In this document: positions 1 to 23,709 of the stretch, piece by piece
How the letters are laid out: each line of letters opens with the position of its first letter
Position numbering within the stretch: the first letter of the stretch is position 1
DNA from: a virus
Taxonomy: Duplodnaviria > Heunggongvirae > Uroviricota > Caudoviricetes
Virus record (IMG/VR): IMGVR_UViG_2778261500_000001
Direction: 5' to 3' (one strand)
DNA: 23,709 bases
Position numbers and translations under genes: made by a program
Notes under the pieces: generated by a model
Told to the model about the DNA's origin: nothing
The model's input: only the letters and a program-made list of their open reading frames with translations
The model's database searches: none

Positions 1-1063
1 CTTCTCCCAAACCAAGGTATGTGAGAAGACCAGCTACATCCTTTCCACTCAAATTAGTCAGCGTATTGTCCAGCGGTTGTTTACCTGCCAGTGCATTAAG
101 CATTGTCGTGGCAAAGTTCGGGTCATTCCCCAGCGCCGCAGCCAGTTCGTTCAGTGTATCCAGTGCAGCAGGTGCAGACCCCACCATTGCCGCAATTGCC
201 GATTTCACAAAAGCCGTGGTGGCAATCTGTGTATTGTTAACCGACTGTGCCGCAGTAGGTGCTGTTGGCGTTCCGGTGAGTGCCGGACTCGACAGCGGTG
301 CTTTTAGTGCCAGCGCATTGTTAATGGTGGTACTGAATTTCGGGTCATTGTTAATGGCTGCGGCAATTTCTTTCAGTGTGTCCAGCGTGGCTGGCGCACC
401 GTTAATCAGAGCAGTAATAGCGGCCTGAACAAACGCGGTGGTCGCAATCTGCGTGGTGTTATTCCCCTCCGCTGGCGTTGGCGCTTTGGGTGTTCCGGTC
501 AATGTCGGGCTTTCTTTGGGTGCATACTGTGAATGCGGGTCCGGTGCGGCAAGATGTTTTGCCATCTTATCATCCACGAACACCTTCAGCTCCAGTACCT
601 TGTCATCCACATACTTGCGGGTTGCCAGCACGACGGCAGGGTCGATTTTCAGGGTGATATTGTCCGTGCTGCTGGTAATCAGCACTATGCGCACGGTCTG
701 GGTGCGCCCGCTGCCTTCAGCCAGTTGCGGCTTATAGCTTTCCGGGCAGTTGCCCACGGCAATCAATGCCCCGGACTCATCAAACAGACCCACTTCACGT
801 ATCCACCAACCACCCTCATTTTCAGGGATCACCTGTTCAGCAATAATCTGGCTGCTGTTCTGCGGGTCGATATAGAGCATATTCAGCGCAGCCCGGCGTT
901 TCTCATTTACCAGTGCCGTCTGCTTTGCGTCCGGCGTCGGCAATGCTCCGCCGCCATCGCCCACCGCCATATGGGTAATTTTTAGCGGCACACCGAGCGC
1001 GGCGGCGCTGGCAAGTTTCGCCGCGCCAATATCCGTCAGCAGGGTATAAAATTTTGTGCTCAT
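1..1063 (-). CDS. H: Tail fibre protein H, N-terminal part (gene runs off the window start; 3' end missing)
   Basis: Minus-strand ATG at 1061-1063 overlaps the stop of I (ATGA). Translation begins MSTKFYTLLTDIGAAKLASAAALGVPLKITHMAVGDGGG, matching my memory of the P2 gpH N-terminus, and continues into repeated TAFV/NDP modules. Not in the ORF track because no stop lies within the window. Confidence 0.85.
   Translation of the reverse strand, partial: MSTKFYTLLTDIGAAKLASAAALGVPLKITHMAVGDGGGALPTPDAKQTALVNEKRRAALNMLYIDPQNSSQIIAEQVIPENEGGWWIREVGLFDESGALIAVGNCPESYKPQLAEGSGRTQTVRIVLITSSTDNITLKIDPAVVLATRKYVDDKVLELKVFVDDKMAKHLAAPDPHSQYAPKESPTLTGTPKAPTPAEGNNTTQIATTAFVQAAITALINGAPATLDTLKEIAAAINNDPKFSTTINNALALKAPLSSPALTGTPTAPTAAQSVNNTQIATTAFVKSAIAAMVGSAPAALDTLNELAAALGNDPNFATTMLNALAGKQPLDNTLTNLSGKDVAGLLTYLGLGE
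85..510 (-). repeat. Internal tandem duplication (about 225 bp period) inside tail fibre gene H
   Basis: Two near-identical DNA blocks (around 100-290 and 345-510) share strings such as gcggtggtNgcaatctg and ggNgttccggt. The antisense ORF at 21..428 shows the echo SFSVSSAAGA / SFSVSSVAGA. Boundaries approximate. Confidence 0.6.
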
Positions 1064-1665
1064 GGATTCACTCTCATTGTGTCAATAACATGGACCGCCC
1101 CGCCTTCATGCGCGGTGCCGCCGGAAATAATTGTTTCGTTGATATACGGATAGATCGTGATTTCTTCGCCAAGATAGCTGGCGGCTCCCACCCAATGCGG
1201 GCCGCTGGTCTGCAGATTGATGGACATGCCGATCATGTGGCGGCTACATGGTTTGGCATCGCTTATCAGTCGCTCAAGTTCCAGATAGGTATCTTCAGTG
1301 ATGCCCTGGTCCTGCACGCCGATATCCAGGCGAAACGTGCCCGGTGCCTCTCCGGTCTGCCACCACTCAATAATGCGGATCAGAAAGCCGAACGGCTCCA
1401 CCACCCGCCGCACGGCACTGGTGGTCCCTTTATGCTGATGAATATAAAAAGCATCCTTCACCACCTGGCGCTTGACGCTTTCTGTCCAGCCCTCGTCCCA
1501 GCGATCCACAGAGAACGCCCAGGCGAGATAAGGCAGGAAACTGACCGGACAGGTTGCCGGATTCCACAAGTCACGAAGCGGCACCTGCAGATCAGAAATC
1601 CCGCTGCAGGTTTGCGCCAGTCGGCGCTCCAGTGGTGTTGAACCCGGTGGCAGCAGACTATTCAT
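1060..1665 (-). CDS. I: Baseplate assembly protein I
   Basis: 201 aa ORF at the P2 gene I position between J and H; stop overlaps the H start. Confidence 0.85.
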   Translation of the reverse strand: MNSLLPPGSTPLERRLAQTCSGISDLQVPLRDLWNPATCPVSFLPYLAWAFSVDRWDEGWTESVKRQVVKDAFYIHQHKGTTSAVRRVVEPFGFLIRIIEWWQTGEAPGTFRLDIGVQDQGITEDTYLELERLISDAKPCSRHMIGMSINLQTSGPHWVGAASYLGEEITIYPYINETIISGGTAHEGGAVHVIDTMRVNP

Positions 1666-2566
1666 CCGTTCCTCCGTTGGTTACGCTCCACTGCGTACAT
1701 GATGCCGCCTGTGTTTTGTTCAGGACCACATCCGCCAGAGGAGAAGCCAGCTCCACACGCTGCACACCCTCAACATGCAGGGCGGCAAAGATGGCGCTAC
1801 GGCGAATATCCCGACCAAGACGCGTCTGACTGGCGATGTACTTCTGCAGGCTGGCTTTTGCCGCTGCCATTACCGGCTCTGCTTCCGGTCCAGGATAGAG
1901 AAAAATGGTGGCTTCCACGCGATACGGGATGATTTCTGCGCTGCGAACCGTAAGACGGTCAGCCACCGGGCGGACGTTCTCACTGTTCAGAGCTTTTTCC
2001 ACCACGTCCAGCAGGTCTTTTTCTGCAGTTCCATCGCCTTCGCGGCTAAGGACAGTCAGCACCACCTCTGCAGGTGCCGGGCTGGTTGCACTGGCATCCG
2101 CCACCCGACCGTCGGCGCTTCGGGCATGAAATTCATAAGCTGCAGTTGGCCCCGCAACTGAAAGCCCTTCAAAGGCTGCAGGCACACGCAGGCGTAACGC
2201 TTCATCGCTTTCCATCACAGCTGCAACGGGCGGCACAGCGTCATTATCAGCAGGCGTCACCGTCAGGCGTTTTACGTTGTAGTTGGCAGCGAGCTGGTCA
2301 AGATCGCTGCCCATCGCGTAAGCCGCCATCACAGCCTGCGCGGCTTCGTTAATGCGCTGGCGCAGAAGCAACTCACGGTAAGCGTTCTCCTGCAGCAATT
2401 TGGTGACGGGTTCAGATTCCAGTTCCAGCGTGCGGATCACTGCTTCCTGCTCATCTTTCGGATGAAGCGCAACAAATTCGGCCTTGCGTTCGGCAAGCAG
2501 CGTCTCAAAGTCCGGCACATCCACAATCTGCGGCGCAGGCAACTGCGAAAGGTCAATCACTGCCAT
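1658..2566 (-). CDS. J: Baseplate assembly protein J
   Basis: ORF 1658..2605; likely true start at MAVIDLSQLPAP (2566), which matches the P2 gpJ N-terminus (MPIIDLNQLPAP...) as I recall it. Confidence 0.85.
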   Translation of the reverse strand: MAVIDLSQLPAPQIVDVPDFETLLAERKAEFVALHPKDEQEAVIRTLELESEPVTKLLQENAYRELLLRQRINEAAQAVMAAYAMGSDLDQLAANYNVKRLTVTPADNDAVPPVAAVMESDEALRLRVPAAFEGLSVAGPTAAYEFHARSADGRVADASATSPAPAEVVLTVLSREGDGTAEKDLLDVVEKALNSENVRPVADRLTVRSAEIIPYRVEATIFLYPGPEAEPVMAAAKASLQKYIASQTRLGRDIRRSAIFAALHVEGVQRVELASPLADVVLNKTQAASCTQWSVTNGGTDE

Positions 2567-2912
2567 TCTCTGCTCCTGTTGATACGGAAAGGGAAACAGG
2601 CACACCGTTATTACGCCGCCCGCTCAGCGCCACCACCATTGAACCGTCAAAATTGCTGTTGATGGTGATGGAATCCAGCGTCATCCGTGGCTCCCAGCGA
2701 CTCAGCGCTACATACACTGCCGACATGACCTGCAGGCGTAATGCCGGATTTTGTGGCTGGTCTATTAGCGACGACAGCAGGGAACCATATTCACGACGGG
2801 CAATGCGGCTACCCTGCGGTGTCAGTAGAATGTCCCGCACCGACTGACGCAGATGGTCAATATCAGTAATGGCTTTACCGCTGGTATTGTTCATCCCGAT
2901 ATAAAGCGTCAT
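2553..2912 (-). CDS. W: Baseplate protein W (gp25-like)
   Basis: 119 aa ORF between V and J in P2 synteny; start overlaps the V stop. Confidence 0.8.
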   Translation of the reverse strand: MTLYIGMNNTSGKAITDIDHLRQSVRDILLTPQGSRIARREYGSLLSSLIDQPQNPALRLQVMSAVYVALSRWEPRMTLDSITINSNFDGSMVVALSGRRNNGVPVSLSVSTGAENGSD

Positions 2913-3487
2913 ACCGGGCCTCCGGTTGTATCGCCGCCTTTCAGGACGCCAGTATGCTGATGCGCATCAACCACGATCCCGTTAGAACTCATCGCTCCGC
3001 CGCCCTGGGTAACGCCACCATTGATCACCACTTCGCTGTTAATGCGCGTGCGGTCAGCCTCCAGTACAAACTCACTGGTTTTCATGGTGATGTTGTCAGC
3101 GGCTTCAATGACCATTGATTTGATGCCCCTGACATACCAGCGCCCGGTGGCGGGTTCGTATTCAAACCAGCCACCGTCAGGATGTTCTGTCACGCAGGCG
3201 TCCGCCGACGTCGACGGTGGTGCGAACTGATTCGAATAGACAGCGGGCAGCGCAAAGGCGGTTTCCAGATTGCCGCCCAGACTCAGCAGCACCACCTGCT
3301 CACCTTCCGATGGTCGCCACCATGTGCGGGCATTCCCGGCACGCAGCGTCAGCCAGCTAATCCAGTTGGTTTCAAGCTCGCCCGTTTTCACCCGGCAAAG
3401 CCAGTTTTCCCTGTCCACTTCGGTGACTACCCCTGTGCGAATCAGGTTGGTGATAAGGCGCATGATTTCGGTTAATTGTGCGTTCAT
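2909..3487 (-). CDS. V: Baseplate spike/assembly protein V
   Basis: 192 aa; N-terminal and C-terminal motifs (TGVVTEVD..., HTG..GGDTTGGP) resemble P2 gpV as recalled; first gene of the V-W-J-I-H operon. Confidence 0.85.
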   Translation of the reverse strand: MNAQLTEIMRLITNLIRTGVVTEVDRENWLCRVKTGELETNWISWLTLRAGNARTWWRPSEGEQVVLLSLGGNLETAFALPAVYSNQFAPPSTSADACVTEHPDGGWFEYEPATGRWYVRGIKSMVIEAADNITMKTSEFVLEADRTRINSEVVINGGVTQGGGAMSSNGIVVDAHQHTGVLKGGDTTGGPV

Positions 3488-3533
3488 AGGGAAAGGTTGC
3501 CATCAGGGGAAGAAAGGCGGCAGTGCTGCAACT

Positions 3534-3551
3534 TGTATCAGTGCTGATACA
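3534..3551 (-). promoter_or_regulatory. TGT-N12-ACA dyad (ttgtatcagtgctgatacaa), putative late-activator (Ogr/B family) site of the V operon promoter
   Basis: Perfect palindrome TGTATCAG-TG-CTGATACA directly seen, centred 55.5 bp upstream of the V ATG and just after the S stop. P2-family late promoters carry a TGT-N12-ACA element (established knowledge). Confidence 0.55.
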
Positions 3552-3555
3552 AAGA

Positions 3556-4002
3556 TCACCCCGCCAGCCATTGCAGAATCATGTCGCGGGTCATTGCCTC
3601 AACATCATCATTTACACCCAGCAGGCGGCGCTCTGCGTAACGGACCTCCGGTCCTTTGCGACTGACGCGATCTCGCAGGCCGTAATGGTGAACGCGGGCA
3701 ATGCGCTGCACCTTGCCTTCAAACTGCACGCTGGCAGAGTCGGTGCTGGCGGCAGTTTTCAGGTATTTTGTGGTGCGCAGCTTTGCAAACATCTGACGTT
3801 TGATACGGCCTTTTTTACTGCGTGCTGTTACCCTGCGCGGTTCATAACTGCTGCCATCAGGATTGCGCTGCATCCTGATATTCTGCTGCTGTGTCCGGCG
3901 CAGTTCCTGCGCCAGCTGGCGCATCATGCGGCTTCTGGCGGCTGGTTCCAGATTCGCCAGCAAGGCACTCAACCAGTCGTCCACCTTCTGCAATTCAGCC
4001 AC
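3556..4002 (-). CDS. S: Tail completion protein S
   Basis: 148 aa ORF at the P2 S position (R-S-V order); basic central region. Confidence 0.75.
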   Translation of the reverse strand: MAELQKVDDWLSALLANLEPAARSRMMRQLAQELRRTQQQNIRMQRNPDGSSYEPRRVTARSKKGRIKRQMFAKLRTTKYLKTAASTDSASVQFEGKVQRIARVHHYGLRDRVSRKGPEVRYAERRLLGVNDDVEAMTRDMILQWLAG

Positions 4003-4447
4003 GTTTCACCGTCCACATTTCTTCAGGTTCATCAGGTTCCGCTATAGCTTCAACGCTCGACACACTGCCGTCAGTGCTGACCAGCACACGTTCCGTCAGT
4101 TGCAGGTTCAGGCTGATATCACAGACATCGTTGCGCAGAATATCCACCTCAAAGGTGAATAGCTTTTCCCGTAACGCCGGGTTATTGATGGCATCGGGCT
4201 GGTTATCACGCAGCCACAGCAAAACCGGGGCCATCAGCAGATTCTGGTCGCCGCTGAAATCCTCAATCACCACGTTCAGGGTGTAGCGGTACTCCCATGA
4301 CATGGAGCTGGCCCCCGTGGCAACCAGCGAACCGTTATCCACAAACAGATGCAGTTTGTCCGGGTTATTGCGGACATAAGGCACCGCTTTATTGAGGGCG
4401 TGGCGCAGGGATTGTGGTTTGTTCACTGTTTCGCTCCTGACACGCAA
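3995..4447 (-). CDS. R: Tail completion protein R
   Basis: 150 aa; motif FVDNGS near the N-terminus matches my memory of P2 gpR; follows the lysis genes. Confidence 0.75.
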   Translation of the reverse strand: MRVRSETVNKPQSLRHALNKAVPYVRNNPDKLHLFVDNGSLVATGASSMSWEYRYTLNVVIEDFSGDQNLLMAPVLLWLRDNQPDAINNPALREKLFTFEVDILRNDVCDISLNLQLTERVLVSTDGSVSSVEAIAEPDEPEEMWTVKRG

Positions 4448-4679
4448 TAATCATGTCCACTTTGTCTGCACAGACCGCCCAGGCGGCCTCCGTTTCATCC
4501 AGCAACGCATTCAGATCACCGTTAGTGCGCGGTGCTGCCTGCTCCAGCCGACACGGCGTCACTCGCGGACAACCACTGACGGTAAGCTGCACCTCCGGTG
4601 AGTGCCTGACGTTCCCGCAGCCGGATAATGTCAGCAGGCAAAGGAGTATCAGCCCAGTGGCGTAAATCCTCGTTCTCAC
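4389..4679 (-). CDS. lysC: LysC-like outer-membrane spanin (Rz1-type lipoprotein)
   Basis: 96 aa with lipobox LTLSGC after a hydrophobic leader; reading frame overlaps the 3' end of lysB and the 5' end of R, the typical overlapped spanin arrangement. Exact start uncertain. Confidence 0.6.
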   Translation of the reverse strand: MRTRIYATGLILLCLLTLSGCGNVRHSPEVQLTVSGCPRVTPCRLEQAAPRTNGDLNALLDETEAAWAVCADKVDMIIACQERNSEQTTIPAPRPQ

Positions 4680-4950
4680 GTTTCAGTTCCTCGATCCGGC
4701 GTTGTCGTTGTCTCAGCTGTGCGCTGGTCTGTTCTGCTTCGGCATAGAGCCGCGCCTGCTCCCGGTTATTGGTTTCAGTCAGAATGGACAGGCTGATAAG
4801 CTGGCTGTTGCTCTTTGCCAGTGCCTGGCTTTTGCTCTGCAGCTCGTTTGCCTGCGTGCTGATGGTCTGGCTGGCATCAGCCAGCCGCCACGTCTGCCAG
4901 CCCAGCGCCGCTAGTAATAACACCAGCACAACCAGCAGCAACCGGTTCAT
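4522..4950 (-). CDS. lysB: LysB-like inner-membrane spanin (Rz-type)
   Basis: 142 aa; N-terminal TM helix (LLLVVLVLLLAALGW) followed by a charged coiled-coil-like region. Confidence 0.65.
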   Translation of the reverse strand: MNRLLLVVLVLLLAALGWQTWRLADASQTISTQANELQSKSQALAKSNSQLISLSILTETNNREQARLYAEAEQTSAQLRQRQRRIEELKRENEDLRHWADTPLPADIIRLRERQALTGGAAYRQWLSASDAVSAGAGSTAH

Positions 4951-5324
4951 GCTGCTACCTGTTGCGCCATCTGATTACGGGTGATCCAGAAGGCAATAAC
5001 GGTCAGTAGATAAAAGACCAGGGTAATAGCCCACCCCGTCCATGCGAGACTTACAACAATCAGCAATCGCATCACCCAACTGATAAATACGTTTTCTTTT
5101 CGGGTAATTGTCTTCAGCAAAGATGCCCTTAACTCCTGCCAGAGCGGGCCATTCTGAATTAACGCAGCCAGTGCTACCGGAATTACCGCCCATGTCAGCA
5201 AACAGGCTACCCAAACGCCGGACGCTGCCAGTACCGGAAAGATCCCCTGCGGATACACCATTGCTGCGATTAACAGCGCCATCCATAACATCAGAAACAG
5301 TCCGCTGATTAATTTCTTTTTCAT
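4947..5324 (-). CDS. lysA: LysA-like lysis timing membrane protein
   Basis: ORF 4947..5396 is multi-pass hydrophobic; likely start at MKKKLISGLF (ATG at 5322-5324), just after the K stop. Confidence 0.55.
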   Translation of the reverse strand: MKKKLISGLFLMLWMALLIAAMVYPQGIFPVLAASGVWVACLLTWAVIPVALAALIQNGPLWQELRASLLKTITRKENVFISWVMRLLIVVSLAWTGWAITLVFYLLTVIAFWITRNQMAQQVAA

Positions 5325-5325
5325 T

Positions 5326-5838
5326 TCAGTTTGCTCCCTGTAAACACCAGGCCATCTCCCGCGCACGGCGGTTATCCAGCCCCTGATTAAACACACCTTT
5401 TACATAAACCCAGCGCGGCAACTGTCGGCACGCATCCGCCCAGCGCCGCTGATTGAGCAATTTCACCAGCGTGGAGCTGCAGGCATTGCCTGTCCCCACG
5501 TTGAAGGCAAACGACACCACCGAGTCATACACCTTTTGTGGCGGCTGTTGCTTCACACATCTTTCCAGCGCCCGCTCCACACGCAGCACGTTGGAGATAA
5601 GCCCTTCTGCTGCCTGTCGTTCCGTAATGGTTTTGCCGGGAATGACGCCCGACGTATTACCAATGCCGTCAGTCCATACACCCGCGCTGCACTGATACGG
5701 CTGCAGACGACAGCCTTCGTAATCGGCAATCAGTTTCAGTCCCTCCACGGAGGTGTGAAGCTGCTGAAAACCCGGCAGCGTGGCAGCAATAGCCAGCACG
5801 GTCCCGACAAGGCAGCGTTTAACGATTGATGGATTCAT
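5326..5838 (-). CDS. K: Endolysin K (phage lysozyme, GH24-like) with hydrophobic N-terminal SAR-like segment
   Basis: 170 aa; motif EGLKLIADYEGCRLQPYQCSAGVWTDGIGNT typical of T4-lysozyme-type muramidases; N-terminal CLVGTVLAIAATLPGF hydrophobic stretch. Confidence 0.8.
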   Translation of the reverse strand: MNPSIVKRCLVGTVLAIAATLPGFQQLHTSVEGLKLIADYEGCRLQPYQCSAGVWTDGIGNTSGVIPGKTITERQAAEGLISNVLRVERALERCVKQQPPQKVYDSVVSFAFNVGTGNACSSTLVKLLNQRRWADACRQLPRWVYVKGVFNQGLDNRRAREMAWCLQGAN

Positions 5839-6034
5839 AGTCCTCCCGCGTGATCTGCCCGTCGCGCAGAAGCTGGTAGGCTTTGTGTTTGTAGTACCAG
5901 TTGATAGCCAGCATCAGCACACCGATCATCAGGCCGCCCAGCGTTGAGGCATCCTTGATGGACAAATCGCCCAGCCAGGCCAGCACGACGGCGATGCAAT
6001 ACGTGATAAAGGCGCTGATTCGCTCAAGCGTCAT
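5819..6034 (-). CDS. Y: Holin Y
   Basis: 71 aa with two hydrophobic helices and a charged C-terminus; directly upstream of the endolysin. Confidence 0.7.
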   Translation of the reverse strand: MTLERISAFITYCIAVVLAWLGDLSIKDASTLGGLMIGVLMLAINWYYKHKAYQLLRDGQITREDYESINR

Positions 6035-6037
6035 AAT

Positions 6038-6241
6038 TCAGTCCCATAGCTGGACGGTCTGCACGGTGGTGGTTGTCGGAATGTCCGGCAGCTCCACCTG
6101 CAGCCCGTGAGGTAAAAAGGGGCCATATTCGGCAAGCCCCGGATTTGCCTTCAGTACCTGCTCCGTGACACCCTGCGTGCGCCCGTAATGACGCCAGCAA
6201 AGCGCGTCCACCGTGTCATACTGATGCGCACGCACTTTCAT
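6038..6241 (-). CDS. X: Tail protein X
   Basis: 67 aa ORF between L and holin, the P2 gene X position and size. Confidence 0.65.
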   Translation of the reverse strand: MKVRAHQYDTVDALCWRHYGRTQGVTEQVLKANPGLAEYGPFLPHGLQVELPDIPTTTTVQTVQLWD

Positions 6242-6768
6242 CAGATAAGCTCCACTGTGCAGTGCGGCGCATCCTGTACCCGGCTGATGGCCCAGCGGGC
6301 GTCACGCCACAAATCACCGCTGGCTTCCGCCAGTTCCTCGCCCCGCTTCACACCAGACGCCGTGGCGTCATAGTCCTGGTAACGTTCGTTGAGCATGGCG
6401 CGTGCCCAGCAGTAAACCGCGTTGAAATAGTGCTGAATGCGCTCACTTTTGCCGTCCAGTTGTTCCGCCGGAACCTCTGCCAGCGAGGCATATCCCAGCA
6501 TCTGCTGGCGTCTGCGAAACTCATACAGTTCTGCGTTGACCTCCGAAATTGCCGACAGCGCAACCTGCTTTAAACGCGGCTGCGTCACCGTGCCGTCAGT
6601 GCGCATCACACTGCGAAACTCCGACAGGTCCACATCAGGCCAGAACGGCGTATTTCTGATGATTTCCGCCTGTTCCGGTGCCTGTTCTGGTGCAACAAAC
6701 TTCATGCTGCTTTCTCCTGAAATAGAGGGCGGTGGACGGAGTTTTGATGTGGCTGTGCCTTTCGCCAC
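6241..6768 (-). CDS. L: Head completion/stabilisation protein L
   Basis: 175 aa ORF following M in P2 order. Confidence 0.75.
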   Translation of the reverse strand: MAKGTATSKLRPPPSISGESSMKFVAPEQAPEQAEIIRNTPFWPDVDLSEFRSVMRTDGTVTQPRLKQVALSAISEVNAELYEFRRRQQMLGYASLAEVPAEQLDGKSERIQHYFNAVYCWARAMLNERYQDYDATASGVKRGEELAEASGDLWRDARWAISRVQDAPHCTVELI

Positions 6769-6800
6769 CCCGTGCCGCCCGTGCGCGGGGGCACGTTCTG

Positions 6801-7451
6801 TCAGCGGCTGTCATTGCGCAGTCTGCGCTCCAGCTGCTGTTTGTCTTTTTTCACGCCACAGCGGGGATCGAGCTGCAACGCATGGTTGAGATGGTTAAGG
6901 GCGGAAGCCGGATTGCTTTCACTCAGGACAGCGCCAATCGCTTTATGCAGACGCGCCCGTGACTGGTCCGGCATATCCAGACCGTCTGTCAGCTCCAGCG
7001 TCTGCAGCAACAGATCGGCATCAAAGCCGGTGGCGGCAAGCATTGCGCTCTGCGCCGCGTCTGCCATTTCCTCTGCCAGCACGGTCTGCACATTGCGATT
7101 ACCCAGCGGCATCACCCAGCCATGACGCAGGGCGTGACGCCCGATCTCCAGCGCCCCGGCATAATCTCCGGCATCAATGCGCCACAGCATCACGTACATC
7201 AGCACGTCATCCTGTTGAGCGCCTCCGGCAGCAAGGACACCCTCCGCCCAGGCGGCGTACTTCGGCAGCAGCTCCACCTTGATTTCCGCTTTTTTGACCG
7301 TGGACTGAACGCCCTTGAGACGGCGGCGGTCTTCCGCCAGTTGCAGCAGCATCAGGTCATAGCCCGACGCGTGGCGAACGCTGCCGCCCTCGCGGGCGGC
7401 CTGTTCAGCCTGAACGCGCAGGCGATGCTGCCGTGCGGGACTCAGGCTCAT
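6801..7451 (-). CDS. M: Terminase small/endonuclease subunit M
   Basis: 216 aa; region DDVLMYVMLWRIDAGDYAGALEIGRHALRHG resembles P2 gpM as recalled; immediately follows N. Confidence 0.8.
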   Translation of the reverse strand: MSLSPARQHRLRVQAEQAAREGGSVRHASGYDLMLLQLAEDRRRLKGVQSTVKKAEIKVELLPKYAAWAEGVLAAGGAQQDDVLMYVMLWRIDAGDYAGALEIGRHALRHGWVMPLGNRNVQTVLAEEMADAAQSAMLAATGFDADLLLQTLELTDGLDMPDQSRARLHKAIGAVLSESNPASALNHLNHALQLDPRCGVKKDKQQLERRLRNDSR

Positions 7452-7454
7452 GAA

Positions 7455-8513
7455 TTACGCTCCGGTTTCTGCTGCTGCGGCGCTGAAGTCGCCAATCTGG
7501 ATGTTTTCCACCAGTGCGGCGCAGCGGTAGTCCTCAACCACATAGGCTTCGTTAACGGATTCAAAGTTTTCAATCCGGTCACGTTTCGGGTTGTCGATAA
7601 CTGAGCGGCGGCGGGTGTCTTCCTGCCAGTAGATGGACAGGTTATCCAGACGGGTGATCAGCAGTGCATTCGGCGGGAAGAACGGCGCACGCACGGCCTG
7701 CAGGCCACCCATGCGTTTCTGACTGATGATCATATCGGCAGCCAGTTTTTCACTGTTTTCCTGCTCTTTGTTGACCAGCGGGAAATACTTGTCAGACAGC
7801 AGTTCACGACCGCAAATCACCACCAGATCGTCATCGTCCTGGTAGACCACATCGATAAGCTCATTGACGGCATCCATCACCACGGCGTCCAGGTTGGCAT
7901 ATTCGCCACCTTTCCCGACTTTCACCGCACCCGGTGTGGTTTCACCGCCCGTGGTGGTGCTGCCCATGACGTGATCCGGTGCATCTTCACGGATTTTCTG
8001 CAGCCAGCCTTTGTTCACATCCTGCAGCAGCGGGTTTTCGCTACGGCTGGAGGTTTTCGCACGCTTCACGCCGTTAAAGCCGATCATGATGCGGTCCAGA
8101 GCCTGACGTTTCACGATGGCGTCACGGATGCGCACCTGGAAATCCTGAAACTTCGCCCACAGGTCCAGCTTCGCGTAGGTCAGCACCGTGTCAAAGTTGG
8201 TCTGCTCGCATTTATATTCCACATCGACCATCAGCGTCGGATCGACAGGTTCACGCTCTTTCGCGGTGGTGTCAGTGGTTCCGGCAATGGTGCTGCCAAC
8301 TCCCAGCCCCAGCAGCTGACCGGACTGCTCAGTCACTGGCGTGACGTTAATCAGCGTCAGGAAAGCGGCGGACTGCTGGATCTGGTCTTCCAGCGTCTGC
8401 TGCACAGACGGCTCCACGGTGAACTTGCTGGACAGTTCTTCAACTGCCACACCGTTCAGACGCGCCAGCTGCTGCAGGTAAGCGTTAAAAGCAAAGCGGG
8501 TATTCTTCTTCAT
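7455..8513 (-). CDS. N: Major capsid protein N
   Basis: 352 aa; long colinear similarity to P2 gpN from memory (FNAYL..., KFTVEPSVQQTL, KGGEYANLDAVVMDA, NKEQENSEKLAAD, VVEDY). Confidence 0.95.
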   Translation of the reverse strand: MKKNTRFAFNAYLQQLARLNGVAVEELSSKFTVEPSVQQTLEDQIQQSAAFLTLINVTPVTEQSGQLLGLGVGSTIAGTTDTTAKEREPVDPTLMVDVEYKCEQTNFDTVLTYAKLDLWAKFQDFQVRIRDAIVKRQALDRIMIGFNGVKRAKTSSRSENPLLQDVNKGWLQKIREDAPDHVMGSTTTGGETTPGAVKVGKGGEYANLDAVVMDAVNELIDVVYQDDDDLVVICGRELLSDKYFPLVNKEQENSEKLAADMIISQKRMGGLQAVRAPFFPPNALLITRLDNLSIYWQEDTRRRSVIDNPKRDRIENFESVNEAYVVEDYRCAALVENIQIGDFSAAAAETGA

Positions 8514-8529
8514 CGGGTTTTGTGCTCCA

Positions 8530-9363
8530 TCAGCAATTGGTCAGAGTGTCAGCGGGGGCGTTACCGCCTGTTGCACGCTGGCGGTAGTCCTGGCGACTGT
8601 CTTCATGACTCAGCTTGTCCACCAGTTCGTTAAAGGCGGTTTGCTGTGCCTGCAGGGCAGTCTCCAGCTCAGACAGGCGTTCTTCCTGCTCAGACAGGGA
8701 TTTTTCGGTGCGTGCGCTCAGGTTCTGCTGCTCAGTGGCGACCAGCTCCACGGCCTTATGCACATCAGAGAACCGGGCGTCATCGGACTGCTCTTTTTTG
8801 GTAAACAGCGCCGTGACGCGGGCAAACAGGGACGGTTTGTCGTCCTGGATTTCTTCCAGTTCGATCACCGTTTCCTCTGCAGCGGTAAAGAGATTGGCAG
8901 GATTCTGCTTGCGGTTTGCCAGCGGGTTATGGGCTGCACTGGCGCTGAATGTCAGCATTTCCGTACCCAGACTGGCAGGGTCATCAGTGGCAGCCAGGCC
9001 GACCAGATAGGCTTTGCCCGTATCAGCGAACTTCGGGCTGACTTCCATAGAGGTGAATAATTTCTGGCCTTTTTTCACCAGTTCCACCAGGGACTCCGTT
9101 GGCTCAACGTCGGCATACAGCGCCATCTTGCCTGCCAGCGGACCTTCCGTGATTTCTTCAGCAAACAGCGCCGTCACCTTGCCGTAGCGGTTAAAGGTGC
9201 TGTCCGGCAGATAAGACTTGATGTGCTCAAGGTTAATCAGCGCGGTATACACCGCCGGGTTGTAGCTGGCTGCCATCTGTTCCAGCCATTCACGCTGGAT
9301 TTCGCGTCCGTCGGTGGTGGCACCTTCCACCCCGATGCGAAAACGCTTTGCTTTCACTGTCAT
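8530..9363 (-). CDS. O: Capsid scaffolding protein O
   Basis: 277 aa acidic coiled-coil-rich ORF immediately upstream of N and divergent from P, as in P2. Confidence 0.85.
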   Translation of the reverse strand: MTVKAKRFRIGVEGATTDGREIQREWLEQMAASYNPAVYTALINLEHIKSYLPDSTFNRYGKVTALFAEEITEGPLAGKMALYADVEPTESLVELVKKGQKLFTSMEVSPKFADTGKAYLVGLAATDDPASLGTEMLTFSASAAHNPLANRKQNPANLFTAAEETVIELEEIQDDKPSLFARVTALFTKKEQSDDARFSDVHKAVELVATEQQNLSARTEKSLSEQEERLSELETALQAQQTAFNELVDKLSHEDSRQDYRQRATGGNAPADTLTNC

Positions 9364-9441
9364 GAGCCGTGCTCCGTTAGAAAAAACTTACAGGAGCCTT
9401 ATGGTTGCGGTGATGGGGGCAGTGAAACAATGCGCGGTATT

Positions 9442-9459
9442 TGTACCGACAACCACACA
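9442..9459 (+). promoter_or_regulatory. TGT-N12-ACA element (tgtaccgacaaccacaca), putative late-activator site for the P-Q operon promoter
   Basis: Seen directly in the O/P divergent intergenic region, centred 55.5 bp upstream of the P ATG, the same geometry as the V site. A degenerate half-site lies near 9412-9429 at similar distance from O. Confidence 0.5.
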
Positions 9460-9505
9460 AACCGCAGGCGGGGAAAGCCTTCATTCAAGGCTGTAGGTTT
9501 GTGCC

Positions 9506-11272
9506 ATGAACACCACACTGACACCCGCAGATCTCGATCCCCGTCGGCAGGCCATGCTGCTGTACTTTCAGGGATACCGCGTAGCCCGCATTGCTGAAAT
9601 GCTGGGCGAGAAAGTTGCAACCGTTCACAGCTGGAAAAAACGCGACAAGTGGGGTGACTATGGGCCGCTGGATCAGATGCAGCTCACCACCGCCGCACGC
9701 TACTGCCAGCTCATTATGAAGGAGCACAAAGAAGGGAAAGATTTCAAAGAAATTGACCTGCTGGCGCGCCAGTCGGAGCGCCACGCGCGGATCGGCAAGT
9801 TTAACAATGGCGGCAACGAAGCCGACTTAAACCCTAACGTCGCCAACCGCAACAAAGGCCCGCGCCGTCAGCCGGAAAAGAATGTTTTCACCGATGAACA
9901 GATAGAGAAACTGGAAGAAATCTTCCATTCCTCCATGTTCAACTACCAGCGCCACTGGTGGGAAGCCGGAAAAACCAACCGCATCCGCAACCTGCTGAAG
10001 TCACGCCAGATCGGCGCGACCTTTTACTTTGCCCGTGAAGCCCTGATTGACGCCCTGCTTACCGGACGTAACCAGATTTTCCTTTCTGCCAGTAAGGCAC
10101 AGGCTCACGTCTTTAAGCAGTACATCATCGACTTCGCCAAAGAAGTCGAGGTGGAGCTGAAAGGCGATCCGATGGTGCTTCCTAACGGGGCCACGCTTTA
10201 CTTCCTCGGCACCAATGCCCGCACGGCGCAGAGTTACCACGGCAACCTGTATCTGGATGAATATTTCTGGATACCGAAATTCCAGGAGTTGCGCAAAGTG
10301 GCTTCCGGTATGGCTATTCACAAGAAATGGCGACAAACCTATTTTTCCACGCCATCCAGCCTGACCCACAGTGCTTATCCGTTCTGGTCCGGTGCGCTGT
10401 TCAACCGTGGACGCAACAAAGCTGACAAGGTGGACATCGACCTGTCCCACAGCAATCTGGCCCCCGGCCTACTGTGCGCAGACGGGCAATACCGCCAGAT
10501 AGTCACCGTGGAAGATGCGGTGCGCGGCGGCTGTAACCTGTTCGACCTCGACCAGCTGCGCATGGAGTACAGCCCGGACGAATACCAGAACCTGCTGATG
10601 TGCGAGTTCGTGGACGATCTCGCGTCCGTGTTCCCGCTCAGCGAACTGCAGGCGTGCATGGTGGACAGCTGGGAAGTCTGGACCGACTTTCATGCACTGG
10701 CCCTGCGCCCGTTTGGCTGGCGCGAAGTGTGGATCGGTTATGACCCGGCAAAAGGTACGCAGAACGGCGACAGTGCCGGATGCGTGGTGGTGGCTCCGCC
10801 AGCCGTGCCGGGTGGTAAGTTCCGCATTCTTGAGCGTCACCAGTGGCGCGGGATGGACTTCCGCGCCCAGGCTGACGCCATCAAAAAACTGACCGAACAG
10901 TATAACGTGACCTATATCGGTATCGACTCGACCGGCGTCGGTCACGGGGTTTACGAGAACGTGAAAGCGTTTTTTCCTGCCGTCAGGGAGTTTGTCTATA
11001 ACCCCAACGTTAAAAACGCCCTGGTACTCAAGGCCTACGACATTATCAGCCACCGCCGTCTGGAGTTTGACGCCGGGCACACCGACATTGCGCAGTCATT
11101 TATGGCAATCCGTCGCGCTACCACTGCCAGTGGCAACCGCCCGACCTATGAAGCCAGCCGCAGCGAAGAAGCCAGCCATGCCGATCTGGCCTGGGCAACA
11201 ATGCACGCACTGTTTAACGAACCGCTGCAGGGCGAGTCCGCCAATACCAGCAATATTGTGGAGATTTTTTGA
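9506..11272 (+). CDS. P: Terminase large (ATPase) subunit P
   Basis: 588 aa, P2 gpP size and position; divergent from O and followed by Q with a 4-nt overlap. Confidence 0.9.
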   Translation: MNTTLTPADLDPRRQAMLLYFQGYRVARIAEMLGEKVATVHSWKKRDKWGDYGPLDQMQLTTAARYCQLIMKEHKEGKDFKEIDLLARQSERHARIGKFNNGGNEADLNPNVANRNKGPRRQPEKNVFTDEQIEKLEEIFHSSMFNYQRHWWEAGKTNRIRNLLKSRQIGATFYFAREALIDALLTGRNQIFLSASKAQAHVFKQYIIDFAKEVEVELKGDPMVLPNGATLYFLGTNARTAQSYHGNLYLDEYFWIPKFQELRKVASGMAIHKKWRQTYFSTPSSLTHSAYPFWSGALFNRGRNKADKVDIDLSHSNLAPGLLCADGQYRQIVTVEDAVRGGCNLFDLDQLRMEYSPDEYQNLLMCEFVDDLASVFPLSELQACMVDSWEVWTDFHALALRPFGWREVWIGYDPAKGTQNGDSAGCVVVAPPAVPGGKFRILERHQWRGMDFRAQADAIKKLTEQYNVTYIGIDSTGVGHGVYENVKAFFPAVREFVYNPNVKNALVLKAYDIISHRRLEFDAGHTDIAQSFMAIRRATTASGNRPTYEASRSEEASHADLAWATMHALFNEPLQGESANTSNIVEIF

Positions 11273-12309
11273 TGGGAAAGAGTAAGAAGAACCGCGCTGC
11301 GTCGACGAAACAGATCCAGCATAAAAGCCAGACTTCAGCCGAAGCATTCAGCTTCGGTGATCCCGTTCCTGTTCTGGACCGCCGCGAACTGCTGGACTAT
11401 GTGGAATGCGTACAGATGGATCGTTGGTACGAGCCGCCTGTGAGTTTCGACGGACTGGCGCGAACCTTCCGCGCCGCCGTGCATCACAGCTCACCGATTG
11501 CAGTGAAGTGCAACATTCTGACCAGCACCTACATCCCTCACCCGCTGCTCAGCCAGCAGGCTTTTTCGCGTTTTGTACAGGACTATCTGGTTTTTGGTAA
11601 CGCCTACCTGGAGAAACGCACGAACCGCTTCGGTGAAGTTATCGCCCTTGAGCCTGCACTGGCAAAATACACCCGACGCGGGTTAGACCTTGATACCTAC
11701 TGGTTTGTGCAATACGGCATGACTACGCAGCCGTATCAGTTCACGAAAGGCAACATTTTTCATCTGATGGAACCGGACATCAACCAGGAGATCTACGGCC
11801 TGCCTGGTTATCTTTCTGCCATTCCGTCAGCTCTGCTCAACGAGTCCGCCACGCTGTTCCGCCGCAAGTATTACATTAACGGCAGTCATGCAGGCTTCAT
11901 CATGTACATGACCGATGCAGCGCAGAACCAGGAGGATGTGAACAACCTCCGCAATGCGATGAAAAGCGCCAAAGGTCCTGGTAACTTCCGTAACCTGTTT
12001 ATGTACTCGCCTAACGGTAAAAAGGACGGGCTTCAGATTATCCCGTTGTCAGAAGTGGCGGCGAAGGATGAGTTCCTGAATATCAAGAACGTGAGCCGGG
12101 ACGACATGATGGCGGCGCATCGTGTGCCGCCACAAATGATGGGGATAATGCCTAATAATGTCGGGGGGTTTGGGGATGTGGAGAAGGCCAGCCGTGTATT
12201 CGTCCGAAATGAGCTAATGCCACTACAAAAGCGATTACAGGAGATGAATGATTGGCTTGGCAAGGAGGCGATACAGTTTAATACCTACTCGCTAGATATA
12301 GTCCCATAA
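11269..12309 (+). CDS. Q: Portal protein Q
   Basis: 346 aa ORF downstream of P, P2 gpQ size and position. Confidence 0.9.
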   Translation: MMGKSKKNRAASTKQIQHKSQTSAEAFSFGDPVPVLDRRELLDYVECVQMDRWYEPPVSFDGLARTFRAAVHHSSPIAVKCNILTSTYIPHPLLSQQAFSRFVQDYLVFGNAYLEKRTNRFGEVIALEPALAKYTRRGLDLDTYWFVQYGMTTQPYQFTKGNIFHLMEPDINQEIYGLPGYLSAIPSALLNESATLFRRKYYINGSHAGFIMYMTDAAQNQEDVNNLRNAMKSAKGPGNFRNLFMYSPNGKKDGLQIIPLSEVAAKDEFLNIKNVSRDDMMAAHRVPPQMMGIMPNNVGGFGDVEKASRVFVRNELMPLQKRLQEMNDWLGKEAIQFNTYSLDIVP

Positions 12310-12313
12310 TAAG

Positions 12314-12337
12314 AAAAGCCACCGTTTGGTGGCTTTT
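12314..12337. terminator. Bidirectional intrinsic terminator between convergent Q and the accessory operon
   Basis: Perfect 10-bp stem AAAAGCCACC / GGTGGCTTTT with a 4-nt loop, flanked by a T-run on both strands; lies between the Q stop (12309) and the stop of the 246-aa gene (12344). Confidence 0.65.
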
Positions 12338-12343
12338 CTTCAT

Positions 12344-13084
12344 TTACTCAATAGGTTCAAACTCATCCTGAGGAATCAGCGTCGATTGACAGGCTTGGCT
12401 TAGTACTCCTGATAATTTACATAATAACCGATAGTTATGAGGAGCATCATCGCTAATCTTTTCGACCGTTAAAGTGATTGATTTTGGATCATCCAATAAC
12501 ATCTTCTTGATATCATTACTTAAATACCTAGGGCAGTAACCAACGATTTCAGCTGGTTTATCTGCACGAACGACAACAGCATCCCCATCGTATTCATTTT
12601 GAAGATCCAAGCAAAGACGCAAAATTTGCCCCGGTTTCAATTCAGATACACGAGCATTAGCTAAGCTATTTAAGTAACCAAGTCCATGTAAGAAGAAAAA
12701 ATGCTCAAAGTTACCATCAGAATCAACATCAATTTTTTTGAAAATCTGCAGCTGATCAGTGCTTCGTAAGCCTCCCGAGCGAGCAAGAATATCGATAGGA
12801 TTTACCTTATCTTCTTCAAATCCAAGCCATTTAATGAAACTCGGATACTCTGGACGTCTCGGTGATAAAAGGCGATTTTTAAAAAGAGGAAACAATTCTT
12901 CCGAAACATAAGTTTCACGAACATCACTCATGCCGCTAAACTTTGTAAATTTAGTAGATTTAAGAGCACCTTTGGTATACCTGAAAACATACCCCGATTT
13001 GCGCTCTTGCAAGTTACCAACAACATGCCAGTCTCTGGTATCTGGTGCCTGCCATGCGACGTAAACGGAGTTTGTATTAGTCAT
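12344..13084 (-). CDS. Partner protein with HipA-N-terminal-like domain fused to a HIRAN-like domain
   Basis: 246 aa. N-terminal part (VYVAWQ...VVGNL...YVFRY; LFPLFKNRLLSPRRPE; IDILARSGGLRS) resembles the HipA N-terminal subdomain as I recall it. C-terminal part (LKPGQILRLCLDLQNEYDGDAVVVRADKPAEIVGYCPRYLSNDI) fits the HIRAN pattern. Start overlaps the stop of the upstream kinase gene. AT-rich. Confidence 0.6.
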   Translation of the reverse strand: MTNTNSVYVAWQAPDTRDWHVVGNLQERKSGYVFRYTKGALKSTKFTKFSGMSDVRETYVSEELFPLFKNRLLSPRRPEYPSFIKWLGFEEDKVNPIDILARSGGLRSTDQLQIFKKIDVDSDGNFEHFFFLHGLGYLNSLANARVSELKPGQILRLCLDLQNEYDGDAVVVRADKPAEIVGYCPRYLSNDIKKMLLDDPKSITLTVEKISDDAPHNYRLLCKLSGVLSQACQSTLIPQDEFEPIE

Positions 13085-13995
13085 TCTAGTAACCTTCTGC
13101 GATTTTCCATTACCATTAACGTTGCAAATCTACGTGCACTGTCGGATATACACGATGAAGGCACTTGGTTAAACACATCTGTAATGGAATCTTCTGTTAA
13201 AACGCTCAACTTACCTAACCAATGGTCGCGAGCGGCAACTCTCCCTTCAACTGCATGTTGAAATGCTTCAACGGTCAGCAAGGGCTTTTTATCAGTTTTT
13301 GCTTTGAATAGCTCAGAGCGAGCTTTTCTTACAAAACATGGGATTTGTCGATTTTTATCTTTAGTATTAAGCCGTTCGTTACGCTCATCATCTAACATCT
13401 CCCTTCCTAAACTAGCGGCATGATCGTATGTTGGACACAAAAACTGCTCACCAGTTTCATTGTTAAGCATGATCGCCCAATTTTCATGATGGCGATCTTG
13501 ATTACTCACAAGTGCATCGAGCATCAAAAATCCACAAAATACATCTGCTGCATTTAGCCCGGTTAGATCATATACACTCGGAGGAGGCTTGATAGATTCC
13601 CTATCTAAACAACCCAATACCCTTGTGACAGTGTGTTCTCTGACCCTTACCGGCTTTTCCCCGGCTTGTAAAGGCCCTGGATAATCGAATGTCGAACTGT
13701 GAAGCACTTCATTTCCCATTACCATCCGGAAACCAGATGGAATGATATTCTGAGTCACCACACCGAATCGACCATTGTATCGCGCCAAATCATAGCTAGC
13801 ATGTGGAATGTTAAGCAAATGACATAACTCAGCAGCACACTTTTCAGACCAATGCTCGCCAGTACCTGGCCTAGAGTACTTAAACAACTGCAAATTTACA
13901 GTGTCATCGGAGAAATAGAACCAAAACTTCTCTTTGGTTCCTAACTGTTCAAGATCGTTAGCTACGGGGCTAAGCTCTACCAATTGGTATGGCAT
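13081..13995 (-). CDS. HipA-like Ser/Thr protein kinase, core kinase domain only
   Basis: 304 aa. Motifs seen: FLMLDALVSNQDRHHENWAIM (compare HipA catalytic loop with Asp) and LCPTYDHAASLG (compare HipA PAYD Mg-binding Asp), plus a glycine-lysine motif LGTKEKF near the N-terminus. Putative catalytic Asp167 and Asp191 by my count. No HipA N-terminal domain in this ORF. Confidence 0.75.
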   Translation of the reverse strand: MPYQLVELSPVANDLEQLGTKEKFWFYFSDDTVNLQLFKYSRPGTGEHWSEKCAAELCHLLNIPHASYDLARYNGRFGVVTQNIIPSGFRMVMGNEVLHSSTFDYPGPLQAGEKPVRVREHTVTRVLGCLDRESIKPPPSVYDLTGLNAADVFCGFLMLDALVSNQDRHHENWAIMLNNETGEQFLCPTYDHAASLGREMLDDERNERLNTKDKNRQIPCFVRKARSELFKAKTDKKPLLTVEAFQHAVEGRVAARDHWLGKLSVLTEDSITDVFNQVPSSCISDSARRFATLMVMENRRRLLE

Positions 13996-14147
13996 CTGAC
14001 ATCCCTGTTTAGCGGATTATGAATAAGTTAGGTTCCATTTTATCCAAACATTGTCAAATACTCTAAGATTTATTAGATGATAGAGCGATACTGTATGCAT
14101 GTCCAGCAATCAAATCAATATATAACTCTTATATGACTTAGCGCGCG

Positions 14148-14166
14148 CTCGTATCCCCGCCACGCC
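14148..14166 (-). other. Candidate cos cohesive-end sequence
   Basis: Minus-strand reading GGCGTGGCGGGGATACGAG resembles the P2/186 19-nt cohesive ends as I remember them (GGCGAGGCGGGGAAAGCAC / GGCGTGGCGGGGAAAGCAT). Orientation and position relative to Q fit; exact ends unverified. Confidence 0.45.
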
Positions 14167-14210
14167 TGCCCGCTTTATGTAGTGGTTTTCATGCAGGTGC
14201 ATGATCTACG

Positions 14211-14235
14211 CAAAAGCCCGCCAGTTCTGGCGGGC
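14211..14235 (-). terminator. Hairpin gcccgccag-ttc-tggcgggc followed by a T-run on the minus strand
   Basis: Perfect 9-bp GC-rich inverted repeat seen directly; on the minus strand it is followed by TTTTG. Could be a terminator or part of the cos-flanking structure. Confidence 0.4.
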
Positions 14236-14508
14236 CTTAGCGAAAACGATCCTCAAACGATCATGCAATCTCATGCAGCATAGACATGCACAGACGAGTA
14301 AAGCGAATCGGACCTTACGCAAGGTGAACTCCTCAGCGGGCATAATCAGTATGTCGGAAGATCTCTAAAAATAAATAATTCGGTTAACAGGTATGCTTAC
14401 AAAAGCATATATTTGATTAAAAATCATGTAAGGGGGAGGATCTCAAACTGAATCGCCACGGGTTTTACAAATTTCGATAGTCTCTCTAACGTTTCGGCTG
14501 AGGTCAAA

Positions 14509-14934
14509 ATGAAAAGCTTTTACGTATTAATTTTAATTCTGGTTGCAAGCTTTGTTAGCGTCCCAGTTCAGGCGGTAACAGCTAAAAACTATGAGAAAGG
14601 AACTAAAGCTCAACAGAAATCAATATCTTACCTTTCATGTGCATTCTATGGCAGTAGCACACAATTAGATCCTAGCTACACGGAGCAAGTACCTACAGCC
14701 GATATCAAGATATTACAGAAAGCAGCTTACCACGCTTACAACGATGCGCTCTCATACTTTGGCTATGAGGAACCAGATCACGAACAACGCATAATTGATT
14801 ATGCTGAATTTGTGGCGTCGCAAGAAGCTGTGTTATGGGATAAGCCGGGAATGAATGGAAAGCAGGTAACACTAATTGCTCGTTCTCTCTACAATGAGAG
14901 TAACTGTAACTTGTTACTGGACTCAATTAAGTAG
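14509..14934 (+). CDS. Small secreted protein of unknown function (accessory/moron gene)
   Basis: 141 aa with a classic Sec signal peptide (MKSFYVLILILVASFVSVPVQA, AxA-type cleavage site); GAGG Shine-Dalgarno 8 nt upstream; AT-rich; only plus-strand gene in this island. Confidence 0.5.
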   Translation: MKSFYVLILILVASFVSVPVQAVTAKNYEKGTKAQQKSISYLSCAFYGSSTQLDPSYTEQVPTADIKILQKAAYHAYNDALSYFGYEEPDHEQRIIDYAEFVASQEAVLWDKPGMNGKQVTLIARSLYNESNCNLLLDSIK

Positions 14935-15093
14935 GAAAAAGATGGTATTTTGCCCGTAGTTTCAACCTTAATCTCCGAACCTGTCGCAGAACGGGCGTTC
15001 ACTCATCAAATAAACGCCACACCTAACGCCTCACTGTACTCGTTGTTCAACCTTGCTGACGCCAGAACCAAGTTCAGACGCCAGCAACTTTTC

Positions 15094-15327
15094 TTAATGC
15101 AGCCAGCTGTCGTCTTCCCACACCTTCTGCATAATCTTCATCACTTGTTTTCTTTCTTCGTCCAGTTGCAGTCCGGTCAGTTCCACACCGTTAGAGCTAC
15201 CTTTGCGGATGCGAATTACCATTTTGGGATACAGGGGGCGCAGATTGCGGTAAAGCTCGGATTCAAGGGCGTCCAGGGTAGACTGGCTAATCTTCTGCTC
15301 TTTATCGATCATTATTTCAATGCGCAT
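15094..15327 (-). CDS. DinI-family protein (SOS-associated, Tum/DinI-like)
   Basis: ORF 15094..15399; from internal start MRIEIMIDKEQ... the product is about 78 aa and resembles E. coli DinI end-to-end as recalled, including the C-terminal acidic W motif (WEDDSW). Confidence 0.7.
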   Translation of the reverse strand: MRIEIMIDKEQKISQSTLDALESELYRNLRPLYPKMVIRIRKGSSNGVELTGLQLDEERKQVMKIMQKVWEDDSWLH

Positions 15328-15337
15328 AAAGGTCACC

Positions 15338-15526
15338 TCAGCTGATGACATCCATTGAGCGGTTGTATTCGTGGGTTCTGATTTTTGCCATGAGTTCATC
15401 AGTCAATTCAGAAACCCACTGCAGAGCCAGCCCCTTCTCTTCATCACTACACTCACTAGCCGCTACAAGCTTAAGAAAAAAATCAATGCGCTGGAGCTTC
15501 AAAGACTCCAAAAAATAGTCCTGCAT
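15338..15526 (-). CDS. Small hypothetical protein immediately downstream of a LexA box (possible Tum-like antirepressor component)
   Basis: 62 aa ORF with strong SD (GGAGG) and a LexA box about 45 bp upstream; functional call is positional only. Confidence 0.35.
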   Translation of the reverse strand: MQDYFLESLKLQRIDFFLKLVAASECSDEEKGLALQWVSELTDELMAKIRTHEYNRSMDVIS

Positions 15527-15568
15527 CTTTCCTCCTATGACACCAAAGCAATACTGTATATATAACCA

Positions 15569-15584
15569 CTGTTTATATTTACAG
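15569..15584 (-). promoter_or_regulatory. LexA box (CTGT-N8-ACAG) overlapping an AT-rich promoter region
   Basis: cACTGTTTATATTTACAGta seen directly; perfect CTGT/ACAG half-sites with an AT-rich 8-bp spacer; TATA-rich -10-like sequences adjacent; upstream of the 62-aa/DinI-like genes. Confidence 0.7.
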
Positions 15585-15678
15585 TATATAATAATCTTAC
15601 TGATGTAAAACGTTTTTTTACGTTCATCAGCCTGAAATGCCTGGTATTATTAAGAGCACGAATTGTTAACCCGCGTAA

Positions 15679-18051
15679 TTAATACAGGTTCCGCCACTTA
15701 TCATCTTCCTGCAAACGCTGGTTCCGATAGAAGATACGCAGGCCTGCTCCTGACGGAATACTGCCGCCGCGAAGGAGTAAATCGACCTCTTTCTCGCTGC
15801 CATCAAATCCTCTGGACTTCAGTTCATAGACGAGCTGCTGTCGCTGATGGTCTGTAATTCGCTGTTTGTAGTCTTTACGCCGTTTCGGTTTCACCAGGCG
15901 TAACCTTGCAGCCAGTTCCCGGCGCTCTTTTTTGCTCATACTGTGCAGGTATTCGTGCAACTCCTTGTCATCCATGCGGGTAATGTCCGTTCTGGTATCC
16001 CCATCAGCTGATTTGTCTTTCCCTTGTTGGTTCAAATTTTCAGCAAGGGGACAGTTATTGCCACGAGTCCAAGGGGCGCAAGCGCCCTGGTCGGCTGCCG
16101 CCTCCTGAACATCAACGGCCTTACGAACCATTTTCCACTTCACGGCATGAGTGCAGATCTTGCCCTCTGCAATAGGTGACCAGATGCCATAAATACGAAT
16201 GCCGTGATCGCCATAGGCGGTCGGCTCTTCGTTGATTTCATAAGCGGTTCTGATGAGGTGATATTTGCGGGGAACCAGTACGCCGCCCTGCTTCATGATG
16301 TAGGTGGCAAAACAACCAGCATCAGCAGCAGCCAGGATGGCATCAAGGCGCGGGTTATCCAGTACCGGCGCACCTGCTTTTTTGTCCCCCTGTTGCCTTG
16401 CCGCCTGACCAGCCAGCAATCGCAGTTCACGGTAAGCCTGACGCCCCGGAATGCCAAAGAAGCGGAATTGCTGAACACGATGCAGAGACGCCCAGGCATT
16501 AACGTATTCAGCATTATCACGCAGGGATTTCCCCGTTTCCTTGCTGATCTCGCCAGCCAGACCACGCCCGTCAATGTTCTTACTGATGTATTTCGCGATG
16601 TAGCTTGTTGGCGTACCTTTGCGCGGGTTAATCAACTCAGACTTAAAGCGCGGCCCAGTGTTATTGCCCAGTTCCTCGCGGTCTTCACGGATGGCAAACT
16701 TACGCAGTAATGCAGTGATGGCGCGGCGGTCTTTTTTGCGCATAAAACACAACAGGTGCCAGTGAACTGTACCGTCATGATGCGGCTCAGCCACCCGCAC
16801 GCCATACCACCGCAATCCGGCTTTGTGCATCGCCTTACGAAATGCAGCAAACATGCCGACCAGATAATCACTGCTTTGTCTTACCGTCGCATTTGTCCAA
16901 GTTGGGTTGGGCCTGCCATTATTTAGCGTGGAATGGAAACGTGACGGACAGGTGATGGTGTAGAAAACGGCGCAGTCACCGCGCATTTCCGCGATAAGCT
17001 CCAGGCCTTTAACACAGGCCATCATCTCATTGCGGCGATGCGCAGGGTTGCTGCTGCTGGCGTTTACCACATCCTCCATGTCCAGCGTGTCGCCGTCTTC
17101 GTTCACCAGTTCATGAGAACGAAAAAACTCCAGCGACTTACGGCGCTGCTCACGTTTATGCATCACGGCTTCATAGCTGACATAGGGAGATGCTTTTTTG
17201 CTGACCAGGCAGACAGCACGCAACTGCTCTTCCCGCCATTCGCAACGCATCTTCCATAATTTCCGGTACCACCAGTCAGCGCACAACATACGCGCCAGCG
17301 AACCCGGAATGAGTTCATAGGGCACGGGTTTACGGCGGTTTCTTTTCCGGCGGAGTTGCTCAAACGCAGGCGGGATGACATCCAGACGCAGGGTTTCCGC
17401 TGCCACCTTTTCCCATGTCTTGCGGATTTCTTCTGGCTTAACGTCATCGGTGACATACAAATCGCCACAAGCTGCATCAAGGCACATGCTCATATGCGCA
17501 GCTACCAGGGTGGACAGGCGTTTCACCTGATCCTGACTCATTTCAGGCAGGATCAGCAGGCCGTCCAGCCCTTCATGGCTTGCCATAAAGCGAAAAGAAG
17601 TGGATAGCTGACAGTCGCGTACATGCTCCAGCCGTTCCAGACATGGCTTAATCGTCTCACGCAAATAGCGGGAATAAGCCTTTGGCCTGCCCAGGCTGCT
17701 GAAGTATTCAATACGTTGCATCAGTGGCTTGCTGATATGGGAAGGCTGGGCATTAACGTCCGCCAGAATGACCATATCTGGATTAAAACGCTGCTGCTCA
17801 TGCGCCAGCTTTGCCCGACTAATGAGCTTATCCTGCTCCATTTCGCGCTGGACAGGATCACGGGATTCATTAAAGAAATAACGCTCCCAGACCTGATCAC
17901 TCAGTGCCTCGCGGCGCAGCTGTTCCTGCTCGTTATCGGCAGCGTACAGAGCGATCAGGTTTGAAAGCGCAGAAACTGAAGATTGCTCTTCCGTCTCTAC
18001 GTAAGGATTGATTGCTTTTTTCTCAGCATTCCAGGAATAGCTGTAGTTCAT
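15679..18051 (-). CDS. A: Replication initiation protein A (rolling-circle endonuclease)
   Basis: ORF 15679..18102 (807 aa); probable start at MNYSYSW (18051), overlapping the upstream stop as TAATG. Contains a two-tyrosine motif [12 protein letters not shown] consistent with P2 gpA active-site tyrosines. Confidence 0.85.
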
Positions 18052-18881
18052 TACGCAATCTCCAGTTCGAGCTGTGAAGGCTGCAAACCATTCGACAGCC
18101 AATCAGAAACTGAAGGTGGGCGAACAGCTTCAATTGCACCTTTTAAAATTGCGCAACGGTTTTTCAGAATGACAGCTTTCAGCTCCTTTTCCGTCAGATT
18201 GCGCGAATACTCAGCCTCCTGAATAGCCCGCGTCAGCTCAGGATATTTGCTATTAAATTTGGGGACATTGCAGGCAAGATTTGTACTGTCGGCAGTCGCC
18301 AGTGGGTAATTTCCCAACACACGACCGTCAAGCATGCGCAAACCATGAACAGCTGTTTTGAAATTGTGTCGGCAATAAATTGCTTCAAAAGCGTCCTGCA
18401 TACGACGATGCCAGTGCGCAGTTCTGATAGCCGCATATTCACCAGACGATCCAAAGCAGACACGAGGCCATTCACGACATAGCTCGATAAGCCGATCGAT
18501 TGACTCGTGCAGATGCCAGACGGGAGTTGCCTTCCCGTAGAACATTTTCGGAACTTCGTTTATCAGGGCATCATTGTCACGTTCACCTCCGTCCACAACA
18601 TCAGGAATGACAAAAAAAGCGACCTTAGGATGGTGGTAATAGTTCAGGAGCCATTTATAAAAATCACTCCAGTTAATTTTTAGCCCACGCACCCATGCAG
18701 AAAATGCGCCGTTATCAATGCCGACGACCTGAGCGTGCTGAATGGACGCCGCAATCTGATCTGGTCGTACATAGGAGACGAAAGCGCCAGCTCCGCTCAC
18801 CGCAATACGATGAACGTCGCCAGCACTTCCCCAGACAGGCGTCCCATGGAAATGATGAATTCCGTGGTGCATTTCTTTCAC
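18051..18881 (-). CDS. Hypothetical protein, possibly TGT/DpdA-like TIM-barrel (uncertain)
   Basis: 276 aa; GTG start overlaps the Dam stop (GTGA), stop overlaps the A start. Motifs [32 protein letters not shown] are weakly reminiscent of tRNA-guanine transglycosylase-like enzymes; unverified. Confidence 0.45.
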
Positions 18882-19732
18882 ACTTGCACCCCGAAAATAA
18901 CAGTAGAGTCACGTCCCCTACTAAAATCGGCACTAAACCAATTAGCAGATTTAGTGGCAATCATCTCTGTTGCAAATTTTCCCTCCCCCGCTGCAACGCC
19001 GATGCTGCGTTTCGCCCTGATGTAGTGGTGAGTGAAATTACGATAAAGGGACCGGGTCAAAGACGTGTTACTGTTAGAAACAATGACCGGATGTCCTTCT
19101 GATGACCGATGTTCAAGAATGGATGCCAGGTGATACTGATCATCTTCAGTGAAACCATCAGTGTGATAGCCGGAAAACGTACCGTCATAAGGCGGATCGC
19201 AATACACCACATCCCCCACCTTCAACATCGCCAGCGTTTCATCAAAGCTGGCGCAGATAAACGTTGCCCGCTGGGCTTTCTCTGCAAATGCGCGAATTTC
19301 TTTTTCAGGGAAATACGGATTTTTATAATTACCGTAGGGAATGTTGAAATGCCCGCTCTTGTTATAGCGACATAAACCACGGTAACCGTGACGATTGAGA
19401 TACAGGAAATATACCGCTTTCATGAAATCAGTAATTTCAGTGGAGTAATTAAACTCCTGCCTTATGTTGTAATAAGCCACCTCCCTGTTTGCTTCCTCAA
19501 ATAAAGCTCTGGCACGAGATATAAACGCCTCACAATCAGCAGCAACCTTTTTATAGAGGTTGATTAAATCAGGATTAATATCCGCAACAAGATAGCTGGG
19601 GTAATCCGTCTCCATCATCACTGCACAGGAACCCGCGAAAGGTTCAACCAGTCGCGGGCCAGCAGGAAGATGCTTTTTCAGTTCGGACATTATGGCGGTT
19701 TTATTTCCTGCCCATTTCAGGATGGTGCTCAT
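18878..19732 (-). CDS. dam: DNA adenine methyltransferase (Dam family)
   Basis: ORF 18878..19792; likely start [11 protein letters not shown] (ATG at 19732, ATGA overlap with the upstream gene). Motifs KWAGNK, EPFAGS and DPPY are the Dam/D12-class N6-adenine MTase signatures. Confidence 0.85.
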
Positions 19733-19956
19733 ACAGCACCTCCGTTGTAATGTTTGCCTTTCAGCTCTGCGATTTCCTGACAGGTAATGCAAAGCTGCAC
19801 ACCCGGAATGGCACGGCGGCGTGCTGGCGGAATTGGCGCTTCACACTCAACGCAAAGCACGCGGGACACGCCCGGCGTTTTGGCACGGGCAGCACGGATA
19901 TGGCGTTGGCGTTCTTCTTCAACGCGCTGCTGTACGAGATCCATTGCATCAGCCAT
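19729..19956 (-). CDS. TraR/DksA-family C4 zinc-finger protein
   Basis: 75 aa with CVEC-X17-CITC spacing typical of TraR/DksA-type zinc fingers, not the Ogr/B late activator pattern. Confidence 0.7.
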   Translation of the reverse strand: MADAMDLVQQRVEEERQRHIRAARAKTPGVSRVLCVECEAPIPPARRRAIPGVQLCITCQEIAELKGKHYNGGAV

Positions 19957-20195
19957 CAGTGGATCTCCTGCGCTTCGTTCTGGATTGCTTCAGCAGTCAC
20001 ACGCAGCAGTTCTGCCGCTTCGACGTGGTTTAGCTGGCGGGAGGTGATATGACACGCCAGGCTATCGAGGCGAGCAGCCATTGCTTCAGCCCTTGCCCGG
20101 CGTTCTTCCAGACGAGCCTCTGTCAGTAAAAGATTAAGACCTGCATCATCCGGTCCGGTTTTGGTCGTGAGGGTTTCAATATTACGCATAAGCAA
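19956..20195 (-). CDS. Hypothetical early-operon protein
   Basis: 79 aa ORF; stop overlaps the TraR-like start; no recognisable motifs. Confidence 0.4.
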   Translation of the reverse strand: MLMRNIETLTTKTGPDDAGLNLLLTEARLEERRARAEAMAARLDSLACHITSRQLNHVEAAELLRVTAEAIQNEAQEIH

Positions 20196-20256
20196 TTCTC
20201 CTGAATTTAGATAAAGGGATGCCCGGCGGGTTTACGCCATTAATTTCATTAGTTGG

Positions 20257-20598
20257 TTAATTCGGCATGGTTAGCCGTCTGGGAAATAAGCTCACCACTG
20301 CACGAAAATGATTCATTGCTTTAATCAACTCCCGCTTTTCGTCAGTGGTCAGCTCATTAATGCTGATGCTATGACGTTCAGCTGGAATTTTTGCCATAAA
20401 GAATATGGCAGCCAGTGCCCGTTTATTTTGTTCATTATTGATATCCCGAGGATCACGCATATCTTTAATAAACCGCTCAAGCTCTGACTCAATATTCAAA
20501 CCAAAAACTTTCGCCCTTAACTCCGCAATATGATTAAGTCCATTCAGGCGTTCACCGGGTCTTAATGGAACAGTCGCCGCAGCGCCTTCAATAGCCAT
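20257..20598 (-). CDS. Hypothetical early-operon protein
   Basis: 113 aa ORF in the cII-to-A early region; no recognisable motifs. Confidence 0.4.
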   Translation of the reverse strand: MAIEGAAATVPLRPGERLNGLNHIAELRAKVFGLNIESELERFIKDMRDPRDINNEQNKRALAAIFFMAKIPAERHSISINELTTDEKRELIKAMNHFRAVVSLFPRRLTMPN

Positions 20599-20762
20599 TT
20601 GTTCCCCCGTTTTTTCGTAGATAGTTCTGCCAGCAATTCATCTTGTGAACGGCACGGATGCCAGCGTTTACCATCCTCACCCATGATCCAGCCGTGACCG
20701 TAGTGCATTGCCGGACTTTGTTTTACCAGCAGCGATGCAAATGATGGTTCTTTCGTCAGCAT
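20562..20762 (-). CDS. Hypothetical small early protein downstream of cII
   Basis: ORF 20562..20792; the ATG at 20762 sits 7 nt after the cII stop, so the start is probably there (about 66 aa). Position matches the small early genes after cII in 186. Confidence 0.4.
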   Translation of the reverse strand: MLTKEPSFASLLVKQSPAMHYGHGWIMGEDGKRWHPCRSQDELLAELSTKKRGNKWLLKALRRLFH

Positions 20763-20769
20763 AAGCACC

Positions 20770-21279
20770 TCACAGCAAACCGAATGAAGCACCGAGGCCA
20801 GTCACGGTATCAACTGCACTCGCCATCGCAGGATTAGCCTGTAAACGGGCCTGCAATGAAACAGCGGCCAGCGCCATCAGTCGTGTTACAGAGTTAATGC
20901 TGCTGATAGCATCACGACGACCTGCACTGGTTTTTACATCGCCAGATACCGCACCTGCAGCAACACGCCCGATCTCTGCGGTTGCACTCATGACATAATG
21001 CGGCAGTTTCTCTTTTGCCACCTCATTAATCGGTACACATGGCAGGCAGTGAATCTGTGCCAGAAAGCCATCTACCAGCGTTGAATCTTCAGTCAGATCG
21101 GTAAGCAACCAGATTTCTGGTGCGGTTAATAAATGAGGTTGAGCTGGGTTCAGCTTGTTCCGCAGAATCTGTACATTCATGCCTGCACGTTCTGCCAGTC
21201 GCACCAGGTTGTGGCGCAGTGCGAATGCACGACAGGCTTCGTCAAAATGTGGATGTTTGGAAACTTGATAATCAAACAT
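20770..21279 (-). CDS. cII: CII-like transcriptional activator (186 CII family)
   Basis: 169 aa; sequence closely resembles phage 186 CII as I remember it ([11 protein letters not shown]...[17 protein letters not shown]...GASFGLL); second gene of the lytic operon. Confidence 0.75.
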
Positions 21280-21311
21280 AGTCAGCCCCTTCCCTTTATT
21301 TCAAAATCGAA

Positions 21312-21533
21312 TCAATTGATTACGACATTGGAATCGGCAAGCGCATCCACTGTCATGGCTGCAATGTTGATCATTACCTTTTCACGTTTTTTATCCTTGC
21401 GAAGACGATGCCGCTTAAGGCGTCCATCTGCGAGCATACTGTTGATAGTGTCTACAGATAACCCTGTGAGTTCACTGTACTTTTCAACCGAAATGGATGG
21501 GACAGCTAATGTGATTGAAATGTGCTGAGTCAT
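21312..21533 (-). CDS. apl: Apl/Cox-like excisionase and switch regulator
   Basis: 73 aa with HTH-like segment KYSELTGLSVDTINSMLADGRL; first gene transcribed from the candidate lytic promoter, divergent from cI. Confidence 0.55.
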   Translation of the reverse strand: MTQHISITLAVPSISVEKYSELTGLSVDTINSMLADGRLKRHRLRKDKKREKVMINIAAMTVDALADSNVVIN

Positions 21534-21584
21534 AAGGCAACATCTCCTGTTTAAGTGTGTTTAACATTGACGAGTAGTTGTAAG

Positions 21585-21658
21585 TCACATTTTGAAATCA
21601 ATGCGACTATAAGATCACAAATTGAAATCGTCAACCATAAAGTTCACAAGGTGAAATC
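21585..21658. repeat. Three 15-bp direct repeats TCACA-N3-TGAAATC at about 30-bp spacing (putative operators)
   Basis: tcacattttgaaatc (21585-21599), tcacaaattgaaatc (21615-21629), tcacaaggtgaaatc (21644-21658), seen directly in the apl/cI intergenic region, overlapping the candidate pR. Confidence 0.55.
21606..21634 (-). promoter_or_regulatory. Candidate lytic promoter pR (sigma70-type) directed towards apl
   Basis: Minus strand reads TTGACG - 17 nt - TATAGT (-35 at 21629-21634, -10 at 21606-21611); apl start lies about 65 bp downstream. Confidence 0.6.
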
Positions 21659-21659
21659 G

Positions 21660-22226
21660 ATGGATTTTAGTCAAGGTGGAAAGAAAGCTATCGAAAGGAT
21701 GGTTGAAGCCTATGGGTTCACTACAAGACAGGCGTTATGTGAACAACTAGGCATATCAAAAAGCAGTCTTGCTACACGCTACATGAGAGATTCATTCCCT
21801 TCTGATTGGGTTATTCAGTGCGCGCTCGAAACAGGAGTAAACATAAAGTGGCTGGTAACAGGCTTACCTCCTAAACATGAATATTTAACGTCTGACATCA
21901 TCAATATTCAAAAAATAAAATTGATTGATGGAGTGCTATTGGATGCAGGAACACTAATGTTTGACAAAGTGTTCATTCCTGATGGTTTATCATCACCATC
22001 TGTGATATCAAACGGGAATAACTCTTATTTTATTGAGAGGGATTTCACAGATGTAGTTGATGGTGATTGGTTAATCTCCATTGATGGAAAGCATTCTATA
22101 AAACAAGTTATTAGAATTCCTGATAATAAAGTTAAGATTAACTATGGGAATATCATTGTTGATATGAACATTAATGACCTTGTATTCATCGGCAAAGTTA
22201 TAGCAGAATTCAAGATAAGAGGCTAA
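21660..22226 (+). CDS. cI: CI-like immunity repressor (186 CI family)
   Basis: ORF 21555..22226 begins with GTG inside the intergenic region; likely true start is ATG at 21660 (MDFSQGG...), preceded by AGGTGA. N-terminal region AYGF...QLGISKSSLATRYMRDSFPSDWVIQCALETGVNIKWLVTG resembles the 186 CI HTH domain as recalled. Confidence 0.75.
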   Translation: MDFSQGGKKAIERMVEAYGFTTRQALCEQLGISKSSLATRYMRDSFPSDWVIQCALETGVNIKWLVTGLPPKHEYLTSDIINIQKIKLIDGVLLDAGTLMFDKVFIPDGLSSPSVISNGNNSYFIERDFTDVVDGDWLISIDGKHSIKQVIRIPDNKVKINYGNIIVDMNINDLVFIGKVIAEFKIRG

Positions 22227-22227
22227 T

Positions 22228-23361
22228 ATGAATATTACTCGATTAAAACTGAAAAATTGGAAAAACTTCAGGAATATTGATGTTCCTCTTCATGACCGTG
22301 TTTACATCATAGGGCCAAATGCTGTAGGTAAATCAAACTTCCTTGATGTCTTTCGCTTTATGAGTGATATTTGTAGAGATGGTGGTGGTTTACAAAAAGC
22401 GGTCAATGATAGAGGTGGCATAACAAAACTCCGTTGTCTTCAAGCGAGAAATGATACCGAAGTAGGTATAACCATATATTTTGAGGAAGACGATAACGAG
22501 TGGATTTATGAACTTATTTTCAAGGCATCTGGCCGAGGGAAACAGTTAATTCACGTCACTAGTGAAAATGTATATAAAAATGGTGAGCATATATTGAGCC
22601 GCCCCAATGCTCATGATCATGCTGATGCTGTTCAGTTGACTCAAACACATCTTGAGCAAATTTTAGCAAATCAAAGTTTTAGAGTGATTTCAGATTTCTT
22701 CACATCTGTTACATACTTGCATATAGTTCCACAGTTGCTCAAATTCGCCAAAGAAATTGGGGTTAATAAAATAGATGATGACCCATTTGGACAAGGGTTT
22801 CTTGACCGATTAGCAAATACTCAAACACGAACCAGAGATGCCTGGCTAAAAAAAATACAAGCAGGGCTATCTATTGCTGTTCCGCAGTTTAAAGAGTTAC
22901 GCTTTGAAAGAGATGAATCAGGGCAACCACACTTAGAAGCAAGGTACGAGCACTGGAGGCCAAATGCTGGATGGCAAAAAGAAGAGCAGTTTTCAGATGG
23001 AACATTACGTTTAATCGGTTTGATGTGGTCACTTCTTGAGAAAAGACAGCTACTTTTAATGGAAGAACCTGAATTATCTTTGAACAGTGAAATTGTGAAA
23101 TTTATACCTGAAATCATTGAAAACACGCTTAAAGGTGCTCGAAATCAAAAGCAAATCATCATTAGCACTCACAGTCCATCGTTGCTAAGTAATAATATCG
23201 ATGGCAATAACATTATTCTATTTACAGCATCTGAAAACGGTACTACAGCGAGAACACCTACAGATGATGAATTGGATGCAATGAGAGTCGGTTTCTCTGC
23301 TGCTGAAATCATGTTGCCTCATACGACGCCTGCCAATATAAGTAAAATTGCAGAGATCTAG
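22228..23361 (+). CDS. ABC-type (AAA_21/OLD-like) ATPase, putative defence-system component
   Basis: 377 aa. Walker A GPNAVGKSN, signature-like FSDGTLR, Walker B-like LLLMEEPE, H-loop ISTHSP, all seen directly. ATG is 1 nt after the cI stop with an AAGAGG SD. Confidence 0.8.
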   Translation: MNITRLKLKNWKNFRNIDVPLHDRVYIIGPNAVGKSNFLDVFRFMSDICRDGGGLQKAVNDRGGITKLRCLQARNDTEVGITIYFEEDDNEWIYELIFKASGRGKQLIHVTSENVYKNGEHILSRPNAHDHADAVQLTQTHLEQILANQSFRVISDFFTSVTYLHIVPQLLKFAKEIGVNKIDDDPFGQGFLDRLANTQTRTRDAWLKKIQAGLSIAVPQFKELRFERDESGQPHLEARYEHWRPNAGWQKEEQFSDGTLRLIGLMWSLLEKRQLLLMEEPELSLNSEIVKFIPEIIENTLKGARNQKQIIISTHSPSLLSNNIDGNNIILFTASENGTTARTPTDDELDAMRVGFSAAEIMLPHTTPANISKIAEI

Positions 23362-23364
23362 TAC

Positions 23365-23709
23365 ATGAAAATTTCAATTGCAACGGAAGATATCTTAACA
23401 GAGGAGGCCATGGTTAAAATCATTGCCTCTAATGGCCATTTTGAAATAAAAAACAAACTAGGCAAACAGGGATGCGGTTATCTAACGAGCAACCTTGAAA
23501 AATTCAACAACTTAGCAGCACTTCATCATGTATTGGTTGTACTTGATTTAGACCTTAAAGAAAATGCAGTTACTTATCGCAGTGAAATCGAAAATAAATT
23601 AAGAAATAAACACGAAAGACTTAAGATAATAATTCCGATCAGAGAGGTTGAAAGTTGGATTTTGGCCGATAGAGGGGGGTTGAGTGATTACTTTAAAATA
23701 TCTAAAGAT
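23365..23709 (+). CDS. TOPRIM-like partner protein (5' part; gene runs off the window end)
   Basis: At least 115 aa, starting 3 nt after the ATPase stop. Acidic motifs ATEDIL, VVLDLD and EVESWILAD resemble the conserved Glu / DxD pattern of TOPRIM-type nucleases. Not in the ORF track because no stop lies in the window; translated by hand. Confidence 0.55.
   Translation, partial: MKISIATEDILTEEAMVKIIASNGHFEIKNKLGKQGCGYLTSNLEKFNNLAALHHVLVVLDLDLKENAVTYRSEIENKLRNKHERLKIIIPIREVESWILADRGGLSDYFKISKD

Follow-up and report, generated by a model that had tools for sequence, protein, structure and literature searches.

The locus analyzed here is closest to the hipIN modules that Gerdes, Baerentsen & Brodersen described in 2021 (mBio, PMC8262856), which consist of the kinase HipI and the putative antitoxin HipN and belong to clade XI of the Hip kinases. 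In that work, HipI proteins are 279-321 aa long and lack N-subdomain-1, the Gly-rich loop of the short Hip kinases lies near the N-terminus, and one of the HipI subclades contains both Proteobacteria and Cyanobacteria. Moreover, HipL proteins were described, single chains that combine a kinase with HipS-like and HIRAN domains. The authors hypothesized that HIRAN senses phage DNA ends, whereupon the kinase is activated and the infection aborts. The paper reports no experiments and mentions neither the P2 cos-Q location nor LexA/SOS control.

The module has also been listed elsewhere. It is the PADLOC candidate PDC-M03. A 'HIRAN-kinase' appears as an unknown system in Table S6 of Rousset et al. 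2022, and the exact proteins of the present locus, WP_001146828 and WP_000185757, stand in the P2-hotspot table of the same study. DefensePredictor 2026 gives WP_000185757.1 as a predicted defense gene. These three entries are catalogue or prediction, not experimental validation.

Three further kinase systems are relevant for comparison. In HipBA of E. coli K-12, which is chromosomal and linked to persistence, HipA is a single 440-aa chain with N-subdomains, targets GltX, and is neutralized by the HTH repressor HipB, which is encoded upstream. HipBST of E. coli O127:H6 and Legionella pneumophila comprises three genes in the order hipB-hipS-hipT; HipT targets TrpS, and the HTH protein HipB autoregulates the operon. 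To inhibit HipT, HipS places its Glu63 and Trp65 next to the Gly-rich loop, and the HipBST authors view HipS as an allosteric modulator (PMC10627512). For DS-6/HipAD, a HipA-family kinase system, phage defense was shown, and this was lost on mutation of a catalytic residue (PMC13092281).

Comparison of the locus with known systems

The DNA analyzed, hereafter the window, is a viral stretch of 23,709 nucleotides. The architecture of its two-gene cassette is not new, as Gerdes et al. 2021 described it as hipIN and PADLOC lists it as PDC-M03. The short kinase, the N-terminal Gly-rich loop, and the downstream partner with HipS-like and HIRAN domains are all shared with hipIN, and no architectural difference was found. 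The adjacent, overlapping genes matched PDC-M03A (HipI, E=1.4e-121) and PDC-M03B (HipN, E=3.4e-93), both near full-length, and the Vibrio prophage 'HIRAN-kinase' of Rousset 2022 has the same gene order and Pfam calls. The locus is not new as a discovery because published tables already contain the family, its candidate-defense status, and the exact protein pair. Accordingly, the novelty implied in a preliminary description of this DNA was not upheld. As to whether the system had already been characterized, it has been described and catalogued, and an experimental characterization of any hipIN member was not found in the literature, although Brenes & Laub 2025 might contain one. What goes beyond the literature consulted is the strict pairing of kinase and partner, the recurrent cos-hipI-hipN-Q order, and a clade-wide LexA-box-like site.

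The locus follows the split HipA logic of HipBST, where a HipT kinase core is met at its active site by a separate HipS; in predicted structures, the HipI fold matches HipT and the N-domain fold of HipN matches HipS. However, there are two genes instead of three, no HTH protein is encoded, and the HipS-like part is fused to HIRAN. The kinase gene comes first, so that the gene order is opposite to that of HipBST, as the preliminary description had stated. Furthermore, hipIN in the window is apparently LexA-regulated, unlike the HipB-autoregulated HipBST. HipI belongs to the same kinase superfamily as HipA, but is a 304-aa core without a HipB. DS-6/HipAD resembles hipIN in having two genes, a HipA-family kinase, and a place in E. 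coli mobile DNA. However, its partner has DUF3037/DUF1829, neither of which was found in HipN, where Pfam gave only HIRAN and a weak Couple_hipA match.

Genomic context of the cassette

The element that hosts the cassette is a 186/P2-like prophage, which encodes a 186-type CI repressor. The main features of the region are as follows.

11269..12309, plus strand: portal gene Q, convergent with hipN (ORF; annotated as portal protein in a near-identical E. coli prophage)
12243..14139: variable cargo slot from Q to cos, filled here by the hipIN cassette; homology to related phages ends at 12242 and restarts at 14140
12311..12340: hairpin with a perfect 13-bp stem separating the convergent Q and hipN (folding, about -21 kcal/mol)
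12344..13084, minus strand: hipN, 246-aa partner with HipS-like N-terminal domain and C-terminal HIRAN (ORF; PADLOC PDC-M03B; AF2/Foldseek)
13081..13084, minus strand: 4-bp ATGA stop/start overlap of hipI and hipN, translational coupling (sequence)
13081..13995, minus strand: hipI, 304-aa HipA-fold Ser/Thr kinase core without HipA N-subdomain-1 (ORF; PADLOC PDC-M03A; AF2/Foldseek)
14002..14006, minus strand: Shine-Dalgarno-like AGGGA 5' of the hipI ATG (A-GGA core invariant in a 7-lineage upstream alignment)
14140..14291: conserved cos island, 93-97% identical to Klebsiella phage ST11-VIM1phi8.4 and Escherichia phage vB_EcoM-813R9
14148-14166, minus strand: 19-nt cohesive-end homologue, matching P2 cosL
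15679-18102: gpA (replication gene A)

The preliminary description had reported a low-GC two-gene operon, with gene 2 translationally coupled to gene 1, in an accessory hotspot between Q and cos, and each of these points was borne out. Both ORFs were present on the minus strand in the ORF list and are joined by the ATGA overlap, and the GC content was 0.38-0.45 over 12000-16000, compared with approximately 0.55-0.60 in the flanking phage genes. Relatives with 93-97% identity in the 150-bp cos island carry other cargo in the same slot, namely AIPR or Hypoth_Ymh cargo (AIPR/Abi type in sister phages). The cos-proximal region from gpA to gpQ is a documented defense hotspot of P2-like phages (Rousset et al. 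2022, PMC9122126), and the window likewise has variable cargo between gpA and Q, beside cos.

The cos core, GGCGTGGCGGGGATACGAG|CGCGCGCT, lies at 14166-14140 on the minus strand and is homologous to P2 cosL. Spotted first by eye and then by comparison with related phages, it belongs to the 186/other type; the exact P2 cos 19-mer had no match in the window with up to 3 mismatches allowed. Between cos and hipI, the ORF list contained no reading frame of 40 aa or more. The order cos-hipI-hipN-Q was repeated in 38 viral contigs of diverged P2-like phages, and this fixed place just inside the left cohesive end might reflect a link between hipIN and the phage's own DNA ends. At the other end of the cassette, the hairpin between Q and hipN had folding z-scores of -5.5 for one strand and -6.5 for the other. 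It is placed as tQ is in P2 and is likely a bidirectional terminator; it was detected by folding and was not reported by the terminator scan.

HipI kinase

The codons of the conserved kinase motifs lie at the following positions.

13918..13944, minus strand: L18-GTKEKFWF-26, putative Gly-rich (ATP-binding) loop, invariant in 33 homologues
13477..13503, minus strand: catalytic motif N165-QDRHHEN-W173, aligned with HipA 307-315 (catalytic D309, N314) and with CtkA
13420..13428, minus strand: Y190-D191-H192, Mg2+-binding Asp motif, D191 aligned with HipA D332

As judged from its AF2 model (pLDDT 85), HipI is a HipA-fold kinase with an apparently intact catalytic center. In Foldseek, the model matched CtkA (E=1.6e-10, TM 0.68/0.75), E. 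coli and Shewanella HipA, and Legionella HipT, and the matches were limited to the HipA core. This agrees with the preliminary description, which had given gene 1 as lacking the HipA N-terminal domain. The HipA catalytic motifs and the Asp167/Asp191 numbering that it proposed are also real: N165-Q-D167-R-H-H-E-N172-W and Y190-D191-H192 were invariant in 33 homologues, and D167, N172, and D191 aligned with HipA D309, N314, and D332 in hhalign. The L18-GTKEKFWF-26 segment probably forms the Gly-rich ATP-binding loop, considering its conservation and its position near the N-terminus. CtkA, the closest structural relative, is not a toxin of a toxin-antitoxin system, which weighs against reading HipI as the toxin of an abortive-infection module.

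Sequence comparisons gave lower scores. The Pfam HipA_C match (E=3.8e-4, 20.6 bits) fell under the 30.5-bit cut-off, and the match to CtkA among PDB sequences was marginal, with E=0.32 for the single sequence and 4.8e-4 with a profile. Alignment of the hipIN family profiles to E. coli HipA by hhalign gave the right registers with weak scores (E=0.05-0.08), as the alignments were poorly diverse (Neff ~2.2). Since HipA_C and Couple_hipA were under the Pfam cut-offs and hhalign was weak, the folds were assigned from predicted structures.

HipN partner

HipN comprises two domains, in accordance with the HipA-N-like and HIRAN-like parts that the preliminary description had seen in gene 2.

12740..13084, minus strand: HipS-like or HipA N-subdomain-1-like domain, HipN residues ~1-115 (Couple_hipA, Foldseek, hhalign)
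12401..12706, minus strand: HIRAN domain, HipN residues 127-228 (Pfam, Foldseek)

Pfam HIRAN (PF08797) matched HipN with E=1.1e-13 and 51.3 bits against a 24.7-bit cut-off, and Couple_hipA matched under its cut-off (E=0.018). Thus, the profiles named in the preliminary description gave a mixed result, with HIRAN above and HipA_C and Couple_hipA below the cut-offs, and the predicted folds settle all three. In the AF2 model of HipN (pLDDT 89), the N-terminal half matched HipS of HipBST (7AB3_E, target TM 0.71, rmsd 3.3) and also the HipA N-terminus, while the C-terminal half matched the HLTF HIRAN with DNA (4S0N) and the lp_0118 HIRAN, with a target TM of 0.62-0.78 against 4S0N, 4XZG, and 3K2Y. 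Among PDB sequences, lp_0118 gave a marginal E=0.6. No HTH domain was found by Pfam in HipI or HipN.

In the N-terminal domain, hhalign placed HipN 20-72 on HipA 11-65 with a weak score. The FxN motif of HipN aligned with HipA 58-65 and is followed by the invariant N70-R..R77-P-E79-Y80..F83..W86; comparison with HipS, made at the level of the fold, assigned no HipN residue to Trp65. The HIRAN domain has the same fold as that of HLTF/Rad5, and both have the NxYD...A and G-x-x-x-R/K motifs that grip the DNA 3' end. HipN N163, Y165, D166, and R186 aligned with HLTF N91, Y93, D94, and K113 (hhalign, E=7e-4), and N163, D166, and R186 were invariant in 30 HipN homologues. On this sequence evidence, the HIRAN domain of HipN appears to retain the residues for DNA 3'-end binding. 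However, the HLTF/Rad5 HIRAN is fused to an SNF2 translocase and RING for fork reversal, whereas that of HipN is fused to a HipS-like, kinase-regulating domain.

The HipN family comprised 1,621 clusters at 50% identity. Among the best 150 HipN-profile matches in 1.84 billion representatives, nearly all were stand-alone proteins of 240-270 aa, and no HipL-type fusions were evident. The few longer matches had a C-terminal extension (a weak pPIWI_RE_REase at most), no added domain, or were likely a secretin-HIRAN chimera.

Pairing and distribution of the two genes

The gene hipN lay directly 3' of the kinase gene in 79 of 80 genomic loci, the exception being truncated by a contig end, and in all 58 viral loci. 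Kinase and partner overlapped or were separated by at most 15 nt in 73 of 79 related loci, 34 of which had the identical ATGA. The kinase gene was disrupted in 4 genomic loci and hipN in none, which weakly supports a toxic kinase. Among 147 ORFs from 37 loci, the neighborhood scan found no conserved third gene and no clear defense-island enrichment, these counts having no baseline. Outside enterobacteria, the nearest neighbors were mostly ordinary genes, with sporadic defense genes. The 80 loci spanned Proteobacteria and Cyanobacteria, which fits the fourth HipI subclade of Gerdes 2021.

That the two genes are coupled strictly 1:1, with the kinase gene in front, would also suit a stoichiometric complex, in which HipN is an obligatory kinase subunit instead of an inhibitor. 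HipN would contribute in trans the N-subdomain-1 that HipI lacks, and HIRAN would direct the active kinase to DNA ends. Its substrates there would be phage or host proteins on the DNA, for instance factors of replication, recombination, or packaging, and the outcome would be direct interference and no release of a toxin. In addition to HipS, the N-domain of HipN matches the HipA N-terminus, which is part of the active enzyme in HipA. The allosteric view of HipS held by the HipBST authors points the same way, as do the single-chain HipL proteins of Gerdes 2021, for which a labile-antitoxin mechanism is impossible because their domains lie in one chain. However, HipS neutralizes the kinase in both characterized split systems, E. 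coli and Legionella HipBST (PMC10627512), and the disruption counts, small as the numbers are, show a toxin/antidote asymmetry. We therefore consider such a holoenzyme improbable.

The toxin-antitoxin-like architecture, the location on mobile elements, and the patchy occurrence (21 of 5426 complete E. coli genomes) would also agree with a plain addiction module, which would stabilize the prophage or cassette through post-segregational killing and in which HIRAN would have no sensing role. However, this leaves the conserved DNA-end-binding residues of HIRAN, the fused HipL forms, and the LexA operator unexplained, and the kinase-first order without an HTH autorepressor is atypical of classical type II modules. 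Plain addiction is accordingly regarded as very unlikely.

Predicted promoter and LexA-box-like site

Two further elements lie upstream of hipI.

14077..14105, minus strand: predicted sigma-70 promoter TGGACA, 17-nt spacer, TATCAT (consensus scan, 10/12 matches)
14089..14108, minus strand: LexA (SOS) box-like operator TGCTGGACATGCATACAGTA over the -35 hexamer (15/20 to consensus)

The predicted promoter is inside the cassette, 72-110 nt 5' of the hipI ATG. The operator-like site has the form CTG-N10-CAG and scored 15/20 here and 13-18/20 in relatives; the known recA, lexA, and sulA boxes gave 14-17 under the same scoring. Only 2 such sites were present in the window, against a shuffle mean of 0.02 at this score, and the second (17/20) lies upstream of DinI-like genes. 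The site was kept at -100 to -137 in 51 of 51 loci with a kinase at least 66% identical, and such sites were approximately 41-fold denser there than elsewhere in the loci. In contrast, it was present in none of the loci with a kinase less than 66% identical, including distant gammaproteobacterial members such as Vibrio. Judging from this conservation, hipIN of the enterobacterial clade appears to be under LexA/SOS control. As the site is restricted to one clade and the architecture is kept elsewhere, SOS control looks like a regulatory add-on and not the core function.

The possibility that the site is a cos packaging signal was also considered and rejected, since it is inside the variable cassette and its spacing to hipI is kept in loci without cos or Q (L125-L132).

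The preliminary description had missed this operator-like site, which opens a further explanation. A LexA-controlled promoter suits a role in DNA damage or prophage induction equally well as defense, and hipIN may be a DNA-damage-responsive growth-arrest or prophage-induction accessory of the SOS regulon, not an anti-phage system. It would be expressed on LexA cleavage together with the Tum/DinI-like antirepressor operon of the 186-type prophage. HIRAN would read 3' ends at damaged or regressed forks, as in HLTF, and the kinase would slow translation or growth until repair (tolerance, persistence) or tune host physiology during induction. The LexA-like box over the promoter in all 51 loci of the enterobacterial clade, the box before the DinI-like genes, and the 186-type CI repressor agree with this, and tisB and dinJ-yafQ are examples of toxin modules under SOS control. 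Moreover, HIRAN in eukaryotes works on stalled forks, and HipA is the classic kinase of persistence (PMC8262856). However, distant gammaproteobacterial members keep the two-gene architecture without the box, the slot is a known defense hotspot with Abi-type cargo in sister phages, and the machine-learning tool DefensePredictor calls the protein defensive. A purely damage-responsive role was thus judged unlikely, although less so than the holoenzyme or addiction.

Proposed mechanism

We give somewhat better than even chances to an abortive-infection module in which DNA ends free HipI from HipN, with SOS-gated expression in the enterobacterial clade. For this module we infer a toxic kinase, its inhibition by HipN, a DNA-end trigger, LexA binding, and an anti-phage outcome. 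HipI would most likely arrest growth by phosphorylating an essential host protein, perhaps in the translation apparatus by analogy with HipA and HipT. Translational coupling would ensure that HipN is produced in step with HipI, and its HipS-like domain would provide the missing HipA N-subdomain-1 in trans and most likely keep the Gly-rich loop of HipI inactive, as HipS does with HipT. DNA ends would most likely alter the HipN-HipI complex and release the kinase; they could stem from foreign phage DNA during injection or replication, or from DNA that is degraded or damaged. The released HipI would halt the cell, and the infection would be aborted. The defense reading draws support from the hotspot location, the AIPR/Abi cargo of relatives, the DefensePredictor call, and the kinase-dependent phage defense of DS-6/HipAD.

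In the enterobacterial clade, the LexA box over the promoter would hold the operon largely silent until SOS. Activation would then need two signals linked to DNA damage: cleavage of LexA, so that the operon is expressed, and DNA ends, so that the kinase is freed. Tentatively, hipIN of enterobacterial prophages may be a DNA-damage-gated 'two-key' switch, in which LexA cleavage licenses expression and a HipA-type kinase is released once HIRAN detects free DNA 3' ends. The DNA-end-sensing abortive-infection model that the preliminary description had inferred is plausible as such, and Gerdes et al. had put it forward for hipIN in 2021.

Implications

The founding members of the persistence toxins are HipA-family kinases, and one relative, HipAD, is now shown to be defensive against phage. 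The hipIN module is a widespread sister architecture, the partner of which bears a putative eukaryote-like sensor of DNA 3' ends. As a representative, the copy in the window is handy, being prophage-borne, compatible with E. coli, and equipped with a compact promoter of its own. Considering the predicted LexA control, standard plasmid-based phage assays in uninduced cells may overlook hipIN activity.

If HIRAN indeed gates the kinase, this would be a new sensor-effector logic in bacterial immunity, tied to fork sensing by HLTF/Rad5. If the two-signal switch holds, no earlier case would be known of a Hip kinase wired to SOS, or of a prokaryotic HIRAN that serves a protein kinase as nucleic-acid pattern sensor. 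The prophage would then tie the SOS response of its host to a decision on translation arrest or on other phospho-signaling.

Genetic organization of hipIN

The two-gene operon that the preliminary description had placed in low-GC DNA was recovered with the same coordinates and a low GC content. The genes for the kinase HipI and its downstream partner HipN (together hipIN) overlap by a 4-bp ATGA stop/start, and their DNA is 38–45% GC, compared with 55–60% in the flanking phage genes.

Features of hipIN and its neighbours
13081-13995, minus strand: hipI, ORF of 304 aa
12344-13084, minus strand: hipN, ORF of 246 aa
12311-12340: 13-bp perfect hairpin between the convergent Q and hipN genes
11269-12309: portal gene Q, neighbour of hipIN on the terminase side
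9506-11272: large terminase gene, on the Q side of hipIN
15094-15399: DinI-like gene, on the other side of hipIN from Q
15679-18102: replication gene A (gpA), beyond the DinI-like gene and followed by CII and a 186-type CI repressor

Transcription of hipIN runs from the cohesive-end site, cos, toward Q. The hairpin (approximately -21 kcal/mol, z-scores of -5.5 and -6.5) marks the end of hipIN and is capable of terminating transcription from either side. Nearly the same operon, with at least 99% identity, was present in 21 out of 5,426 complete genomes of E. coli; the single copy inspected adjoins the portal gene of a P2-like prophage.

A second candidate defence locus, predicted from sequence, occupies 22228-23709 of the same prophage. 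Directly after the CI repressor gene, in low-GC (34–40%) DNA, an AAA_21/AAA_15 ATPase gene (22228-23361) matches PADLOC HEC-01A (E = 5.5e-154) and, more weakly, AriA, AbiLi and Old. It is followed by a partner ORF (23365-23709, MKISIATEDIL...) that runs off the window end.

Assignment of HipI and HipN

Profile searches bore out only part of the proposed domain content: HIRAN in HipN was clear (Pfam E = 1.1e-13, over the cut-off), whereas HipA_C in HipI (E = 3.8e-4, 20.6 bits) and Couple_hipA in HipN (E = 0.018) fell under the Pfam cut-offs. The proposed HipA catalytic motifs were confirmed in an alignment of 33 homologues, where N165-Q-D167-R-H-H-E-N172-W and Y190-D191-H192 of HipI were invariant, as was the N-terminal motif L18-GTKEKFWF-26. 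Residues D167, H169, N172 and D191 pair with HipA D309, H311, N314 and D332 in a profile-to-sequence comparison of weak statistics and expected register.

AlphaFold models built on the homologue alignments were confident for both HipI (pLDDT 85.1, pTM 0.85) and HipN (pLDDT 88.8, pTM 0.84), and they agreed with a kinase that lacks the HipA N-terminal domain and a HipA-N-like/HIRAN partner. The best Foldseek match of HipI was the HipA-like kinase CtkA (E = 1.6e-10, TM 0.68/0.75), followed by E. coli HipA, Shewanella HipA and Legionella HipT. The N-terminal half of HipN matched HipS of E. coli HipBST (7AB3_E, target TM 0.71, rmsd 3.3) and the HipA N-terminus, and its C-terminal half matched the HIRAN domains of HLTF and lp_0118 (target TM 0.62–0.78). 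HipN 20-72 pairs with residues 11-65 of HipA N-subdomain-1 (profile-to-sequence; weak statistics, expected register). HipN N163, Y165, D166, A169, G182 and R186 align (E = 7e-4) with HLTF N91, Y93, D94, A97, G109 and K113, the residues that make up the DNA 3'-end pocket in the HLTF structures; the HLTF sequence was checked against the PDB. Among 30 aligned HipN homologues, N163, D166 and R186 were invariant. With this, all points of the preliminary observation were confirmed.

Clustered at 50% identity, the HipN family has 1,621 representatives, 312 of which reach E ≤ 1e-30, and its top matches are nearly all stand-alone two-domain proteins of 240–270 aa. Two relatives are atypical: P0255 (408 aa) is extended at its C-terminus by ~180 aa that faintly match pPIWI_RE_REase, and P0266 (419 aa), with secretin domains and a HIRAN tail, is probably a chimera created by assembly or gene calling.

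Relation to known systems

Novelty of the pair could not be maintained. The same architecture, a short HipI without N-subdomain-1 and a downstream HipN composed of HipS-like and HIRAN domains, was described as hipIN by Gerdes, Baerentsen & Brodersen 2021 (PMC8262856), and PADLOC carries the pair as candidate PDC-M03. In Rousset et al. 2022, the study that established the cos-proximal region between gpA and gpQ of P2-like phages as a hotspot, the hotspot table includes the identical proteins (WP_001146828 and WP_000185757); the list of cloned systems does not. HipA/HIRAN clusters beside diDNase genes in Actinobacteria were termed predicted defence genes in a 2025 NAR paper, and DefensePredictor (Science 2026) gives WP_000185757.1 the label "predicted novel defense gene"; its validated HipA-family system, DS-6/HipAD, has a DUF3037/DUF1829 partner unlike HipN. 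Gerdes et al. proposed that HIRAN recognises the DNA ends of invading phages, upon which the kinase becomes active and infection is aborted, and the mechanism guessed in the preliminary description coincides with this hypothesis. Their Table 1 gives zero experimentally analysed hipIN members. No experimental test of the family was found in the accessible literature, a scope outside which Brenes & Laub 2025 falls; within it, hipIN is described, catalogued and repeatedly predicted as defence. The pair found here is thus one unexceptional, previously listed representative of a known candidate defence family.

Pairing of hipI and hipN

The pairing was evaluated in 80 reference-genome loci from Proteobacteria, Cyanobacteria, Acidobacteria, Planctomycetes and Clostridia, with kinases 35–89% identical. 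In 79 of the 80, the gene directly following that of the kinase, in the same orientation, encoded a HipN homologue, the single exception being cut by a contig end; the same pair was present in all 58 IMG/VR viral loci. The kinase stop and hipN start overlapped in 57 of the 79 pairs (ATGA in 34), and a further 16 were at most 15 nt apart. Among 147 flanking ORFs, no conserved third gene was found; the neighbours were heterogeneous, with mobile-element or defence genes only occasional.

Translational coupling would supply HipN in stoichiometric amounts, and its HipS-like domain would bind HipI. [quoted passage not shown] Second by weight among the rival explanations, HipN would instead be an obligatory targeting subunit, not an inhibitor. 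In L022, L023, L047 and L060, a frameshift or stop splits the kinase ORF in two (at 1367-2377 in L022, near 8000-8950 otherwise) while the downstream hipN is intact; hipN was disrupted in none. Such an asymmetry would be expected if the kinase were toxic and hipN encoded the antidote, but the numbers are too small for significance and MAG sequencing errors are possible. The rival ranked third by weight is a plain addiction module.

Five cyanobacterial loci (L040, L042, L043, L052 and L066) have a 117–127-nt spacer between kinase stop and hipN start in place of the usual overlap, and L057 has one of 261 nt; the extra sequence could derive from an inserted element or serve as a regulatory region of its own. 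Kinase homologues of 37% identity (H41-H44) occur in ~14-kb Vibrio cyclitrophicus elements deposited as phages (PQ189286 etc.), which by size could be satellites or defence elements.

The cos-Q cargo slot

The proposed insertion between Q and cos held up. On the minus strand, positions 14166-14140 are GGCGTGGCGGGGATACGAG/CGCGCGCT, compared with GGCGAGGCGGGGAAAGCAC/TGCGCGCT for P2 cosL. In P2, the interval from cosL to the stop codon of Q is only ~167 non-coding bases long, tQ terminator included, and the classical tin/old cargo is found across cos. Two phages, Klebsiella phage ST11-VIM1phi8.4 and Escherichia phage vB_EcoM-813R9, served to set the slot limits; homology to them stops at ~12242.

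Features of the slot region
14140-14291: conserved cos island, 150 bp, 93–97% identity to both phages, core identical
14292 to ~15022: second variable slot, on the far side of cos

In both phages, the interval between Q and cos contains other cargo, either an AIPR gene for abortive infection or a Hypoth_Ymh gene; thus, hipIN occupies a genuine cargo slot. Moreover, 38 of the 58 viral loci adjoin a P2-like portal gene, 37 of them with a cos motif 170–290 nt upstream of hipI, even where Q is only 60% and gpA ~32–37% identical to those of the window. The order cos-hipI-hipN-Q is therefore recurrent across diverged Peduoviridae, an arrangement beyond the accessible literature.

The second slot contains a plus-strand ORF (14509-14934, 141 aa) whose product begins with a hydrophobic stretch resembling a signal peptide and matches nothing in Pfam or PADLOC; elsewhere this slot carries SIR2 and an ATPase (E. 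coli GmM062 relative) or a different hypothetical gene (Klebsiella phage). Within the cos island, a 16-nt inverted repeat with a 2-nt loop (CGCAAAAGCCCGCCAG / CTGGCGGGCCTTAGCG, 14209-14242) may form a hairpin of terminator type or belong to the packaging signal.

Predicted LexA-box-like operator

When the upstream regions of seven lineages were aligned, a CTG-N10-CAG element before hipI proved invariant.

LexA-box-like sites, scored against the LexA consensus
14108-14089, minus strand: TGCTGGACATGCATACAGTA, 15/20, upstream of hipI
15567-15586: CACTGTTTATATTTACAGTA, 17/20, upstream of a minus-strand 62-aa ORF (15338-15526) and the DinI-like gene

These are the only two sites in the window, compared with a mean of 0.02 in block shuffles at a score of at least 15. 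Under the same scoring, the E. coli K-12 operators of recA (16), lexA (15/14) and sulA (17) were the sole sites in their regions. The hipI site overlaps the -35 element of the predicted promoter (TGGACA, 17-nt spacer, TATCAT), the only good promoter match. At the place of the second site, 186-type phages have the LexA-controlled tum/antirepressor promoter; together with the 186-type CI, this suggests an SOS-inducible prophage.

A LexA-like site lay at -100 to -137 in 51 of 51 loci with kinases at least 66% identical, in P2 and non-P2 contexts, although many are closely related and the counts are not independent; none of the loci below 66% had one. Site density was 1.4 per kb upstream of hipI and 0.035 per kb elsewhere. 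The box varies between lineages while its flanks diverge, which argues for selection on it. IMG/VR loci without P2 portal or cos (L125-L132; hipIN 66–72% identical) keep the box at -113 to -137; thus, the operator travels with the cassette and not with the P2 backbone. LexA and SOS are both unmentioned in Gerdes et al. 2021 (PMC8262856), and this predicted SOS operator is beyond the accessible literature.

In the enterobacterial clade, LexA would hold the operon low until SOS. The rival of greatest weight takes the same control to indicate an SOS-linked function in DNA damage or prophage induction rather than defence. The best-supported and most likely reading combines a kinase, restraint by HipN, release through HIRAN and LexA control: HipI would be an active HipA-type kinase that arrests growth when unrestrained, and binding of HIRAN to DNA 3' ends would release or re-target it. 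Of these results, the predicted SOS operator and the conservation of the position next to cos are worth carrying forward: together they enable specific, cheap experiments and suggest that assays without SOS induction could miss a hipIN phenotype.

Follow-up and report, generated by a model that had tools for sequence, protein, structure and literature searches.

The 152-bp conserved block at 14141-14292, read on the minus strand of the window (the whole 23,709-nucleotide stretch of viral DNA analysed here), is very probably the cos site of a Fels-2-type E. coli prophage of the P2 family (Peduoviridae), as judged by sequence comparison with its relatives. The element is effectively identical to the cos of Fels-2 and SEN8. 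Both the cos site and the cargo hotspot that surrounds it have been described already, and the finding is a correct and ordinary one. The limits of the block, a set of GCATG boxes that appears to be family-wide and a terminator-like hairpin that seems specific to the lineage would be modest additions, reached by comparison.

The gene order of the window is that of a P2-family phage, reversed relative to the P2 map. Minus-strand genes encode gpL (head completion, 6241-6768), the gpM homologue (small terminase, 6801-7451; Pfam Phage_term_smal 2e-40, phrog_74), the capsid protein gpN (7455-8513) and the scaffold gpO (8530-9363). The homologues of gpP (large terminase, 9506-11272; Pfam Terminase_6N, Terminase_6C and Terminase_5) and gpQ (portal, 11269-12309; Pfam Phage_portal 1e-19) lie on the plus strand. 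On the other side of the block are DinI (15094-15399), gpA (15679-18102), a Dam methylase (18878-19792) and CII (20770-21279), all on the minus strand, and a 186-type CI (21555-22226) on the plus strand. The block is located between the portal gene Q and the gpA/DinI region, a position found throughout the P2 family, and the full-length genes for the terminase subunits expected to recognise cos (gpM) and to cut it (gpP) are within a few kb. The host is E. coli; the complete genome of strain LR-71-1 (NZ_AP027599) matches positions 12300-15500 at 99.5%.

The predicted cohesive end and the probable cos core

At 14148-14166 the plus strand reads CTCGTATCCCCGCCACGCC and its reverse complement, the minus strand, reads GGCGTGGCGGGGATACGAG, the predicted 19-nt 5' cohesive end (nicking site, cosN). 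For P2, 186, PSP3, EtG, SEN8 and P4 we joined the right end of the record to its left end and aligned the resulting junctions with the minus strand of the window. Five of these records, all except that of P4, label bases 1-19 as the cohesive end (in SEN8 as 'putative cos site'), and the 19-mer of the window falls at the exact position of the annotated ends. An earlier note on this DNA had proposed a candidate cos here from a likeness of the minus strand at 14166-14148 to the P2 and 186 ends. Alignment to the termini of both phages bears this out, with 15/19 bases shared with the annotated end of 186 and 14/19 with that of P2. The other identities are 19/19 for Fels-2 and for SEN8, 15/19 for PSP3 and for EtG, and 14/19 for P4. 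The cohesive end is GC-rich and homologous to the family form GGCG(A/T)GGCGGGGA..., and its 13-base head, GGCGWGGCGGGGA, occurs a single time in the 23.7-kb window, compared with 0.09 matches in shuffles when one mismatch is allowed.

Among 120 sampled P2-family viral contigs, GGCGTGGCGGGGATACGAG was the most frequent 19-mer, present in 42. The contigs that carry it have a Q 75-99% identical to the Q of the window, while for contigs with other 19-mers this value is 52-82%, mostly ~62%. Contig L094 combines a Fels-2-like gpA with a Q and a 19-mer of another type; the 19-mer, and with it the cos type, thus follows Q and the head module.

The terminase would make staggered nicks separated by 19 bp, following 14167 (minus strand) and 14147 (plus strand), and 5' overhangs of GGCGTGGCGGGGATACGAG would result. 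The SEN8 and EtG records both terminate at the base aligned to window 14167, directly before the predicted overhang. The SEN8 genome paper states that cos is ggcgtggcggggatacgag, the same 19-mer, identified during annotation rather than by end-mapping (PMC5427200), and this annotation-derived statement is all that a literature search for experimental end-mapping of the 19-mer turned up. Where exactly the nicks fall is therefore an extrapolation from P2 and 186; that the block as a whole is the cos of this phage we hold with high confidence.

The 19-mer is embedded in a longer stretch of homology. The 55-bp cos core common to P2 and P4, a concept that PMC5694545 and PMC3931495 credit to Ziermann and Calendar 1990, extends in the P2/P4 junction alignment from offset -29 to +25 relative to the first base of the 19-mer and corresponds to 14141-14195 on the minus strand. 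Ungapped, the core of the window is identical to that of Fels-2 at 55/55 positions, SEN8 at 54/55, EtG at 46/55, PSP3 at 45/55, 186 at 44/55, P4 at 43/55 and P2 at 42/55. In the whole block, ~126 bp of right arm (gpA side) precede the 19-mer, and 7 bp (CGCGCGC) of left arm (Q side) follow it. Over its 152 bp the ungapped identities are 141/152 for Fels-2, 137/152 for SEN8, 104/152 for EtG, 93/152 for PSP3, 97/152 for 186, 96/152 for P4 and 79/152 for P2, and the matches found in phages span the same block at 89-97% identity. With the core and ~100 further right-arm bases conserved, what had been put forward as a resemblance is homology.

The block is present in 1246 of 5426 complete E. coli genomes at a coverage of at least 80%, mostly unannotated. 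The record of Escherichia phage Cartapus ends within the block, at the equivalent of 14199, a position that does not match the inferred cos cut.

GCATG boxes and a hairpin inside the block

The block contains five GCATG/CATGC motifs, compared with 0.28 expected at the window-wide rate (Poisson P ~1e-5). Box 1 (14285-14289, minus strand) is conserved in Fels-2-type loci. Boxes 2 (14272-14276) and 3 (14262-14266), both on the minus strand and both reading GCATGA, are 10 bp apart; box 2 is at least 80% conserved in 114 unique P2-family cos regions and occurs in P2, P4 and 186. Box 4 (14199-14203) is inverted, lying on the plus strand as part of the inverted repeat I3 (TGCATGATC / GATCATGCA), and is at least 80% conserved family-wide. 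Box 5 (14190-14194, minus strand) forms the first bases of the 55-bp core, and its TGCAT is at least 95% conserved in the 114 unique regions. Four of the five box positions are conserved at 80% or above across these regions, which represent every 19-mer type. The conserved boxes are present in P2, in 186 and in the otherwise unrelated satellite P4, with intervening sequence that varies freely.

Box 5 is separated from box 3 by 72 bp and from box 2 by 82 bp, the latter also being the spacing of direct repeat D2. With boxes 2 and 3 themselves 10 bp apart, the three would face roughly one side of the helix. The terminase, with gpM responsible for recognition and gpP for cutting, would bind the right-arm part of the block, where the five boxes are its likely contacts. 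Judging by conservation and spacing, we give even chances to the assignment of the boxes as putative gpM contacts.

A second repeat in the right arm, D3, comprises two direct copies of GATCGTTT (14244-14262, minus strand), each with a GATC (Dam) site, and is conserved in Fels-2-type loci. Cutting at the P1 pac site is methylation-dependent. Blocks of the Fels-2 type hold 2-4 GATC each and these phages encode a Dam methylase, and by analogy with P1 pac, methylation by Dam could make cutting at cos methylation-dependent, which we consider unlikely. In the GGCGTGGCGGGGATAGCAT cos lineage, Dam-positive contigs have 0-1 GATC and several Dam-negative contigs have 3. The association fails in that lineage and so looks like shared ancestry rather than function, and a functional link was rejected.

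Between the distal and the proximal GCATG boxes, the block contains a terminator-shaped element on the minus strand (14212-14235), made up of a GC-rich hairpin and a TTTT run (14215-14212). The earlier note had described a perfect hairpin at 14211-14235. A perfect stem of 9 GC-rich base pairs is indeed present within 14216-14235 (14216-14224 / 14227-14235, GCCCGCCAG..CTGGCGGGC); the wider span includes, in addition, the neighbouring A-run, read as the T-run on the minus strand. The hairpin with its flanks folds at -26.5 kcal/mol (z = -4.4), and 0 of 200 shuffles did as well. The same note had offered a terminator or a part of the terminase recognition region as its role, and the evidence leans slightly towards an intrinsic terminator embedded in cos without settling the choice. 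The hairpin and T-run, once in RNA, would terminate transcription arriving from the gpA/DinI side and would keep it from crossing cos into the left arm.

We compared this interpretation with one in which the hairpin acts at the level of DNA as a part of the packaging signal, whether as a palindromic binding site for a protein, as a bend or as a spacer between the boxes, and does not terminate transcription. The strand asymmetry of the element argues against the DNA-level role. A TTT follows the stem on the minus strand in 30/31 unique Fels-2-type variants, the opposite strand has no T-run, and one-sided changes in the stem (91% of stem cells are paired) yield 9 G-U wobbles on the T-run strand compared with 4 on the other. 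At this position contig L030 carries a hairpin whose sequence is unrelated, a point in favour of structure over sequence. Covariation is weak, with 2 pairs changing on both sides and 28-44 of 500 shuffles doing as well, in a stem with little variation. The T-run is just 4 T long, and a consensus terminator scan did not list the hairpin. That scan did list a plus-strand 'terminator' at 14170-14185, a 5-bp stem within the cos core that we read as chance.

The distribution of the element bears on both interpretations. A strong hairpin is found at this offset in 25/29 unique Fels-2-type sequences, 6/14 of the 186 type and 6/30 of the P2 type. In favour of a DNA-level role, many cos regions of the 186 type and of other types, all without a T-run, have a palindrome resembling GCCAG-NN-CTGGC at about -62 to -50, and the corresponding place in P4 is occupied by another GC palindrome (CCGCGCC...GGCGCGG), again with no T-run; both hint at a role in DNA or in spacing. 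The hairpin is also flanked by the inverted 9-mers TGCATGATC and GATCATGCA, and it is retained whatever the upstream cargo, even where this cargo is transcribed away from cos, as it is here. Its constancy is explained under either interpretation by its location between the boxes, where insertions cannot separate it from cos. Against a DNA-level role, P2 and most P2-type cos regions (24/30 unique sequences) are hairpin-less. Since P4, with its palindrome, is packaged by the terminase of the hairpin-less P2, the element is no general requirement of the family.

The neighbouring genes also bear on the choice. In favour of a terminator, DinI stops 206 nt short of cos, on the strand of the hairpin, in relatives that have no right cargo, and in P2, where there is no hairpin, the neighbouring gene old is transcribed away from cos. 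Against a terminator, DinI in the window is 930 nt upstream on the strand of the hairpin, with an opposite-strand ORF between. Collectively, we judge a mainly DNA-level role to be rather unlikely, and the probability not taken by it or by an intrinsic terminator falls to the hairpin serving in both capacities or in neither.

Limits of the block and the cargo on either side

Over 42 Fels-2-type loci, conservation starts abruptly at about -125 and stops at about +25, and both flanks are unalignable. A BLAST comparison with contig L098, which has neither cargo, delimited the block as 14141-14292. Three pieces of the window aligned with this contig, namely the gpA/DinI side (16401-15023), the block itself (14292-14141) and Q with the beginning of P (12257-10992), which identifies 14293-15022 and ~12297-14140 as insertions. 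The Q-side limit of the left insertion (~12297) was taken from another contig, L055, and in place of 14293-15022 contig L098 has ~6 nt. Both edges of the block are exact cargo junctions, and these junctions leave the 152 bp intact in all relatives, which lends indirect support to a block that would suffice in cis for packaging or transduction by a cognate helper.

The block accounts for part of the 513-bp gap at 13996-14508, which separates two divergent genes whose start codons are at 13995 (minus strand) and 14509 (plus strand). The gap had been described as an AT-rich, non-coding region of about 500 bp. We take it as non-coding because a small-ORF search of the gap found no ORF >55 aa, and an Rfam scan of 13900-14600 with E up to 1 gave zero matches. 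The description as AT-rich holds for the flanking leaders, with 32% GC at 13996-14140 and 40% at 14293-14508. It does not hold for the cos block, which at 55% GC resembles the phage backbone (53-55%), and the average over the gap is 42%. The AT-rich region is therefore a composite whose AT-richness stems from the two cargo leaders. Outside the block the gap is not cos; it is promoter/leader DNA of two independently acquired cargo cassettes that abut the block.

The left cargo, between cos and Q (12344-13995, minus strand), is hipIN-like and pairs a small kinase resembling HipA (13081-13995) with a HIRAN-domain protein (12344-13084). PADLOC matches these to its candidate system PDC-M03 (PDC-M03A 1e-121, PDC-M03B 3e-93), so that the hotspot cargo here includes a candidate anti-phage system, PDC-M03A/B. 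The Pfam matches are HIRAN at 1e-13 and HipA_C at 4e-4, the latter under Pfam's cut-off, and the hipIN modules of PMC8262856 have the same order of genes and the same domains. In E. coli genomes the left leader (13996-14140, minus strand) goes together with the kinase operon, and it has a promoter-like TGGACA-17-TATCAT (14105-14077, scoring 10/12 in a promoter scan) upstream of the kinase gene.

On the right, the cargo span 14293-15022 holds a 141-aa ORF (14509-14934, plus strand) that matches phrog_7437 (unknown function) at 4e-99 and has no match in Pfam or PADLOC. Judged by eye, its N-terminus (MKSFYVLILILVASFVSVPVQA) looks like a signal peptide. The right leader (14293-14508, plus strand), absent from L098, has a promoter-like TTAACA-18-TATATT (14384-14413) upstream of this ORF. 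Each of the two promoter-like sites faces its own cargo gene; the scan overall found fewer sites than in shuffles, and we treat both as weak leads only. Matches in E. coli genomes break at ~14137 and at ~14290-14305, so that left and right cargo assort independently around the block.

The kinase operon had been expected to lie between cos and Q, where P2 has almost no spacer, and this proved correct; the spacer is 1838 nt here and 167 nt, including the tQ terminator, in P2. For the Fels-2-type lineage a long spacer is normal and not unusual. Fels-2, SEN8 and most Fels-2-type contigs have 0.5-3.4 kb between cos and Q, with a range over the Fels-2-type contigs of 158 to 3381 nt for cos-Q and 206 to 2580 nt for cos-DinI. 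The gene content of the gpA-gpQ interval varies among related phages, and L098 provides an empty-site relative. P2-like phages are described as acquiring foreign genes in the stretch from cosL to Q (PMC5694545, which credits this to Dodd and Egan 1996 and Nakayama 1999), and the whole cos-proximal gpA-gpQ interval is a defence hotspot in Rousset et al. 2022 (PMC9122126) and also in a 2026 NAR study (PMC13586616).

The position of cos sets what this prophage would package. With cos located here, both cargo cassettes are within the predicted packaged genome and would travel with the phage. At this single locus the cos block appears as a fixed hinge between two independently exchanged cargo slots, the left one bounded by Q, as has been described before for P2-like phages and for P4 satellites. 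The anatomy of the block could help in designing minimal cos cassettes for transducing particles of the Fels-2 type. Jointly, the cargo insertions may be viewed as a natural deletion map, according to which a Fels-2-type cos would need only 7 bp on the left and ~126 bp on the right; the phased array of five boxes, conserved even in P4, would be the long-sought gpM sites; and the embedded terminator would shield cos. We advance this combined proposal tentatively and would put it somewhat short of even chances.

The block might instead be a relic cos, belonging to a defective prophage and now neither cut nor packaged, in which case the cargo would in practice be outside the packaged genome. Many E. 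coli P2-like prophages are cryptic, which favours this possibility, and the window includes no integrase and does not reach the other end of the prophage; the ORF that follows CI encodes an AAA ATPase and not int. The block itself shows no decay, however, as the consensus base is present in the window at all 105/105 columns that are at least 90% conserved. The genes for gpP, gpQ, gpM, gpN, gpO, gpL, gpA, CI and CII are full-length ORFs with strong family matches, and the same arrangement recurs in L027 and L093, both viral contigs, and at 99.5% in a complete E. coli genome. We therefore regard a relic as improbable. That the likeness to P2 and 186 arose by chance, in a GC-rich 19-mer within unrelated intergenic DNA, as might be suspected from just 14 bases shared with P2 and 15 with 186, has next to no probability and is refuted by the single occurrence of the 13-mer, the canonical genomic position, the junction alignments, the 152-bp matches at 89-97% in dozens of phages and the ungapped 55-bp core identities with P2, P4 and 186.

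Comparison with known cos systems

The closest counterparts are the cos sites of Fels-2 (NC_010463) and SEN8 (NC_047753), genus Felsduovirus, which share with the window the 19-mer, the GCATG boxes and the hairpin followed by a T-run. Both phages also bear cargo between cos and Q, a 1.7-kb gene for a 565-aa hypothetical protein in Fels-2 and a hypothetical protein with an HNH endonuclease in SEN8. Their cargo differs from that of the window on both sides, and their host is Salmonella whereas that of the window is E. coli. The central loop bases of the hairpin are TT in Fels-2 and AA in the window, on the same strand.

In 186, PSP3 and EtG (genus Eganvirus) the cohesive end begins with the same 13 bases as in the window, the core agrees at 44-46/55 positions and the GCATG boxes are found at the same offsets. 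The place of the hairpin is taken by a shorter GCCAG-NN-CTGGC palindrome, which in 186 is not accompanied by a T-run. Four of the last six bases of the 186 19-mer differ from those of the window. The 186 homology runs on into the left arm (TGCGCGCCAGAGGTGG...) and Q follows after ~180 nt, whereas the homology of the window stops 7 bp past the 19-mer.

P2 and P4 have in common with the window a 19-nt GC-rich 5' cohesive end, a core matching at 42-43/55 positions and the TGCAT boxes of the right arm, and their cos likewise adjoins a cargo or defence hotspot (PMC9122126). P2 differs in that its right arm has no hairpin, its cos and Q are 167 nt apart, its cargo (old, tin) is on the right side only and its 19-mer is different at five positions. 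The cos of lambda, with cosN and a cosB containing R sites and an IHF site, similarly combines a nicking site with short, one-sided repeats that position the terminase. This is an architectural analogy alone, as lambda has 12-nt ends and no sequence homology to the cos of the window, and the P2-family terminase, in contrast to that of lambda, acts on circular monomers.

Cargo on both sides of cos

The arrangement of the window, in which the cos block lies between a left cargo on the side towards Q (12344-13995, minus strand) and a right cargo on the DinI side (14293-15022), also occurs in the IMG/VR contigs L027 and L093 and in E. coli LR-71-1 (NZ_AP027599, 4594848-4598048), with 98-100% protein identity to the window. 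Another relative, L065, carries the kinase pair of the left cargo and lacks the 141-aa ORF of the right cargo.

The right cargo is a 730-bp insertion between DinI and cos that is missing from relative L098. Its 141-aa ORF (14509-14934, plus strand) matches phrog_7437, a family of unknown function (4e-99), and has a promoter-like site of its own. Judged by eye from the sequence, its N-terminal stretch MKSFYVLILILVASFVSVPVQA resembles a signal peptide. A 131-aa ORF antisense to DinI (14950-15345, plus strand), with a weak PD-(D/E)xK match (E = 0.0019), is probably no real gene.

Variation and GATC sites at cos

Two relatives differ at cos itself. The contig L094 (cos at ~10231 of the oriented locus) is an apparent recombinant: compared with the window, gpA is 83% and DinI 65% identical on the Fels-2-like side, and on the head side the portal is just 63% identical and the 19-mer, the predicted cohesive end, reads GGCGTGGCGGGGATAGCAT. 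This mosaic fits an exchange at or beside cos. The contig L030 lacks the usual GC-rich hairpin (14216-14224 / 14227-14235 in the window). In its place, at offsets ~-70 to -45 from cos, stands another hairpin, CGGCAC-AGTGG-GTGCCG, which is unrelated in sequence and has no T-run. A 21-nt inverted repeat (14000-14020 / 14375-14395, 81% complementary) encloses the cos block together with part of each cargo leader, and may be due to chance.

The gene at 18878-19792 (minus strand) codes for a D12-class Dam methylase, and the cos block of the phage (14141-14292) contains three GATC sites; Fels-2-type cos blocks hold 2-4, against ~0.6 expected. Because this Dam/GATC association breaks down in another cos lineage, it probably reflects shared ancestry.

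Candidate defence genes

Two nucleotides past the stop codon of the repressor gene CI begins a 377-aa AAA_21/AAA_15 ATPase of the AbiEii/OLD-like ATPase family (22228-23361, plus strand; 2e-34). This position, where an integrase might be expected directly after CI, is possibly another defence cargo slot.

The left cargo is a hipIN-like pair, a kinase operon in which a small HipA-family kinase is followed by a partner that carries a HIRAN domain at its C-terminus. It is predicted to be a toxin-antitoxin or abortive-infection module; the pair matches the PADLOC candidate system PDC-M03A/B (1e-121 for PDC-M03A and 3e-93 for PDC-M03B).

Follow-up and report, generated by a model that had tools for sequence, protein, structure and literature searches.

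The classical morons of temperate phages, namely Bor and Lom of lambda, Cor of phi80 and N15, and Sim of P1, are autonomous genes of atypical composition that the prophage expresses and whose products act in the cell envelope. Spackle (Sp) of phage T4, a mostly helical protein, acts on superinfecting T-even phages by inhibiting their tail lysozyme, and the periplasmic protein Pim, encoded on pPCP1 of Y. pestis, inhibits a muramidase toxin. In phage 186, orf97 (homologue of Fels-2 STM2726; phrog_1353) carries the annotation 'expression from plasmid blocks 186 infection'. The general concept of the moron has been described (PMC3594210), and an anti-phage hotspot has been documented beside cos, in the gA-gQ region (PMC9122126, PMC9519451). 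Cytoplasmic defence systems have been the main focus when the P2/P4 hotspots were surveyed. Because functional screens often drop clones that alter the cell surface (PMC9519451), envelope-acting cargo has been under-studied.

We analysed a gene located beside cos in a 23,709-nt stretch of DNA (the window; IMG/VR virus record IMGVR_UViG_2778261500_000001), which is a 186/P2-like (Peduoviridae) prophage of E. coli. An earlier note, made from the sequence alone, had described this gene as a moron for a secreted protein and had suggested lysogenic conversion or superinfection exclusion as its role. The reading that we favour, with a probability of roughly 0.35, is that the product works on its own as a binder in the periplasm of the lysogen, where it stops an incoming phage or some other attack on the envelope.

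Cos and its flanking cargo slots

The plus strand of the window encodes terminase (9506–11272) and portal (11269–12309), which are followed on the minus strand by genes for a HIRAN protein (12344–13084) and a HipA-like kinase (13081–13995). A non-coding gap (13996–14508) separates the kinase gene from the gene under study. Beyond the latter lie, all on the minus strand, a DinI-like gene (15094–15399 as the listed ORF; the RefSeq CDS in strain E308 is 234 nt long, corresponding to about 15094–15327 here), an ORF for a 62-aa product (orf62, 15338–15526) and replication gene A (15679–18102), with Dam methylase, CII, Fil and CI further rightward.

Cos was located by alignment with the ends of phage 186. 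The annotated phage 186 genome starts with the cohesive end GGCGTGGCGGGGAAAGCAT and ends with ...ccataaagtgggca, and the minus strand of the window at cos reads ...acataaagcgggca/ggcgtggcggggatacgag. The junction ...ataaagcgggca/ggcgtggcgggga aligns with both annotated phage 186 ends, and therefore the 19-nt cohesive-end sequence is at 14148–14166 on the minus strand (GGCGTGGCGGGGATACGAG). The first 13 nt of this sequence are identical to the annotated phage 186 cos. Coordinates above cos thus represent the right end of virion DNA and those below cos the left (portal) end. The surrounding conserved cos/packaging block of the P2/186-like backbone (14133–14291) recurs at 92–96% identity in Fels-2 and numerous peduoviruses of Klebsiella and Escherichia. 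The gene under study starts 343 bp from the right cohesive end and reads inward, in agreement with its earlier placement beside cos. It is convergent with the orf62/DinI-like operon. Overlapping strong LexA-box matches upstream of that operon (15552–15586) parallel the LexA-controlled p95 SOS operon annotated in phage 186.

The cos block also aligns with 'empty-site' E. coli prophages. In these prophages, which make up many of those lacking the gene, the block directly abuts the DinI-like gene. Alignment with one such empty-site locus (L020) delimited a moron cassette of the plus strand as a 729-bp insert at 14293–15021. A Megablast search with a cos-to-orf62 query (14133–15526) found related backbone in about 1,285 of 5,426 complete E. 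coli genomes. The full segment was present in 101 of these ~1,285 genomes, with a gene identity of at least 99% in every one of the 101. Elsewhere the same slot holds an HNH endonuclease, a DUF4145 protein or a DUF6236 protein; another prophage has an acidic 111-aa protein (phrog_17127) there, and Fels-2 and phage 186 have a 243-aa two-TM protein.

On the portal side of cos, the cargo of the window matched PDC-M03A/B in PADLOC (E 1e-121 and 3e-93). It is the pair of 'HipA_C' and 'HIRAN' genes that Rousset et al. 2022 (PMC9122126) give as P2-hotspot system 20, with 150 occurrences. Comparison of 31 IMG/VR loci showed that the portal-side cargo varies, being PDC-M03, a KAP NTPase, AIPR, nSTAND1, a three-gene DUF4325 set or one of several unidentified inserts of differing length. 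Across the E. coli-type loci the gene under study kept an identity of 97% or more, and in IMG/VR locus L054 and the Klebsiella loci its identity was 90%. Cos is flanked by two cargo slots. A functional link between the gene and the PDC-M03 kinase-HIRAN pair was considered and rejected: cos lies between them and, because the portal-side cargo is exchanged freely while the gene stays nearly constant, the gene is not part of PDC-M03.

The gene and its exported product

The ORF at 14509–14934 on the plus strand consists of an ATG start, 141 codons in all and a stop codon, and specifies a 141-aa product. Its GC content is 0.40 (GC3 0.39). The surrounding stretch of about 12.0–16.0 kb has a GC content of 0.38–0.47, as against 0.52–0.64 in the structural genes and about 0.55 in the backbone, and this gene is the only credible one on its plus strand, as had been claimed for the AT-rich island. 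Another plus-strand ORF, at 14950–15345, is antisense to the DinI-like gene and has no RefSeq annotation. The gene was also said to possess its own ribosome-binding site, which we identified as a GAGG Shine-Dalgarno sequence at 14500–14503 (plus strand), 5 nt 5′ of the ATG; this element is kept in the Klebsiella and Hafnia copies.

An identical CDS is annotated in RefSeq as a hypothetical protein (WP_000834899.1), and the product matched the phrog_7437 profile over its full length (E 4.3e-99, residues 1–141 on positions 1–141). Comparison of the window copy with three homologues of 90%, 77% and 77% protein identity by the Nei-Gojobori method gave dN/dS values of 0.15–0.27 at a dS of 0.2–0.8, indicating that the homologues are under purifying selection. 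The RefSeq CDS, the phrog_7437 match and the purifying selection argue that 14509–14934 is more than a chance ORF, and at the level of sequence it is confirmed as a real gene. As to phrog_7437 itself, this is a family without an assigned function, domain or structure, and membership in it is silent on mechanism.

WP_000834899 is unmentioned in the main texts of the literature and was found only in a supplementary locus table. Table S5A of PMC9122126 lists it within anti-phage hotspot loci at least 32 times, and it is not among the systems examined in Table S5B.

The N-terminus was evaluated by the classical rules of hydropathy and residue preference at positions −3 and −1. Residues 1–22 (MKSFYVLILILVASFVSVPVQA; 14509–14574, plus strand) constitute a predicted signal peptide of the SPase I type, in which the positive n-region MK is followed by a 15-residue h-region (SFYVLILILVASFVS) and the c-region VPVQA, after which the sequence continues with VTAK. 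Kyte-Doolittle means across the h-region were 2.1–3.4 (window-averaged values up to 3.35), and the c-region contains a proline, with V at −3 and A at −1. Neither a lipobox nor an RR (twin-arginine) motif was found in the N-terminus. Cleavage is predicted after A22 (A22/V23), which would release a mature protein of 119 aa with a mass of 13.4 kDa and a pI of 5.1. The n/h/c pattern with small residues at −3 and −1 (A-x-A-like triplets) occurs in 16 of 17 aligned family members; the letters of the signal peptide vary among the 17 although its architecture is kept. In the remaining member (P0011) the signal is internal, behind a 40-residue N-terminal extension of the gene call. Thus, the earlier claim of a clear Sec signal peptide holds, as both the three-region organization and the −3/−1 rule agree with Sec/SPase I export, and the product is almost certainly exported to the periplasm by way of this predicted cleavable signal.

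The mature protein is encoded, together with the stop codon, by 14575–14934 (plus strand), and its 119 residues were modelled as a five-helix bundle. The AlphaFold2 model (m288adea5cc6b), built from a 22-sequence alignment, had a mean pLDDT of 95.2 and a pTM of 0.88. It replaced an earlier model that included the signal peptide (pLDDT 76) and whose PDB fold search was uninformative. In full-length numbering, the modelled helices span residues 25–53, 63–83, 91–110, 120–130 and 133–140. Residues Y41, C44, A73, A99, W110, N116, Y128, N132 and C133 are conserved in at least 90% of the members, and the end of the third helix with the ensuing loop (Q105-E-A-V-L-W110-D-x-P-x-x-N116) is conserved at 70% or more. 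The two invariant cysteines lie in helix 1 (C44) and at the start of helix 5 (C133), and we infer that they are placed to form a periplasmic disulfide.

Structure prediction and a fold search had both been suggested in the earlier note. Prediction yielded the confident five-helix model, but Foldseek with the mature model found nothing in the PDB at E ≤ 0.001 (best E 1.3, TM at most 0.40) and no significant match in BFVD (best E 0.3). Structures of periplasmic inhibitors, T4 Spackle among them, are in the PDB. Fold search copes poorly with small helical bundles, and the libraries searched were the PDB and BFVD; within that scope the model is compatible with a possible new fold.

Homologues and a truncated upstream partner

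An exhaustive HMMER search of 1.84 billion representative proteins yielded 13 clusters of homologues, to which a profile search of a 5.8-billion protein set added only a plasmid branch. Named members of the family are from E. coli, Klebsiella aerogenes, Hafnia alvei, Enterobacter, Citrobacter and Salmonella, and 37 IMG/VR contigs carry a family gene. No relative was found in 185,579 species-representative genomes, nor by tblastn in 50,697 deposited phage genomes. As far as sequence similarity reaches, these searches place the family exclusively in Enterobacterales, on temperate phages and phage-like plasmids; it is rare, phage-only and without a recognisable relative of known function. The earlier note had named an absence of homologues from other genomes as evidence that would refute it; they were instead found in other phages and in phage-like plasmids. 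All members keep the signal peptide, the two cysteines and the Q-E-A-V-L-W-D-x-P-x-x-N motif. Two secreted proteins of 157 and 165 aa, which share a signal peptide, a helix-1 Cys and an N-C-x-L-L motif at the C-terminus, are possible distant paralogues (hmmsearch E 1.4e-4 in a tiny database; hhalign probability only 16%).

Apart from the cos-DinI slot in 186-like prophages, the family gene occurs in several contexts. In a Hafnia P2-like prophage it lies between tail genes S and V, with a gene for a 215-aa membrane protein upstream and PDC-S11 downstream. Another copy lies at the very end of a prophage whose tail genes are of the siphovirus type, where it follows the tail spike and adjoins the chromosomal trp genes. 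In a K. aerogenes prophage that has an SU10-type portal, and likewise in another prophage, it is immediately inside the integrase end; in a lambdoid phage it belongs to the early-left region, flanked by recombination genes and methylases. Non-mobilizable IncFIB plasmids of 105–115 kb with phage genes carry it as a lone plus-strand gene among minus-strand genes. These phage-like plasmids, one of which is also recorded as a 113,250-bp viral contig, are probably SSU5-type phage-plasmids. Finally, it is present on contigs with ParA/ParG or a resolvase. All of these positions are accessory and represent at least six unrelated backbones, often with candidate defence genes adjacent. An all-against-all comparison of neighbours found no invariant companion gene.

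Several homologues lie within early operons rather than as isolated units, an observation that speaks against exclusion and makes a role in lytic growth possible. The product could then serve its own phage from the periplasm, by setting the timing of lysis, by sensing superinfection as the T4 RI antiholin does, or by protecting the envelope until assembly is done. Although the homologue is co-directional with early genes in several phages, we consider such a function very unlikely. The gene is dispensable, as its presence in only 101 of the ~1,285 backbone-positive genomes attests, and it is never part of a lysis cassette; in the Hafnia phage, holin and endolysin are encoded at another place. 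Furthermore, the window copy faces against every lytic operon, and the fold search gave no significant PDB match.

The distribution of the family also bears on whether the gene is a lysogenic-conversion factor for host fitness or virulence, such as a periplasmic stress chaperone or binder, or a factor for interaction with the host animal. Its carriers span ExPEC, APEC, STEC and commensal isolates of many hosts, and the copy that follows a tail spike is at the prophage end, a typical place of lambdoid conversion genes. However, no pathotype enrichment was apparent among the strains listed, no likeness of the product to known periplasmic chaperones or virulence factors was found, and the absence of the family from the species-representative genomes fits a phage-specific role better than a general host benefit. 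Conversion of this kind is thus an unlikely explanation.

In the Hafnia and K. aerogenes prophages, the family gene directly follows a gene for a protein of 215–219 aa that has two N-terminal TM helices with a basic loop between them. The two upstream proteins are 29% identical (E 3e-18), from which it follows that the pair was kept through deep divergence; the K. aerogenes homologue of our protein is itself 34% identical to the window protein. The window sequence at 14402–14941 is 79% identical to Hafnia locus L009 (7899–8433) over 541 nt. The start of this homology, 107 bp upstream of the start codon, falls within the final 82 nt of the partner gene, which is intact in Hafnia and encodes 215 aa. 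In the window only a pseudogenised 3′ remnant of the two-TM membrane-protein gene is left (14402–14486, plus strand), comprising the last ~28 codons with two in-frame stops. The homology with Hafnia begins inside the partner gene and the remnant contains stops; the cassette in 186-like phages therefore derives from an arrangement of two genes, the upstream one having been cut internally.

The partner family comprises 11 clusters, and in many Enterobacter contigs the partner is present without any member of our family. In Enterobacter chromosomal islands it lies beside HEPN_LA2681 and, in some, also SIR2_2 and DUF4225 genes. An obligate two-gene module, or a toxin-immunity pair with the two-TM protein, was not supported, as the partner is missing in most contexts and occurs alone elsewhere. 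Homology of the partner to the similarly built two-TM protein Orf97 of phage 186 was also considered, and comparison of the two found none.

A related explanation is that the protein works only together with the two-TM membrane protein, as it might in the Hafnia and K. aerogenes phages, and that the window copy is a decaying relic. Retention of the pair in two unrelated phages despite its divergence agrees with this explanation, as does the dead partner fragment in the window. On the other hand, copies without a partner are under purifying selection (dN/dS 0.19 for the window copy against that of Klebsiella locus L011, neither of which has the upstream partner), most contexts of the family have no partner and the partner family has solitary members too. 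We therefore give the relic explanation only a slim chance.

A candidate sigma-70 promoter at 14384–14413 on the plus strand (TTAACA, 18-nt spacing, TATATT; 10 of 12 consensus matches, with consensus hits not above those in shuffled sequences) straddles the junction between new sequence and the partner-gene remnant. A palindrome, TATGCTT-ACAA-AAGCATA, is located within it (14392–14409). No convincing intrinsic terminator was found downstream of the gene. As a moron, the gene has the features of a present/absent insert of 729 bp, a divergent GC content (0.40) and presence in unrelated backbones; of the equipment of an autonomous unit, the promoter match did not exceed shuffles and the terminator was not found. 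On the first three features the moron reading of the earlier note is right: the gene encodes a small secreted protein from a putative transcription unit of its own, oriented opposite to its neighbours, beside cos in an AT-rich accessory region. Lysogenic conversion or superinfection exclusion, as the note suggested, is a possible role. As judged from these comparisons, the results show a functional, horizontally mobile single-gene accessory cassette (moron) of the 186-like prophage.

Proposed periplasmic function and comparison with known systems

Profile, PADLOC, fold and hhalign searches linked the protein to no exclusion, immunity or virulence protein that has been characterised, either by homology or by fold. 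None of the 17 aligned members had a meaningful Pfam match at E ≤ 10, in a library that includes immunity families; NCBIfam contained no match to the protein, the PDB sequence/profile search was empty at E ≤ 10, and PADLOC-DB v2 returned zero families at E ≤ 0.01 for the protein, while its neighbours matched PDC-M03A/B.

These results weigh on another possibility, which is that the product is an orphan periplasmic immunity protein or inhibitor directed against an effector (a T6SS amidase or muramidase, colicin M, a pesticin-type bacteriocin or a lysozyme) and protects the host from competitors rather than from phages. Many periplasmic immunity proteins are small, soluble and helical with a cysteine pair, and the protein under study is likewise small, soluble, periplasmic and helical, with a conserved cysteine pair. 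Moreover, the position of the gene behind the truncated 3′ end of another gene is a layout typical of orphan immunity modules, and the distant plasmid homologues are about 3 kb from a 'lysozyme inhibitor LprI family' gene. However, the muramidase and lysozyme inhibitors LprI/DUF1311, Pim, Ivy and PliC/MliC gave no match by Pfam, PDB profile or Foldseek. When hhalign was used, an LprI-family protein aligned only over the signal peptide, as did Pim, with a probability of 0.4%. T6SS and bacteriocin periplasmic immunity proteins gave no Pfam or PDB match, and no effector gene, nor any homologue near T6SS or bacteriocin genes, was found in the contexts examined. The former upstream partner is implausible as a cognate toxin and is alone in many Enterobacter contigs. 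Taking both sides into account, we judge immunity against competitors to be improbable.

Our favoured reading, a periplasmic binder that guards the lysogen, would operate as follows. The protein would be expressed in the lysogen from its own candidate promoter, exported, cleaved at A22/V23 and folded in the periplasm into a compact five-helix bundle, in which a C44-C133 disulfide would staple the 13-kDa mature protein. Since the protein has no catalytic signature, a soluble periplasmic binder is the most likely type of activity. Binding might involve a conserved surface to which the end of helix 3, the loop W-D-x-P-x-x-N and, beside the disulfide, the Y128/N132 turn contribute. The lysogen would be protected at the level of the envelope: a superinfecting phage would be blocked at a step in the periplasm, for example as it penetrates the cell wall or ejects its DNA.

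Of the evidence, only the genomic context inclines towards defence or exclusion: the gene is in the cos hotspot, defence genes lie beside homologues (PDC-M03, PDC-S11), and the slot is that of orf97 in phage 186. Guilt by association is a weak argument here, as the gene is not tied to any one neighbour. We tentatively extend the proposal to the family, with somewhat more doubt than belief: it may be an uncharacterised family, possibly with a new fold, of soluble periplasmic entry blockers or envelope guardians that is shuttled as a single-gene cassette among at least six temperate-phage backbones of Enterobacterales.

That the gene is an uncharacterised secreted phage moron will not surprise a specialist. 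If its product blocks phage entry or an envelope toxin, it would add a new protein family to the few factors of exclusion or immunity that are soluble and periplasmic. The defence hotspot near cos in P2/186-like phages would then gain a second slot, to the right-end side of cos, with cargo that acts beyond the cytoplasm, and both sides of cos would be shown to be cargo slots. If there is no such phenotype, the gene would be one more orphan phage accessory gene. It makes a good test case, with a well-bounded 729-bp cassette, a confident model, a mutable conserved surface loop and cysteine pair, and natural isogenic empty-site prophages.

Among the known systems, the classical morons Bor, Lom, Cor and Sim are lipoproteins, outer-membrane barrels or larger proteins, and none of them matched the protein in Pfam, PHROG or the PDB. 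Pim is similar in size (131-aa annotated CDS), but it adjoins its toxin gene, whereas our gene has no toxin neighbour. Orf97 of phage 186, like our protein, is encoded in the slot between the tum/DinI-like gene and the right cos end. It differs in having an unrelated sequence of 243 aa with two N-terminal TM helices and no cleaved signal peptide, and in being on the strand of the SOS operon, transcribed from p95, whereas our gene is convergent with that operon. T4 Spackle resembles the protein in being small, phage-encoded and equipped with a signal peptide, and is annotated 'spackle periplasmic'. It comes from a virulent phage, however, and shares neither sequence similarity, as hhalign aligned only MKxF of the signal peptide, nor a significant PDB fold match. 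Spackle and P1 Sim, to neither of which our protein is related, work by blocking a periplasmic step of entry, and the likeness to Spackle is that of a possible mode of action.

Candidate defence genes beside cos and behind the CI repressor gene

The left end of the virion DNA carries, between cos and the portal gene, two minus-strand genes (window 12344-13995), one for a 304-aa HipA-like kinase and one for a 246-aa HIRAN protein. The pair matched the PADLOC candidate system PDC-M03A/B with E-values of 1e-121 and 3e-93 and is the same pair as P2-hotspot system 20, the HipA_C and HIRAN combination with 150 occurrences (PMC9122126). A sequence match placed a minus-strand promoter-like site (TGGACA, 17 nt, TATCAT; 14077-14105) upstream of the kinase gene, overlapped by the LexA-box-like sequence CTGTATGCATGTCCAG (14091-14106), which differs from CTGT-N8-ACAG by one mismatch. 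The PDC-M03 defence pair might be subject to SOS regulation; one-mismatch LexA-box matches were no more frequent than chance across the whole window.

A third accessory or defence slot of this prophage is at 22228-23361 (plus strand), immediately after the CI repressor gene, where a gene with a GC content of 0.34-0.40 encodes a 377-aa AAA_21/AAA_15 ATPase that matches PADLOC HEC-01A (E 5e-154). The partner gene of this HEC-01A-like ATPase, if there is one, may lie beyond the end of the window. The same post-CI position is occupied by genes for KAP NTPase or SNIPE/T5orf172 proteins in related prophages (L011-L013).

Neighbours and unusual relatives of the secreted-protein family

Proteins of 215-219 aa with an N-terminal two-TM hairpin are encoded at 7333-7980 of the Hafnia P2-like prophage locus L009, 7267-7926 of the Klebsiella aerogenes prophage locus L005 and 4001-4660 of loci L065-L070. 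In L009 and L005, which are unrelated phages, the two-TM gene is upstream of the secreted-protein gene. In chromosomal islands of Enterobacter, the two-TM protein is encoded without any member of the secreted-protein family; its gene there adjoins HEPN_LA2681 and, in part of these islands, SIR2_2 and DUF4225 genes. This family is small (11 clusters) and had no match in Pfam, PHROG or PADLOC.

In L005 and locus L024, the family member is followed one or two genes later by a gene for another secreted protein, of 157 aa (L005, 8740-9213) or 165 aa (L024, 6420-6917). Like the family, both proteins have a signal peptide and an internal L-W, with a Cys in helix 1 and, at the C-terminus, the motif N-C-x-L-L. 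Statistically, the resemblance was weak, with an E of 1.4e-4 in a local hmmsearch and an hhalign probability of 16%; the two proteins may be distant paralogues.

Directly downstream of the Hafnia homologue, a gene at 8624-9640 of L009 matches PDC-S11, a candidate defence protein in PADLOC, with an E-value of 8e-110, and the entire three-gene insert of this prophage is located between tail genes S and V. On a 39-kb Logan contig we found a chimeric protein of 200 aa (P0024), in which residues 1 to ~54 derive from the family's plasmid branch, beginning inside the signal peptide, and are fused to a HEPN pEK499_p136 domain (Pfam E 3e-41). The chimera probably arose at a junction on a phage-like plasmid, produced either by a deletion or by the assembly.

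Candidate regulatory sites, and cargo between the tum/DinI-like gene and cos

In the 141-aa gene's candidate promoter, the -35 and -10 elements flank TATGCTT-ACAA-AAGCATA (14392-14409), a palindrome whose 7-bp arms match perfectly and which could serve as an operator or form a hairpin. The Klebsiella copy retains the palindrome with 6-bp arms; the Hafnia copy lacks it, and the corresponding DNA there is coding.

In phage 186 and Fels-2, the slot from the tum/DinI-like gene to the right cos end is filled by a gene for a 243-aa protein of phrog_1353 with two N-terminal TM helices (186 orf97, L076 3105-3836; Fels-2 STM2726, L019 3700-4431). Because the 186 record states that plasmid expression of orf97 blocks 186 infection, this slot is able to carry an exclusion-type gene.

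The orf62/DinI-like operon is preceded by overlapping strong LexA boxes (15552-15586), of which CTGTTTATATTTACAG at 15569-15584 is perfect, and transcription starting at this cluster enters the 141-aa gene antisense. These boxes and the operon are the window's counterpart of the annotated LexA-controlled p95 SOS (tum) operon of phage 186.

Follow-up and report, generated by a model that had tools for sequence, protein, structure and literature searches.

Positions 15094 to 15600 of the DNA analysed here, a stretch of 23,709 nucleotides that we call the window, very probably hold the SOS operon tumA-tumB of a Fels-2/186-like (Peduoviridae) prophage, with a promoter repressed by LexA. On the - strand, replication gene A is followed by an intergenic region of 152 nt, tumA, a spacer of 10 nt and tumB, and the two small genes together represent the two halves of the 186 protein Tum, in order. 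The anatomy of this module, its homologies, the purifying selection acting on tumA and tumB and the conserved operator are what the sequence gives. The features that characterize the Tum operons of 186, PSP3 and Fels-2 at the sequence level are all found: the position after gene A, a LexA box on the promoter, a homologue of the N-terminal half of Tum, a DinI part, and a non-cleavable CI of the 186 type. A sequence-only reading made beforehand had seen in this region a counterpart of 186 tum beside gene A, and this placement agrees with the GenBank record of 186, in which gene A is followed directly by p95, the LexA site and tum. Its analogy with tum also holds, the 62-aa ORF answering to the N-terminal half of Tum, the DinI-family ORF to the C-terminal half, and the immunity region being of the 186 type. 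The coordinates of all features are collected in Table 1; the true start of gene A is probably a little downstream of TTG 18102.

Table 1. Features of the tumA-tumB operon, its control region and the related genes of the window.
Feature	Coordinates	Strand	Basis or remark
cI, 186-type immunity repressor, presumed target of TumA	21660..22226	+	Pfam domains; open from GTG 21555, likely start ATG 21660
Apl/Cox-like gene	21312..21533		divergent from cI
CII, CP76 family	20770..21279		
Replication gene A	15679..18102	-	ORF list; relatives annotate "replication endonuclease" or "gpA" here
Imperfect hairpin	15631..15599	-	RNAfold, about -12 kcal/mol; between gene A and the promoter, 3' arm holds the -35
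Putative -35 TTTACA	15609..15604	-	read from sequence; p95-like layout
Alternative -10 TATACT	15588..15583	-	
Putative -10 TACTGT	15586..15581	-	first half-site of the distal LexA box; by analogy with the annotated -10 of 186 p95
Distal LexA (SOS) box TACTGTAAATATAAACAGTG	15586..15567	-	unique consensus match, top rough-matrix score, kept in relatives
Proximal LexA box CAGTGGTTATATATACAGTA	15571..15552	-	shares 5 bp with the distal box; colicin-type alignment
tumA Shine-Dalgarno AGGAGG	15536..15531	-	
tumA, predicted antirepressor of 186-type CI	15338..15526	-	62 aa; phrog_698, family HMM, Fels-2 match
tumB Shine-Dalgarno GAGGTG	15339..15334	-	6 nt upstream of ATG 15327
tumB, DinI family	15094..15327	-	77 aa from ATG 15327
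GC-rich hairpin without U tract	15053..15087	-	RNAfold; just past the tumB stop, opposite the convergent 141-aa gene
141-aa secreted-looking protein, convergent	14509..14934		phrog_7437

We consider the operator first. When the 23.7-kb window is searched with the 20-mer consensus TACTGTATATATATACAGTA, allowing up to three mismatches, a single match is obtained, at 15567..15586, and this site is also the only one in the window with the pattern CTGT-N8-ACAG. As the sole consensus match, read on the - strand, it confirms the LexA box that had been proposed from the letters of the DNA. The same consensus search finds no match in any of 100 dinucleotide-preserving shuffles, and the possibility of a chance AT-rich palindrome was rejected. 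The box itself is retained, but the number of boxes has to be raised from the one originally claimed to two: the operator sequence on the coding strand, TACTGTAAATATAAACAGTGGTTATATATACAGTA (15552..15586), consists of two 20-bp boxes with 5 bp in common. The distal and proximal boxes are the two top LexA-like sites of the window when ranked with a rough matrix, and sites of equal quality appear in none of 60 shuffles. This matrix was built from E. coli sites and is off the published HI values (5.5 against 4.31 for recA, 3.1 against 7.48 for the distal box of cea); it served for the ranking of sites and the shuffle control, not for HI values. The overlapping pair is present also in Fels-2, SopEphi and the Yersinia phage MLG42, and a single LexA box is present in 186, PSP3 and ESSI2_ev015.

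The arrangement of the two boxes has a counterpart on plasmids. A blastn comparison of the 81-nt promoter region with plasmids matches 987 records, and among the matches listed most are small mobilizable plasmids with 85-88% identity over about 42 nt, a length that is exactly the double box. In the three plasmid records inspected, about 40 nt separate the match from the gene for colicin E1 (cea), pesticin (pst) or cloacin, which is downstream of it. Alignment with the operators of these three genes leaves the core of the boxes nearly invariant, and the proximal box is one base apart from the proximal box of cea. Like them, the operator here has two 20-bp boxes at an offset of 15 bp, with an overlap of a few bases and a degenerate left half-site in the second box, and on these grounds we class it, by its sequence, as a colicin-type double SOS box. 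Colicin operators take two LexA dimers, and their tight repression has been credited to this double binding (PMC2994835). The likeness does not extend to the gene controlled, which is a predicted prophage antirepressor here and a bacteriocin there, or to the promoter, because the upstream sequence of the aligned colicin promoters is different and only here does the distal box coincide with the -10.

How does the operator sit on the promoter? The distal box opens with TACTGT, 17 nt 3' of TTTACA, and either TTTACA or TTCACA is found 17-18 nt before TACTGT in Fels-2, SopEphi, MLG42, ev015 and 186. In the GenBank record of 186, the mapped promoter p95 has the -35 TTCACA, a spacer of 18 nt and the -10 TACTGT, and the LexA site begins at that TACTGT. 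The promoter of the module is assigned by analogy with this annotated p95. A generic sigma-70 promoter scan calls none on the - strand in the region; a promoter of this kind is missed by a simple scan because the -10 TACTGT is weak. Since the architecture is of the p95 type, occlusion of the promoter is the natural reading of how LexA would repress it. That box and promoter overlap had been seen correctly beforehand, but the end then given to the module, 15600, is slightly short, as the likely -35 lies just beyond it. The hairpin at 15599..15631, whose sequence is kept in Fels-2, may serve as a stop for read-through from gene A; terminator-like palindromes are known ahead of the LexA boxes in Gifsy prophages (PMC3121763).

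The first gene behind this promoter is the 62-aa ORF of the sequence-only reading, which stands as described, with a Shine-Dalgarno sequence of its own. Its product, TumA, is an acidic protein (pI 4.6) that is 98.4% identical to STM2728 of Fels-2, where the gene that comes next is of the DinI family and is described as similar to PSP3 TumB. The relation of TumA to 186 Tum is brought out by profiles. TumA matches phrog_698 (E 3.6e-38) and also phrog_8554 and phrog_1993, and the first 70 residues of 186 Tum match phrog_1993 (1.5e-23), phrog_8554 (3.4e-12) and phrog_698 (5.9e-6) in the same profile columns as TumA. Positions 5-47 of an HMM of the TumA family (63 members) align to Tum residues 5-48 with 17.6 bits (E 1e-7 for one comparison). 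A pairwise BLASTP of the 62-aa ORF against 186 Tum gives no alignment, but the profiles agree, so that the homology of TumA to the N-terminal half of 186 Tum appears remote yet consistent. The alignment with 186 tum that had been suggested as a check succeeds for the DinI ORF, TumB being 40% identical to Tum residues 71-145, and for the 62-aa ORF it fails pairwise and succeeds with profiles. Pfam contains no match to TumA, a PDB sequence search with it returns nothing, and PADLOC gives no match for either TumA or TumB. AlphaFold2 models TumA as a two-helix hairpin (helices 2-23 and 28-61, mean pLDDT 91.6). For the upstream half, an antirepressor role is on record solely as a personal communication about PSP3, cited in PMC3121763. 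In the phage and E. coli records examined, the 62-aa protein is labelled hypothetical or, wrongly, "levan regulatory protein"; it can now be named TumA, the predicted antirepressor half of Tum.

For the second gene, the family had been recognized correctly. TumB matches Pfam DinI (PF06183) with 81.5 bits (E 5.4e-23, cut-off 24.2) over profile positions 1-63 of 63. The start, however, has to be moved. In the mechanical ORF list, the DinI frame runs for 101 aa from ATG 15399; the true start is most likely ATG 15327, which gives 77 aa, because MRIEI then meets residue 1 of E. coli DinI and GAGGTG stands 6 nt upstream. TumB can be aligned over its whole length with E. coli DinI (PDB 1GHH; residues 1-77, E 4.3e-6), and its first residues also line up with the GTG-initiated, 76-aa truncated Tum of 186. 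The C-terminal motif WEDDSW is common to the alignments with Tum and with DinI. As a DinI homologue, TumB would most likely act on RecA filaments.

The presumed target of TumA lies in the immunity region, which by its gene content is a 186-type switch of CI, Apl and CII. CI has the Pfam domains Phage_CI_repr (E 1.3e-28) and Phage_CI_C (E 2.4e-26) and no Pfam match to Peptidase_S24. Without an autocleavage domain such a repressor cannot answer RecA directly, and an antirepressor is therefore to be expected. This is how 186 is induced, via Tum from the LexA-regulated p95 (PMC7708051), with Tum sequestering CI reversibly (PMC7708051, PMC3121763).

From 186, PSP3 and Fels-2 we carry over that LexA binds, that the operon is SOS-inducible, that TumA acts as antirepressor and what TumB does, and with these we infer the following course of events. 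In the undamaged cell, LexA dimers would occupy the two overlapping SOS boxes, over the -10 and the transcription start region, and keep the promoter shut. DNA damage would activate RecA, LexA would cleave itself, and tumA-tumB would be transcribed. TumA would then bind the 186-type CI and keep it off its operators, which would free the lytic promoter from repression and induce the prophage. TumB, translated separately, would most likely set the strength or the duration of the SOS signal by modulating RecA filaments. Such a scheme would explain how the prophage senses DNA damage although its repressor cannot self-cleave.

The pairing of TumA with CI deserves closer attention. TumA is 98-100% identical in Fels-2, KP12, 4LV2017, Kp4846-2, Cartapus and ST15-OXA48phi14.1, and the CIs of these phages with near-identical TumA are 32-43% identical to the CI of the window and 34-62% to each other. 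Since the CI here and the one of Fels-2 have only 33% identity, recognition of the former by the TumA allele of the window is not guaranteed. The identity is unevenly distributed along the protein: in the phages sharing TumA, the N-terminal DNA-binding domain of CI is 63-73% identical to that of the window and the remainder 26-30%, and for 186 CI the corresponding values are 44% and 23%. HTH domains are usually the best-conserved part in any case. The pattern fits recognition of the CI N-terminal domain by TumA and fits mosaic recombination equally, so we take it as a lead and not as a result. That the Fels-2-type TumA is a broad-specificity antirepressor across E. coli, Klebsiella and Salmonella prophages is a tentative suggestion from these comparisons, and rather doubtful. 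If TumA does target the N-terminal domain, one SOS-induced prophage could induce heteroimmune prophages of the 186 family in trans, and the colicin-type double LexA operator would then give the shared trigger an unusually high damage threshold.

The same comparisons bear on the alternative that the operon is SOS-regulated as described but TumA is not the antirepressor of the local CI, having some other target or acting only on heterologous prophages, with the module mainly tuning the SOS response of the host by way of its DinI homologue. The occurrence of an identical or near-identical TumA beside such different CIs may indeed mean that there is no local matching. A 186-type CI without an autocleavage domain, however, needs some inducer; tumA is under strong purifying selection and stands at the tum position in all relatives; and the N-terminal domain of CI, far better conserved than the remainder, offers a possible common target. 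ESSI2_ev015, moreover, has a tumA homologue at the tum position and no DinI gene annotated beside it, which suggests that the essential part is TumA. We consider a non-cognate TumA unlikely and retain its assignment as the predicted antirepressor of the local CI.

The next question is whether the separation of tumA from tumB is real. The sequence-only reading had left a real split, a frameshift and a distinct arrangement open, and the answer is a real and conserved split of the tumA/tumB type of PSP3, found also in Fels-2. The split is a stable, functional arrangement, of which 186 is the fused variant, because both cistrons have a Shine-Dalgarno sequence and an ATG of their own, dN/dS is low, and the frame offset varies. 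Against Fels-2, dN/dS is 0.057 for tumA and 0.049 for tumB; against SopEphi and MLG42 it is 0.07-0.08 (dS 0.8-1.1), so that tumA comes to 0.06-0.07 and tumB to 0.05-0.08. In the window and in Fels-2, the spacer is 10 nt and tumB lies in the +1 frame relative to tumA. Elsewhere the spacer and offset are 11 nt and 2 (SopEphi), 12 nt and 0 (MLG42), or 3 nt and 0 (PSP3), and in two E. coli prophages of about 97% identity to the window the spacer is longer by a single T, which changes the offset to 2. The occurrence of all three frame offsets (0, 1 and 2) in relatives speaks against recoding into a conserved fusion and against a recent frameshift alike. The best 120 database relatives of TumA are all short stand-alone proteins without a DinI domain, and in 186 an internal start additionally gives the DinI part by itself.

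Programmed recoding, either a +1 frameshift or read-through of the stop codon, would give a Tum-like fusion besides the separate proteins. The open tumB frame reaches 65 nt into the end of tumA, with the A5 run GCAAAAATC within the overlap, and tumA and tumB of MLG42 and PSP3 share one frame, with one stop codon and a short spacer between them. Against this, the offset is not kept even between the window and the two prophages that are 97% identical to it, no known +1 shift site is found at the stop codon (AGC TGA G), and the length of the spacer ranges from 3 to 12 nt. As the frame relationship is not conserved, we reject the programmed frameshift fusion; the idea that the two ORFs might be joined by a +1 or -1 shift, raised beforehand, has to be given up, and recoding in general is very unlikely. 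The least credible reading is that a fused tum of the 186 type was recently split by a frameshift or nonsense mutation and is now a decaying pseudogene: it would suit the fact that the two homologous parts form a single 146-aa protein in 186 and the +1 frame of tumB in the window, but is contradicted by the intact ORFs of the split in Fels-2, SopEphi, MLG42, PSP3 and over 1000 E. coli genomes, by the purifying selection that both halves show at dS values reaching about 1, by the start signals of tumB with its ATG at DinI residue 1, and by the stand-alone relatives of TumA.

The stable split of tumA and tumB is already known: it is annotated in PSP3, present in Fels-2, and described for both phages by Lemire et al. 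2011 (PMC3121763). The closest of the known systems can be compared in turn. The Fels-2 genes STM2728 and STM2726.1 follow gpA; TumB is one residue apart in addition to the near-identity of TumA given above, the 10-nt spacer, the frame offset and the 152-nt intergenic region are all equal, and the double LexA operator is one base apart. Unlike the window, where a HipA-like/HIRAN pair comes after the convergent 141-aa gene, Fels-2 has a 243-aa gene after its DinI gene, and its CI is the divergent one already noted. PSP3 likewise has two separate genes after gene A and a LexA box over TACTGT, and its record describes tumA as "similar to 5' end 186 tum; UV induction of prophage" and tumB as "similar to dinI and 3' end of 186 tum". 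PSP3 TumB differs from TumB here at 18 of 77 residues. PSP3 departs from the window in having a TumA of the 186 sequence type, a weak match to the TumA family here (E 0.002, single comparison), a single LexA box, and genes in frame with only TAG and 3 nt between them.

With 186 the module shares the position after gene A, the LexA box on the -10 TACTGT and a CI target of the 186 type, whereas 186 Tum is a fused 146-aa protein accompanied by in-frame truncated products from internal starts, and 186 has a single LexA box and orf97 downstream. A more distant likeness is found in the dinI-gfoA/gftA operons of Gifsy-1/2/3, in which a LexA box is preceded by a terminator-like palindrome and a DinI homologue is co-transcribed with a small antirepressor of a non-cleavable repressor (PMC3121763). 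The LexA box, the upstream palindrome and the DinI homologue beside a small predicted antirepressor recur here; the Gifsy phages, however, are lambdoid and their gene order is reversed, with dinI first.

The module is widespread in E. coli. Its 507 nt are found in 1125 of the 5426 complete E. coli genomes, about a fifth, once with 100% identity (strain RM10466), and the window, E. coli-like in its sequence, shows 99.1% identity to E. coli LR-71-1 across 3.7 kb. The mechanism of 186 Tum has been textbook knowledge since the 1990s. With the mechanism so established for 186 and the split documented for PSP3 and Fels-2, the value of the present assignment lies in correct annotation and not in discovery. 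Two leads may be of use, the double colicin-type operator and the recurrence of a single TumA allele beside CIs of many types, and both bear on prophage cross-induction.

Downstream of tumB, the GC-rich hairpin at 15053..15087 may form the 3' boundary of the operon, which is uncertain, as a terminator scan gives no canonical intrinsic terminator in the region. Both 186 orf97 and its Fels-2 counterpart are absent downstream of tumB, and a search against Rfam gives no RNA family anywhere in the window. Beyond the convergent 141-aa gene, a HipA_C-like/HIRAN gene pair on the - strand matches PADLOC PDC-M03 A/B (E 1.4e-121 and 3.4e-93), and by these matches the pair is a candidate defence system. 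A tblastn search of phages with the HipA-like protein returns four Vibrio elements only, which are few for gauging the conservation of the site described next in distant relatives. A third LexA-like box, TACTGTATGCATGTCCAGCA, lies at 14089..14108, about 95 nt upstream of the HipA_C-like/HIRAN pair, and it accompanies this pair in three E. coli prophages with differing neighbouring cargo.

Besides the tum operator, which controls the tumA-tumB operon, the window has a single site of box quality when scanned with a rough LexA matrix, the third LexA-like box listed below, and the same matrix gave 0 such sites in 60 shuffles of the sequence. About 95 nt separate the box from the ATG (13995, minus strand) of the HipA-like gene downstream of it, whose product is encoded together with a HIRAN-domain protein by two genes with overlapping stop and start codons. 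It is kept in three E. coli prophages in which the adjacent cargo differs, and in one of these it carries one substitution, towards the consensus. Judged from the sequence, this LexA-like box may place the HipA-like/HIRAN pair, a candidate defence system, under SOS regulation.

The pair itself matches the two components of the PADLOC candidate defence system PDC-M03 with E-values of 1.4e-121 (A) and 3.4e-93 (B). With the tum operon on one side and the portal gene on the other, it occupies a variable slot that in phage 186 holds orf97, and its only relatives in the phage collection are found in four Vibrio elements. A swap site separates tumB from the HipA-like gene, with different contents in the window and in two E. 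coli prophages.

Features of the variable slots, the gene A upstream region and the compared CI frame
Feature	Location	Strand	Remarks
HipA_C-like (304 aa) and HIRAN-domain (246 aa) protein genes	12344..13995	-	PADLOC PDC-M03 A/B
LexA-like box, third in window	14089..14108		TACTGTATGCATGTCCAGCA; CTG-N10-CAG
141-aa protein gene	14509..14934	+	phrog_7437; signal-peptide-like N-terminus; tumB/HipA-like slot
176-aa hypothetical protein	L019 2454..2984		E. coli CFSAN061772, same slot; differs from the 141-aa protein
Restriction endonuclease and ASCH-domain gene	L020 2559..4214		E. coli MB06022, same slot
276-aa protein gene	18051..18881	-	phrog_887 'queuine tRNA-ribosyltransferase', E 2.4e-96
D12-class Dam-like methyltransferase gene	18878..19792	-	Pfam E 2.4e-76
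4LV2017 CI reading frame	KY271398 2903..3844		280 aa; Klebsiella phage (L014)

Two further genes, for the 276-aa protein and the Dam-like methyltransferase, sit upstream of the replication gene A. A Pfam search with the 276-aa protein returned no match. In LR-71-1, the closest E. coli prophage examined, the methylase immediately precedes gene A, and the interval between them has no annotated transglycosylase-like gene. The 276-aa gene could be a DNA-modification cargo gene of the DpdA-like kind.

Many phages of the collection share an identical TumA, the predicted antirepressor, with the window despite a divergent immunity repressor CI, and the best identity to the window's CI (21555..22226) in that collection is at most about 50%. 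Compared with the CI-region stretches of related phages (L012-L018), it is mainly the N-terminal HTH domain that is conserved. In the 4LV2017 frame, taken to the first ATG inside the fetched stretch while the annotated CDS extends farther upstream, this domain occurs twice in tandem, followed by the C-terminal domain; either the DNA-binding domain may have been duplicated, or the repeat may be a quirk of annotation or assembly.

Some Klebsiella phage and UniRef entries label homologues of TumA 'levan regulatory domain protein' or 'Levan regulatory protein', and other records label them 'hypothetical protein'. The name with 'levan' is probably an annotation error that has been copied from record to record.

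Follow-up and report, generated by a model that had tools for sequence, protein, structure and literature searches.

The 276-aa protein encoded directly upstream of the replication gene A in the window analysed here, a stretch of 23,709 nucleotides from a virus of the Caudoviricetes, is probably a minimal DNA transglycosylase of the phage DpdA family, with a place in the DpdA1-like singleton clade. Our analysis points to a gene of the early lytic operon in an E. coli prophage of the 186 type (186/P2-like), whose product would draw on a precursor made by the host and would leave rare dPreQ0 or dADG marks on phage DNA. The features that bear on this reading are the following:

15679 to 18051, minus strand: gene A, rolling-circle replication initiator/endonuclease (790 aa; PF05840, E=1e-127; phrog_91, E=1.8e-288)
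18051 to 18881, minus strand: dpdA-like gene, 276 aa from GTG 18881, predicted DNA guanine/7-deazaguanine transglycosylase
Within it, minus strand: predicted active-site codons of D56 (18716-18714), D94 (18602-18600), H123 (18515-18513), H179 (18347-18345) and D198 (18290-18288)
18878 to 19732, minus strand: Dam-family N6-adenine DNA methyltransferase (284 aa from ATG 19732; PF02086, TIGR00571, DPPY)
19729 to 19956, minus strand: TraR/DksA-type C4 zinc-finger protein (75 aa; PF01258, E=4.4e-11; TIGR02419, 67.1 bits against a cutoff of 59.7; phrog_54)
19956 to 20189, minus strand: DUF2732 protein, first of the five coupled genes (PF10809, E=4.1e-29)
21606 to 21634, minus strand: candidate sigma-70-like promoter, TTGACG-17-TATAGT, a consensus match only

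The initial annotation described five minus-strand genes joined by overlapping stop and start codons, and reading positions 18000-20320 against the ORF list verified each of these genes and each of the four junctions. The order along the strand is DUF2732, TraR/DksA-like, Dam, 276-aa ORF, gene A. The first and the last junction overlap by a single nucleotide, as TGATG between the DUF2732 and TraR-like genes (TGA 19958-19956, ATG 19956) and as TAATG between the 276-aa ORF and gene A (TAA 18053-18051, ATG 18051); the two inner ones overlap by four, as ATGA between the TraR-like gene and Dam (TGA 19731-19729, ATG 19732) and as GTGA between Dam and the 276-aa ORF (TGA 18880-18878, GTG 18881). Two starts of the mechanical ORF list were corrected, namely that of Dam, for which the list gave TTG 19792 (304 aa), and that of gene A, which begins at ATG 18051 and not as a protein of 807 aa. 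The DUF2732 gene, 79 aa long if read from TTG 20195, probably starts at ATG 20189, which gives 77 aa. The consensus match at 21606 to 21634 is a candidate for the early lytic (pR-type) promoter of the operon: downstream of it follow an apl-like ORF, cII, fil, DUF5347 and then the five coupled genes, and the genes for cII, Fil and the CI repressor were identified in the region. Promoter-like sites in the region, and terminator-like sites within the operon, are no commoner than in shuffled sequence.

The 276-aa ORF is a real gene. Its homologues form 4,313 clusters at 90% identity, and in comparisons with orthologs pN (0.13-0.19) lies far below pS (0.72-0.80), a sign of strong purifying selection. 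The position of its start is ambiguous between two codons. PGAP places it at ATG 18872, which yields 273 aa and a gap of 5 nt after Dam; the Citrobacter ortholog, however, keeps the GTGA overlap and has no in-frame ATG from the GTG to the conserved motif, and GTG 18881 is therefore favoured.

The neighbouring methyltransferase had been named Dam from its motifs, and profile comparisons agree with this: it matches the D12 methyltransferase family PF02086 over model positions 1-253 of 253 (E=2.4e-76) and the Dam subfamily TIGR00571 with 318 bits (cutoff 114.85), and the catalytic DPPY motif is present in the translation as CDPPYD. The protein scores under the cutoff of NF008152, the equivalog of host Dam. 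The number of GATC sites, 82 observed against 84 +/- 8 expected, is uninformative on Dam.

A resemblance of the 276-aa protein to TGT and DpdA had been suspected initially, and it is now borne out as far as family and fold are concerned. The protein matches PHROG 887 ("queuine tRNA-ribosyltransferase") with E=2.4e-96, and the validated DpdA of phage 9g matches the same PHROG with E=2e-98. A direct BLASTP comparison of the two proteins (E=8e-4) aligns the DxGAF, HxxE, VHG and DS motifs, with an identity of about 20% over the alignable 149 residues. The predicted fold is a (beta/alpha)8 barrel, to which structures of the TGT family are the most similar, and the DpdA of Pantoea phage vB_PagS_MED16 was linked by HHpred to 2ASH with 99.18% (PMC8306585). 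Other searches gave little: scans of the 276-aa protein against Pfam, NCBIfam (E<=1) and PADLOC returned nothing beyond noise, phmmer against the PDB and hmmsearch with a shallow and a diverse family profile returned only noise (GCN4 coiled coils, a coat protein and the like), and hhalign of both profiles against a single E. coli Tgt sequence stayed below a probability of 1%. Nothing in these searches tied the sequence to canonical TGT or to bacterial DpdA. The 9g DpdA itself has neither a Pfam match nor a phmmer match in the PDB, and of 120 family representatives listed, not one carries a Pfam domain. By its sequence the protein falls into the DpdA1-like 'singleton' or DpdA-only group of Hutinet 2019, a known type of gene.

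The putative active site is strongly conserved. No substitution of D56, H123, H179, D198 or S199 occurs in 72 diverse relatives, and 71 of these also keep D94. In the model of the protein the conserved residues sit at or just past the C-terminal ends of successive beta-strands, with D56, D94 and D198 at or just after the ends of strands 52-56, 87-91 and 196-199. The motifs (D...F, D, H, a G-rich loop, hGh and D) follow one another in the same order as the residues of bacterial DpdA (bDpdA), namely Asp95-Phe99, Asp130, His181, Gly206-207, Leu236 and Asp256 (PMC10164549), and the spacing D56-x3-F60 equals that of Asp95-Phe99. Motif order and the alignment with 9g DpdA suggest that D56, D94 and D198 correspond to the bDpdA aspartates. 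H179 aligns with His196 of 9g DpdA in the VHG motif, and an equivalent of this histidine is present in DpdA1 and absent in DpdA2 (PMC6884629). TGTs and bDpdA have a conserved structural Zn site, CxCx2Cx(22)H (PMC10164549); the CxCxxC zinc motif is absent in the 276-aa protein and in all 72 aligned relatives, 9g DpdA included.

We infer a catalytic activity on DNA that would proceed as follows. The gene would be transcribed within the early lytic operon, and its translation would follow that of Dam and precede that of the replication initiator A. On the model of TGT and bacterial DpdA, D198 would attack C1' of the target deoxyguanosine in double-stranded phage DNA, whereby guanine is displaced; D56 would serve as the general acid/base, and D94, H123 and the G144-S-S-G147 loop would hold the base. 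The inserted base would be a 7-deazaguanine from the FolE-QueD-QueE-QueC pathway of the host, presumably preQ0 and possibly its amide ADG. Genes for preQ0 synthesis were found neither among the window proteins scanned nor in the PGAP annotation of the ATCC 8739 prophage region. Outgoing phage would carry two epigenetic marks, that of Dam and that of DpdA, and might gain some benefit against restriction. Levels reported from relatives suggest that the modification is rare, with about 0.02-0.13% of G as dADG/dPreQ0, and not a bulk replacement.

Two other activities of a TGT-like protein have to be weighed against this reading. A transglycosylase that acts on tRNA, i.e. a TGT brought by the phage to remodel its own or the host's tRNA in the lytic cycle, is improbable, as the name of PHROG 887 was inherited by remote homology and not from an assay, the 9g DpdA validated in the same PHROG modifies DNA (PMC6884629), dADG occurs in the virion DNA of 7-11 and MED16, two phages with a singleton DpdA (PMC6884629, PMC8306585), and E. 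coli already possesses Tgt. Improbable to a similar degree is a DNA glycosylase or base-excision enzyme with a TGT-like site, which would take guanine or some modified base out of the DNA, e.g. for anti-defence or host takeover, and would insert no deazaguanine. Such an enzyme would be in keeping with the first half-reaction of TGT and DpdA, a base displacement through a covalent Asp intermediate (PMC10164549), with a prophage that brings no precursor pathway, and with the very low modification levels measured in relatives (PMC6884629, PMC8306585). Yet deazaguanine does occur in the DNA of these relatives (PMC6884629, PMC8306585), and abasic or covalently trapped DNA would damage the phage's own genome. 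Moreover, a homolog with 61% identity in the Flyfo siphovirus Tbat1_6, a virus not mentioned in the main text of Cui et al. 2023, lies directly after a gene for a Vut_1/YhhQ-type transporter; YhhQ homologs have been named as phage-encoded preQ0 transporters (Hutinet 2019, PMC6884629), and a precursor transporter beside a close homolog only makes sense if deazaguanine is used.

Less credible still is a role as a deazaguanine-binding partner in the manner of Cap10, in which the protein would bind a 7-deazaguanine or help to attach it to a protein, e.g. the coupled A, and not to nucleic acid. Cap10 of type IV CBASS (PDB 9ntn) shares about 10% identity with the 276-aa protein and is seen in its solved structure in complex with the NDG-modified CD-NTase CdnD, and a gene for a CD-NTase or a QueC-like Cap9 was found neither among the window proteins scanned nor in the annotated prophage.

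Of about 1,245 E. coli genomes that carry related prophages, 102 have the gene and about 92% lack it, and in the gene-less related E. coli prophages that were sampled Dam overlaps A directly. The dpdA-like gene is an accessory, optional cassette beside Dam, just upstream of A. The initial annotation had further proposed that two modification activities are coupled to the replication initiator. The operon linkage stands, but a functional tie does not follow from it: the coupling to A is generic operon architecture, seen also as the direct overlap of Dam with A in the sampled gene-less prophages, and linkage to A alone therefore implies no functional connection between DpdA and the initiation of replication. 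A decaying or functionless passenger of the operon, as the absence from about 92% of these genomes and the hypothetical RefSeq annotation might suggest, is hardly to be believed in view of the strong purifying selection, the invariant active-site residues, an unbroken ORF with at least 99% identity across the 102 genomes, and the coupled start and stop signals kept in Citrobacter.

If the protein is a DpdA-type DNA transglycosylase, the amide form of the mark still calls for comment. A DpdC-like amidating enzyme was found neither among the window proteins scanned nor in the annotation of the ATCC 8739 prophage, and we know of none in 7-11 or MED16. Nevertheless dADG, and not dPreQ0, is the main form in the virions of these two phages, according to data that are virion-level correlations (PMC6884629, PMC8306585), and for this reason the chemistry of our explanation is incomplete. 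One could speculate, at rather long odds, that Zn-less gamma-proteobacterial singleton DpdAs, the 276-aa protein among them, are specialised for rare, site-specific dADG without DpdB or DpdC, either by direct insertion of the QueC intermediate ADG or by an intrinsic amide step, and that a swappable single-gene cassette which copies the Dpd mark lets temperate phages pass as self. Dpd systems restrict DNA without the Dpd mark. If true, such mimicry would account for the predominance of dADG over dPreQ0 in 7-11 and MED16, for levels like those of bDpdA, and for the lack of a general protection from common restriction enzymes.

Our results assign a probable, specific function to a gene that about 2% of complete E. 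coli genomes carry under the RefSeq name "hypothetical protein", among them that of the common laboratory strain ATCC 8739, and that goes unmentioned in a worldwide survey of P2-like viruses (PMC13100340). They also disclose an annotation gap: the protein, whose family counts 4,313 clusters, is unrecognised by Pfam and NCBIfam, and Pfam misses even the validated DpdA of 9g. The near-isogenic natural prophage variants of E. coli, with the arrangements Dam-A and Dam-DpdA-A, are a convenient system for studying the role of the rare dADG/dPreQ0 marks of DpdA-only temperate phages, as well as the formation of dADG without DpdC.

Among known systems, the bacterial DpdA of the Dpd restriction-modification system of S. 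Montevideo (PDB 7UI4) has 413-436 aa in the PDB chains, four insertions and the structural Zn site CxCx2Cx22H, it depends on DpdB, a ParB-like ATPase, and the amide is formed by DpdC (PMC10164549). The scan of the window proteins and the prophage annotation yielded neither DpdB nor DpdC, and no counterparts of the insertions, the Zn site or the partners of bDpdA were found for the 276-aa protein and its prophage. The DpdA of phage 9g shares with the protein PHROG 887, the DS nucleophile motif and the lack of CxCxxC and of a Pfam match, and when expressed alone in E. coli it produces dPreQ0 in plasmid DNA from the host precursor (PMC6884629). In contrast to 9g, the prophage has no deazaguanine pathway, and a low level of modification is to be expected. 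The DpdA of Salmonella phage 7-11 is 34% identical to the 276-aa protein, and the DNA of this phage contains dADG at 0.02% of G; no modification was seen in mycobacteriophage Orion, which has DpdA only (PMC6884629).

The DpdA of MED16 (gp38) is considerably more similar, with 54.7% identity over 96%. Like the prophage, MED16 combines a singleton DpdA and no preQ0 genes with an adenine methyltransferase, but it is a siphovirus for which a new genus has been proposed, its dpdA has no link to a replication initiator, and the methyltransferase, of another type than Dam, is encoded about 1.2 kb from dpdA. Its virion DNA contains dADG at about 0.13% of G in addition to m6dA, with dpdA as the only 7-deazaguanine gene, and the dADG gave no visible protection from the restriction enzymes tested (PMC8306585). 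The closest counterparts are SEN1 gp38 (YP_009217891) and SW9 gp39 (YP_009883327) from P2/186-like Peduoviridae, which are the sole viral homologs in the tree branch of MED16 DpdA (PMC8306585). Both share about 75% identity over 97% with the protein, are likewise 276 aa long, and are encoded in the early operon directly upstream of gene A and overlapping it; the host is Salmonella instead of E. coli, and in SW9 a DUF5405 gene takes the upstream place that Dam has in the window. SEN1 YP_009217891 is listed among the DpdA-only phages, without preQ0/G+ genes, in Supplementary Data 1 of Hutinet 2019. The prophage gene does not represent a new kind of system but a type of gene already described.

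The protein of 276 aa encoded between Dam and gene A is almost certainly a homolog of the DpdA family. The initial annotation had offered a TGT/DpdA-like assignment only tentatively; it is supported by profile membership, relatives and active-site residues, which identify a DpdA-type DNA transglycosylase homolog adjoining Dam. In PHROGs the protein belongs to phrog_887, "queuine tRNA-ribosyltransferase" (E=2.4e-96), as does DpdA of phage 9g (L003 3007-3960; E=2e-98), for which preQ0 insertion into DNA has been demonstrated experimentally (PMC6884629). It has no match in Pfam, NCBIfam or PADLOC, nor by sequence in the PDB; Pfam and PDB sequence searches likewise fail to match the validated 9g DpdA, and a Pfam domain occurs in 0 of 120 family representatives among those listed. 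Phage DpdA1 is effectively without a model in the Pfam, NCBIfam and PDB-type libraries searched, hence the RefSeq label "hypothetical".

Identity of the 276-aa protein to phage proteins (tblastn against phage genomes)
75.5%: Salmonella phages SW9 and SEN1
61%: Flyfo siphovirus Tbat1_6
54.7%: Pantoea phage MED16
38%: coliphage HK106
34%: Salmonella phage 7-11

The 186-like Eganvirus SW9 carries its dpdA homolog in the equivalent slot, right before gene A. In the MED16 paper, SW9 gp39 and SEN1 gp38 are the sole viral homologs in the tree branch holding MED16 DpdA, which HHpred links to T. maritima TGT (probability 99.18%). A link to canonical TGT by sequence profile was not reproduced here: hmmsearch with the family profiles against the PDB returned nothing relevant, and hhalign against one single E. 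coli Tgt sequence gave no link.

The AlphaFold model, for which 49 homologs were used, has high confidence (mean pLDDT 88.8, pTM 0.84) and alternates strands and helices in the manner of a TIM barrel; named Foldseek matches among viral models are mainly phage "queuine tRNA-ribosyltransferase". A library-wide HMM search yielded 883 cluster representatives at E<=1e-3, and 67 of these were aligned with the window protein and DpdA of 9g, 7-11, HK106 and MED16 (n=72). D56, H123, H179, D198 and S199 are present in 72/72 sequences and D94 in 71/72, all six being placed by the model at or just past the C-terminal end of successive beta-strands. Their order is that of the active site of bDpdA, the bacterial DpdA of the Dpd system (Asp95...Phe99, Asp130, His181, Gly206-207, Leu236, Asp256), in which Asp95 serves as general acid/base and Asp256 makes the nucleophilic attack (PMC10164549); a residue-to-residue match is inferred from the order of the motifs together with the alignment to 9g. 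H179 aligns to His196 of 9g, which separates DpdA from DpdA2 (Hutinet et al., PMC6884629). TGTs and bDpdA share a conserved structural zinc motif, CxCx2Cx22H, which the window protein lacks and which occurs in 0/72 aligned sequences, 9g DpdA included. The active-site residues, the His196 equivalent and the missing zinc motif together place the protein in a minimal phage DpdA1-like lineage, neither canonical TGT nor bDpdA. Values of pN (0.13-0.19) versus pS (0.72-0.80) against the Citrobacter and SW9 orthologs indicate strong purifying selection.

The window covers a portion of a 186-type (P2-like) prophage of E. coli, and chromosomal prophages of many E. coli strains are 100% identical to its segment 17500-20300.

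Principal features of the prophage
~1-12300: P2-type portal, terminase, capsid and tail genes, compared with the annotated ATCC 8739 prophage
12344-13084, minus: candidate PDC-M03 B component (PADLOC E=3.4e-93)
13081-13995, minus: candidate PDC-M03 A component (PADLOC E=1.4e-121)
minus strand, in order: apl-like ORF, cII (PF06892), fil (PF10893), DUF5347, DUF2732, TraR/DksA zinc-finger gene, Dam, 276-aa ORF, A (PF05840), DinI
21555-22226, plus: CI-type repressor (PF07022/PF16452)
22228-23361, plus: AAA ATPase, 377 aa (Pfam AAA_21)

Two low-GC islands hold candidate defence genes. The overlapping pair at 12344-13995, between A/DinI and the portal gene, occupies the P2 'tin/old' cargo position, in which the ATCC 8739 copy has other hypothetical genes. 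The ATPase gene (GC 0.36-0.38), starting directly past the repressor ORF, has a PADLOC match to HEC-01A, a candidate defence protein (E=5.5e-154), and weaker ones to AriA, AbiLi, Old and GajA ATPases; a partner gene may lie beyond the window end at 23709. A putative 141-aa ORF in a low-GC island (14509-14934, plus) has no Pfam or PADLOC match.

Read directly on the minus strand, all four junctions of the proposed five-gene coupling overlap: TGATG (DUF2732/TraR), ATGA (TraR/Dam), GTGA (Dam/276-aa ORF) and TAATG (276-aa ORF/A). The biologically sensible starts of Dam (284 aa, ATG 19732) and A (790 aa, ATG 18051) give proteins shorter than the mechanical ORFs. PGAP starts the 276-aa ORF at ATG 18872 (273 aa); because the Citrobacter ortholog keeps the GTGA overlap and has no in-frame ATG from GTG to the conserved motif, we favour GTG 18881 as the probable start. 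The overlap with A stands, but as an operon property it is not evidence of a specific functional tie to replication initiation. A candidate early promoter is a sigma-70-like match at 21634-21606 (minus), and terminator-like sites inside the operon do not exceed chance. Over the whole window GATC sites are about as frequent as shuffles predict (82 observed vs 84 +/- 8 expected) despite the phage's own Dam.

A search of 5,426 complete E. coli genomes recovers the gene from 102 of them, always at >=99% identity and, in every record among the matches listed, flanked by Dam and A; a related early operon is found in ~1,245 genomes. Sampled genomes without the gene mostly show a direct Dam/A overlap (ATGA; e.g. 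NC101), and the exchanged segment also covers the Dam 3' end and the A 5' end. Since slot contents vary among prophages (Citrobacter, Dam-DpdA-A; SW9, DUF5405-DpdA-A; Serratia, TraR-DpdA-A with Dam missing), dpdA is an optional cassette. The whole TraR-to-A stretch behaves as a multi-slot cargo region, because a DUF3850 gene separates TraR from Dam in some related prophages that lack dpdA (e.g. E. coli Ec1115, L011 1745-2047); inserts keep overlapping start/stop codons (cf. window 19729-19732). One otherwise identical operon copy, in E. coli H32 (NZ_CP184262.1 3195895-3200008), is split by an IS3-family transposase, its match forming two pieces spanning 4.1 kb. A 421-aa protein on one 36.6-kb Logan contig (P0011) joins an N-terminal Dam (PF02086) to DpdA residues 46-273 at 100% identity, either a real in-frame deletion fusion or an assembly/frameshift artefact.

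Lambdoid prophages in E. coli and in Klebsiella carry DpdA homologs of 63-67% identity (L007 5001-5810; L008 5001-5804; L013 5001-5840), preceded by a small gene, followed by an endolysin (Peptidase_M15_4 or CHAP) and, shortly downstream, the terminase. In L007 that small gene resembles a holin (weak Phage_holin_3_1); in L008 and L013 it has no Pfam match. DpdA expression is lytic-cycle specific in P2-like and lambdoid settings alike; we know of no discussion of the recurrent late-operon location before the endolysin. In Tbat1_6 a Vut_1/YhhQ-type transporter gene (L009 3525-4001; PF02592, 40.5 bits vs 27.2 cutoff) lies directly upstream of the homolog, which suggests a two-gene precursor-uptake/insertion module and supports use of the free 7-deazaguanine base in this DpdA clade.

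That the 276-aa protein modifies phage DNA with host-derived 7-deazaguanine is probable, if less secure than its family. Neither the scanned proteins of the window nor the annotation of the prophage includes folE, queC, queD, queE, queF, arcS, yhhQ, dpdB or dpdC. Hosts of DpdA-only phages have the full queuosine pathway, except Clostridium and Mycobacterium, and 9g DpdA alone in E. coli places dPreQ0 at 0.03-0.3% of G in plasmid DNA (PMC6884629). Virion dADG amounts to 0.02% of G in 7-11 (PMC6884629) and 0.13% in MED16, where it blocks none of the restriction enzymes tested (PMC8306585). Because of these data and the Tbat1_6 arrangement, the expected product would be rare dPreQ0 or dADG marks, set after replication and probably sequence-specific.

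Hutinet et al. 2019 (PMC6884629) described a third group of 76 phages with DpdA and without G+ or preQ0 synthesis genes, which fits the rows of SEN1 (YP_009217891), HK106 and 7-11 in their Supplementary Data 1, each with a DpdA accession only. The DpdA-only class and its P2-like members have been described before, and the Dam-DpdA-A cassette found in E. coli adds to this known kind a new member with predicted activity.

Follow-up and report, generated by a model that had tools for sequence, protein, structure and literature searches.

Three operator-like repeats across the early promoter of an Escherichia coli prophage are probable binding sites of its 186/HP1-type CI repressor

The closest described counterparts of the lysogeny switch analyzed here are those of phages 186 and HP1. 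In 186, CI binds inverted repeats of two types that lie two DNA turns apart (PMC1904263; PMC3675496). The operators of the 186 Apl protein are 6-bp direct repeats, 10-11 bp apart, of which at least three adjacent copies are needed, and they occur between pR and pL and at att (PMC7498355). The C repressors of P2 and W-phi are proteins of about 100 aa that use one pair of 8-bp direct half-sites, 22 or 34 bp apart, in phages that have no cII (PMC1904263). Lytic and lysogenic promoters that face each other (pR and pL) are usual in this phage family (PMC7498355), and the Cox protein of HP1 is of a different type (PMC3448106). The HP1 switch contains three GGGTCAATTGACCC-like palindromes of about 14 bp, with spacings of 28 and 31 bp. 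One is at the PR2 start and the next in the PR2 spacer, and the last abuts the cI ATG. These palindromes are reportedly the CI sites footprinted by Esposito et al. in 1997. Our literature searches found no paper describing the operators of the prophage group to which the present locus belongs.

The DNA under study, a stretch of 23,709 nucleotides that we call the window, comes from a virus of the Caudoviricetes (IMG/VR record IMGVR_UViG_2778261500_000001). Among 5,426 complete E. coli genomes, 17 have this DNA, at 99% identity or more, as a prophage. The RefSeq annotation of the identical E. coli prophage (locus L001) includes CI, CII, Fil, a Dam methylase, a replication endonuclease, and an integrase. 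The genes have the order of the 186 switch, with cI (and int downstream of it) facing apl/cox, cII, and fil (Table 1). The CI protein contains a helix-turn-helix N-terminal domain (PF07022, E = 1e-28) and a C-terminal oligomerization domain (PF16452, E = 1.7e-26), and it aligns over its full length to the 186 CI structure (PDB 2FJR, E = 4e-24). It is 30% identical to 186 CI and 29.7% identical to HP1 CI; in the closest deposited phage, CI is only 47% identical. The apl/cox-like protein has no Pfam match, and its homologues are labelled Cox or Cox-like excisionase in phage records. The original prediction, made from the letters of the window, had named a 186-like set of CI, Apl, and CII genes, and the Pfam domains, the 2FJR alignment, and the RefSeq annotation of the identical prophage all agree with that assignment. 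The Fil-family and DUF5347 ORFs overlap by about 37 nt.

Table 1. Genes, promoters, and operator-like sites discussed in the text, in window coordinates (PWM, score against the operator PWM)
Feature	Position	Strand	Basis or remark
cI, 188-aa immunity repressor, proposed binder of O1-O3	21660..22226	+	both CI domains
apl/cox-like gene, 73 aa, first in the pR operon	21312..21533	-	ORF
cII, 169 aa, 186-type establishment activator	20770..21279	-	PF06892, E = 8.7e-42; RefSeq annotation in identical E. coli prophage
Fil-family ORF	20562-20792	-	
DUF5347 ORF	20257-20598	-	
DNA adenine methylase gene	18878-19792	-	
pR, predicted early lytic promoter	21606..21634	-	TTGACG (21634..21629), 17-nt spacer, TATAGT (21611..21606)
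pL, putative lysogenic promoter facing pR	21515..21543	+	TTGAAA (21515-20), 17 nt, CAACAT (21538-43)
O1, proposed operator	21583..21599	+	17-mer AGTCACA-TTT-TGAAATC; repeat core 21585-21599; about +1 to +17 of pR
O2, proposed operator	21613..21629	+	17-mer GATCACA-AAT-TGAAATC; fills the pR spacer
O3, proposed operator	21642..21658	+	17-mer GTTCACA-AGG-TGAAATC; upstream of the pR -35
Candidate Apl-type sites TTTAAG (21550), TTTAAC (21560), TGTAAG (21579)	21550..21584	+	T(T/G)TAA(G/C)
Weak operator-like GATTCGATTTTGAAATA, apl-cII gap, at the 186 FR position	21297..21313	-	PWM 8.2, below null maximum; doubtful
Weak operator-like ATTCAAAAAATAAAATT, inside cI, about 290 bp from O2, at the 186 FL position	21906..21922	+	PWM 9.3; doubtful
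Best extra operator-like match, GTTCACAAGATGAATTG	20634-20650	-	PWM 13.1; in the fil ORF

The intergenic region between the apl/cox-like gene and cI contains three copies of the 15-bp pattern TCACANNNTGAAATC (TCACA-N3-TGAAATC). The window contains exactly these three, all on the plus strand, and the second and third lie at 21615-21629 and 21644-21658. Pattern searches and shuffles bear out the three direct repeats of the original prediction, with start-to-start distances of 30 and 29 bp. In dinucleotide-preserving shuffles, the mean expectation is 0.01 matches and none of 100 shuffles reaches three, an estimate that is post hoc because the pattern was taken from the same three copies. Allowing up to two mismatches adds a single match in the window, on the minus strand at 20634-20648.

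The repeats overlie the start, the spacer, and the upstream region of pR, a near-consensus minus-strand TTGACG-17-TATAGT promoter, as had been predicted. A consensus scan gives pR 10 of 12 matches. Its +1 would be at about 21599, so that copy 1 runs from about +1 to +15, copy 2 sits in the spacer, and copy 3 covers about -45 to -59. The last base of O2 is the first base of the pR -35 hexamer on the opposite strand, an overlap of one base. The third repeat had been said to end at the cI start codon; it adjoins the codon, with one base between its end at 21658 and the ATG at 21660. The center and right half of O3 (AAGGTGA, 21648-21654) likely double as the cI Shine-Dalgarno sequence. Relative to the CI sites and the cI start, pR has the position of the annotated 186 pR and HP1 PR2, and transcription from it would run into the apl-like gene, cII, fil, and the early genes beyond them.

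Each repeat is the core of a 17-bp pseudo-palindrome with a 7-3-7 arrangement once it is extended by two flanking bases, a partial dyad symmetry that the original prediction had missed. The half-sites are G(A/T)TCACA, then three central bases, then a half whose complement reads GATTTCA. They match at three of seven positions in O1, five of seven in O2, and four of seven in O3, a modest degree of symmetry, and the three sites together span 76 bp. The repeats look direct because all three asymmetric sites share one polarity, and the direct-repeat appearance is not a sign of a different recognition mode. From the sites, the CI family, and the relatives described below, we consider the repeats to be, most likely, operators O1-O3, at which the CI encoded by the prophage itself acts in a 186/HP1-type switch.

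We place the lysogenic promoter pL, by positional homology, at a candidate that aligns column for column with the annotated 186 pL (TTGCGA-17-CATGAT) and HP1 PL (TTGCAT-17-TAAACT). The candidate has 8 of 12 consensus matches, which is under the threshold of the consensus scan, so it is absent from the scan output. If correctly placed, it faces pR, with the two starts about 49 bp apart. The -35 hexamer of the candidate is inside the first codons of the apl-like gene, and its -10 is between the apl-like ribosome-binding site and ATG, where the stretch GCAACAT is kept in nearly all relatives.

We collected 47 related loci in scans of IMG/VR and GTDB genomes, in which the CI N-terminal domains are 70-86% identical to that of the window. 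Three sites are found at the same places in about 45 related prophages. Eleven distinct sequences (from Kluyvera, Yersinia ruckeri, Rahnella, and viral contigs) form class A, in which the sites of the window are in place with spacings of 30 and 29/30 bp. Among these 11, mean pairwise identity is 0.91 for O1 and 0.89 for O3, compared with 0.51-0.74 for the intervening gaps; the pR hexamers are at 1.00 (-10) and 0.97 (-35). In O2 of the relatives, the left half is invariant and the right half is variable (0.65 identity). The central xGG of O3 is kept in classes A-C. An operator PWM built from 18 distinct class-A sites, with a null maximum of 12.2 +/- 3.2, gives scores of 22.7 for O1 and 26.5 for O3.

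At these three positions, the sequences of other lineages are different and have been altered as sets. The L019 group has TCAC..GTGA palindromes, the L021 group has TTGCTTTTGGAATC at all three positions, and L032 has CACGAAACGTG. The L037 group and phage vB_EcoM-813R9 have the perfect palindrome GTACCCAATTGGGTAC, together with GTACCCAAGTGAGATC. Site 1 is in the opposite orientation in the L030 and L033 groups, and therefore polarity is not fixed in the family. Such concerted changes, including palindromes and flips, fit symmetric operators that are bound by dimers and have diverged in immunity specificity.

The conservation also bears on whether the repeats bind a protein at all. They could be a product of chance, of a recent local duplication, or of promoter architecture alone, and the post hoc nature of the chance estimate speaks for such an origin. 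We find it scarcely credible, since the sites are kept across Kluyvera, Yersinia, Rahnella, and other prophages while the gaps between them diverge, and since the three positions change in concert in other lineages.

The original prediction took the direct orientation of the repeats to suggest recognition of the P2 C type. CI would then read the sites head to tail, each 15-mer being a polar, non-palindromic half-site for one subunit, with DNA bending to bridge them. Several features resemble P2 and W-phi, in which direct repeats two to three turns apart lie over an early promoter and the promoters are face to face (PMC1904263). Each of the 11 class-A variants has its three sites in one and the same polarity, a uniformity that purely symmetric dimer sites would not need; the roughly three-turn spacing is near the 34 bp of the W-phi C direct half-sites (PMC1904263); and the dyad of O1 is weak. 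The likeness ends with orientation and spacing. The CI of the window has 188 aa, two domains of the 186 family, and no homology to the P2 C proteins of about 100 aa; a cII gene (PF06892) is present; and there are three 17-bp pseudo-palindromes rather than one pair of half-sites. The P2 half-sites are 8 bp long (PMC1904263), whereas 15-17 bp is the usual size of a dimer site. In classes B, E, F, and G, in which the CI N-terminal domain is 70-86% identical, the sites are perfect or near-perfect palindromes or O1 is flipped. The three-turn spacing is no evidence for recognition of the P2 C kind, given that HP1, whose repressor is of the CI family, has a three-turn layout. Taken together, these findings leave a P2 C-like mode of binding quite improbable, and the inference from direct orientation is not supported.

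The uniform head-to-tail polarity of class A may still have a function of its own. The class-A CI could read two half-site sequences, GATCACA and GATTTCA. The first of these is on both sides of the sites in class B/G relatives, and GATT(G/C)C, which is near the second, is on both sides in class D. Reading of two half-sites would have a precedent in 186 CI, which recognizes sequence types A and B. If so, the wrapping of DNA on a CI oligomer could be made directional by heterotypic sites that share one orientation and a three-turn register. We regard a functional polarity as unlikely.

Whether CI or the Apl-like protein is the binder can be approached through co-variation. In 33 distinct loci, divergence of the sites follows that of the CI N-terminal domain (Mantel r = 0.84, p <= 0.0005, partial r = 0.83), compared with r = 0.21 (p = 0.036, partial r = 0.11) for Apl in the same loci. 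Operator specificity thus co-varies with the DNA-binding domain of CI, although linkage may explain part of the co-variation: the operators adjoin the 5' end of cI, and mosaic exchange would pass on the two together. The Apl-like protein changes very little between operator classes. It is 100% identical in L007 (class A) and L026 (class C), and 99% identical in L008 and L023, and in both pairs the sites differ. The CI proteins of these pairs have SKSTLATRY versus SKGTLANRY or TKGTMANRY, residues that would fall in the recognition helix according to the standard helix-turn-helix motif.

The repeats had also been proposed as a target of Cox/Apl-type recognition, in which the Apl/Cox-like protein would repress pR through a direct-repeat array, as recombination directionality factors do. 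The 186 Apl protein does repress pR (186 record annotation; PMC7498355), and the arrays of 186 Apl and P2 Cox share with the window repeats a direct orientation and a role in the pR-pL region. Those arrays consist of five to seven 6-bp units spaced by 10-11 bp and are found at att as well (PMC7498355), whereas the repeats are 15-17 bp long and 29-30 bp apart. The repeats also reach upstream of pR, while Apl operators lie between pR and pL. There are no operator-like sites in the int-att region of the identical prophage, where the best PWM score is 7.2, inside the int coding sequence. With different sites in loci whose Apl is 99-100% identical, and with the sites tracking the CI N-terminal domain and not Apl, we judge it very unlikely that the repeats are the sites of the Apl/Cox-like protein, and this part of the original prediction is not upheld.

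A separate set of short motifs occupies the expected Apl position. Three T(T/G)TAA(G/C) motifs, phased 10 and 19 bp, lie between the putative pL start and O1; this is three matches in 35 bp, versus a background of 1.56 per kb. TATAAC, TTTAAC, and TGTAAC, with 19-bp phasing, are found beside the Int arm-type sites (AGTGGCGACA and AATGGCGGCA) downstream of int (L001 12471-12514). Relatives have TTAnnAGTG-type 10-bp repeats where the window has T(T/G)TAA(G/C). By their spacing and location, these motifs appear to fit Apl better than the 15-mers do, and we list them as candidate Apl sites.

The following scheme for the proposed CI operators draws on analogy with 186 for CI binding, stoichiometry, cooperativity, oligomeric state, and the effect on pL. 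Each operator would take up one CI dimer, with contacts made by the helix-turn-helix N-terminal domains. The sites lie about three turns from one another, on roughly one face of the DNA, so that dimers linked by the C-terminal oligomerization domain could fill all of them in a cooperative manner. In this state CI would extend over the pR start at O1, the spacer and the -35 edge at O2, and the region farther upstream at O3, occluding pR. With pR silenced, apl, cII, fil, and the replication genes would be off. Interference on the weak facing pL would also be relieved, as in 186, and the pL transcript would read through the operators to reach cI.

We searched the window with the operator PWM for distal sites like FL and FR of 186 and found only sub-threshold matches, none of them kept consistently in relatives. 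The site in the apl-cII gap has counterparts in only some relatives (scores of 14.9 in L008 and L029 and 8.8 in L010). The site inside cI is below the null maximum and has a counterpart in no class-A relative. The best extra match, in the fil ORF, is not conserved in relatives.

O2 starts with a GATC (21613-21616), which is two bases away from the pR -10 and is shared by 39 of 41 relatives, in all operator classes. The left half of O2, GATC(A/G)C, is kept even where the sequences of O1 and O3 change entirely. Because this half is constant across classes, O2 is constrained by something besides CI specificity. The GATC could possibly make pR or CI binding sensitive to Dam methylation. An association of the GATC with a phage dam gene is not supported, as a dam homologue is present in only a minority of relatives in the flanking DNA examined. 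Host Dam would methylate the site regardless of a phage dam.

The relatives show further variation around the switch. CI is a mosaic, with N-terminal domains that are 70-86% identical to that of the window and C-terminal domains that are only 30-42% identical, even in loci with nearly the same operators (L007-L047). Avoidance of mixed oligomers between co-resident prophages is one possible reason for the C-terminal divergence. In L037-L047 and L051 (phage vB_EcoM-813R9), the cI ATG overlaps the pR -35 (ATGTCAAC), 33 nt further upstream, and because of this upstream start the third operator is within the cI coding sequence. Several relatives (L030, L031, L032, L037-L047, L048, and L051) have a short GC-rich hairpin, GGCTTGTGG(C/T)GAGCC, that is absent from the window; it is located about 60-90 nt upstream of the first operator, in the DNA that separates this site from the apl start.

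Between cI and int there are genes for an AAA_21 ATPase (22228-23361) and a DUF4276 protein (23365-23709, continuing past the end of the window; L001 10116-10712). They match the PADLOC candidate defense pair HEC-01A (E = 5.5e-154) and HEC-01B (E = 6e-63), and in the lysogen the pair would share a transcript with cI. An unannotated ORF of 124 codons (L001 11887-12261), which lies outside the window and downstream of int in the identical prophage, encodes YTGPGGGx ten times in tandem and then a short unique tail.

For an uncharacterized 186/HP1-like immunity type, the analysis names a concrete set of operators, two promoters, and a repressor. Variants are present in several genera, among them Kluyvera, Yersinia, Rahnella, and Klebsiella, and the relatives have at least eight versions of the operators at positions that do not change. 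This natural series of CI N-terminal domains and operators could be used to map the specificity determinants of the repressor family, and to test the 186 wheel model on a three-turn operator register.

The window shares with 186 the two-domain CI family, int and cI facing apl-cII-fil, and face-to-face pR and pL. In the 186 record, three CI sites are annotated (23011-23067); as in the window, they reach from the cI start codon over pR, and the second of them is in the spacer. The 186 sites lie within 57 bp in a two-turn register, and the window differs in its span and in the spacing of 29-30 bp that is also found in all class-A relatives. The distal sites FL and FR of 186 are defined and about 300 bp from pR, one on each side, whereas the window has only weak, unconserved candidates. 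The 186 CI forms a 14-mer wheel, to which the CI of the window is linked by homology of the C-terminal domain only.

The layout is closest to that of HP1, whose CI is of the same family. The three sites of the window are placed like the three palindromes of HP1 with respect to the promoter start, the spacer, and the cI ATG, and their distances are alike. HP1 differs in that its sites are near-perfect palindromes of a sequence unrelated to the window sites, and in having two tandem lytic promoters (PR1 and PR2); cII was not found in the HP1 stretch examined. Phage ESSI2_ev015 has three TTCGATTTAATCGA-type sites with spacings of 33 and 28 bp. The original prediction had suggested a hybrid switch and a comparison with the operator maps of 186 and P2. 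With a CI of the 186 family and a three-site, three-turn layout that is known in HP1, a hybrid is not supported, and the comparison places the window with HP1 and not with the single pair of half-sites of P2. The window has the layout common to 186 and HP1, three related sites from the pR start to the cI start codon with the middle one in the spacer, and on its sequence it is most likely a new immunity type of ordinary layout within the known 186/HP1 class of CI switches.
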